Positions 1 to 24,000 of a stretch of 24,000 bases of DNA are shown piece after piece (within the stretch, counting starts at the first letter, position 1; the number at the start of each line of letters is the position of its first letter). The DNA is taken from the NCBI RefSeq assembly GCF_000181515.1, contig NZ_ABCG01000004.1, positions 1 to 24,000 of the forward strand. The letters run 5' to 3'. A program made the translations under genes and the position numbers. The stretch comes from Erythrobacter sp. SD-21. Lineage in GTDB: Bacteria; Pseudomonadota; Alphaproteobacteria; Sphingomonadales; Sphingomonadaceae. The notes below the pieces were generated by a model. The model saw only the letters and a list, made by a program, of their open reading frames with translations. It did no database searches and had not been told where the DNA came from.

Positions 1-50
1 AGCGCAGTAATGTGTGGAGCTAACCGGTCCTAATAGTTCTTTTCGCGCTT
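1..50 (+). rRNA. rrl: 23S rRNA, extreme 3' end (partial, continues upstream of window)
   Basis: AGCGCAGTAATGTGTGGAGCTAACCGGTCCTAATAG closely parallels the conserved 3'-terminal region of bacterial 23S (E. coli AAGCGCAGCGATGCGTTGAGCTAACCGGTACTAATGA). The exact 3' end cannot be fixed by eye. Confidence 0.7.
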
Positions 51-169
51 GTAGGATCCATACCATCAACGACAGCCCTGTGCTGTCCGCGAGGTGGAGG
101 AAACTCTAGCCGGATAAGCCCAACAAAGCTCAAAGCATCGATTTAAACCCATGTCCGCCAGCTCTATTG

Positions 170-286
170 CTTGGTGACCTTAGCGTCTGTGACCCACCCG
201 ATCCCATCTCGAACTCGGCCGTGAAACCGGACAGCGCCGATGGTACTAGTGCTCAAGCACTGGAAGAGTAGGTCGTCGCCAGGCAT
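170..286 (+). rRNA. rrf: 5S rRNA
   Basis: About 116 nt with typical 5S blocks (CCCACCCGATCCCATCTCGAACTCGGCCGTGAAAC, GGTACT, GAAGAGTAGGTCG). The terminal helix pairs 170-178 with 275-283. It sits just downstream of the 23S end. Ends are +/- 2 nt. Confidence 0.85.
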
Positions 287-328
287 TAAAGCCGGCGGGC
301 ATGTGGTTATAAACCCATTCACGATTTC

Positions 329-366
329 AAAAGCCGCTGCCGGTTACACCCGAGCGGCGGCTTTTT
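329..366 (+). terminator. Hairpin with flanking A-run and T-run between 5S rRNA and tRNA-fMet (intrinsic-terminator-like, symmetric)
   Basis: AAAAGCCGCTGC(329-340) pairs with GCGGCGGCTTTT(354-365), about 12 bp including one G-U. The loop is 13 nt and the T-run is 362-366. Confidence 0.45.
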
Positions 367-508
367 CGTCTCCGGCCTCCGCGCTGGTGACGAGAGCGCC
401 ATCGAAGTGCGCAGCACTTCGCAAGGCCGACCGGCCGCCCGAGCTTATGCGAGGGAAGCCCAGCCGACAGATGTCGGCGCCGGCGCTTGAGGCGTAACAA
501 GAAGGTAC

Positions 509-585
<77 letters not shown>

Positions 586-603
586 CCGAATTCAAGCACA
601 AAC

Positions 604-631
604 AGCCCGCCCATCCAGGCGGGCTTTTTTG
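604..631 (+). terminator. Rho-independent terminator after tRNA-fMet
   Basis: GCCCGCC(605-611), loop CATCCA, GGCGGGC(618-624), followed by TTTTTT(625-630). Confidence 0.8.
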
Positions 632-704
632 TGCGCAACGTGCATCAAACTTCTCACAATAACTTGACCAAGGGCCGTCACGTTGGCTCTACCCCGCTAG
701 GAGA

Positions 705-1613
705 TTGGAGACGCCTAACGTGATCAAGGAAGCCCGCCTGCCCGTTCGTCATCGCTCATGGTTGTTCGCGCCGGGTGACAGCGAGAAAAAGATGACCAAA
801 GCGACCGAAGGGGACGCCGACATTGTTATCTTTGATCTCGAAGATGCCGTAGTCGAGGGTGAGAAACCCGCCGCACGCGCGCGGGTCTCTCATTTTCTTC
901 AGATGCAAAACGAAGCCGGACGTGCACGTCTATGGGTTCGTATCAACCCGCTCGATGGGCCACATACTGCGGACGATTTGGCAGCGGTATTGCCCATGCA
1001 GCCAGGCGGGATCATGCTGCCGAAATCACGCGGCCGTGAGGATGTGGAAAAGCTCGACAGGATGCTGACCGCGCTGGAACTCGAACATGGTCTTGAGCCA
1101 GGAGCCATGCCAGTTATCGCGCTGGTTACTGAAGTCGCCGCAGCCATGTTCACCACGGGCGATTATGCGGGAGCCCCGAGACTAGTTGCCATGACTTGGG
1201 GAGCGGAAGATCTTGCAGATTCCGTTGGGGCGCTGTCCAACTGCGGGCCAGACGGAGATTACCGTTTCACCTATGAACTCGCTCGCAGTTTGACATTGCT
1301 GGGTGCTGCGGCGGCTTCGGTACCGGCCATAGAGACAATAGACGCAGATTTCCGCAACTTACAGGGCCTGAAGGTGCGCGCAGAGCGAGTTCGGCAGGAT
1401 GGCTATCGCGGTATGTTGGCGATACACCCAGACCAGGTCCGGGTAATCAATGCAGCTTTCACGCCGACCGAGAAAGAGGTTCAAGAGGCGCGCGAGATTA
1501 TCGATCTGTTCGATGCTAAGCCCGGGGCCGGAACGATCGGGTATAAAGGTAAAATGCTTGATCGGCCTCACTTGAGCCGCGCACGGCAACTCCTCGCGCT
1601 GCGTTCTAGCTAG
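705..1613 (+). CDS. CoA-ester lyase / citrate lyase beta-subunit-like protein (HpcH/HpaI aldolase-CitE family)
   Basis: The N-terminal SWLFAPGD...ADIVIFDLEDAV and the later ...MTWGAEDL... fit the CitE/malyl-CoA lyase family pattern. The track start at 705 is TTG. An in-frame GTG at 720, preceded by GGAG (707-710), is the more likely start. Confidence 0.75.
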   Translation: METPNVIKEARLPVRHRSWLFAPGDSEKKMTKATEGDADIVIFDLEDAVVEGEKPAARARVSHFLQMQNEAGRARLWVRINPLDGPHTADDLAAVLPMQPGGIMLPKSRGREDVEKLDRMLTALELEHGLEPGAMPVIALVTEVAAAMFTTGDYAGAPRLVAMTWGAEDLADSVGALSNCGPDGDYRFTYELARSLTLLGAAAASVPAIETIDADFRNLQGLKVRAERVRQDGYRGMLAIHPDQVRVINAAFTPTEKEVQEAREIIDLFDAKPGAGTIGYKGKMLDRPHLSRARQLLALRSS

Positions 1614-2989
1614 GTCGAAACTACGATTTCGTCGTACACCGGGTCATACCGCAGTTCGATTCCCGCGCTGACCAGTTGTTTGAGAGTGACGAATTCCTCG
1701 CTGGCCTTTGCATTGCGAAGACCGGCAAATTCAGTCGGGTCAAATCGGTCCTCGAAGAGGTCAAGCACCTGACCAAGATGCACTGATATCGTGCGATCCC
1801 CATTAACCTGAAAGGGCACGGCACCGACTTCTCGCCCGTCCATCCTCACAGCCATACGTTTCTTGAAAGCGGGCTGCGTGATCTGATCGATATAGGCGAG
1901 AGAGGCTGATGTAGCTATTTGTTCGATTTCAGCCTTGGATGTTCGACCTCTTGTTGACGACGTGGGGGGGGCTGCACGATTGACCGCTGCTTCCGCAGTG
2001 GGTCGGTGTGGCGGATCATGCCGACCGAGGCGGGATTGCACCGAAGCTGTGCCGGCAAGGCCGGTTGCCGTGTTTCCGGGCGCCCTGATTGCTTGGCGAG
2101 CGATTGCGGCCCTTGCCGAACGTTCACCCTGGACCTTTGCAAGTATCGCGACGCGCTCGCTTTCGCTGAGAATGGTTTGCGCTGGCTCAAGCCGTTCCGT
2201 GGACGAGGTGGGGACTTTATCGACACCGCTATTTTGCGGGCGGGAAGCGAATGTGTCGGTCGCGCCGGCTATCTCCGGTATACCGTGCGAATTTTCTGAA
2301 TCGGAGAATGCTTGGCTAGCGTTCAAGTTATAGACGGGCCGTGTTTCCGAAGCGGGAATGGACGAGGAAGGCGCCCCATTTCTCTGCGCAGCCTCATCAC
2401 CGCCAAGATATCCAACATGGCTTATCGACGGACGCACTGAGTCGACTTGGGGAGGCGCCGAGGTGTTATAGTCACGTGAAACCTCGAGCGGGCGCGGAAG
2501 CTTTTCTGTCGTGCTGCTGGGAGTGACTGTACGGATTTCTTTGCCCAGCTCGCCCACTCTACGCGAGGGGGTACTTCTGACGAGAGGCATGTCGGAAACG
2601 TTAGCCGCGAATTGTGGACTTTCTACCACGGTTTTCAATTCTGCCCCCGCGTGGTCACCGGAAGCATTTCTGACCTCCCTCGACTGAGCGCCCGTCAACA
2701 TGGGTTGCGGAACTCTATCAACCGCAATCTGGTCACGGAAATCGCGTGCCGGCTGGCTGGCAAATTTCATTCCCAAATTGGGCGATAGCTGGGGACGAGG
2801 TTCAATTGCGACAGGCGATACCACTGTCGTACGGTCAATCTGACGAGCCGCACGAGGTCGATCTGGCAAGCGAACCCTCTCAGCAGCCGATTGCGGTTCA
2901 AATTTGATTGACGGCTGAGCGACGACGAGGCCCCAAACGGCTGCGCTTGAAAGAAGGGCTGTCGTGCGATGGACGCTCTGGCTTCTCAC
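1610..2989 (-). CDS. Hypothetical protein, last gene of the curli-type operon: N-terminal signal anchor, ~350-aa Pro/Ser/Arg-rich low-complexity region, ~100-aa C-terminal globular domain
   Basis: GTG start at 2989 preceded by GGGGAGGA. Hydrophobic N-terminus TTALLSSAAVWGLVVA. Long low-complexity middle. Ordered-looking C-terminus (AFKKRMAVRMDGREVGAVPFQVNGDRTISVHLGQVLDLFEDRFDP...IELRYDPVYDEIVVST). Same strand as the CsgH-like gene and 50 nt downstream of it. I recognise no family. Confidence 0.6.
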   Translation of the reverse strand: MRSQSVHRTTALLSSAAVWGLVVAQPSIKFEPQSAAERVRLPDRPRAARQIDRTTVVSPVAIEPRPQLSPNLGMKFASQPARDFRDQIAVDRVPQPMLTGAQSREVRNASGDHAGAELKTVVESPQFAANVSDMPLVRSTPSRRVGELGKEIRTVTPSSTTEKLPRPLEVSRDYNTSAPPQVDSVRPSISHVGYLGGDEAAQRNGAPSSSIPASETRPVYNLNASQAFSDSENSHGIPEIAGATDTFASRPQNSGVDKVPTSSTERLEPAQTILSESERVAILAKVQGERSARAAIARQAIRAPGNTATGLAGTASVQSRLGRHDPPHRPTAEAAVNRAAPPTSSTRGRTSKAEIEQIATSASLAYIDQITQPAFKKRMAVRMDGREVGAVPFQVNGDRTISVHLGQVLDLFEDRFDPTEFAGLRNAKASEEFVTLKQLVSAGIELRYDPVYDEIVVST

Positions 2990-3039
2990 AATTCCTCCCC
3001 CAAATCAACAAAACCAGACCTGTGTCCGTTAGTTAAAAC

Positions 3040-3393
3040 TTACTTGACCTCCAGCGACGCGCAATCTCCTGCCGTCAGTGTGTATGTAGATCCAGATTGT
3101 TCTGTGATCTCGGCAGTTGCGCACCATGTCCCGCTGTGCGACACCCGAAACTGCGAAATAGAGGTCTCGGTCTGGGCCGGAACTTTCGACTTCCCGCTAT
3201 GCCGGGAACGCGAGTCGCCGATCACTTCGATTTGGTAATCGACGACTTGATCGTGAGGCGACTTCGCAATCATCTCGATTTGGATTGTTCCATCGCCATC
3301 CTCGATCCGCATTGAGATTGCCTGTTCGCTTTCCACTACCTGTTCTCCGGTTGCCACGCTGCTGAGCAGAATGAGAGATGCGATAGTAATCAT
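3040..3393 (-). CDS. csgH: CsgC/CsgH-like small secreted protein (putative curli amyloid-inhibiting chaperone)
   Basis: 117 aa with signal peptide MITIASLILLSSVATG. The alternating beta-strand pattern DYQIEVIGDSRSRHSGKSKV...ISQFRVSH...WCATAEITEQSGSTYTL parallels E. coli CsgC CRVQILSLREGSSGQSQTK...LTKLSLNI...VKIVVTVSDGQSLHL. It lies in a curli locus of the alphaproteobacterial type, where CsgH is known. ATGA start/stop overlap with the upstream gene. Assigned by pattern and context, not by a search. Confidence 0.5.
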   Translation of the reverse strand: MITIASLILLSSVATGEQVVESEQAISMRIEDGDGTIQIEMIAKSPHDQVVDYQIEVIGDSRSRHSGKSKVPAQTETSISQFRVSHSGTWCATAEITEQSGSTYTLTAGDCASLEVK

Positions 3394-4148
3394 AGTCCGC
3401 CCCCGGCCTGGGTGGAGAATTGTTCCACGATCGCGTTGATGAGGGCCTGCGTTTCGGCCGATAGTTCGCTTGGATTCGGTTCCTCGGATGTCGGCTGCGC
3501 CGGGGCCAACGTCGAACTGCCGAGTGCGACAGATGCGATGGCCTGATCCTCATTTGAATTGAGCGCGCTGTTACCCCGGGCAAGCCTGGAAATAGCCGAT
3601 TCGAGCGTTGCTACCCGATCGCTATCGAGACCCTCGCCGAGCAGGCGTTCTTCCGGAGACAGGCTGGGTGCGGAGTTGCCGGCAAACTCTTCGGACCTGT
3701 CCTCCAATCTAACAAGGCACAATTCGATAATTGCCGGATTGCTGGGCTCCCGCTCGCAAATGTCCGTCCCATTTACGGCGCTGAATAGTATCGCGCGGTC
3801 ACGCTCCGTCAGTTGCGCCAGTGCGCGCCGCCCCCGTTCGCGGGTTAGTTGATCGGTTGTGCCGCCCATTTCGCGATCACGGGCAGACAATTGGACCATC
3901 TCCTGGTCGGGCCGACGGGGGTTCTCGAGCGTTTGGCCCTCCAGCGACTTGTCATCGCTAGCTGGAGGATTCGTCGCTTTCTCTGCGGTGGTTGGAAGAA
4001 ATGCCTTGAGCGAGGCACTCTCTGCACTATCGGAGGAAGTCTGGTTTACGTAAACGGAATCTTCGGCAGCCAGAACAGGAACGTTTCTAGGTTCCAAATC
4101 CGATTGGGTGGAAAGCAAAAGCAACGGAAGAAGAGTGAAAGTCGACAT
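3390..4148 (-). CDS. Hypothetical acidic secreted protein (252 aa), embedded in the curli operon
   Basis: The track ORF (3390-4262) overlaps the upstream gene. ATG at 4148 gives a signal-like N-terminus MSTFTLLPLLLLSTQS and lies 2 nt after the short-curlin stop (TGAACATG). Glu/Asp/Ser-rich, helical-looking C-terminal half, two Cys (DICEREPSNPAIIELC). Its stop overlaps the csgH-like start. No family recognised. Confidence 0.6.
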   Translation of the reverse strand: MSTFTLLPLLLLSTQSDLEPRNVPVLAAEDSVYVNQTSSDSAESASLKAFLPTTAEKATNPPASDDKSLEGQTLENPRRPDQEMVQLSARDREMGGTTDQLTRERGRRALAQLTERDRAILFSAVNGTDICEREPSNPAIIELCLVRLEDRSEEFAGNSAPSLSPEERLLGEGLDSDRVATLESAISRLARGNSALNSNEDQAIASVALGSSTLAPAQPTSEEPNPSELSAETQALINAIVEQFSTQAGGGL

Positions 4149-4150
4149 GT

Positions 4151-4909
4151 TCAATTCCCGCTTGGCGGTGGTGCCCCCGTATTCGTTTGCGTAATTTGGA
4201 GCGCTTGACCGCCGTCTTGCGTAATCTGAAGGTCGGATAGGCCGCTTCCGTTTTGGGTCCATTCCAGCCGGTTGCCTGCACCGAGTTGTGTCGCGGTCAT
4301 GATATTATTGTCGCCCGATTGTGCGAGGCGAGCCTGATTATCGCTGCCATCCTGCACGAGGTTAAGTCGATTGCCTGACCCGGACTGGCTGATTGCCGCT
4401 GCGGAATAGAGGTCGCCACTTTCAAATTGTGACAGCTCCGCAGAGTTTCCACTGCCTCTTTGAGCAAGCAGAAGAGCCGCTTGCCCGTTGCCGTCCTGTC
4501 CCGCGAAGACGGTGTTGCTATCTCCGTCCTGAGCGATTTCGGTATAATGGTTGCCATCATCCTGACGCAAATCCACTTGGTTGGCGTCCCCGTTCTGAAT
4601 GACGCGGGCATAGGCGCTAGTGCCCTGTTGATCGGCTTCGGCGGTGTTGCCCGATCCGATCTGGGAGATGAAAGCTCCACGATCCTCTTGGACCGGAACT
4701 GCGATTTCCTCGAAAGTGAAGCCGGCGTTGCCGTTCTCGCCGGAGTTCCCGTTATTGCCACCGCAGGGATTGCCTGTGCCGGCGCCATTCCCGTCTCCAC
4801 AAGGATCACCCGGGGGTATGTTCCCAGTGTCCGCGAGAACAGGCGCTGCGAATGACATCATCGCTGCAGCTAGAATTGCCGTAAGAGAGTTCGGTTTCAT
4901 CTGAGGCAC
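4151..4909 (-). CDS. Short curlin-repeat protein (CsgA/CsgB-like amyloid subunit, 252 aa)
   Basis: Signal peptide (SLTAILAAAMMSFAAPVLA), then a Gly/Asn-rich segment with two PCG motifs. About 15 half-repeats of the form phi-x-phi-x-Q-x-G-x-x-N-x follow (e.g. LNLVQDGSDNQ ARLAQSGDNNI MTATQLGAGNR LEWTQNGSG). GTG start at 4909 lies 7 nt after GGGAGAG; the alternative ATG is at 4900. Confidence 0.85.
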   Translation of the reverse strand: MPQMKPNSLTAILAAAMMSFAAPVLADTGNIPPGDPCGDGNGAGTGNPCGGNNGNSGENGNAGFTFEEIAVPVQEDRGAFISQIGSGNTAEADQQGTSAYARVIQNGDANQVDLRQDDGNHYTEIAQDGDSNTVFAGQDGNGQAALLLAQRGSGNSAELSQFESGDLYSAAAISQSGSGNRLNLVQDGSDNQARLAQSGDNNIMTATQLGAGNRLEWTQNGSGLSDLQITQDGGQALQITQTNTGAPPPSGN

Positions 4910-4979
4910 TTCAATTCTCTCCCTAGACTGCTCAGTTCGGACCTGTGGAATAGGCCGTCCTAGTCCGGCTTTTGCAACT

Positions 4980-5011
4980 GCGGGGGCGAAAATAAGGCTT
5001 TCCGCCCCCGC
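4980..5011 (-). other. GC-rich intercistronic hairpin between giant curlin 1 and the short curlin
   Basis: GCGGGGGCG(4980-4988) and CGCCCCCGC(5003-5011) form a 9-bp perfect stem with a 14-nt loop. Neither strand has a convincing U-tract. Confidence 0.45.
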
Positions 5012-5038
5012 GTCTTATATCAGACTCGGTGTACCTGA

Positions 5039-6883
5039 TCAGTTGCCCTGGGTCACCATAGCCGAGTTTCCAGTACCGGTTTGCGTGACAGTCGACATGT
5101 GACCATCGCCAGTCTGATTGACAGTCGCGGTATTGAACTCGCCATTCTGCGTGATCATCGACTGAAGTTCCGAACCGTTCTGACTGCTTGTTGCGGTGTT
5201 ATCAGCCCAGTTCTGGACGATTTCCGAGGTGTTCAGCAGACCGCCATTCTGGGTAATGGTGGCGATGCTGTTGTTCTGCGGAGATCCGCCGGCATCGTCA
5301 CCGTTCTGGGTTATGCGAGCGGTGTTTTGATCCGCACCCGCCAACTGGTGGATGGTAGCTGTTTCACCGCGGGCGTTGCCGATCTGAGTGATGAACGCCT
5401 GACCGCTCGCACCTTCCTGATTGATGGTCGCATCGTTGTTGCCTTCCGAACCCTGAAGGATGGTGGCATCGTTATCCGACGATCCGAGCGTCTGGTTTAC
5501 CCGGGCAAAGTTCCCGAAGCCGCCCTGATCGATATCGGATTCGTTACCCGTACCAAACTGGTCGACATCGATTTCGCTGTTCTGACCGTCCTGACGTGCG
5601 CGTGAGGTTTCGAACGAACCTCCTTGGTCGACGTTGGCCAGCTGACCACGATTGAGCTGGGTCAGGTCCGACGTGTTGTCGCTGCCGGTCTGGGTTACAT
5701 TGGTCGTCAGGGAATTGTCAGGGTTGTTTACGGGAGCGCCGCCGAGATCGGCCTGAACGATGGTCGAATCGTGCCCGTCGCCAGTCTGGTTGACCGTTGC
5801 GGCGAAGGTATTCGAACCGTCATTGTTGAACGTTTGCGTGATGGTCGAAGTGCTCACGCCGTTCTGCGTCACGACCGCGTCCATGTTGGTCGCTTCATCA
5901 CCCAAGATGGTCTGATTGACAGTCGAAGTCGCGCCGCCTGCCTGACTGACGCTGGCGAAGGCATCGCTGGCATCGCTGCCGGAAATCGACTGGTTTACAT
6001 CGGAATTGTTTCCGTTGCCGTTCTGCATCACTTCGGCGGCCAGCAAGCTCGAACCATCCTGATCGACATCCGACAGGTTATCGTTGCCGAGCTGCGTGAC
6101 CAGCGCCGACTCCTCCGAACCGTTCTGGTCGACGTAGGACTCGTTGCCGTTGCCGGTCTGGTCCACGATCGCGGTCAGAAGCGAGGGATCGACAGTGCTC
6201 TGCTGACTAACAGTCGAAACGTTATCGTCGCCAGTCTGATCGACCGAGGCAAGGCTGCGATTGGCGTTGCCGGGGTTACCATTGGTCATCTGCGTGGTTG
6301 ACGATGAGTTGCGGTTACCAATCTGCGTCGTGTTCGCGGTCGAATAGGTTGCCGGATCCTGAGTGATCGACGACATGTTGTCGTCGCCCGACTGCACTAC
6401 GCCGGCCGCTGCATCGCCATCCGTGACACGCAGGCTGTTGCCCGCCTGCACCACGGAAGAATCATTGCCTGCGCCATCCTGAAGCACCGTCGCAGTAAGG
6501 AAGCGTCCATCCTGCGAAACGTCCGAAATGTTGTCACCGTTCTGGTCGACGCGAGCGAGATTGTTGCGTCCGCCCACTTGCGTAACAGTGGATTCGGCGC
6601 TGTCGCCTGCCTGATCGACGAACACTTCGTTGGGCGTGTTTTCAGTGCCGGTGCCGCTCTGGTTCACGGTCGATTGTCCGTTGGTACCCGCCTGATCAAC
6701 GGTAGCTTCGTTGTAGACACCGGTCTGCAGTACATCGGAATCGTTGCTCGAACCGGTCTGCGTGACGTCGGCCGACAGATTGTGGCCGGTCTGATCAATA
6801 TCGCTATTGTTGCTCTGCGCGAATGCGGGAGCGGCGATGCCAAGGGCAATGATCGATGCACTGGTGAGAATAGTCTTTTTCAT
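5039..6883 (-). CDS. Giant curlin-repeat protein, paralogue 1 (614 aa)
   Basis: Start chosen at MKKTILTSASIIALGIAAPAFA|QS, by conservation of the signal peptide across the four paralogues (the track start at 6925 is a GTG inside a hairpin). The whole mature protein is ~11-aa half-repeats S-x-[VI]-x-Q-x-G-x-x-N-x. No Lys or Cys in the mature part by my reading. No Shine-Dalgarno is visible upstream (AAATTAACCAGATCATG). Confidence 0.85.
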   Translation of the reverse strand: MKKTILTSASIIALGIAAPAFAQSNNSDIDQTGHNLSADVTQTGSSNDSDVLQTGVYNEATVDQAGTNGQSTVNQSGTGTENTPNEVFVDQAGDSAESTVTQVGGRNNLARVDQNGDNISDVSQDGRFLTATVLQDGAGNDSSVVQAGNSLRVTDGDAAAGVVQSGDDNMSSITQDPATYSTANTTQIGNRNSSSTTQMTNGNPGNANRSLASVDQTGDDNVSTVSQQSTVDPSLLTAIVDQTGNGNESYVDQNGSEESALVTQLGNDNLSDVDQDGSSLLAAEVMQNGNGNNSDVNQSISGSDASDAFASVSQAGGATSTVNQTILGDEATNMDAVVTQNGVSTSTITQTFNNDGSNTFAATVNQTGDGHDSTIVQADLGGAPVNNPDNSLTTNVTQTGSDNTSDLTQLNRGQLANVDQGGSFETSRARQDGQNSEIDVDQFGTGNESDIDQGGFGNFARVNQTLGSSDNDATILQGSEGNNDATINQEGASGQAFITQIGNARGETATIHQLAGADQNTARITQNGDDAGGSPQNNSIATITQNGGLLNTSEIVQNWADNTATSSQNGSELQSMITQNGEFNTATVNQTGDGHMSTVTQTGTGNSAMVTQGN

Positions 6884-6915
6884 GATCTGGTTAATTTCGA
6901 AAATGGGAAGGAATA

Positions 6916-6943
6916 CCGGGCGCACCTCGATTGGCGCGCCCGG
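6916..6943 (-). terminator. Hairpin plus U-rich tail after giant curlin 2 (candidate partial intrinsic terminator)
   Basis: CCGGGCGC(6916-6923) pairs with GCGCCCGG(6936-6943). On the - strand it is followed by UAUUCCUUCCCAUUUUCG. Confidence 0.45.
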
Positions 6944-6952
6944 CTCGGAAGC

Positions 6953-8608
6953 TTACATTCCCTGCGTGACGCTGGCCGTGTTGCCGTTGCCGTTCTGATT
7001 CACGTATGAGGTGTTGGCATCGCTGTTCTGCGTAACGGTCGCGCTGTTACCCGAACCATCCTGTGCGATATCCGACAGGTTGTCGTTGCCCAGTTGGTTG
7101 ACGTCTGCAGTGTTCCCGAAACCGTCGACCGTACCGTTCTGCGAGAGCCGGCTGGTGTTGCCCGAACCAGACTGCAGGACATCAGCGGTGCTGTTAAAGC
7201 CTGACTGAGTCAGTTCGGACACGTTGAGCGCACCCGACTGGCTGACCGTCGCGGAATTTTCGCTACGGTCACCGCTGACATCGCCAAGCTGGGTGATGAG
7301 CGAGGTCGAACCATCCGAGCCAGCCAACTGCTCGACAAAGGCGCTGTCGTTGCGGCCGGTCTGGTCGATGGTCGAGGTCGCACCGATGCCATCCTGAGTG
7401 ACGTTGGCAGAGTTATTCAGGCCAAGCTGAAGCGAGTTCGAGGTGTTCGCATCGCCCGACTGCAGGACAGTGAGATCGTTGCCCGCGGTGCCCTGGAAAG
7501 CATCGACGATATTGCTGTCGCCGGTCTGATCGATATCGGCAAACGCGCTCTTGTTTTCCTGGACGAGGGCCGAGGTGTTGTCGTCGCCAGTCTGGTTGAC
7601 GTCGGCCACGAGACCGCCATCCGCGTTACCGATGACACCAAAGCCTTCATCGCGCTGCGTGACATTCGATAGATTGCCGCTGCCGTTCTGGTTGACGGTC
7701 GCCATGAAGTTGCTCGAACCATCGTTGTCGAACGTCTGCGTGATGTTGGAAGTGCTCGCACCGTCCTGCGTCACGATGGCGTCCTGCGTCACCGATTCAT
7801 CGCCATTTGCGCGCTGGGTAATGTTCGAGGTCGCGCCGTTAAATTGCGTGACATCGGCATTCAGGTCACTCGTCAGGTTGCCCGTCAGCGACTGGGTGAT
7901 GTTCGACAGCGAACCGCCCGACTGATTGACGCGGGCTACCGCTGTCGGATTCTGACCGCTGGCGTCACTGGCGGTCTGTATGATGTTCGAGGTCGAAGCA
8001 TCCTGTGTGACATAGGCGTTCAGGTTCTTACCCGCGTTCGATCCGGTCTGGATGATGTCCGAGCTCGCATCGCCCGTCTGGTTGACCTGGGCGCGAAGAC
8101 CACCGGTGTAGCCAGGGCCGTCCGAGTTCTGGTCGATATTCGACGAGTTGTTGTCACCGGTCTGCGTGACGCGCGCGGTCTGGTTGAAACCGCCGCCGGC
8201 AGCGATGGTCTGGGTGATGCCGGACATGTTGCTGTTGCCGATCTGGCTGACAGTTGCGTCGGGATCGAAATCGGCAACGCCGGTCGTGCCGTCCTGGCCG
8301 GGTGCGGTGTCCGGATCGTCTTGGTCGATTGTGGAAACGTTGCTGTCACCGTCCTGCGTCACATCGGCAAGGCCGAAGAAAGAGTCTTGGTCGATCGTTG
8401 AACTGTTGCCGGCTCCCGACTGAACATTGCTGGCCGAGTTGCTGTCGCCAGTCTGATCGATATCCGAAGTATTGGAACCGCTCTGTGAAACAGTTGCGCC
8501 GTTGGCATTGCCGGTCTGGTCGACGTCGCTGGTATTGCTTTGCGCCGCTGCCGGAGCTGCAATGCTGAGGGCCAGTACGCTGGCGCCTGTCATGATAGTT
8601 TTTTTCAT
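6953..8608 (-). CDS. Giant curlin-repeat protein, paralogue 2 (551 aa)
   Basis: MKKTIMTGASVLALSIAAPAAA|QS signal peptide, RBS AAGGTGAG, curlin half-repeats throughout, C-terminus NGNGNTASVTQGM. The central block ITQTFDNDGSSNFMATVNQNGSGN is collinear with paralogue 1. Confidence 0.88.
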   Translation of the reverse strand: MKKTIMTGASVLALSIAAPAAAQSNTSDVDQTGNANGATVSQSGSNTSDIDQTGDSNSASNVQSGAGNSSTIDQDSFFGLADVTQDGDSNVSTIDQDDPDTAPGQDGTTGVADFDPDATVSQIGNSNMSGITQTIAAGGGFNQTARVTQTGDNNSSNIDQNSDGPGYTGGLRAQVNQTGDASSDIIQTGSNAGKNLNAYVTQDASTSNIIQTASDASGQNPTAVARVNQSGGSLSNITQSLTGNLTSDLNADVTQFNGATSNITQRANGDESVTQDAIVTQDGASTSNITQTFDNDGSSNFMATVNQNGSGNLSNVTQRDEGFGVIGNADGGLVADVNQTGDDNTSALVQENKSAFADIDQTGDSNIVDAFQGTAGNDLTVLQSGDANTSNSLQLGLNNSANVTQDGIGATSTIDQTGRNDSAFVEQLAGSDGSTSLITQLGDVSGDRSENSATVSQSGALNVSELTQSGFNSTADVLQSGSGNTSRLSQNGTVDGFGNTADVNQLGNDNLSDIAQDGSGNSATVTQNSDANTSYVNQNGNGNTASVTQGM

Positions 8609-8718
8609 CTCACCTTCTTCACGTTTAAGTGCTTGTTATTATTTGCGACTTAATTGGTACTGCGGGGTTTTCCGTGCCGCTTGCCTGTCACACTCTGTTG
8701 CGTTCGCAGTGCGAGAAG

Positions 8719-8749
8719 GCGGGAGCGTGCCGCGCTGGCACACCCCCGC
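8719..8749 (-). other. Interrupted GC-rich hairpin after giant curlin 3
   Basis: GCGGG(8719-8723)/CCCGC(8745-8749) enclose GTGCC(8727-8731)/GGCAC(8737-8741). An AT-rich stretch follows at 8609-8660, upstream of paralogue 2. Confidence 0.35.
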
Positions 8750-8756
8750 TCTTTCC

Positions 8757-10412
8757 TCAGTTCTGCGCTACGGTTGCGCTGTTGCCTGCACCGTCTTGAG
8801 CAATGGTGGAGACGTTCGAGCTTCCACCCTGCGTAACCAGCGCACTATTCAAGTCGCCCGACTGGGTGATCGTGCTCCGGTTCAGATCGCCGGAATCGAT
8901 CAGCGTGGCCAAGTTGTCGTGGCCGTCCTGCATAATCAGCGAGTAACCGTTGGTGCCGGTCTGCAAGCTGGAAGCGCTGTTGCCCGACACGGCCGGATCG
9001 CCCAGCGTGTTGGTCTGGCCGATCGTGCTGGCGTTGCCCGAACCTTCCTGCGTGATGCTGGCCTCCATCTGGCGCGCGGGACCACCGTTTGCGGCGCTAT
9101 CCGAATACTGGTTGATGGTGGCGGTGTTCGAGGCGCCGACCTGATCGACAGCGGCGCTCGAAAAGTTCGAGTAGCCGGTCTGGCTGACATTGCTGACCAG
9201 ATTGTCACCGACCTGGCTGACGAAGGCCGAGCCGAAGTTGGCCGACTGCGTTACGCTCGAGTAGTTGTCGAAACCATCCTGCGTGACACCGACCATCGCT
9301 ACGTCGCCGTCACCGTCAAACTCGCCGGCTGCGTTATCGAGGCCCGGCTGATCGACGATGCTTGTGTTACGCTCGCCGTACTGTTCGACAGCAGCCACGT
9401 TCTGCGAACCGAACTGCGTAATGGTCGAATTGTTGTCCGTACCGTCTTGGAGAAGGTCCAGCTGCTGCAAACTGGTCAGCCGGTTTGGCGAACCCTGAGT
9501 CGCGTTGCTGACATTGGTGGTGCCATCCTGCGAAATGTTTGCAGTGGCTGAGGCACCCTGCTGCGTCAGGTTGGACGAGTTGCCCGTGCCGCTCTGCGAA
9601 ACGAAGCCGTCGTTGTACTGGCCCGTCTGGTCCGTCGTAGCCATGTTGGACGTACCGTTCTGGATGATCGATGCGTCCTGATCGGCGGGGTTTGCCGAAC
9701 TCAGCTGGTTGATCGTGCCGGAATTGCCGGTCCCCGTCTGGCCGATTGTAGCGAAACTGCGCAGTTCGGCGCCGTTGCCGCTGACCTGCTCTTGACGGAT
9801 GACGCCATCGTTGTCGTCGCCGGTCTGGCTGATAGCGCCGCTCGAATACTTGGCCGGATTCTGATCGATGTTTGCCAGATTTCCGTTGCCGTTCTGGACA
9901 ATACCGCCTTCGGCCGCATTGTTGGTGTTACCGATGAAGTTGCCCGTGCCGCGCTGGTCGACATAAGCCTCGTTGAGATCACCGGTCTGGTAGACTTCGG
10001 CCTGCGACGCGCGGCCGGCCTGCGTCACGGAGGCATAGCTGTCCCCGTTCTGGTCCACATATGTGGTCAGTCGGTTGGCATCGCCGCCGTCTCCGTTTTC
10101 CTGCAGAACGTCGGCTTCGGCACTGTCGCCGGCCTGGATCACGGTTGCCCGATTGGTTTTCGAAAGCTCCTGGCCGTTGCCGGTCTGGACAATGTCGACA
10201 TCGCCGTTGCTGCCGGACTGATCGACGACTGCGTCGTTGAACTGCGAGCTCTGGTCGATGTCGGACGTGTTGTCCGAACCGGTCTGCGTCACATCGGCGC
10301 TGAGATCGTTGCCGTTCTGATCGATATCGGACTGATTGTTGCTTTGTGCAGCTGCCGGAGCCGCGATGCCGAGCGCGAGTGCGCTGGCGCTGGTGAGTAT
10401 AATCTTTTTCAT
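8757..10412 (-). CDS. Giant curlin-repeat protein, paralogue 3 (551 aa)
   Basis: Start at MKKIILTSASALALGIAAPAAA|QS, preceded by AGGAGG (the track start at 10448 is upstream of the RBS). Curlin half-repeats throughout; C-terminus DGAGNSATVAQN. Confidence 0.87.
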   Translation of the reverse strand: MKKIILTSASALALGIAAPAAAQSNNQSDIDQNGNDLSADVTQTGSDNTSDIDQSSQFNDAVVDQSGSNGDVDIVQTGNGQELSKTNRATVIQAGDSAEADVLQENGDGGDANRLTTYVDQNGDSYASVTQAGRASQAEVYQTGDLNEAYVDQRGTGNFIGNTNNAAEGGIVQNGNGNLANIDQNPAKYSSGAISQTGDDNDGVIRQEQVSGNGAELRSFATIGQTGTGNSGTINQLSSANPADQDASIIQNGTSNMATTDQTGQYNDGFVSQSGTGNSSNLTQQGASATANISQDGTTNVSNATQGSPNRLTSLQQLDLLQDGTDNNSTITQFGSQNVAAVEQYGERNTSIVDQPGLDNAAGEFDGDGDVAMVGVTQDGFDNYSSVTQSANFGSAFVSQVGDNLVSNVSQTGYSNFSSAAVDQVGASNTATINQYSDSAANGGPARQMEASITQEGSGNASTIGQTNTLGDPAVSGNSASSLQTGTNGYSLIMQDGHDNLATLIDSGDLNRSTITQSGDLNSALVTQGGSSNVSTIAQDGAGNSATVAQN

Positions 10413-10434
10413 TTGGTCCTCCTGTTGAACGTAG

Positions 10435-10463
10435 CGAGGCGGAAGCACAGGGCCCCCGCCTCG
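10435..10463 (-). other. GC-rich intercistronic hairpin between giant curlins 4 and 3
   Basis: CGAGGCGG(10435-10442) and CCGCCTCG(10456-10463) form an 8-bp perfect stem with a 13-nt loop. No U-tract. Confidence 0.4.
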
Positions 10464-10469
10464 ATCTGG

Positions 10470-11831
10470 TTAATTGCCCTGCGTGACAGTGGCCGTGTTG
10501 CCGGTGCCGTTCTGCGCAACCGACGAGTAATCGGATGTGCCCGTCTGAGTGACGGTCGCTGCGTTACCCGTTCCGTTTTGATCAATATAAGACTCGTTGT
10601 TGGAACCGGATTGATCGACCAGCGCGGAGTTTCCGTCGCCGTTTTGCATGATCGAGCTGTATTCGCTCGACCCGTTCTGCAGCACATTTGCGAACTGGTT
10701 GGCACCGTCCTGCAGGATGTTGCTTACATCCGCGCTGCCAAGCTGTTCGACGATTGCCGAATTGTCCGAACCGGCGCCGCCGATCTGCTGGATATCGCTG
10801 ATGTTGCTGCCGCCGGACTGCGTAACGAGAGCTGTGGAATCGCGGCGCTGATCGATGGCGCTCGTGTTGCCGTCACCGGACTGAATGACGGTAGCCGAGT
10901 TATCTCGGCCGACATCGGTTGGGCTGGGCGGAGCAAGGCCTTCGCCCTGAGTGACGAGACTGCCGTTGCCATTCCCGGACTGCGTTATCGAAGCAAAGTT
11001 CGAAGTGTCCTGGATCAGGTTGCTGTCATTGCCATCACCGGTCTGGCTGACGGTGGCATCGTTGAACTGGTCCTGGAACAGGTTGCTGTCGTTATCGCTA
11101 CCCGACTGCAAAACCGTGCCGGTGTTGCCTTGGCGGTACTGGTCGACATCGGAGAAGTTGTTCGATGCCGACTGCGTAACGATGAGCGAGTTGGCCTGAC
11201 GGGACTGATCTACGTCGGAAATGTTGTTCGTTCCCGACTGGATCACGTCCACGCGGGAGGCAGGATCGAATTCCACGCCATTCACGCCGGTGTAATCCTG
11301 GTTGATGGTGGAGCGGTGGCCAGTACCCTCCTGCGAGTTGTAGGCCGCTGCGCCGGTGATCCCGCCGGCAGAGTCGTCCTGGACCATGGTCGACTGGTTG
11401 TCGCTTCCGTTCTGGATGACCCGCGCGTTATTGGCATAACCCGAAGGTACGGTGCTGTCGGCATCCGTATCGGCAGGATCGTAGCTCGAAACCTGAGTGA
11501 TGTTGGCAATGTTCGACTGTCCACCGGGATTATCGTTGTTTTGTTCGACACGGGCCCGGCTGTTATCGCCGTCCTGATCGATAATCGATTCGTTCGATGG
11601 TGTGTTGAACGGTGTGGAGCCGACCGGGTTTTCGGTCTGTGTTACTTCGACGAAGTTATCGTCGCCGTCCTGATCGACATCGGAGAGGTTCTCGTTGCCC
11701 TGCTGGCTGACGGTGGCCGAGTTGTCCTCGCCGTTCTGCCAGATGTCGGAGGTTTGAACCTGTTGGGCAGACGCCGGAGCAGCAGCGATAAGCGCAACGA
11801 TCGAAGCGCCTGTAAGGATCGTATTCTTCAT
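10470..11831 (-). CDS. Giant curlin-repeat protein, paralogue 4 (453 aa)
   Basis: Start at MKNTILTGASIVALIAAAPASA|QQ (ATG 11831, AAGGTGA upstream). About 33 half-repeats by hand count. C-terminus NGTGNTATVTQGN. No Lys or Cys seen in the mature part. Confidence 0.87.
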   Translation of the reverse strand: MKNTILTGASIVALIAAAPASAQQVQTSDIWQNGEDNSATVSQQGNENLSDVDQDGDDNFVEVTQTENPVGSTPFNTPSNESIIDQDGDNSRARVEQNNDNPGGQSNIANITQVSSYDPADTDADSTVPSGYANNARVIQNGSDNQSTMVQDDSAGGITGAAAYNSQEGTGHRSTINQDYTGVNGVEFDPASRVDVIQSGTNNISDVDQSRQANSLIVTQSASNNFSDVDQYRQGNTGTVLQSGSDNDSNLFQDQFNDATVSQTGDGNDSNLIQDTSNFASITQSGNGNGSLVTQGEGLAPPSPTDVGRDNSATVIQSGDGNTSAIDQRRDSTALVTQSGGSNISDIQQIGGAGSDNSAIVEQLGSADVSNILQDGANQFANVLQNGSSEYSSIMQNGDGNSALVDQSGSNNESYIDQNGTGNAATVTQTGTSDYSSVAQNGTGNTATVTQGN

Positions 11832-11869
11832 GACTTGCATCACCTTTTGATCAAGGCGATACTCAAGGA

Positions 11870-11962
11870 TCACGACGGCGCAGAAGACGCCGAGTGGCTT
11901 AGGTATCGCAGCCTACATTTCTGCACGCATCGGAGTTGCCGCTCCTTTGCGTGCGTTTTTTT
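11870..11962 (+). ncRNA. Candidate small RNA (~90 nt), antisense to the csgG/curlin-4 intergenic region
   Basis: The + strand has TTGCAT(11835-11840), a 17-nt spacer and GATACT(11858-11863). Downstream is a strong + oriented terminator. No + strand CDS is present. Prediction only. Confidence 0.25.
11923..11962 (+). terminator. Strong intrinsic terminator oriented on the + strand, inside a - strand operon
   Basis: GCACGCA(11923-11929) pairs with TGCGTGC(11948-11954), with an inner GGAG/CTCC stem. It is followed by G and then TTTTTTT(11956-11962). On the - strand the hairpin is followed by AGAAAUG, with no U-tract. Confidence 0.6.
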
Positions 11963-11999
11963 GCGGCCCAGTAGCGTGTTTCACGCTTCTTAATCTGGT

Positions 12000-12026
12000 C
12001 CCGCCGTCCGGAGGCCGACCGGCGGG
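12000..12026 (-). other. GC-rich hairpin 14 nt downstream of the csgG stop
   Basis: CCCGCCG(12000-12006) pairs with CGGCGGG(12020-12026). No U-tract on the - strand. Confidence 0.35.
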
Positions 12027-12039
12027 AATTCGTTGTGCG

Positions 12040-13014
12040 TCAGGAGCCGGTGCGGCTCCCGCGGCCTTCGTCGCGTTCGACTACCTCGAGGGCGGTCAGC
12101 GATCCGGCGCGGCGAACGGCGTTCTGTACGTCGCGCGCGTCGTAGACGCCGTCCCGCTCGGCGCGGTAGGTCGACATGAGCGGCTGGGCCGCCTGCATGT
12201 CGGCAAACCGCCACAGGTCGAGTTCGACGCCTTCGAGGACCAGGCCATAAACGGCCTTTTCGATCGCCTGCTGGAGGGCTATCTGGTCGGGTTCGTTGGT
12301 GGTGATCCCCCATTCGGCTTCGAGCAATTCCTTGAATCCGACGAATTTGTACGTGCTCAGTCCGACTGCCTTGCTGGCAATGGTCTTCGAGGCCGTCACA
12401 TTGGTGAGAACCTCGCCGGTGCGGACGGAGACCGCCCGCAGGTACACCGTTACAGTGTCCTGACGGTATTCGGTCCGGCCGCCAATGCCGAGGAAGGCTG
12501 CGCCGGCGCCGCCGGTCACGGTGTTGGTGTCGTAGCCGACGATCCCGCCTTCGAGCAGGACCCCGGCGAACATGAGCGCGGGCAGTGCGCTGGCGTCGAC
12601 TTCTTCCTCGCCGAGGTAGCGCTTGCGCATCTCGGTGATGATCTGGCGTTCCTTCAGGAGGTTATCGAGGCGTTCGCGTTCCACCACGGTGAACCAGTCG
12701 CGCGAGCCGGCATCCTGGAGGGCCTTCACGAGGATCGAACTTGCCCCTTGCGTGACGGCGCGTGACAGCGTTTGCCCGGCCTCGGTGGGCTTGAACTGCC
12801 CGGTCTGGTCGGTGAAACCGTAGACGGCAATCGCCACCTGGCGTTCCGGCGCGGGCAACTGCTGCAGCAGGCTTTGTGTCTGGGTCTGCTTGGGGAAATA
12901 GGCGAGGCTGGTTTCTTCCGGCAGCAGGTCGCGGCCGTCGTCACCGAGCGTGGTGCACCCACCCAGTAGCGAGGCGGCTGCCGCGAGGCAGCAGGTCAGT
13001 CCGATGCGGGCCAT
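12040..13014 (-). CDS. csgG: Curli production assembly/transport outer-membrane lipoprotein CsgG
   Basis: 324 aa. Lipobox LLGGC|TT. The block AIAVYGFTDQTGQFKP...TLSRAVTQGASSILVKAL is characteristic of the CsgG family. Its start shares 1 nt with the csgF stop (TGATG). Confidence 0.92.
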   Translation of the reverse strand: MARIGLTCCLAAAASLLGGCTTLGDDGRDLLPEETSLAYFPKQTQTQSLLQQLPAPERQVAIAVYGFTDQTGQFKPTEAGQTLSRAVTQGASSILVKALQDAGSRDWFTVVERERLDNLLKERQIITEMRKRYLGEEEVDASALPALMFAGVLLEGGIVGYDTNTVTGGAGAAFLGIGGRTEYRQDTVTVYLRAVSVRTGEVLTNVTASKTIASKAVGLSTYKFVGFKELLEAEWGITTNEPDQIALQQAIEKAVYGLVLEGVELDLWRFADMQAAQPLMSTYRAERDGVYDARDVQNAVRRAGSLTALEVVERDEGRGSRTGS

Positions 13015-13439
13015 CAGTTCACCTCGATGAATAGCGGAACCACGATGCGGGTTTCTTCGCCCGTATCGTCATTGGTGATGATGAGCGTCACGGAATCGAG
13101 CGATCGGAAGAACGAGATCGTCTGGCCGCCAAAGCTGATGACCCCGCTTTCCTGCGGATCGTCACCGAAGATGGCGTCGACGATTTGCGACGACAGCGCC
13201 GAAAGCAGGCGGGATTGCAATTGGCGGGCGAAAATATCGGCTTGCGAATTGGTGCTGGCCGCATTCGGGTCCTTGGTCTTGTTCTGCGCATTCGCAATGC
13301 CGAGGATGTGGTTGGAATTGAACGGATTGCCGCCGAATGTCGGGCTTATCGGTTCGTGGACGATGTCCTGTGCATTGGCCGGGACCGCAACACATGCCGC
13401 ACCCGCGCCAATAATAGCCCAAAGGCCTCTCGAAGTCAT
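13014..13439 (-). CDS. csgF: Curli assembly component CsgF
   Basis: 141 aa with a signal peptide ending PANA|QD. The mature N-terminus IVHEPISPTFGGNPFNSNHILGIANAQNK matches the conserved CsgF N-terminal motif that inserts into the CsgG channel. Strong SD GAGGGGGG. Immediately upstream of csgG. Confidence 0.88.
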   Translation of the reverse strand: MTSRGLWAIIGAGAACVAVPANAQDIVHEPISPTFGGNPFNSNHILGIANAQNKTKDPNAASTNSQADIFARQLQSRLLSALSSQIVDAIFGDDPQESGVISFGGQTISFFRSLDSVTLIITNDDTGEETRIVVPLFIEVN

Positions 13440-13619
13440 GTACCCCCCTCAAAAACTCTCATGCCGCACAGATCATGCGGCGAACGAACGCTCTGAAAAA
13501 ACAAGGCGAATCGTTATGTGCCGGTTAACATGTATGAATCGAGGGGGGCTGTGAAGGGGGGTGCCGGGAGAACGTCCCGATATGGAACGCCTTTTTTCTT
13601 ATCCCTTTCTTTCAATAGG

Positions 13620-13648
13620 TTATGCTGGGGATATCGCTGCCCTTGCAA
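13620..13648 (-). promoter_or_regulatory. Possible sigma70-type promoter for csgFG
   Basis: On the - strand: TTGCAA(13648-13643), a 17-nt spacer, GCATAA(13625-13620). This would give a ~170-nt leader. Hexamer match only. Confidence 0.2.
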
Positions 13649-13670
13649 CGCGAAACTGGGATTTCTTCGG

Positions 13671-13695
13671 AAATTTCGAAACGTTTCGCGAAATA
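13671..13695. promoter_or_regulatory. Palindromic operator-like site upstream of csgF (LacI-family-like AAACGTTT core)
   Basis: CGAAACGTTTCG is a perfect 12-bp palindrome at 13677-13688. It is embedded in AAATTTCGAAACGTTTCGCGAAATA. The adjacent GAAATTTC (13670-13677) is also palindromic. Confidence 0.4.
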
Positions 13696-13783
13696 ATTCT
13701 TGTCCGTTCTGGACGAAATAGTTGCATACGTTGAAACCAGAGCGCTGCTCGGAAGGCGAAAATGACCCCTTCGGCTTGTTGGA

Positions 13784-14521
13784 TCACGCTCGATCGAGCT
13801 TGGCCACTTCGGCGAGCACCCGCTCGGCCCATTCGGGGCGGCAGATGAGCAGGTCGGGCATGTAGGTATCCGCTTGGTTGTAGGTGAGCGGGCTGCCGTC
13901 GATCCGGCTTGCGTGCATCCCATGGGCGAGCGCCACCGCGGCAGGGGCGGCGCTGTCCCACTCATATTGCCCCCCCGTGTGGAGATAGATTTCCGCCTCG
14001 CCGCGCACCACGGCCATGGCCTTCGCTCCGGCCGATCCCATCGGCACGAGTTCCGCGCCGATGGCTTCGGCGACGGCAACGGCTTCCTTGGCCGGACGCG
14101 TACGGCTGACGACCATGCGCGGGGCGTCTGCGGCTGCGGGCACGTCGATAGGCGCATCGGTGCGCAGGACCATGTCGAGGCCGGGCAGGGCGACCGCACC
14201 CGTTTCCGGCTTGCTGTCGACGCAAAGCGCTACGTGGACCGCCCAGTCCGAACGGGCCTCGCCATATTCGCGCGTGCCGTCGACCGGGTCGACGATCCAC
14301 ACGCGGCTCTTGGCGAGGCGTTCTGCCGTGTCCTTGCTTTCTTCCGACAGTAGGCCGTCTTCGGGGCGCTGCTGGGTGAGCGCGTGGCAGAGGAACTGGT
14401 TGGCCGTCTCGTCGCCGGCCTTGCCCAGGGATTTGCCTTCGAACATGCCGCTCTCCCGAACCTGGATCAAGATCTTGCCTGCGACTTCGGCAAGATGGGC
14501 GGCGAGTTCGGCGTCGGTCAT
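13784..14521 (-). CDS. cysQ: 3'(2'),5'-bisphosphate nucleotidase CysQ / inositol monophosphatase family protein
   Basis: 245 aa starting at MTDAELAAHL (ATG 14521). Family motifs LLSEES, VWIVDPVDGTREY and GSAGAK are present. The upstream 224 aa of the track ORF overlap gluP out of frame and are rejected. Confidence 0.8.
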   Translation of the reverse strand: MTDAELAAHLAEVAGKILIQVRESGMFEGKSLGKAGDETANQFLCHALTQQRPEDGLLSEESKDTAERLAKSRVWIVDPVDGTREYGEARSDWAVHVALCVDSKPETGAVALPGLDMVLRTDAPIDVPAAADAPRMVVSRTRPAKEAVAVAEAIGAELVPMGSAGAKAMAVVRGEAEIYLHTGGQYEWDSAAPAAVALAHGMHASRIDGSPLTYNQADTYMPDLLICRPEWAERVLAEVAKLDRA

Positions 14522-14530
14522 GGGCGTCCC

Positions 14531-14592
14531 TAAAGATACAAAAGAATTCGGGGGCCGCATGGCAGACCGAAGCCTCCTTGCGAACCCCCGAA
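14531..14592 (-). terminator. Candidate intrinsic terminator after the sugar transporter gene
   Basis: On the - strand UUCGGGGG (14592-14585) pairs with CCCCCGAA (14554-14547). The loop is long (~30 nt). It is followed by UUCUUUUGUAUCUUU. Confidence 0.4.
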
Positions 14593-14613
14593 GGTCGGTG
14601 TGAATGCGAATTC

Positions 14614-16035
14614 TTACGCGGCGGCAGGGCGCCGCGCGAAGAGTCCGAAGCCTGCGATAATCGCGTAGCAGGCGATCGGCAGGATCATCGCGAAAGCGAG
14701 GCTGCCGCTGGCATCCGCGAGGACGCCGTAGAGGAGCGGAACCACCGCGCCGCCGAAGATGGCGACGTTGATGATGCCCGACCCGTCGGCTGCCCGCGGA
14801 CCGAGCCTCTCGCAGGCGAGCGAGAAGATGGTCGGGAACATGATCGAGTTCATCAGGCCGACGGCGAGCAGGCTGTAGGCCGAGAGTTCGCCGGTCGTCA
14901 TGATGCTGATCAGGATCAGGATGATCGAGCCCGTCGCGTTGAAGGCGAGGATCTTGCCAGGCGAGAAGACGCGCAGGAAATAGGAGCCGATGAAACGGCC
15001 AACCATGGCGCCGCCCCAATAAAGGCCGATCATCCAGCCGATCACGCTCTCCGGTTCGCCAAGGACACGGTCCTGCGCGAGGTAGTTGATGATGATCGAT
15101 CCGATCGAGACCTCGGCACCCACGTAGAGGAAGATGCAGAGCGCGCCGAAGCTGAAACGGCTGCGGCGCAGCAGATCGTTGTCGTACAGCCATGTGAGCG
15201 GGGCTGCGATGATCAGCAGCACGCCGAGCCAGGCGTTGACGTTGATCGCCAGCAGCGCACCGACGACGATGATCGCGAGGCCGACGAGGTAACGGCCATT
15301 CGACACGAACTCGTTTTCGCCCATCATCTTCGGATCATGCGGCAGGCGATTGCGAAACAGCCATACGGCGAGGGCGACGATGGCGATCAGCGCGGCAACG
15401 CCGAGATAGCCCTGCCAGATGGCTTCGCTTTCGGCTTGCCTGTAGGCGGTAAGCTCGGCTCCGGAGAGTTGGTCTGCGGTAACATTGGCCAGGCTGCCCA
15501 GGATGACCGCGGCGCCCACGATCGGGAAGACGGTGGTACCGAGCGAGTTGAACGCCTGCGCAAAGGTAAGACGGCTGTGCGCCGTTTTTTGCGGGCCAAG
15601 CAGGGAGATGAGCGGGTTTGCCACCACCTGTACGATCACCACGCCGCTGGCGAGAATGAACAGGGCGAAGAGGAAGATCTCGTAGGTTGCCGTCTGGCTC
15701 GCCGGGATGAACAGAAGGCAGCCGACCATCATGGTCAGCAGTCCGGCAACCGCGCCGCGCATGTAACCGAGCTTCTTGACCAGCTTCGCCCCCGGAATAC
15801 CGATCACGAGATAGGCGAAGAAGAAGCAGAATTGCACCAGCATCGCTTCGGTGTAGCTGAGCGTGAAGAGTTCCTTCAGCTTCGGGATGATCACATCGTT
15901 GAGCGAGGTGATGCCGCCGAAGATGAAGAACAGGCCGAAGACGAAGTAGTTGAGGCCTGGGGCGTGAATGCCGCCGCCCTCTTTCTCGATCGGGTTCGGA
16001 TCCGTGCTCGACGAAACGTCGGGTGCGAGTGCCAT
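14614..16035 (-). CDS. gluP: Glucose/galactose (FucP/GluP-type) MFS sugar:H+ symporter
   Basis: Start at MALAPDV (ATG 16035), preceded by GGGAGGA. FFIFGGITSLNDVIIPKLKELFTLSYTEAMLVQFCFFFAYL is the hallmark N-terminal region of the FucP/GluP family. About 12 hydrophobic segments. Confidence 0.85.
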   Translation of the reverse strand: MALAPDVSSSTDPNPIEKEGGGIHAPGLNYFVFGLFFIFGGITSLNDVIIPKLKELFTLSYTEAMLVQFCFFFAYLVIGIPGAKLVKKLGYMRGAVAGLLTMMVGCLLFIPASQTATYEIFLFALFILASGVVIVQVVANPLISLLGPQKTAHSRLTFAQAFNSLGTTVFPIVGAAVILGSLANVTADQLSGAELTAYRQAESEAIWQGYLGVAALIAIVALAVWLFRNRLPHDPKMMGENEFVSNGRYLVGLAIIVVGALLAINVNAWLGVLLIIAAPLTWLYDNDLLRRSRFSFGALCIFLYVGAEVSIGSIIINYLAQDRVLGEPESVIGWMIGLYWGGAMVGRFIGSYFLRVFSPGKILAFNATGSIILILISIMTTGELSAYSLLAVGLMNSIMFPTIFSLACERLGPRAADGSGIINVAIFGGAVVPLLYGVLADASGSLAFAMILPIACYAIIAGFGLFARRPAAA

Positions 16036-16091
16036 TTCAGTTGTCCTCCCAAGTCCCGGTGCGACCCAACGTAGCCCGGGTTTTGTTGCTG

Positions 16092-16128
16092 CGCTTTGTG
16101 TGCCAGCCTTCTGCCGTCCCACAAAGCG
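16092..16128 (-). other. Hairpin in the GH3-gluP intergenic spacer
   Basis: CGCTTTGTG(16092-16100) and CACAAAGCG(16120-16128) form a 9-bp perfect stem with a 19-nt loop. Confidence 0.3.
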
Positions 16129-16142
16129 AATACGATTGCTGC

Positions 16143-18518
16143 TCAGAAAGAGCAGGCGGTGCCTTGCGCGAATTCCTCGCGTACCACCGCGCCGATGTTG
16201 ATCTTGAACGGCCCTTGCGACGTGATCGTCAGAGAGGGGCCGAGGTCCGCCATGCAGGCGTCGGTCAGGACCATCTCGCGATAGCCTTTGCCTTCTGCGA
16301 CCGAGAGCTGTTGCGTGACGTCCAGCGGTTCGCTTGCGCCGACCTTCACATAAACGGCTGCGGACGGACGCGTCTGGACCTCGTAGGTGACGCGGTAGCC
16401 ATAGCCAGTGTCGCCGCCCGCCTGCACCAGCTCGAGGACTGCGCCTGGGCCGAAGCTGATCGCGCGCGCGTCTTCCTGCGCGTTGCGGTCGAGGCCGGTT
16501 GCAAAGATGCCGCCGGCTTCACCGCGCAGATTGTCGAGCTTGCCGGTCGCCGTGTTGGCGAGCACGCCATCGGCAAGGCGCCCGCTGACATACCAGTCCT
16601 TGGCCGCACCCTGCACCAACGGGGCGCAGTTCTCGTCGAGCACCGGCGTCGGCGAGGTGTCGGTGAGCGAACGGCCGTAGCCGACTGGGAAAAGCGCGCC
16701 ATCGGGGCCGTTCAGGGGACCGAAATCGCAGGTCGCGGGCCAGCTGAAGCCCAGCTTGCCGGTGGCCGGTAGCGCGCCGGTCAGCACGTCGGCAATGCCG
16801 GAACCTTCGCCGCCGGGCAACCAGGACGCCACGAAGGCATCGGCGGCGTTCATCTCGCGGTTCATCCACATGGGACGGCCCGAAAGGAAGACGGCCACGG
16901 TGGGCACGCCTCCGGCCTTGAACTTGCGCAGCAGGTCCAGACCTTCCTCGTCGGTGAAGCCGAGGTGCTTACGGTCGCCTGCGAATTCCGCATAGGGCTC
17001 CTCGCCGAAGACGACGATCGCCACATCGGGCTTGGCTTCATAGCTGCCATCGGCCGAAAGCGTGGCGCTGCCGCCGCTCGCTTCGACAGCGGTTTCCAGG
17101 CCGCTCCAGATCGAGGTCGCGCCGGGGAAATAGCTGTTGTCGAGATCGCTCCCGCCCTGCCAGGTCAGCGTCCAGCCGCCTGCGGCCTGCGCGATGTCGT
17201 CGGCAGCCGTGCCGGCGACGAGGACGTTGGCGCCTTCCTTCAGCGGCAGGACACCGTTGTTCTTGAGGATGACCTGCGACTTCGCCACCGCTTCCCGCGC
17301 GATGGCGCGATGTTCTGGCGAACCGATCAGCTCGTACTGGCCCGCGTTGGGGCGGTCCGAGGGTTTCACGAAACCGTCGAGCAGGCCCGCGCGCAGCTTC
17401 ATGCGCAGGACGCGGCCGACCGCTTCGTCGAGCCGGGCCATGGGGATGGTGCCGTCCTCGACCTGCGCGACGAGGTTCTCCATCAGGCCCTTCCAGTCGT
17501 CCGGCACCATGTAGATGTCGAGCCCGGCCAGCAGCGACTGGGGGCAATCGGTGTTGGTGCAGCCGGCGACCTGTCCGTGGCCGTTCCAGTCGCCCACGAC
17601 CAGCCCGTCGAATCCGAGTTCGCCGCGCAGGACGTCGGTCAGCAGGGCCTCGTTGCCGTGCATCTTGCGGCCGTTGATCGAGTTGAAGCTGGCCATGATC
17701 GTCTCGACACCCGCCGCGATGGTGGCGGGATAGGGCGCGGCGTGGATCTTCTTCAGCGCTTCGATATCGCCGTTCACATCGCCCTGGTCGACACCCTGCT
17801 CGGTGCCGCCGTCGCCGAAGAAGTGCTTGGCGGTGGCGATGACATGCCCTGCGCCGAGACGGTCGGGATCGCCCTTGCGGCCCTGCAGGCCTTCGACCAG
17901 CGCCGCGCCCAGCGGGGCGACGATGGCGGGATCTTCGGAATAGCTTTCGTACGTGCGGCCCCAGCGATCGTCACGCGCCACGGCGACGGTGGGGGAGAAG
18001 TTCCAGTCGATCCCCGTCACTTCGATCTCGGCCGCGGTCGCCTCGCCGATGCGGCGCAGCAGGTCGGCGTCGCGCGTCGCGCCGAGGCCGATGTTGTGCG
18101 GGAAGATCGTCGCCTGGACGACATTGGTGTGGCCATGAACCGCGTCCGTGCCCCAGATGGTGGGGATGACCGGCTCGCCGTTCGGCATGGGCGCGACCGA
18201 GGCGAGATACATCTCGTCGGCATAACGCAGCCACTCGCTGGCCGGGGCGTATTCATCGCCATAGGGGCCGCCGTTGCCGCCGTTGAGGTAGCTGCCGAAG
18301 CGATAACGCTCCATGTCCTCGGGCGTGAAGCTGTTGATCTGGGGCTGGACGAGCTGGGCGACCTTGCGCTCCAGGCTCATGCGGGAAAGGATGTCCGCAA
18401 CGCGGGCGTCCTCGGCCGACACCGGCGCGCTCGCCACTGCGGTCTCGGCCCCTGCCGGCAGGGTGCTGCAACCGCCAAGGGCCACTGCAGCGGCGGTGGC
18501 CATCCAAAAGGCTTTCAT
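16143..18518 (-). CDS. Glycoside hydrolase family 3 beta-glucosidase / exo-beta-glucanase (lipoprotein)
   Basis: GH3 motifs WGTDAVHGH, KHFFGDGGT and LVVGDWNGH (nucleophile Asp region), with a long C-terminal extension. N-terminus MKAFWMATAAAVALGGC|S has a lipobox. ATG 18518 lies 9 nt after GGAGGG; the alternative is ATG 18527. Confidence 0.88.
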   Translation of the reverse strand: MKAFWMATAAAVALGGCSTLPAGAETAVASAPVSAEDARVADILSRMSLERKVAQLVQPQINSFTPEDMERYRFGSYLNGGNGGPYGDEYAPASEWLRYADEMYLASVAPMPNGEPVIPTIWGTDAVHGHTNVVQATIFPHNIGLGATRDADLLRRIGEATAAEIEVTGIDWNFSPTVAVARDDRWGRTYESYSEDPAIVAPLGAALVEGLQGRKGDPDRLGAGHVIATAKHFFGDGGTEQGVDQGDVNGDIEALKKIHAAPYPATIAAGVETIMASFNSINGRKMHGNEALLTDVLRGELGFDGLVVGDWNGHGQVAGCTNTDCPQSLLAGLDIYMVPDDWKGLMENLVAQVEDGTIPMARLDEAVGRVLRMKLRAGLLDGFVKPSDRPNAGQYELIGSPEHRAIAREAVAKSQVILKNNGVLPLKEGANVLVAGTAADDIAQAAGGWTLTWQGGSDLDNSYFPGATSIWSGLETAVEASGGSATLSADGSYEAKPDVAIVVFGEEPYAEFAGDRKHLGFTDEEGLDLLRKFKAGGVPTVAVFLSGRPMWMNREMNAADAFVASWLPGGEGSGIADVLTGALPATGKLGFSWPATCDFGPLNGPDGALFPVGYGRSLTDTSPTPVLDENCAPLVQGAAKDWYVSGRLADGVLANTATGKLDNLRGEAGGIFATGLDRNAQEDARAISFGPGAVLELVQAGGDTGYGYRVTYEVQTRPSAAVYVKVGASEPLDVTQQLSVAEGKGYREMVLTDACMADLGPSLTITSQGPFKINIGAVVREEFAQGTACSF

Positions 18519-18548
18519 ATTCCTCATCCCTCCGCGTTCTCTCCCAAT

Positions 18549-18562
18549 TGAGAACGTTATCA
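18549..18562. promoter_or_regulatory. LacI-family operator upstream of the GH3 gene
   Basis: TGAGAACGTTATCA has 12 of 14 positions symmetric around a central CG, fitting the classic TGnnAACGTTnnCA architecture. It lies ~31 nt upstream of the GH3 start, with a LacI-family regulator two genes upstream. Confidence 0.55.
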
Positions 18563-18602
18563 AAGGCGAGAAATGCCATGCGTTAAGGGCAAAATCAAGC
18601 CG

Positions 18603-19808
18603 CTAGTTGGATGGGGTGGGGGACCTCGGCATGGTTAGCAACAGGATGGTCGCAAGCGTCGCCAGGCAGGCTAGCAGGAAGAACAGGCCGGAGAAGCCGA
18701 ACAGCGGCACGAGCGCCAGGGTCAGCCAGGGCATAATGAGGCTGGGTACGGTATTGGTGAGGTTGAAAAGCCCGAGATCGCGTCCACGGGTAGCAGGCTT
18801 GGGCAGAACGCGCAGGGTCTGGCTCGAATGGAGCGCGAGGAAAACGCTCGTCGAGAGGCCGAAAACGAGATACCCCGCAATGGCGCCCTCGATACCCTGC
18901 GCCAGCGCCATGGCGACCAGACCCAACGCGCCGACGCCCGCGCCCCATGCCAGCGGCATGATCGGACGGTCGCGGCGGTCGGACCAGCGCCCGGCCAAGA
19001 GGGCCAGCGGGACCGACAGGCCGAGAACCAGCGCGAAGATTCGCGCGGTGTCGCTGTCGGTGAAGCTGCCGTCGATGCCGGTCAGCCAGATGAGGAGATA
19101 GGCGAAGAGCGCTGCCTCGGCGATCTGGACCAGCAGGCGTGCCAGCCACATGCGCGCAACTGCACCCCGCGGGAAACGCGGAGGGGCGTTTTCGGCCGGC
19201 GTAAGCGACGCTGTAAGGTCCGGCATGGGGACGGGCCTGCCGAAGAGGATGACCGGCAGCACCATGACGGCGACCAGCGCGGCGACGAGGGCGAGCCGCT
19301 CGTCGGGTCCTGCGAGGCCGGGCAGGGTGACCAGCGCGCCCGATGCAGCACCGAGCGCGGGGGCGAAGGAGAGTAGGCCACCCAGCAGACCCTTCTGCCG
19401 GTCGGGAACGACATCGCCCGCCCAAGCTGCAAGCGGGGCGAGCATCATGTTGAGAGCGACTTGCCACACCACCACCAGGCCGATCAGTTCGGTCGGGCTA
19501 TCAGTCGCCCGAATGCTGACGAGCAGCAGGCAGGAGAGGACAAGGCCCGCCACGATCCACGGTCGCCGCGTGCCGGTGGCATCGCTCAGCCAGCCGAAAC
19601 CGATATTGGCGAGGCTGGCCGTGATCGCTCCGGCAAAAGCAATATAGGCGAGCAGGTCGATATTGGCGTCGCCGACCATCTCGGTCGCCCGGACAGGCAG
19701 CAAGAGGGTAAGGAAGGGAACGTAGGATACGGCCCCGCCGGCAGCGGCCAGCGCGTAGAGCCACAGGAAACGCAGCGTCTGTCGCTGCTCGGGCGCGGTC
19801 TCAGCCAC
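18603..19808 (-). CDS. MFS transporter (probable sugar/oligosaccharide permease)
   Basis: 401 aa, about 12 hydrophobic segments, typical MFS loop GWLSDATGTRRP and later GRWSDRRDRP. The GTG start overlaps the lacI-family stop by 8 nt. Confidence 0.75.
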   Translation of the reverse strand: MAETAPEQRQTLRFLWLYALAAAGGAVSYVPFLTLLLPVRATEMVGDANIDLLAYIAFAGAITASLANIGFGWLSDATGTRRPWIVAGLVLSCLLLVSIRATDSPTELIGLVVVWQVALNMMLAPLAAWAGDVVPDRQKGLLGGLLSFAPALGAASGALVTLPGLAGPDERLALVAALVAVMVLPVILFGRPVPMPDLTASLTPAENAPPRFPRGAVARMWLARLLVQIAEAALFAYLLIWLTGIDGSFTDSDTARIFALVLGLSVPLALLAGRWSDRRDRPIMPLAWGAGVGALGLVAMALAQGIEGAIAGYLVFGLSTSVFLALHSSQTLRVLPKPATRGRDLGLFNLTNTVPSLIMPWLTLALVPLFGFSGLFFLLACLATLATILLLTMPRSPTPSN

Positions 19809-20856
19809 GAGTTTCGGGGCGGGCGGTGGAGCCGCGCACGACGAGTTCGCCGACGACCGAGACGGGCTCCGTCGGGAGCGCCTTCTTGCGGGCCGCGATG
19901 AGCAGTTCCACGGCGCGCGATATGGTGGCGGAAATCGGCTGGTCGACTGCGGTCAGCGCAGGCTGGGTGAAGCGGACGATCGGCGAATTATCGAAACTTA
20001 CCAGCGAAAGGTCCCGGGGCACGTCGAGGCCCCGCGTGCGGGCCACTTCGAGCGTGGCGAGCGCCATCTGGTCGCTACTGGCGATGATCGCGGTCGGCGG
20101 CTCAGCGGCATGGAGCAGTTTGTTGGCCGCCGCCATGCCGCTTTCGAAACCGAAATCTCCGCGTTCGCATAGCCCGTCTGTCACGAAGCCCGCATCGGCC
20201 ATCGTTTGCCGCCATCCCTCGATACGCCAGTCGGCAAGGCTGAATTCCTGTGGCCCGGCGATGAAGCCGATGCGTTCGTGCCCCAGTTCGATCAGGTGAT
20301 CGGTGGCGAGGCGCGCGTTATGCGTGTCGCCCATGGTCATCGGCACGCCGGGACCTTCCTGCTTCGAACCGATCCGTGCAAAGGGTATGCCGCGCTCGGC
20401 AAGCAGTCCGGTGATGAGCGGATTCTCCGAATGCGGCGGGGTGAGGATGACGCCGTCGGGCTGGAGGGCCGCCAACGCGGCCCCCAGTTCGCGCTCGACA
20501 TGGTCGTTATGCGTGTCGACGAGTTCGATCATCATCCGATAGCCGTGCTCGGCGCAGGTCAGCATGCCGCCCAGCAGCATCTGGTCGACCCAGTCGCGCC
20601 CTTCGCGCGCGCGCCAGTCGGCGATCGTCAGGTCACGGTCGTTGATGGCGAGGATGAGATAGGAACGCGAGCCGCTCATCCGCTGCGCAGCGATCGAGGG
20701 CACGTATCCAAGCTTGTCGATGCTCGCCTGCACCCGCTCCTTCATCGCGGGGCGGACATTGGGCTCGTTGTTGATGACGCGGCTCACCGTCTGCAGGGAA
20801 ACCCCCGCATCCGCTGCCACATGCTTGATCGTTACCGATTGGCGCCGCCGAGCCAT
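19801..20856 (-). CDS. LacI-family transcriptional regulator
   Basis: Start at MARRRQSVTIKHVAADAGVSLQTVSRVINNEPNVRPAMKERVQASIDKLGYVPS, the canonical LacI/GalR HTH. A periplasmic-binding-protein-like sugar-binding core follows. The track start at 20982 is rejected. Confidence 0.9.
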   Translation of the reverse strand: MARRRQSVTIKHVAADAGVSLQTVSRVINNEPNVRPAMKERVQASIDKLGYVPSIAAQRMSGSRSYLILAINDRDLTIADWRAREGRDWVDQMLLGGMLTCAEHGYRMMIELVDTHNDHVERELGAALAALQPDGVILTPPHSENPLITGLLAERGIPFARIGSKQEGPGVPMTMGDTHNARLATDHLIELGHERIGFIAGPQEFSLADWRIEGWRQTMADAGFVTDGLCERGDFGFESGMAAANKLLHAAEPPTAIIASSDQMALATLEVARTRGLDVPRDLSLVSFDNSPIVRFTQPALTAVDQPISATISRAVELLIAARKKALPTEPVSVVGELVVRGSTARPETRG

Positions 20857-20963
20857 GTCAATGGGCCCCCCGAAATTTCGTTTGCCGACTTCGTAAAGTC
20901 TAATGAAGCGAGTCGAATCCCGCCATTCGAAAGCCCCACAAATCTGGGCATACCATACGGATA

Positions 20964-21000
20964 CGGGCCCCGGTCGCTTCAACCGAGGCCCGCCTTTTTA
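20964..21000 (+). terminator. Terminator-like hairpin between the TonB-dependent receptor and the lacI-family gene, with its T-run on the + strand
   Basis: CGGGCC(20964-20969) pairs with GGCCCG(20987-20992), followed by CCTTTTTA on the + strand. On the - strand it is preceded by AAAAA and followed by UAUCCGUAUGG. Confidence 0.35.
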
Positions 21001-21018
21001 ACCGGTCATCCGGCCCAC

Positions 21019-24000
21019 TTAGAAGTTGAAGCGGGCGATGAACGTGTAGCGGCGATCGTTGCGGAATGCCGCGCTGATCGGGCGCGTGCCGTCGTAGTCC
21101 ACCTTGGTCGACAGCTTGGTTACTTCGTCGAGCAGGTTAACACCTTGGACGCCGAGTTTGAGGTTCTCGTTGACCGTGTAGAAGATCGACCCGTCAAGCT
21201 GGCCGCCGGCTTCCTGGAAGATCGGCGAGTACGGGAAGAGATCGTCCCGCGTCGTTACCAGGAAGTCGCTACGCCAGTTGTACGCAGCACGCGCCGAGAA
21301 CGGACCACGCTCGTAGAAGATCGTGGCGTTGATCGTGTGCTCGGATACACCCTGAAGCGGTGTGCCTGCCACGAACGGACCGTTGTTTACCGGGCCGCCG
21401 CTCGAGTTCACCGACGGCGAACCGATGCCCGAGATATTCGGGTTCGGGAAGTCACTGGCGTCGACATAGGTGTATGAGAACTGCGTGCCGAGGCCATCGA
21501 GGAAGCCTGGCAGGAAGTCGTAGACCTGCTGGTGGGCGATCTCGACCCCTTTGAGCGTGCCCGAGATGTCGTTCGCCGGACCACGGATGATCACGTCCTG
21601 CGAACCGGCGTCCGGCGCCGAATAGTTCGCGAGGCCGATGCCGTTCTGCACAATGCCGTCGATATCTTTCAAGAAGAAGGCTGCGGTAAGCGAACCCACC
21701 TCGGCAAAGTACCATTCGAGGCTGAGATCATAGTTCCACGATTCGACGGGGCGCAAATTGCGATTCCCGGTCTGCAGCTGAAGCAGCGGACCCGAATCGG
21801 CGTTGCCGCTGAATGCAAGCGTACCGCCGGCGTTGAACAGGTTCAGGTCGGGACGCGAGATCCCCTTCGAAACGGCGCCGCGGATGACGATGCCGTTATT
21901 GTTGTCGAACCGAACGTTCAGCGACGGAAGCCAATGATCGAAGACGATGTCGCGCGTGTCCGAGATCAGCTCGCCCGTATAGAGCGATGCGAACTCGGCC
22001 AAGCGAGCGCCTGCAAGATCACAATATTCCGGTCTGCCTTCGCTATCGACGGGAATTGCAGCACACGGAGTTGAGATCTCCGTCGGCTGGACAATCCCGT
22101 CGCCATTGCCGCCATTGTCCACGTCATCGAATTGGGCCGGGTCGGGGAAGGCGATGGTCGAATCGTTGCTAACCTTAGTCTCTACATATCGGACACCGAT
22201 GTTGCCCGACATGGTCCAGCTTCCGAAATCGCTGCCGAAATCGGCGCGGGCATAAGCCGCGTTTGTGATTTCGGTCACGTCCGAAATTTCGCCGGGGCAA
22301 AACGGATCGCACTGCACGACCGTGCCATCGAGAAGGGTACGGCTGCGATTGTTCACGCCGTAGGTGGCAACGCCGAAAGGACCGGATCCGCTGAATGCGT
22401 TGATTTGTGCGACCTGTTCGTCGGTCGTTCCCGCGAGATATTCACCGAGGAAATCATCACCGCCGAAGAAAAACGCCGATCCGCCTTCAATCGGAGTCCC
22501 CGCCTCGCCGCGCTGGAAGTTGTCCGCGAAGGGCGAACGGAGCTGCGAGAAGCCCGGGAATTCGTCGGTATAGGCGCCGCCTCCGATGGCGTCCGCCTGG
22601 CCCGGCAGGCCAGTGAAGAAACGGCCCGGCTCGTAAGTGCACGGCTCGAAGGTCGACGGGTTCTGGCCCCAGGGCAAACAGCCCGCACGACCGGTCCAAG
22701 GCGCCGACAAATTGCCCCAGGTGCTGAAGTTCGTGTTGCGGTTAACGCGGTCGCGCGCCGCCCAGCGTGCACCGAAGCGCGCTTTCTTGAGGAAACCTTC
22801 GTCGCTGATGTCGTATTCGAAATCCCCCGACAGGCTAAACAGATTACCATCATTGCGCTCTCGGCTGTCGAGAGCGAACCAGTAGTAGGTGTAGTACCCG
22901 CTGCCGAAATAATCCTGCGGAACGTCGGCCGGAAGCGCTCCGGACGGCTGCAAGAACTGGATATCGGGGGTTTCGCCGCTCAGGTCGATTCCAATGTCGG
23001 CCCAAGTGCTTGTTGCGCCGAAGACCGCATTGCGGGTCAGTTCGGAGGAGACGTGCTGCGCCTCGAACTTGCCGCGGAAACGATCGGTGAATTCGGCCTC
23101 GATATCGAACGAATAGTCCTCGGTGGTGCTATCGGTGCCACGAAGGAAACGCAGCGCATCCAGCGGGATGCCGCCGATGCCGAAGGGGGTCGCGTAAGCG
23201 TCGTCCACATTCTGCGTAAGAACACCGCTCACGAAATTGCCATTGGCATCAAACTCATAGCTCGTACCGGGGCGCGGCTGGTTGGTCGCCACACCATCGT
23301 CGATACGACCCAAAAGTGCGAATTCTTCGGTGAAGAAGCTGGTATCCGAGCGCAGATATTCTGCGGTCATCAGCAGGCGGCCGTCGAGCGTTTCGAACTG
23401 ACCGACGACCGAGTAGGCCTGGCGGTCACGATCGAGCGTGGTCGAGCGGACGTTGGCAAATTGCGGAACCAGAACGCTGTCAGCCGGCGGGAACTCGTCG
23501 GGACCCAAAAGCACATCACCCTGGATGCCGCCCGAGTCGACCGCCTGGGCGCGAATGCAGCCGCTGCTGAGGTCAGCCGGGCGGTAACAGTAATCGACCA
23601 ACTGCGACGCATCGGTACGGCTCTTGAGGGCCGAGTTCGAATAGCTCAGCTGAAGCCCGAAGGTGCCGGCAGCCGTGTCGAATGTGTCCGATGCCAGAAT
23701 GTTGAAAGTCGGCGACCATTCCTGGCGCAGGTCACCATAGTTGGCTTCGATCGAACCCGCGAGGTTCAGCCCGGGGTTGTCGAGCGGCTTGCGGGTAACA
23801 AGATTGACCAGGCCCGAAATCTGCCCTTCGATCATGTCGGCAGTGGTGTTCTTGAACACTTCGACACGGCCAACCAGTTCCGGAGACACATCTTCAAAGC
23901 TCAGCGCAATACCGCCATTGGCAGAGAAGATATCGCGTCCGTTCAGTTCCGAGCGCACATAGGGAAGACCACGGATGATGACGCCGGTACCCTCGACCGA
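21019..24000 (-). CDS. TonB-dependent outer-membrane receptor (5' end beyond the window)
   Basis: C-terminal ...RRYTFIARFNF has the terminal aromatic. Beta-barrel-type repeats run throughout. The reading frame stays open past the track start at 23958 to the window edge; translation of 24000-23959 gives ..GTGVIIRGLPYV, which is plug-domain-like. Confidence 0.88.
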   Translation of the reverse strand, partial: SVEGTGVIIRGLPYVRSELNGRDIFSANGGIALSFEDVSPELVGRVEVFKNTTADMIEGQISGLVNLVTRKPLDNPGLNLAGSIEANYGDLRQEWSPTFNILASDTFDTAAGTFGLQLSYSNSALKSRTDASQLVDYCYRPADLSSGCIRAQAVDSGGIQGDVLLGPDEFPPADSVLVPQFANVRSTTLDRDRQAYSVVGQFETLDGRLLMTAEYLRSDTSFFTEEFALLGRIDDGVATNQPRPGTSYEFDANGNFVSGVLTQNVDDAYATPFGIGGIPLDALRFLRGTDSTTEDYSFDIEAEFTDRFRGKFEAQHVSSELTRNAVFGATSTWADIGIDLSGETPDIQFLQPSGALPADVPQDYFGSGYYTYYWFALDSRERNDGNLFSLSGDFEYDISDEGFLKKARFGARWAARDRVNRNTNFSTWGNLSAPWTGRAGCLPWGQNPSTFEPCTYEPGRFFTGLPGQADAIGGGAYTDEFPGFSQLRSPFADNFQRGEAGTPIEGGSAFFFGGDDFLGEYLAGTTDEQVAQINAFSGSGPFGVATYGVNNRSRTLLDGTVVQCDPFCPGEISDVTEITNAAYARADFGSDFGSWTMSGNIGVRYVETKVSNDSTIAFPDPAQFDDVDNGGNGDGIVQPTEISTPCAAIPVDSEGRPEYCDLAGARLAEFASLYTGELISDTRDIVFDHWLPSLNVRFDNNNGIVIRGAVSKGISRPDLNLFNAGGTLAFSGNADSGPLLQLQTGNRNLRPVESWNYDLSLEWYFAEVGSLTAAFFLKDIDGIVQNGIGLANYSAPDAGSQDVIIRGPANDISGTLKGVEIAHQQVYDFLPGFLDGLGTQFSYTYVDASDFPNPNISGIGSPSVNSSGGPVNNGPFVAGTPLQGVSEHTINATIFYERGPFSARAAYNWRSDFLVTTRDDLFPYSPIFQEAGGQLDGSIFYTVNENLKLGVQGVNLLDEVTKLSTKVDYDGTRPISAAFRNDRRYTFIARFNF

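Follow-up and report, generated by a model that had tools for sequence, protein, structure and literature searches.

How might an alphaproteobacterium export curli-type amyloid subunits from a locus that carries no gene for CsgE? The question is raised by ten genes of Erythrobacter sp. SD-21 at positions 1610-13439 of the window, by which we mean the whole 24,000-nucleotide stretch of DNA analysed here. All ten lie on the minus strand, in the order csgF, csgG, four giant curlins, a short curlin, P8, csgH and P10 (Table 1). On sequence grounds the locus is a genuine curli-type (type VIII secretion) array of the alphaproteobacterial CsgH type, expanded and unidirectional. The first-pass annotation had described it in this way, and both the Pfam and NCBIfam matches and the single-strand layout bear it out: the curlin-repeat proteins all match PF07012, CsgF matches PF10614 and CsgG matches PF03783. 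The novelty claimed for the architecture was overstated, however. Alphaproteobacterial curli loci that lack csgC, csgD and csgE and carry csgH were described in 2012 by Dueholm et al. (PMC3521004), and multi-copy and giant curlins were surveyed in 2023 by Sleutel et al. (PMC10192328), with an Erythrobacter longus giant since expressed (PMC13579223). What is new is a near-obligate partner gene, P8, which had been listed in the annotation and not singled out.

Table 1. Positions of the array genes and the upstream region in the window
Feature	Position	Strand	Length	Assignment and matches
Upstream of csgF	13440..13783	-	344 nt	presumed promoter/operator
csgF	13014..13439	-	141 aa	surface-exposed curli assembly factor; PF10614, 105.8 bits
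csgG	12040..13014	-	324 aa	outer-membrane lipoprotein secretion channel; PF03783, 201 bits
Giant curlin 1	10470..11873	-	467-aa ORF	likely start 11831 (MKNTIL); PF07012 E 4.8e-48, 9 stretches
Giant curlin 2	8757..10448	-	563-aa ORF	likely start 10412 (MKKIIL); PF07012 E 8e-49, 11 stretches
Giant curlin 3	6953..8608	-	551 aa	PF07012 E 5e-40, 12 stretches
Giant curlin 4	5039..6925	-	628-aa ORF	likely start 6883 (MKKTIL); PF07012 E 8.3e-48, 15 stretches
Short curlin	4151..4909	-	252 aa	PF07012 E 3.3e-14
P8	3390..4148	-	252 aa	conserved accessory protein, no name; no Pfam/NCBIfam family
csgH	3040..3393	-	117 aa	putative CsgC-like periplasmic anti-amyloid chaperone; NF041112 35.5 bits (cutoff 35)
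P10	1610..2989	-	459 aa	no Pfam family

Layout and regulation of the array

At the head of the array the csgF stop and the csgG start share one base (TGATG), and the two genes are translationally coupled; the csgF ATG is preceded by a GAGGGGGG ribosome-binding site. CsgF resembles residues 28-87 of E. coli CsgF in both BLASTP and tblastn, its N-terminal PTFGGNPFN agrees with the corresponding E. coli segment, and its FGGNP motif together with residues 38-86 aligns with E. coli CsgF, in keeping with an N-terminal CsgG-binding motif. CsgG carries an LLGGC lipobox and is 39% identical to E. coli CsgG (tblastn). The Caulobacter holdfast anchor HfaA/HfaB/HfaD also belongs to the Alphaproteobacteria and has both a CsgG-like lipoprotein (HfaB) and a curlin-like protein. 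That identity is ruled out for the present locus, since its CsgG scores 179 bits against the NCBIfam CsgG model (NF011731) and 33 bits against the HfaB model (cutoff 300), and since it encodes CsgF and true Curlin_rpt proteins.

Upstream of csgF lies an imperfect palindrome, GTTCCATATCGGGAC, at 13574-13588, and of 20 loci examined, 12 have the motif GTnCCnnATCGGGAC at a distance of 147-160 nt ahead of the csgF start, while two others have it at 130 and 234 nt; a search of 13440-13783 against Rfam gave no match. The gaps that separate csgG and the curlin genes, about 60-210 nt when measured from likely starts, could accommodate promoters of their own. Third-position GC is 0.55-0.61 in the short curlin, P8, CsgH and P10, whereas it is 0.69-0.82 in csgFG and the giant curlins.

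Is CsgE truly missing? A Pfam search of all 88 six-frame open reading frames of at least 75 aa in the window matched 15 families in all, among them neither CsgE (PF10627) nor GerE, and tblastn with E. coli CsgE and CsgD found no match in the window, so that the reported absence of both genes within it stands. CsgE, CsgD and divergent operons, the marks of an E. coli-type regulon, are absent here: the genes lie on a single strand, and the only regulator in the window belongs to the LacI family. The expectation that neither gene is associated with such loci elsewhere held for CsgE, which gave no tblastn match in 98 related loci; it held less strictly for the regulator, as LuxR-type genes adjoin the module sporadically, in only three relatives (L015, L040 and L038). 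Transcription would depend on a regulator encoded elsewhere.

The curlins and CsgH

All five curlins bear N-terminal Sec signals and an 11/22-residue motif periodicity, with PF07012 E values from 3e-14 to 8e-49. The four giants are divergent paralogues of roughly 20-27 repeat units each; the first has an 11-residue motif periodicity and a pI of about 4, the second has matches of 43-51% identity in three related loci (L003, L004, L012) and the third has matches of 56-65% in four (L002, L008, L011, L013). Common to the giants are an N-terminal AQSNxSDIDQxG and a C-terminal GNxAxVxQG, and because these ends are shared the giants could stack into mixed fibres. Among the curlins of the locus the short one is the best conserved (46-74% identity over 13 orthologues, with invariant Q, G and N columns). 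It has a Gly/Asn-rich N-terminal segment, which contains two Cys, and a degenerate last repeat, and is the likeliest candidate for a CsgB-like nucleator or minor subunit.

The 117-aa protein was one of three genes reported as unassigned. It is assigned here to CsgH, a beta-sandwich chaperone, which leaves two genes, P8 and P10, without a recognised family. The NCBIfam model NF041112 is matched by 12 of 12 csgH orthologues (best E 2.9e-15), comparison with E. coli CsgC by hhalign gives E 5e-4 at a probability of 31%, and csgH adjoins curlin genes in a locus without csgC, csgD or csgE, as is typical of the alphaproteobacterial CsgH type. According to Taylor et al. 2016 (PMC4838910), CsgH functions as a CsgC-like inhibitor of curli nucleation.

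Could such an array be something other than a fibre-forming system? One alternative is that the giants are monomeric beta-solenoid adhesins or matrix proteins that leave through CsgG, and that the short curlin is the only fibre former. Their great length and strong acidity (pI about 4), the irregular spacers between their repeat blocks and a copy number that ranges from 2 to 4 among relatives would suit that role, but all four show strong Curlin_rpt matches over their entire length and keep the conserved repeat ends. Moreover, a 43-repeat E. longus homologue fitted with the E. coli Sec/N22 sequence formed Congo-red-binding material in E. coli via CsgEFG in 2026 (PMC13579223), and curlins of up to 62 repeats were predicted to be solenoid fibre subunits (PMC10192328); we regard the adhesin reading as very unlikely. 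Less probable still, to the point of being barely credible, is the view that the locus is a remnant, silent or in decay, for which one might cite the lack of a linked regulator and, in one relative (L012), an in-frame stop within the short curlin. None of the ten open reading frames is broken, ribosome-binding sites and coupling are in place, and the same gene set recurs in many genomes and metagenomes, with identities of 30-87%.

P8 and its link to the short curlin

The true start of P8 is at 4148 and not at 4262, where the longest open reading frame begins, which places its ATG 2 nt past the short curlin stop; at its other end the P8 stop is overlapped by the csgH start (ATGA). Dozens of loci keep short curlin, P8 and csgH together as a tightly packed triad, and in 13 genome loci the synteny is csgF-csgG, two to four giant curlins and then short curlin-P8-csgH. 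A less biased test of synteny was made with 80 metagenome loci anchored on the short curlin: 58 of 59 had P8 after the short curlin, 39 of 46 had CsgH and 14 of 30 had P10. One locus (L086) has the short curlin without P8. A five-gene Sphingomonas plasmid locus, csgF-csgG-curlin-curlin-P8, keeps P8 (hhalign probability 98.9%) and is without CsgH and P10.

The protein itself begins with a signal peptide, is acidic and disordered over its N-terminal half, and ends in a helical domain of about 130 aa, in which two Cys are invariant and the motifs ETRSxEF, LSPEERLLGE, DQAIASVAL and ETQALINAIV are found. It has no match in Pfam or NCBIfam; a word search returned 57 relatives and a profile search 429 representative clusters, of similar lengths. 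Its AlphaFold2 (AF2) model is all-helical and of low confidence (pLDDT 61), and no structural neighbour was found for this model. Homology to CsgE is ruled out by an hhalign probability of 0.1%, the lack of a PDB sequence match to CsgE and the all-helical model.

What, then, is P8 doing in a curli locus? The case for a role rests on location, linkage and coupling, and we consider it probable that the locus works as a curli system without CsgE and that P8 is an accessory dedicated to it. A decidedly unlikely alternative is that P8 and P10 are syntenic passengers of unrelated function, with CsgF, CsgG, CsgH and the curlins sufficing for export. Neither protein has a recognisable family or a structural homologue of known function, their third-position GC differs from that of csgFG, and P10, which about half of the loci lack, varies in orientation. 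Against this stand the near-invariable position of P8 after the short curlin, its start/stop coupling on both sides and its retention as the sole non-Csg gene of the minimal plasmid-borne locus; P10, for its part, stays beside csgH though the flanks vary (HpcH here, MatE/MscS elsewhere). A second alternative, rather unlikely in our estimation, is that P8, instead of acting as a periplasmic gatekeeper, is exported to the cell surface like CsgF and there serves to anchor or nucleate the short curlin. This would fit the observations that P8 pairs and couples translationally with the short curlin and not with csgG, that it is acidic and half-disordered like other secreted curli components, and that a conserved cysteine pair occurs in both proteins, but an intact CsgF is already there. 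As a dedicated accessory, P8 would act as a periplasmic, disulfide-bonded factor together with the short curlin and CsgG, and the likeliest of its possible roles, though itself less likely than not, is to substitute, without homology, for the absent CsgE in subunit targeting, gating or anti-aggregation.

P10 and a model for export without CsgE

P10 starts with a GTG at 2989, behind a GGGGGAGGA ribosome-binding site and a 50-nt spacer that separates it from csgH. It had been reported as an anchored disordered protein. The hydrophobic N-terminal segment (signal peptide or anchor; conserved with P0002) and the basic Pro/Ala/Ser-rich disordered linker of about 330 aa agree with this, but the description had overlooked a C-terminal domain, about 85 aa long, which contains an invariant YDPVYDE motif and is folded in the AF2 model (pLDDT 86.6 overall, 90-96 over residues 20-100). 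This domain defines a family of 81 proteins, none of which has a Pfam family. In a Foldseek search of the PDB its top nine matches are all usher N-terminal domains (FimD, Caf1A), at weak scores (E 0.016-0.22, TM 0.40-0.47) and with no match to them at the sequence level; hhalign against CsgE gives a probability of 0.1%. In chaperone-usher pili the usher N-terminal domain receives complexes of Ig-like chaperone and subunit, and P10 lies beside csgH; unlike an usher, it has no barrel and is a soluble or tethered protein.

The accessory genes had been described as co-oriented, which is true of P8 and csgH. Among 17 loci taken from genomes and other assemblies, 14 have P10 beside csgH; P10 is co-oriented only here and in two close relatives and convergent in every other locus that bears it, including all 14 metagenome loci. 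Because it is mostly convergent and about half of the loci do without it, P10 is optional and not a fixed member of the operon. It would be a dispensable, lineage-restricted accessory whose folded domain may dock chaperone-subunit complexes.

In the mechanism that we propose, the curlins would cross the periplasm unfolded, kept from amyloid formation by CsgH, and would be exported by CsgG and CsgF for extracellular polymerisation into beta-solenoid fibres. A bolder version, in which P8 is a non-homologous periplasmic adaptor or gatekeeper that escorts curlins to CsgG, while the usher-N-like domain of P10 and CsgH add a hand-over akin to that of chaperone-usher pili inside type VIII secretion, we hold to be rather unlikely.

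How does this arrangement differ from known systems? With csgBAC and csgDEFG of E. coli and Salmonella it shares CsgG, the CsgF N-terminal motif, curlins with Sec signals and a chaperone of the CsgC family, but it occupies one strand in place of two divergent operons, lacks CsgE and CsgD, has CsgH for CsgC, encodes five subunits of 252-628 aa against two of 151 aa, and adds P8 and P10. The CsgH-type loci of 2012 likewise lack csgC, csgD and csgE, carry csgH beside the curlins as well as csgF and csgG, and encode long multi-repeat curlins; the available text of that report describes neither a P8 gene inserted ahead of csgH, behind the last curlin, nor the optional P10 past csgH, and the single array of four giant paralogues and one short curlin is a further difference (PMC3521004). 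More than two CsgA-like genes and repeat numbers far above five are shared with genomes that hold up to 30 CsgA copies and curlins of 4-62 repeats (PMC10192328) and with the giants of Erythrobacter and Blastomonas that have already served as building blocks for fibres (PMC13579223), studies that, in their available text, covered subunits and not native accessory genes. The heterologous work added E. coli N22 and CsgE (PMC13579223), so that it does not account for native targeting without CsgE.

The locus represents the curli pathway in its Erythrobacteraceae/Sphingomonadales form and is largely ordinary. Were P8 absent from CsgE-less curli loci outside Sphingomonadales, it would not be a general replacement for CsgE; here, P8 is a candidate for whatever replaces it.

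Content and composition of the curli array

Between 13439 and 1610 the minus strand carries ten consecutive, co-oriented genes, whose products include the components of a type VIII secretion system (table below). The first-pass annotation had described an expanded curli locus here, and the feature is real, with correct limits and a sound core interpretation, including the curlin-repeat identity of the five subunits, all of which match PF07012 in a Pfam search. The CsgG of the window is also clearly assigned, scoring 179 bits on the CsgG model and 33 bits on that of HfaB, its paralogue in the holdfast system. A 5S rRNA and a tRNA-Met(CAT) near its start show that the window opens on the last part of an rRNA operon; the 85-aa ORF at 240-497 runs into the 5S rRNA gene and is a spurious call.

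Features of the window and of related loci carrying a linked LuxR-family regulator
Feature	Position	Strand	Assignment
5S rRNA	170-284		Rfam, 88.8 bits
tRNA-Met(CAT)	509-585		
P10	1610-2989	-	459 aa; C-terminal domain family without named members
csgH	3040-3393	-	117 aa; NCBIfam CsgH model
P8	3390-4148	-	252 aa; no Pfam, NCBIfam or PDB relative
Short curlin	4151-4909	-	252 aa; PF07012, E 3e-14
Giant curlins 1-4	5039-11873	-	467, 563, 551, 628 aa; PF07012, E 5e-40 to 8e-49
csgG	12040-13014	-	PF03783, 201 bits
csgF	13014-13439	-	PF10614, 105.8 bits
Inositol-monophosphatase/CysQ-like gene	13784-14518		
Carbohydrate-utilisation cluster, unrelated	14614-23958	-	Two MFS transporters, GH3 glycosidase, LacI-family regulator, TonB-dependent receptor
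LuxR-family regulator, L015	2710-3405		GerE alone
LuxR-family regulator, L038	1821-2918		PAS+GerE
LuxR-family regulator, L040	7484-8248		Receiver+GerE, domain layout like that of CsgD

The giant curlins consist of approximately 62-67% N/Q/S/T/D/G, have a pI near 4 and show the motif periodicity of 11/22 residues expected for curlin repeats, with roughly 20-27 repeat units each as estimated by length. The first and last repeats are closely similar among the four. Among the curlins the short one is the most conserved; its leader is rich in Gly and Asn, and its last repeat is degenerate. Its counterpart in Erythrobacter sp. NFXS35 (L012, 8970-9710) contains an in-frame stop inside the aligned region, which is either a pseudogene mutation or a sequencing error. 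Plus-strand ORFs opposite the curlins (8472-9551, the 733-aa ORF at 9792-11993, and others) have no family matches and mirror the repeat composition; they were rejected as genes and appear to be a by-product of it.

Two groups of genes are tightly coupled, in arrangements that are conserved. At the csgF-csgG junction the stop and start codons share a single base (TGATG); the ATG of P8 at 4148 follows two bases after the short curlin stop and P8 in turn overlaps csgH by ATGA. P10 begins with GTG at 2989, preceded by the ribosome-binding site GGGGGAGGA, after a 50-nt spacer behind csgH. A simple promoter and terminator scan returned fewer sites than in shuffled controls and carries no information on operon structure. 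The GC content of third codon positions is 0.55-0.61 on the 1610-4909 side (short curlin, P8, csgH and P10, with the HpcH-type lyase gene next to them), 0.69-0.82 in csgF, csgG and the giant curlins (5039-13439), and 0.81-0.85 in genes beyond 13.8 kb; the conserved triad of short curlin, P8 and csgH could differ in origin or in expression level.

Three genes had initially been left without a family. One of these, the 117-aa gene, is csgH: its product barely passes the NCBIfam CsgH model (35.5 bits, cutoff 35), and all 12 of the 12 collected orthologues match that model, with a best E of 2.9e-15. A profile of the orthologues gives a weak alignment to E. coli CsgC (E 5e-4) and retrieved nothing useful from PDB sequences; the calmodulin matches of a single-sequence search are spurious. 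The other two, P8 and P10, are indeed uncharacterised. The reported absence of CsgE and of a CsgD/LuxR-type regulator from every frame of the window is likewise confirmed, because neither a CsgE nor a GerE/LuxR domain occurs among all 88 six-frame ORFs of at least 75 aa scanned against Pfam (only 15 families matched), and because neither the window nor any of 98 related loci gave a tblastn match to authentic E. coli CsgE or CsgD.

P8 and its linkage to curli loci

Of the components that are not Csg proteins, P8 is the one that occurs most constantly in these loci, a statement based on genome synteny, on metagenome linkage and on retention in a minimal plasmid locus. In 13 genome loci, which were found via P8 itself and exclude L017 for the many frameshifts of its assembly, the order is csgF-csgG, then two to four giant curlins, then short curlin-P8-csgH. 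The less biased test of linkage is a metagenome scan anchored on the short-curlin alignment, and there P8 lies directly downstream of the short curlin in 58 of the 59 loci with sufficient sequence, followed next by CsgH in 39/46. Moreover, the minimal curli locus on Sphingomonas sp. NY01 plasmid p2 (NZ_CP101724.1, 74245-77879) consists of csgF, csgG, genes for two small curlins of 182 and 209 aa, and a gene that its record lists as hypothetical but that hhalign identifies as a P8 homologue (probability 98.9%); CsgH and P10 are absent, and a RES/Xre toxin-antitoxin pair comes directly after. The conserved downstream neighbours MatE, MscS, GroES/EL and DUF885 were set aside as housekeeping genes that reflect chromosomal synteny only.

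The P8 protein has a signal peptide and an N-terminal half that is variable, acidic and disordered; its C-terminal domain (~130 aa) is conserved, with two invariant cysteines and several invariant motifs. A profile search recovered a family of 429 representative clusters among 1.84 billion proteins, similar in length throughout and none of them named, and searches of Pfam, NCBIfam and PDB sequences found no relative. One homologue (P0018) has a precomputed Pfam entry, PF25934, which a renewed Pfam search did not reproduce and which was set aside. The AlphaFold (AF2) model is helical and of low confidence (pLDDT 61), and Foldseek with this model returned noise and no structural neighbour. Could P8 simply be a diverged CsgE? 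With an hhalign probability of 0.1% between the two, P8 is not CsgE.

P10, an optional accessory

P10 starts with a hydrophobic segment that its closest homologue shares, continues through ~330 residues that are rich in Pro, Ala and Ser and basic in character (pI 9.3), and has a C-terminal domain marked by an invariant YDPVYDE motif; none of the 81 members of this domain family has a name. The P10 product is 100% identical to a protein of Erythrobacter sp. SD-21, the strain from which the window derives. Gene callers shorten genes of this family inconsistently, and for SD-21 the public records give product lengths of 81 aa (ED21_23521) and 386 aa. A strong ribosome-binding site precedes the ORF of 459 aa, whose N-terminus is conserved in a homologue of 425 aa. 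The predicted domain has a confident fold (pLDDT 86.6 overall, 90-96 over residues 20-100), and its nine best PDB structural matches are pilus usher N-terminal domains (FimD, Caf1A), weak at E 0.016-0.22 and TM 0.40-0.47. At the sequence level this likeness finds no support, a PDB sequence profile search having given nothing useful, and the modeled domain is possibly usher-like.

P10 adjoins csgH in 14/17 loci from genomes and other assemblies and in 14/30 metagenome loci, and it lies on the opposite strand everywhere it occurs except in the window and two related loci (L001, L006). Loci without P10 have other genes in its place: glycine-cleavage genes, hydrolases or, in three cases, LuxR-type regulators. 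Because the adjacency to csgH persists while the outer flanks change, we take P10 to be a real but dispensable accessory. P10 proteins also carry short h-DQ-[IV] motifs, located in the window at 1880-1912 (ASLAYIDQITQP, residues 360-370) ahead of the domain and in most relatives (L004-L014) in C-terminal tails after it, as KVHMDQIS..ERG...DQV. These recall the xVDQxG strand that opens curlin repeats and might serve as a docking strand; curlin models gave no match to them.

Regulation, proposed mechanism and significance

The sole regulator in the window is the LacI-family gene of the sugar-utilisation cluster. In three relatives a LuxR-family regulator directly adjoins the short curlin-P8-csgH module, about where P10 stands in the window. 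Upstream of csgF lies an imperfect palindrome, GTTCCATATCGGGAC, at 13574-13588 (-); of 20 related loci, 12 have a variant of GTnCCnnATCGGGAC at a distance of 147-160 nt from csgF on its upstream side, and two others have one at 130 and 234 nt, and in many loci the GTnCCnnATCGGGAC-type site is followed by a conserved TTTACAC...GTTAATA block. Palindrome and block are a candidate operator and promoter, and the positional conservation of the palindrome suggests that a locus without a linked regulator would be controlled by a factor encoded elsewhere. No Rfam family is found upstream of csgF, and a riboswitch or other RNA there was rejected.

How would curlins be exported from such a locus? On the model established for E. 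coli curli (PMC4838910 for the chaperone, PMC10192328 for the fibres), Sec would carry the curlins into the periplasm, CsgH as a CsgC-family chaperone would keep them unpolymerised, and export via CsgG/CsgF would be followed by extracellular polymerisation to beta-solenoid fibres. With first and last repeats so alike, the four giants would be able to stack and so form mixed fibres. For a nucleator or minor subunit the short curlin is the strongest candidate, its leader and last repeat resembling those described for CsgB in PMC10192328. P8 would be an exported protein with a disulfide bond, and it hardly ever parts from the short curlin. We consider it probable that curli biogenesis requires P8 in some way; P8 is also our best candidate for the function of E. 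coli CsgE, in targeting, gating or anti-aggregation, although we consider this narrower role less likely than not.

The novelty of the locus had been overrated. Dueholm et al. (PMC3521004) describe Alphaproteobacteria without csgC, csgD and csgE, with csgH often adjoining curlin genes and curlins of up to 22 repeats, and state that the missing Csg functions must be taken over by other proteins; CsgH, at first proposed as the stand-in for CsgE, proved to be a CsgC-like nucleation inhibitor (PMC4838910). Sleutel et al. (PMC10192328) report curlins with 4-62 repeats, genomes with as many as 30 CsgA-like genes, and the presence of CsgH in 1,839 genomes. A 2026 study (PMC13579223) obtained Congo-red-binding material in E. 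coli from an Erythrobacter longus curlin of 43 repeats, only with added E. coli Sec and N22 signals and with E. coli CsgC/E/F/G; giant Erythrobacter and Blastomonas curlins already serve as materials, but only with grafted E. coli targeting signals. Given PMC3521004, PMC10192328 and PMC13579223, the expanded, unidirectional, CsgE/CsgD-less and CsgH-containing character, with many giant curlins on a single strand, is diversity already documented. What is new is P8, a near-obligate unnamed partner gene, together with the optional P10 and its possibly usher-like domain; no description of either was found in the literature searched, source databases list them as hypothetical, and a search on curli in sphingomonads returned nothing relevant.

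For engineering, native helpers might permit secretion of giant curlins without the E. coli signal graft. The CsgE-less alphaproteobacterial loci described in 2012 raised the question of what directs curli subunits to CsgG and gates their passage when CsgE is missing, and P8 is a concrete candidate for the CsgE replacement that is open to genetic testing.

Follow-up and report, generated by a model that had tools for sequence, protein, structure and literature searches.

A probable new helper family for curli amyloid fibres, encoded between a CsgB-like curlin gene and csgH in Alphaproteobacteria

Curli biogenesis serves as a model system for safe amyloid production by cells, and since CsgH was named in 2012 its list of components (CsgA-H) has hardly changed. 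CsgC and CsgH are Ig-like beta-sandwiches of roughly 100 aa (PDB 2xsk/2y2t), CsgE, the curli secretion specificity factor that binds and caps the CsgG nonamer, has a small alpha/beta fold, and CsgF is laid out as an N-terminal peptide, a linker and a folded head. In the Fap amyloid system of Pseudomonas, the accessory protein FapA is largely disordered and periplasmic. Its gene lies with the subunit genes, and FapA both delays fibrillation and influences the choice of the subunit that polymerises. Here we describe a gene, referred to as X, in a curli operon of Erythrobacter sp. SD-21. The window, by which we mean the whole 24,000-nt stretch of DNA analysed (contig NZ_ABCG01000004.1, positions 1 to 24,000), carries X between a CsgB-like short curlin gene and a CsgH-like chaperone gene (Table 1).

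In the window, csgF and csgG form a secretion module (12040..13439) that heads an array of genes on the same strand, and the module of short curlin, X and CsgH lies ~8 kb from csgFG. The short curlin belongs to a conserved orthologue group and scores 72 bits against the NCBIfam CsgB model and 45 bits against the CsgA model, both under their cutoffs. Among the orthologues of the CsgH-like protein, Pfam Tafi-CsgC is matched by five members and CsgH by two, and the best PDB profile match of the group is CsgC, weakly (E 0.48). The original prediction, made by a model from the letters of the window, had X as an acidic exported protein of unknown family, translationally coupled on both sides. Both junctions were exactly as it described: the minus strand reads TGA-AC-ATG at 4153..4146 (short-curlin stop, 2 nt, X start) and, at 3393..3390, ATGA, in which the start codon of the CsgH-like gene (ATG) and the stop codon of X (TGA) overlap. 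The product of 252 aa is indeed acidic (pI 4.4; 40 D+E against 21 K+R) and has two Cys. A promoter and terminator scan gave 2 terminator-like sites, compared with 4.3 expected by chance.

Table 1. Coordinates of gene X, its parts and the neighbouring curli genes within the window.
Feature	Coordinates	Strand	Basis or description
X CDS, founding member of an unnamed curli-operon family	3390..4148	-	252 aa + stop; ORF and translation
X residues 1-20, signal-peptide-like N-terminus (MSTFTLLPLLLLSTQ...)	4089..4148	-	Best 10-residue window, mean Kyte-Doolittle 2.26
X residues 16-98, variable acidic/polar tether, predicted disordered	3855..4103	-	pLDDT <50
X residues 31-37, SVYVNQT, curlin-R1-like strand motif near the mature N-terminus	4038..4058	-	Family consensus A/V-F/Y-V/I-x-Q-A-P/G
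X residues 99-252, conserved all-helical C-terminal domain with Gly-rich tail	3393..3854	-	Seven helices predicted by AlphaFold2 (AF2), and conserved motifs
X Cys pair C131...C144, presumed periplasmic disulfide	3717..3758	-	Invariant in alignments A1 and A2
CsgC/CsgH-like chaperone gene, start overlapping the X stop	3040..3393	-	NCBIfam chap_CsgH_alph, 35.5 bits (cutoff 35)
Short curlin gene, CsgB-like, upstream partner of X	4151..4900	-	Curlin_rpt E 3e-14
Four giant curlin genes (467, 563, 551, 628 aa), between csgG and the short curlin	5039..11873	-	Curlin_rpt E 1e-40 to 1e-49
csgG	12040..13014	-	Pfam CsgG E 1e-59
csgF	13014..13439	-	Pfam CsgF E 2e-30

Homologue searches placed X in a family with 57 members in a 90% clustered set and ~118 clusters at 50% identity (E<=1e-3), all of them unnamed and diverging down to ~25% identity. 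The family is distributed over the Sphingomonadales, Sphingomonas included, and one Caulobacterales genome (Ca. Phycosocius). X had no match in Pfam, NCBIfam or the PDB sequences, a PDB profile search returned nothing below E 0.6, and neither the family databases nor the literature open to search gave a description of X. The only multi-domain match, P0147 (907 aa), was a PAS-repeat false positive and was rejected as a domain fusion. The label DUF7979 for P0016 was also rejected, as a faint precomputed annotation that was not reproduced. P0068 has an unrelated N-terminus and probably a miscalled start. Could the reading frame be a chance one in GC-rich DNA, spurious or untranslated? The window holds many long spurious ORFs, and its copy of X has a weak Shine-Dalgarno sequence and an atypical signal peptide. 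Set against these points are the homologue clusters in several genera and two orders, with invariant residues and with length and position kept. A spurious ORF is thus vanishingly improbable, and conservation already effectively refutes it.

The gene order around X was compared across loci. CsgH lies directly downstream of X in 31/31 genome loci, and a curlin lies directly upstream in 29 of them, the remaining two having none in limited upstream sequence. The order of orthologous short curlin, X and CsgH is kept in Ca. Phycosocius and in Sphingomonas. Gaps range from -8 to +88 nt between curlin and X and from -4 to +15 nt between X and CsgH. In the reverse direction, X was found downstream of the orthologous short curlin in all 28 evaluable metagenomic loci. 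The exceptions are L040 and L071, without CsgH, and L053 and L068, with an insert of ~1 kb between curlin and X; in L040, X is still found with a curlin. L037 keeps the X module though CsgF is absent and only a divergent CsgG-like gene is present. The linkage of X to the curlin and CsgH genes is as tight as theirs to each other, and the window gene shows the same order, with an orthologous CsgB-like curlin upstream and, as is the rule, CsgH downstream. Conservation and co-occurrence with CsgH and curli loci, which the original prediction had proposed as a check, were therefore found in both directions, and its view of X as a tightly coupled, integral member of the operon agrees with both junctions and synteny. 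Giant curlins, which had been expected to co-occur as well, are not required: L037 and L040 carry short curlins only, and a link between X and giant curlins was rejected. LuxR/GerE regulators flank distant X loci.

Members of the family follow a four-part plan: they begin with a Sec signal peptide and a disordered region of ~80 aa, in which Q motifs are conserved, and they also have an invariant Cys pair and a helical C-terminal domain whose fold is predicted with low confidence. Signal peptides were called by a heuristic rather than by SignalP. A hydrophobic h-region was present in 139/150 family members and a small-x-small site after it in 130/150. The window copy has an h-region (TFTLLPLLLL) and is atypical in that it has neither a basic n-region nor an AxA site. 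The signal-like N-terminus that had been predicted is therefore present as an h-region in the window protein and in canonical form among the homologues. A lipobox-like match was seen in just 3/150 members, and X was rejected as a lipoprotein. These data, together with the gene order, make it very probable that X is genuine, that it is a Sec-exported accessory protein (not a lipoprotein) of one type of alphaproteobacterial curli operon (type VIII secretion), and that it belongs to a previously unnamed family.

AF2 was run on full-length X with 48 sequences and on the C-terminal domain with 67. Residues 1-98 were predicted to be disordered, and residues 99-252 to form seven helices at pLDDT 70-85, in line with the helical second half that had been claimed; the pTM of 0.24-0.30 (0.30 for the C-terminal domain) leaves the helix packing uncertain. 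A Foldseek search of the PDB with two models gave no matches for one and two meaningless ones (E ~7) for the other. The C-terminal domain contains the motifs GTDIC...LC..R(I/L)E.RS.EF, LS.EERLLGEGLD, NQAIASVAL and LSAETQALINAIV, and the window protein holds the whole family core (G-x-D-x-C ... C-x4-E-x-R-S-x-E-F; LS-x-E-(E/Q)-R-L-L; Q-A-I-A-S; terminal helix ETQALI-AIV). Across 100 aligned homologues, G127, D129, C131, C144, E149 and A205 are invariant, and R151, F155, E166, L169, Q202 and L209 are at least 90% conserved. The predicted Cys pair is thus a fixed feature: exactly two Cys occur in the mature part of 149/150 members, spaced by 10-15 residues, usually 13.

On sequence, the mature N-terminus of X (S-V-Y-V-N-Q) copies the strand that opens the repeats of the adjacent curlin (G-A/V-F-V/I-x-Q-I-G), which is a new finding. 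The adjacent curlins open their repeats with G-(V/A)-F/Y-(V/I)-x-Q-(I/V)-G in 36/36 loci; in the window curlin this strand is GAFISQIG (residues 78-85). In the X family, A/V-F/Y-V/I-x-Q is found ~0-20 residues from the predicted mature N-terminus. A curlin-strand PSSM matched 53% of X N-regions at p<=0.05 compared with 17% of X C-domains, so that 47% of members fall short of the threshold and the C-domain control is itself raised. An hhalign comparison of X with the curlin gave a sole local alignment, of X 28-42 with curlin 72-86 (P 1e-4), and P 2.5e-4 for the colinear alignment that includes the signal peptide, with probabilities of merely 43-58% and for a motif of only ~5 defined residues; the control alignment of X with CsgH gave P 0.04 and a probability of 1.4%. 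Covariation of the motif with that of the partner curlin was not found, the variable position being identical in 2/25 pairs. The same count led us to reject recent gene conversion between X and curlin, and co-evolution at the motif is unsupported.

Partial duplication of a curlin could have left this similarity behind as a relic. Under this reading, the motif would have no binding function, and X would have another role in the periplasm or envelope, such as signalling or matrix interaction, and would merely be co-regulated with curli. We regard this as quite improbable. In its favour, the motif is short, many members lack it or carry a degenerate form, and it does not covary with the partner; in addition, the helical domain is the best-conserved part of X, and the regulators flanking distant loci would fit such a role. 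However, Q motifs (phi-x-Q-L/I-S/G/T) recur in the tether at Q36 and Q86, with a third at Q100 just inside the C-terminal part. At least 90% of 100 homologues keep Q86 and Q100 amid varying sequence, and these two are, with Q36 in the close set, the sole conserved residues in a freely drifting region of a family that diverges this far, which argues for selection on them. The strict adjacency to curlin genes in both directions also speaks against mere co-regulation.

Our best explanation, which we hold tentatively, is that X serves the CsgB-like short curlin in the periplasm as a dedicated partner that binds it (a holdase or escort) and acts through strand mimics. X would be made alongside the short curlin encoded just upstream, by translational coupling, and would remain in the periplasm, where the Cys pair would form a disulfide in the helical domain. 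It would recognise the curlin via short strand mimics on the disordered tether, namely A/V-F-V/I-x-Q at the mature N-terminus and two or three further phi-x-Q-phi motifs. These may pair with the exposed edge of the first or last curlin repeat by beta-strand addition. The motif of X is followed by A-P or A-G rather than by the solenoid turn I-G-x-G-N, and the paired strand would then not be extendable, blocking self-templating up to the transfer of the curlin to CsgG. Catalytic, substoichiometric inhibition would fall to CsgH, the product of the next gene. Periplasmic residence, direct curlin binding and capping are what we infer. That inhibitor function is already supplied by CsgH counts against X as a binding partner.

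A different location is conceivable, with X exported as a substrate of CsgG. Its curlin-like strand would then let X become part of the extracellular fibre, as a cap, tip adaptor or nucleator-to-surface link, and the helical domain would be a functional head. The signal peptide, spacer and first strand of X are colinear with those of the secreted short curlin, and the long disordered region would suit passage through a narrow channel. With an N-terminal peptide followed by a linker and a folded head, X recalls CsgF in its layout, and its coupling to the nucleator-like curlin implies stoichiometry. However, the invariant Cys pair and the folded helical domain are hard to square with unfolded export through the ~1-nm constriction of CsgG, the clear substrates here have no Cys in their mature parts, and CsgF is already there as the surface coupling factor. 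In the window, the giant curlins have no Cys, CsgH has two, and CsgF has one, within its signal-peptide-like N-terminus. The argument from Cys to the periplasm is weakened because 11/36 of the adjacent short curlins carry a Cys pair of their own. We consider export through CsgG unlikely.

The original prediction had proposed X as a functional substitute for CsgE. As an analogue of CsgE, X would take its place as a gate or adaptor, docked to the CsgG nonamer on the periplasmic side, and would deliver curlins to the channel. The absence of CsgE that was claimed is borne out among the genes of the window, and none was found in any inspected related locus, in keeping with the report that Alphaproteobacteria lack csgE (Dueholm 2012). 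X is also exported, soluble and co-expressed with the substrates, and its curlin-like motif would equally fit a substrate-binding adaptor. No CsgE match (PF10627) was obtained for X in Pfam (E<=0.1) or NCBIfam, or for any of 100 homologues (E<=1). The AF2 prediction of 98 disordered residues and seven helices, with no strands and at moderate-to-low confidence, differs from the small alpha/beta fold of CsgE (~110 aa mature).

Gene content in other curli loci points the same way. Rhizobiales curli loci have CsgH and no CsgE, and in Table S1 of Dueholm 2012 the accessions of curlin, CsgH and curlin are consecutive, which by accession-number adjacency leaves no room for X. Alphaproteobacterial CsgG can therefore work with neither CsgE nor X, and X cannot be a general answer to CsgE absence. 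X is moreover tied to the curlin/CsgH module rather than to csgFG, persisting in L037 without CsgF or a typical CsgG. Sampling of CsgH loci beyond the X clade was unsuccessful: a word-based search for homologues of the window CsgH found nothing beyond the query, tblastn against plasmids gave nothing, and a PDB single-sequence search gave only spurious calmodulin matches. Since the Rhizobiales lack both proteins and X travels with subunit and chaperone genes, X is not a general CsgE replacement. The proposed substitution is not favoured, and an analogue docking on CsgG has, in our judgement, a low probability. The part of the proposal that cast X as an escort or additional amyloid inhibitor gains support from the curlin-like strand motif. 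CsgE both keeps curlin soluble and delivers it to CsgG; for the holding task, at least, X is a candidate.

The binding-partner explanation can be taken further. X may be a new type of amyloid-control protein, a tethered single-strand mimic. A natural, genetically encoded replica of the first beta-strand of the curlin, with a strand-breaking A-P behind it, would cap the templating edge on either the nucleator curlin or the fibre ends. The place and time of its release, perhaps at CsgG or the sphingolipid outer membrane, would be determined by the other Q motifs on the tether and by the disulfide-locked helical domain. Such an elaboration is possible and rather doubtful. If true, X would be the first inhibitor or escort in nature to act on a functional amyloid by strand capping, and peptide cappers could be designed on its model. 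More generally, the strand-mimic idea, if right, would offer a natural design principle for capping amyloid growth.

An accessory role for X in making curli fibres is probable because X is conserved, exported and fixed between the short curlin and CsgH genes; X is probably a new helper in this process. It represents a new accessory family within a known system and defines an operon type of csgF, csgG, n curlins, a CsgB-like curlin, X and csgH. The csgFG-curlins-X-csgH arrangement could be used to annotate Sphingomonadales and Caulobacterales genomes. X is also a concrete candidate for the factor that holds subunits soluble in the periplasm of those CsgE-less systems that make very large, highly acidic curlins.

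Compared with the known components, X is distinct from each. Like X, CsgC/CsgH (PF10610, PF21112, NF041112), a periplasmic inhibitor of curli amyloid, is encoded beside curlin genes; it is thought to prevent premature polymerisation. X would likewise be periplasmic, and it is translationally coupled to CsgH. However, X has no similarity to these proteins, matches none of their profiles, is predicted to be all-helical, and co-occurs with CsgH instead of replacing it. With CsgA/CsgB (PF07012), X shares a signal peptide and first strand motif that align with the start of the adjacent CsgB-like curlin. Its motifs are isolated, though, with no Curlin_rpt match, no tandem S-x5-Q-x-G-x-G-N-x-A-x3-Q repeats, no predicted strands or beta-solenoid, and one local N-terminal similarity of 15-35 columns. 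CsgF (PF10614), like X, is a small acidic exported accessory with a conserved mature-N-terminal peptide, a flexible linker and a folded C-terminal part. It has no sequence similarity to X, its motif F-x-P-x-N-P-x-F-G-G-N-P is unlike that of X, and a true CsgF is encoded in the same operon (13014..13439). CsgE, also a small, soluble, Sec-exported curli accessory, is about half as long as X. X differs in its predicted disordered and all-helical structure with a presumed disulfide, and in being encoded with subunit and chaperone genes rather than beside csgFG. FapA belongs to another amyloid system, has no detectable homology to X and has no disulfide-bonded helical domain. It does have points in common with X as proposed here: much of it is disordered, it is a periplasmic accessory, and its gene sits with those of the subunits.

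The gene for X, the 252-aa product of the target ORF, sits in an array that runs along the minus strand in the order csgF, csgG, four giant curlins, a short CsgB-like curlin, X, a CsgC/CsgH-like gene and a 459-aa ORF. No CsgE is encoded within the window. The original prediction had placed X 2 nt after the short-curlin stop and in an ATGA overlap with the csgH-like start, and both junctions are exact in the sequence. X is co-transcribed with the CsgB-like curlin and CsgH, and is probably also co-translated with them. An in-frame TTG upstream of the X ATG would make the overlap with the curlin stop 4 nt; an overlap of exactly this size is present in several X homologues, and the ATG start is provisional. 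The CsgH-like gene has orthologues with weak Pfam matches to Tafi-CsgC and CsgH, and their top PDB profile match, also weak, was CsgC. Past the csgH stop, ahead of the 459-aa ORF, there is a weak terminator-like hairpin; the terminator scan found 2 sites where 4.3 were expected, and this hairpin is not above chance.

Features of the window in the curli operon and at the junctions of X
Feature	Position	Strand	Evidence or remark
csgF	13439-13014	-	Pfam CsgF, E 2e-30
csgG	13014-12040	-	Pfam CsgG, E 1e-59
Four giant curlins, 467-628 aa, tandem	5039..11873	-	Pfam Curlin_rpt, up to E 1e-49
Short curlin, 252 aa	4151..4909	-	NCBIfam CsgB 72 bits, above CsgA 45 bits
Insert with Cys pair in short curlin	4745..4813	-	residues 33-55
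X, 252 aa	3390..4148	-	acidic, pI 4.4; D+E 40 vs K+R 21; Cys 2
X start junction	4153..4146	-	TGA-AC-ATG: short-curlin stop, 2 bases, X ATG
In-frame TTG	4148..4153	-	6 bases 5' of X ATG
X stop junction	3393..3390	-	ATGA: ATG of next gene overlaps X TGA
CsgC/CsgH-like gene	3393-3040	-	NCBIfam chap_CsgH_alph 35.5 bits, cutoff 35
Terminator-like hairpin, T-rich tail	3015..3028	-
459-aa ORF	1610..2989	-	50 nt past csgH; own Shine-Dalgarno sequence

The assignment of X to an unknown family was borne out. X had zero matches in Pfam or NCBIfam, no family was matched consistently by 100 homologues, no hit of a profile search against PDB sequences was better than E 0.6, and Foldseek of the X model against the PDB returned nothing meaningful. 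A word-indexed search found 57 homologues, and when 1.84 billion representatives were scanned exhaustively with HMMER, 119 clusters emerged at E<=1e-3 and 52 at E<=1e-10, nearly all of them 190-310 aa long. One of the 119, P0147, was rejected as a PAS-repeat false positive. Every member with a source name is labelled "hypothetical protein". The named sources are Erythrobacter, Qipengyuania, Altererythrobacter, Porphyrobacter, Sphingopyxis and Sphingomonas in the Sphingomonadales, and Candidatus Phycosocius bacilliformis alone in the Caulobacterales. This conservation excludes a spurious ORF, the odds of which we regard as negligible.

In the forward direction, 31 X loci came from a scan in which each GTDB species was represented by one genome. 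In every one of them X is followed by a same-strand CsgH-like ORF, in line with the co-occurrence with CsgH that the original prediction proposed to check. Directly upstream of X there is a curlin in 29; the exceptions are L021, which begins inside X, and L030, whose ~850-1400 nt of upstream contig contain none. CsgG is found upstream in 27 loci; in the remaining four, the sequence is truncated at the contig end or at the limit of the 10-kb flank. When start codons were chosen heuristically, the gaps ranged from -8 to +88 nt between curlin and X and from -4 to +15 nt between X and CsgH, and tight coupling is therefore a trait of the family beyond the window alone. The curlin-X-CsgH order recurs in two distant metagenomic members (L035 and L036, E only 1e-4 to 1e-7 against the window X), in Sphingomonas floccifaciens (L037), in a JGI genome (L038) and in Ca. 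Phycosocius (L082), where the locus reads csgF, csgG, curlins, curlin, X and a 113-aa ORF. Plasmid p2 of Sphingomonas sp. NY01 (L040, NZ_CP101724.1 74245..77879) carries csgF, csgG, two curlins and X, with no CsgH-like ORF within 9 kb. The S. floccifaciens locus has curlin, X and CsgH, lacks CsgF, and has a divergent gene as its sole CsgG-like gene, with two ORFs of unknown kind (262 and 317 aa) between that gene and the curlin module. Its contig bears RPA/RP-C replication genes. X-bearing curli loci in Sphingomonas are found on plasmids or plasmid-like contigs. Co-occurrence with giant curlins, also proposed for checking, proved not to be required, because these last two Sphingomonas loci have short curlins only.

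The short curlin is the constant partner of X. The curlins upstream of X form a well-defined orthologue group (33 sequences, many invariant positions), and a reverse scan of JGI metagenome contigs with their profile gave 41 loci. In 29 of these the curlin shared at least 46% identity with some member of the family, and X lay downstream in 28. The 29th contig extends just 275 nt past the curlin and could not be judged, as was the case for L070, where the curlin match (64% identical) reaches the contig end. Ten remote curlins (<=43% identical) were accompanied by neither X nor CsgH. An insert of ~1 kb separates the short curlin from X in two of the 28 loci (L053 1800..2681 (+); L068 between 326 and 1390); in L053 it consists of a secreted 293-aa ORF, of no known family, that stops 4 nt before the X start. 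LuxR/GerE-type regulators directly adjoin the curlin-X-CsgH module in the distant loci L035 (2710..3405), L036 (1456..2830) and L037 (8751..9338), and may be CsgD-like regulators, which are reportedly missing from Alphaproteobacteria.

These loci bear on the suggestion that X substitutes for CsgE. A CsgE-like gate or adaptor on CsgG would suit an operon from which CsgE is missing, but X has no similarity to CsgE and travels with the curlin/CsgH module rather than with csgFG, and Rhizobiales loci have neither CsgE nor X (PMC3521004, Table S1). We consider such a role unlikely. The results support operon membership, export and a role in curlin handling from the original interpretation, but not the specific substitution for CsgE.

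Alignments of 48 and 100 members revealed four parts in X. The signal-like N-terminus noted originally is a signal peptide with a typical A-x-A-Q end; of 150 members, 139 have its hydrophobic h-region and only 3 have a lipobox-like match. The window copy is atypical, yet aligns with the canonical ones. A variable linker of 60-100 aa follows, acidic/polar and predicted to be disordered (AF2 pLDDT below 50), in which the only conserved positions are glutamines in phi-x-Q-phi-(S/G/T) motifs (Q36, Q86 and Q100 in the window copy). The Cys pair forms an invariant core, G-x-D-x-C (C131) ... C144-x4-E-x-R-S-x-E-F, and exactly two Cys spaced 10-15 residues apart occur in 149/150 members. Beyond it lie the conserved helices LS-x-EERLLGEGLD, NQAIASVAL and LSAETQALINAIV, and then a Gly-rich tail. 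The helical second half proposed originally was likewise recovered, as seven helices predicted by AF2 with pLDDT 70-85; their tertiary packing is tentative because the AF2 pTM was just 0.24-0.30. X is very probably a genuine exported curli accessory protein. A shortened mini-X of ~170 aa lies after a 209-aa curlin in L071 (about 5090..5598 (+)), one of the 41 loci of the reverse scan and a more distant csgG locus without CsgH. It retains the signal peptide, three Q motifs, a G-R-D-R-C...D-C core and the last helix, suggesting that these are the minimal functional elements.

The repeat region of the short curlin starts with G-(V/A)-(F/Y)-(V/I)-x-Q-(I/V)-G in 36/36 complete sequences next to X (GAFISQIG in the window). 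The giant curlins start instead with S-D-I-D-Q-T-G (S-D-I/V-D-Q-T/N-G across the four), unlike the short curlin; each has a pI of about 4.05 and its own MKK...AAPAxAQ signal peptide. In the X family, (A/V)-(F/Y)-(V/I)-x-Q-A-(P/G) occurs within about 0-20 residues of where the signal peptide is predicted to be cleaved: S31-VYVNQ-T37 in the window, VFVEQAG or AFVNQAP in other members, and T-A-I-D-Q-I-G or E-A-M-Q-I-G in distant subfamilies. A seven-column PSSM of the curlin strand only, scored against composition-matched shuffles, placed 53% of X N-terminal regions above 95% of shuffles, compared to 17% of X C-terminal domains in the same test, and 29% of the N-terminal regions above 99%. Profile-profile comparison of X with curlin gave a single local alignment (X 28-42 / curlin 72-86, P 1e-4, probability 58%), and a closer X set aligned colinearly from signal peptide through motif (P 2.5e-4); the control alignment of X with CsgH gave P 0.04 and probability 1.4%. 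Covariation between the variable position of the motif and the partner curlin was absent (identical in 2/25), and recent gene conversion was therefore rejected as its source. X thus bears curlin-like strand motifs on a disordered tether joined to a Cys-pair helical domain. The likeness of its N-terminus to the first curlin strand is suggestive of mimicry but falls short of proof, given the shortness of the motif and the relatedness of the sequences. A different envelope role, with the motif a relic, seems improbable.

Among the window proteins, the giant curlins have no Cys, CsgF has one inside its signal-peptide-like N-terminus, and CsgH has a pair. We infer that X is a periplasmic resident, because the clear CsgG substrates here lack mature Cys and CsgH, which is periplasmic, has the pair. 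Secretion of X as a cap, tip or anchor of the fibre would agree with its curlin-like N-terminus and CsgF-like layout; the invariant, presumed disulfide and the predicted folded helical domain fit this poorly, and we hold it to be doubtful. It is through its terminal repeats, R1 and R5, that E. coli CsgA nucleates and responds to CsgB, and a mimic of R1 is therefore a plausible point of control. We tentatively propose that periplasmic X would bind the short curlin stoichiometrically, its strand motif joining a terminal repeat at the exposed edge. Since A-P or A-G follows the motif in place of an I-G-x-G-N turn, the added strand would end the solenoid without extending it, and the nucleator curlin would be kept inert until handover to CsgG.

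In 11/36 X-adjacent loci, two pairs of which are duplicate records, the short curlin itself has an N-terminal Gly/Asn-rich insert that contains a Cys pair (consensus PPG(D/N)PCGxGPGxGTGNPCxGNNGN); besides the window, L005, L006, L010, L026, L033, L034 and L035 are such loci. Such a feature is unusual in a protein that should cross CsgG unfolded. In the 459-aa ORF, which has a pI of 9.3, a signal peptide and a long Pro/Ser/Ala-rich region are combined with a C-terminal domain of about 85-115 aa that is conserved and has no match in Pfam, NCBIfam or PDB. Counterparts occur in L030 (2284..4209 (-)) and L002 (11111..12223 (+)), and the domain lies directly beside csgH, on either strand, in 14/34 related loci (two pairs being duplicate records). 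It may be a further curli-associated protein.

No relevant paper emerged from full-text searches of the literature for curli in Sphingomonadales or Erythrobacter. Dueholm et al. 2012 (PMC3521004) named CsgH and reported csgC, csgD and csgE absent from Alphaproteobacteria; their data set holds no sphingomonads and leaves the X gene unmentioned, and in its Rhizobiales loci the accession numbers run consecutively from curlin through CsgH to curlin (Table S1). Sleutel et al. 2023 (PMC10192328) counted CsgH in 1,839 genomes and listed no further accessory gene. X failed the membership tests for CsgE, CsgC/H, CsgF and curlin alike. We regard it as the first described member of a new accessory family inside the known curli system: an unnamed and strictly conserved part of a model amyloid pathway that offers a concrete mechanistic lead open to testing.

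Follow-up and report, generated by a model that had tools for sequence, protein, structure and literature searches.

Positions 5039-11831 of the window, the 24,000-nucleotide stretch of DNA analysed here, are best explained as the structural-subunit block of a curli (type VIII secretion) operon of the alphaproteobacterial kind in the marine Erythrobacter sp. SD-21, with four large curlins that are ancient whole-gene duplicates, a reading that as a whole we hold with a probability of about 0.8. By their sequences the four genes are curlins (CsgA/CsgB superfamily, Pfam PF07012): the Pfam Curlin_rpt model, with its cut-off of 20.7 bits, finds 6-10 separately significant stretches in each. Immediately upstream, in the same orientation, are csgF and csgG, and this linkage is repeated in 80 related loci.

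Layout of the operon

The operon is read from the minus strand in the order csgF-csgG, four large curlins (P4 to P1), one small curlin (P5), ORF X and csgH (Table 1). The csgF stop and the csgG start overlap (TGATG), csgF is present in all 80 related loci, and CsgG, which scores 201 bits on the Pfam CsgG model, has relatives of 67-87% identity in 80 Sphingomonadales genomes. None of csgE, csgC and csgD is present in the SD-21 curli system, and csgH stands in the place of csgC. The csgH product is identical to WP_006833333.1 ('curli-like amyloid fiber formation chaperone CsgH [Erythrobacter sp. SD-21]'), passes the NF041112 cut-off (35.5 against 35 bits), and has two Cys about 20 residues apart and no CxC (the criterion of Taylor et al., 2016, PMC4838910). 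On these sequence grounds it is a CsgC-like periplasmic amyloid inhibitor, the activity reported for CsgH (PMC4838910).

Table 1. Genes of the curli operon and stem-loops in the large-curlin spacers
Feature	Coordinates	Strand	Evidence
csgF, 141 aa, first operon gene	13014..13439	-	Pfam CsgF PF10614 E 2.4e-30
csgG, 324 aa, outer-membrane curli secretion channel	12040..13014	-	Pfam CsgG PF03783 E 1.3e-59
Large curlin P4, 453 aa, ~38 half-units, 19 repeats	10470..11831	-	Curlin_rpt E 2.9e-48
GC-rich 12-bp stem-loop just 3' of P4 stop	10435..10463	-	57-nt spacer fold -24 kcal/mol
Large curlin P3, 551 aa, ~47 half-units	8757..10412	-	Curlin_rpt E 7.4e-49
GC-rich 13-bp stem-loop just 3' of P3 stop	8719..8749	-	Spacer MFE -51.2 kcal/mol, z -2.7
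Large curlin P2, 551 aa, ~46 half-units	6953..8608	-	Curlin_rpt E 5e-40
GC-rich 12-bp stem-loop just 3' of P2 stop, then U-rich stretch	6915..6944	-	RNA fold
Large curlin P1, 614 aa, ~51 half-units	5039..6883	-	Curlin_rpt E 4.2e-48
GC-rich 13-bp stem-loop just 3' of P1 stop	4980..5011	-	Spacer MFE -47.3 kcal/mol, z -2.9
Small curlin P5, 252 aa, ~18 half-units	4151..4909	-	Curlin_rpt E 3.3e-14
ORF X, 252 aa, conserved operon member	3390..4148	-	tblastn matches in 67/80 related loci
csgH, 117 aa, last gene	3040..3393	-	NCBIfam chap_CsgH_alph 35.5 bits (cut-off 35)

In lacking csgC, csgD and csgE the SD-21 system resembles the csgH-type alphaproteobacterial operons (Dueholm et al., 2012, PMC3521004; Taylor et al., 2016, PMC4838910), which also have csgH beside a varying number of subunit genes and encode large CsgA homologues. 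ORF X is absent from the descriptions in these two papers, in which Sphingomonadales arrays, orthologue classes and intergenic hairpins were not analysed (PMC3521004; PMC4838910). With the curli of E. coli and Salmonella the SD-21 system shares Sec-exported Q/N-ladder repeats, CsgG and CsgF, and major and minor subunits distinct in size and sequence; SD-21, however, has a single operon where those species have two divergent ones. The holdfast anchor of Caulobacter, HfaA/HfaB/HfaD, also includes a CsgG relative (HfaB) and curlin-like proteins. Assignment to that system was rejected, as the SD-21 channel scores 33 bits on the HfaB model (cut-off 300) and is accompanied by CsgF and CsgH. The opposite strand also has long ORFs (e.g. 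9792-11993, 733 aa), which are without a Pfam match and were discarded as antisense artefacts. An identical Logan contig has the same gene calls, and a search of the curli region against Rfam returned no known RNA family.

P5 closes the array. Its N-terminal segment is rich in Gly, Asn and Pro and contains two Cys, its last repeats are degenerate and its tail is Pro-rich; from its position, size and degenerate C-terminus, P5 is probably a CsgB-like nucleator. A curlin of 200-290 aa closes the array in 73 of the 80 related loci, with 55-62% identity to P5. ORF X starts 2 nt past the P5 stop and shares 4 nt with the start of csgH. Its N-terminus is signal-like, its linker is variable, and its conserved helical domain, about 140 aa long and with two invariant Cys, is modelled by AlphaFold2 as all-helical (pLDDT 75-84); ORF X has no match in Pfam, in NCBIfam or among PDB folds. 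We considered ORF X as a detectable homologue of the CsgE/CsgC-type accessory proteins and rejected this, since a Pfam scan at E<=10, which includes the curli accessory families, gave none and the AlphaFold2 model is all-helical. ORF X and the strong hairpin 3' of each large curlin gene are the two leads that lie beside the curlin array itself.

Repeats and predicted fold of the large curlins

The four giant tandem genes of 453-614 aa described in the initial annotation are all intact ORFs and sum to 2169 aa. As it also stated, each product starts with a Sec signal peptide, recognised here by inspection: 22 residues with an MKK n-region, a hydrophobic core and A-x-A before a Gln (MKKTILTSASIIALGIAAPAFA, MKKTIMTGASVLALSIAAPAAA and MKKIILTSASALALGIAAPAAA are followed by QS, and MKNTILTGASIVALIAAAPASA by QQ). 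The composition noted for the mature proteins holds as well, with 0-2 Lys, no Cys, 64-69% D/N/Q/S/T/G and a strong negative net charge of -47 to -61. None of the four reaches the cut-off of 160 bits of NF007470, the NCBIfam equivalog for the Enterobacterial CsgA (116, 71, 132 and 84 bits). On the CsgB model NF007506 (cut-off 165), which outside the Enterobacteria does not separate A from B, P1 and P3 score 178 and 197 bits only through the summing of 5-7 repeat stretches, and P2 (132), P4 (152) and P5 (72) stay below. Judged by these sequence models, the large curlins are members of the curlin superfamily and not orthologues of E. coli CsgA.

The mature sequence, described as an uninterrupted run of half-repeats, is an almost continuous one: in each protein a small number of units are degenerate or contain Pro, and arc insertions give spacings of 13-18. 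The long tandem run in the smallest protein is real, but the hand count of about 33 was slightly low. Segmentation gives 38 half-units in P4, 47 in P3, 46 in P2 and 51 in P1 (19-25 full repeats). The spacing has its mode at 11 residues, with 26-31 spacings of exactly 11 in each large curlin, and Gln occupies the anchor position in 34-48 units per protein. At the first core position Ser and Ala alternate in 66 of 88 consecutive pairs, so that the true repeat is one of 22 residues. This agrees with the curliome survey (Sleutel et al., 2023, Nat Commun, PMC10192328), in which the Curlin_rpt motif is N-x-psi-x-psi-x-Q, with X-G-X-X arcs and a repeat of about 22-23 residues. E. coli CsgA has five repeats in 131 aa against 19-25 in 430-590 aa in SD-21; the SD-21 proteins, unlike CsgA, have no Gly-rich N22 segment and begin the repeat from the first mature residues, and their terminal repeats are the most canonical, as are R1 and R5 of CsgA.

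AlphaFold2 predicts for P4, the smallest of the four, 35 regular strands, each 6-8 residues long, with arcs of about 4 residues between them (pLDDT 77.9, pTM 0.79); the N-terminal third has a pLDDT of just 53-71. The suggestion that the solenoid is several-fold longer than CsgA is borne out at the level of the model, the number of strands being some 3.5-5 times that of E. coli CsgA, which has ten. By sequence, P4 matches the 15.5-repeat curlin 8C50 solved by cryo-EM (E 8e-22) and the CsgA fibril 8ENQ (E 9e-6) in the PDB; a Foldseek search of the P4 model against the PDB gave no significant match. All modelled CsgA homologues form a beta-solenoid, and monomer length tracks repeat number (PMC10192328). 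The 19-25 repeats of SD-21 coincide with a secondary maximum near 22 in that survey, and the predicted solenoid, arc insertions and degenerate units fit its 'D' class (PMC10192328). Long-repeat homologues described there include 8C50, from Pontibacter korlensis, and A0A0T5PAS6 of Roseovarius indicus, of the degenerate class. Unlike these examples, SD-21 has four anciently diverged paralogues in one tandem array inside the secretion operon, and the array ends in a small curlin, ORF X and csgH.

Erythrobacter sp. SD-21 oxidises Mn(II). The acidity of the large curlins, which at about -0.10 charges per residue is some two-fold higher than in E. coli CsgA, the frequent Asp at outward and arc positions and the near absence of Lys, which extends to 199 related large curlins, would suit a role other than in fibres, in which secreted or surface-retained monomeric beta-solenoids act as adhesins or as a cation- or metal-binding matrix, one possibility being the templating of Mn-oxide deposition. 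We consider this role, Mn-oxide templating included, improbable. The termini of the large curlins are open-ended canonical rungs, without capping domains, which favours end-to-end polymerisation (PMC10192328), and a CsgB-like gene and CsgH are maintained alongside, which would make sense only for amyloid-prone subunits. Nor is there a dedicated binding face: a 'Janus' solenoid, with an acidic and a Thr face, was rejected, as acidic residues (18-23%) and Ser/Thr (35-38%) are found on both strand classes.

Age of the paralogues and arrays in related genomes

That the duplication is old and maintained, as had been proposed, is supported by the identities: the paralogues are 31-37% identical by BLAST, in single near-full-length HSPs, and closer relatives, of up to 74%, occur in other genera. 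Their signal-peptide DNA has diverged too, as had been seen, with 15-27 of 66 nt different and 9-11 synonymous codon differences per pair. TRF found no tandem repeats in the DNA, at which level the repeats are therefore old and a recent intragenic expansion is ruled out.

Orthologues of up to 74% identity were found by a scan of genomes for CsgG followed by local BLAST; in a word-indexed protein search with P4 and P2, whose repeats are of low complexity, identity was at most 41% among the matches listed. The class of P2 is the most conserved, with 25 loci and identities reaching that upper value, and its orthologues are about 540-556 aa long in at least 14 loci of several genera. Among 14 P2 orthologues, identity is 72-100% at the inward and Gly positions and 32-52% at the outward or arc positions (p 2e-30), a pattern by which the core of this class is under purifying selection. 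The P3 class comprises 12 loci (44-55% identity). P1 is the fastest-evolving paralogue, with a best foreign match only 39-41% identical, and clear orthologues of P1 and of P4 are scarce (4 loci each) and of low identity.

This scarcity, together with a copy number that varies freely among species, could mean that some of the duplicates are redundant, not expressed or in decay, and have no separate function, but we regard this as very improbable. The four ORFs, with their signal peptides and canonical first and last repeats, are intact, the repeat register is held over 38-51 units with no frameshifts or stops, and paralogues of 31-37% identity would not have remained open without selection.

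The rarity implied by the initial annotation did not survive comparison: the same arrangement is the rule across the Sphingomonadales, and long multi-copy homologues have been published (PMC10192328; PMC3521004). The operon architecture is kept in 73 closed arrays of related genomes, and these 73 Sphingomonadales loci carry 0-5 large curlins after csgG (median 546 aa, maximum 1054), with at least four in 15. Published curli surveys report 4-62 repeats and many copies per genome, with up to 14 and a maximum of 30 copies (PMC10192328), and CsgA homologues with up to 22 repeats were reported in 2012 (PMC3521004). The SD-21 locus is a well-formed example of a published class, that of long multi-copy CsgA homologues in a csgH-type alphaproteobacterial operon. 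The order-wide architecture, the P2 class of conserved length and the gene-by-gene hairpins are without description in the cited curli surveys, and a search for literature specific to the curli of Erythrobacter or Sphingomonadales found nothing.

Spacer hairpins and fibre assembly

Each large curlin gene is followed by a GC-rich stem-loop (Table 1). The one after P2 (-27.8 kcal/mol, z -3.96) was equalled in stability by none of 200 shuffles, and the 3' flanks of 196 large curlins have a median MFE of -33 against -21 kcal/mol for shuffles (p 4e-38). A clear U-tract is missing from these hairpins except after P2, and a consensus terminator scan did not flag them; promoter and terminator scans of the locus gave nothing beyond shuffled expectation. 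A terminator-like site lies 3' of csgH at 3028-3015.

The paralogues could be transcribed singly and form separate homopolymeric fibres, one for each condition or surface, with little or no co-assembly. Each gene has its own spacer of 57-148 nt, in which a strong stem-loop could end the transcript; paralogue classes have been gained and lost independently in relatives, with 0-5 per locus in variable order; and there are strong differences among the paralogues in outward residues and in arc insertions. However, all four genes follow csgFG in the same orientation with short spacers, none of which contains a sigma-70-like promoter (in a scan that covers alphaproteobacterial promoters poorly). The terminal 44 residues are also 52-53% identical between paralogues, where the middles reach 30% and a best-window control 33%, and promiscuous cross-seeding, even between species, has been published (PMC10192328). 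We consider separate fibres unlikely. The heteropolymeric or condition-specific fibres suggested in the initial annotation would be compatible with this difference between ends and middles.

Given paralogues with similar ends, a single channel and a single putative nucleator, we prefer co-assembly into mixed fibres with differing surface chemistry, which the greater likeness of the ends than of the middles makes plausible. The conserved termini could equally serve as a shared signal for secretion and for recognition by the nucleator, with no co-polymerisation. In the pathway that we propose for the operon, the signal peptides suggest that each large curlin would be exported by Sec and, by analogy with the CsgH of R. 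palustris (PMC4838910), held unfolded and non-amyloid by CsgH in the periplasm; gene linkage suggests that it would then pass unfolded through the CsgG/CsgF channel of the outer membrane. At the cell surface it may fold onto a template offered by the small CsgB-like P5, into the two-sheet beta-solenoid of about 17-25 rungs predicted by AlphaFold2. Such a subunit would be roughly 8-12 nm long, against about 2.4 nm for E. coli CsgA (at a rise of 4.8 Å per repeat; PMC10192328), and head-to-tail stacking would yield fibres. The paralogues have retained a common core ladder (N, small hydrophobic, V/I, Q, G) and similar first and last rungs while outward surfaces and arc insertions diverged, and the hairpins, as partial terminators or 3' mRNA stabilisers, may set the proportions in mixed fibres. 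Counting against this pathway, there is no CsgE homologue that would deliver unfolded substrates of 450-600 residues to CsgG.

A bolder proposal, which we regard as doubtful, is that Sphingomonadales fibres are obligate 'block copolymers' of 2-5 giant curlins of ancient divergence, with compatible end rungs, different surfaces and one CsgB-like nucleator, in a stoichiometry tuned by the hairpins. ORF X, which is packed translationally between P5 and csgH, would then replace CsgE as a new periplasmic accessory factor that brings unfolded substrates of 450-1000 residues to CsgG.

The value of the SD-21 locus is descriptive: 1-5 giant subunits in tandem (median 546 aa) and one small curlin are the default curli locus of the Erythrobacteraceae and Sphingomonadaceae, and at least one paralogue class, of about 543 aa, is conserved across genera. 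ORF X and the hairpin of each gene offer concrete leads on how long substrates pass through CsgG without CsgE. Were mixed fibres to prove true, the locus would offer a model from nature for multi-subunit amyloid materials that can be programmed, and would bear on the passage of very long unfolded substrates through CsgG where CsgE is missing.

Layout of the curli locus

From csgF to csgH, the curli genes form a compact block on the minus strand of the window (see the table), in which four large curlin genes (P4 to P1) are followed by a small one (P5), a conserved gene here termed ORF X and csgH, the last three being tightly packed (P5 and ORF X are separated by 2 nt; ORF X and csgH overlap by 4 nt). 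The csgH product is identical to RefSeq WP_006833333.1, the CsgH of Erythrobacter sp. SD-21. The same gene calls were obtained from a Logan contig (L081) that is 100% identical over 10,924 nt.

Features of the curli locus and its surroundings (coordinates in the window)
Feature	Coordinates	Strand	Remarks
5S rRNA	170-284	plus	3' end of the rRNA operon that opens the window
tRNA	509-582	plus	as for the 5S rRNA
Pro/Ser-rich ORF, 459 aa	1610-2989	minus	no Pfam match
Terminator-like site	3028-3015		between csgH and the 459-aa ORF
csgH	3393-3040	minus	NCBIfam alphaproteobacterial CsgH model, score barely over cut-off
ORF X, 252 aa	4148-3390	minus	no Pfam, NCBIfam or PDB match
P5, small curlin, 252 aa	4909-4151	minus	Pfam Curlin_rpt, E 3e-14
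Stem-loop after P1	4980-5011	minus	
P1, large curlin, 614 aa	6883-5039	minus	Pfam Curlin_rpt, E 4e-48
Antisense ORF	5624-6301	plus	
Stem-loop after P2	6915-6944	minus	
P2, large curlin, 551 aa	8608-6953	minus	Pfam Curlin_rpt, E 5e-40
Antisense ORF	8472-9551	plus	
Stem-loop after P3	8719-8749	minus	
P3, large curlin, 551 aa	10412-8757	minus	Pfam Curlin_rpt, E 7e-49
Antisense ORF	9792-11993	plus	
Stem-loop after P4	10435-10463	minus	
P4, large curlin, 453 aa	11831-10470	minus	Pfam Curlin_rpt, E 3e-48
csgG	13014-12040	minus	Pfam CsgG, E 1e-59
csgF	13439-13014	minus	Pfam CsgF, E 2e-30
Inositol-monophosphatase-family gene	13784-15193		longest ORF; true start probably internal

On both sides the block is flanked by genes unrelated to curli: the 5S rRNA and tRNA genes and an HpcH-type aldolase on one side, and the inositol-monophosphatase-family gene followed by a sugar-utilisation cluster (two MFS transporters, a GH3 glycosidase, a LacI regulator and a TonB-dependent receptor) on the other. 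In this latter region, upstream of the operon (13784-24000), GC content reaches 0.64-0.68, compared with about 0.58 for the curlin genes. The 459-aa ORF lies directly downstream of csgH, and its C-terminal 100 or so residues are kept near the curli locus, on either strand, in 28 of the related loci described below. The opposite strand of the curlin genes carries long antisense ORFs, the largest of 733 aa, which match no family. They are artefacts that arise from the codon pattern of the repeats at 58-60% GC and may mislead gene callers.

Repeat architecture and predicted fold of the large curlins

The initial annotation, which described four tandem giant curlin paralogues of about 2170 aa in total, was right both in what it observed and in reading the genes as curlin paralogues: the four ORFs sum to 2169 aa (614 + 551 + 551 + 453), and the signal peptides and repeat architecture are as described there. 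The composition was also as claimed: the mature proteins lack Cys, contain zero to two Lys each and carry net charges between -47 and -61. Segmentation by dynamic programming gave 38, 47, 46 and 51 half-units (strand-arc pieces of about 11 residues) in P4, P3, P2 and P1, respectively, with the consensus N-x-(A/S)-x-(V/I)-x-Q-x-G-x-x and 26-31 exact 11-residue spacings per protein. Of 88 pairs of successive units, 66 show an alternation of Ser and Ala at the first core position, so that the true repeat is about 22 residues long, as is usual for curlins, and each large curlin has 19-25 such repeats. In each of the four proteins a small number of units are degenerate or contain Pro, and a few arcs carry insertions. 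The mature proteins open straight with a conserved first repeat, QSN-x-SD-I/V-DQ, and a Gly-rich N22-like segment is absent from them.

In an AlphaFold2 model of P4, built on a 22-sequence alignment, 35 strands, each six to eight residues long, alternate with arcs of about four (mean pLDDT 77.9, pTM 0.79); confidence is high in the C-terminal two-thirds and drops exactly at the degenerate units. In sequence, P4 matches a 15.5-repeat curlin solved by cryo-EM (8C50, E 8e-22) as well as the Escherichia coli CsgA fibril (8ENQ, E 9e-6). A Foldseek search of the PDB yielded nothing beyond weak hits to three-sided beta-helices. As a predicted fold, a two-sheet solenoid is strongly indicated for P4 by the model and the two sequence matches. 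At a rise of 4.8 Å per repeat (Sleutel et al., 2023; PMC10192328), each subunit would extend over about 8-12 nm, compared with about 2.4 nm for CsgA.

Age, selection and distribution of the paralogues

P1 to P4 are 31-37% identical to one another (BLAST). Each alignment is a single HSP covering almost the entire length, and the four genes are therefore whole-gene duplicates rather than independent expansions. An old duplication had been proposed from the divergence of the paralogues at the DNA level, which extends to the signal peptides; in the codons of the latter, 15-27 of 66 nt are different and 9-11 changes are synonymous. Tandem repeats at the DNA level were not found in the curlin genes. 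Each of the four has better matches in other genomes than among the paralogues of its own. A genome scan with CsgG returned 80 related Sphingomonadales loci (CsgG identity 67-87%; Erythrobacter, Qipengyuania, Porphyrobacter, Sphingopyxis, Sphingomonas, Blastomonas, Novosphingobium and others), among which the P2 type occurs in 25 (identity up to 74%), the P3 type in 12 and the P4 and P1 types in four each. At least 14 P2-type copies are 540-556 aa long; this type keeps a near-constant length at 53-74% identity across genera (for example in loci L002, L024, L033, L056, L058, L063 and L072). P1-type copies range from 614 to 820 aa, with identity only up to about 39%, and the array position of each class is not conserved. 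In 14 P2 orthologues conservation is 72-100% at the inward-facing Asn, the two hydrophobic core positions (psi1 and psi2), Gln and the arc Gly, and 32-52% at outward and arc positions (p 2e-30), a pattern that marks purifying selection on a solenoid core.

csgF and csgG are present in all 80 related loci, with curlin genes after csgG in nearly all. The 73 arrays that are closed by a small curlin hold no large curlin in one case, one in 10, two in 25, three in 22, four in 14 and five in one. Large-curlin lengths have quartiles of 478, 546 and 674 aa and a maximum of 1054 aa, and the residue total equals or exceeds that of the window in 11 loci. In an exhaustive HMMER search with P2, 1417 cluster representatives passed E <= 1e-3, among them proteins as long as 1436 and 1632 aa. 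Earlier work described CsgA homologues that have as many as 22 repeats, together with alphaproteobacterial csgH-type operons without csgC, csgD and csgE (Dueholm et al., 2012; PMC3521004); subunit number varies in csgH-carrying strains, CsgH being a CsgC-like inhibitor (Taylor et al., 2016; PMC4838910). More recently, beta-solenoid models were described for over 2500 CsgA homologues; in the same study the repeat number spans 4-62, with secondary maxima at about 15 and 22, and curlin copies per genome reach 14, with a maximum of 30 (Sleutel et al., 2023; PMC10192328). P1 to P4 fall on the maximum of about 22 repeats and fit the degenerate class of that study. The array belongs to an already published class and is not an outlier.

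Proposed fibre assembly and candidate accessory elements

Family membership and gene linkage make ordinary curli biogenesis, scaled up, the best-supported account of the locus. The large curlins would be exported by Sec and held in the periplasm by CsgH; the unfolded chain would pass CsgG/CsgF and fold at the cell surface on the template of the small, CsgB-like curlin, and the solenoids would then stack head-to-tail. Over the first 44 and the last 44 residues of the mature proteins, the paralogues share 52-53% identity; their middles are 30% identical, and the best-window control gave 33%. The alike end rungs, together with a single channel and a single putative nucleator, weakly favour co-assembly of P1 to P4 in mixed fibres over separate fibres. 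A secretion signal common to the paralogues could account for the conserved ends just as well.

A GC-rich stem-loop of 12-13 bp lies 3' of each of the four large curlin genes, on the minus strand. The stems differ in sequence, and none matched an Rfam family. Such hairpins are general among the relatives: for the 3' flanks of 196 large curlins from the 80 related loci, the median MFE was -33 kcal/mol, as against -21 kcal/mol for mononucleotide shuffles. A possible role, put forward here as a hypothesis, is to set the ratio of the subunits, with the stem-loops serving either as partial terminators or as 3' stabilisers.

No CsgE homologue is present, and the substrates P1 to P4 are three to five times as long as CsgA. 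ORF X is 100% identical to a hypothetical protein of Erythrobacter sp. SD-21. Of the 80 related loci, 67 have this gene, and in all of these it lies between the small curlin and csgH. In the protein, a signal-like N-terminus and a variable linker precede a conserved C-terminal domain of about 140 aa, helical by prediction, with two invariant Cys. This uncharacterised operon member is possibly a new curli accessory protein in an operon without csgE. In P5, the N-terminal segment is rich in Gly, Asn and Pro and contains a Cys-x12-Cys pair, and the C-terminal tail is rich in Pro. The curlin filter flagged small ORFs (180-309 aa) in the related loci, some of them ORF X homologues, and about one in three of these ORFs has a similar Cys pair. 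Cys is lacking in 154 of 203 large curlins. The idea of mixed fibres, the hairpin after each large curlin gene and ORF X are the points that could raise the interest of the locus.
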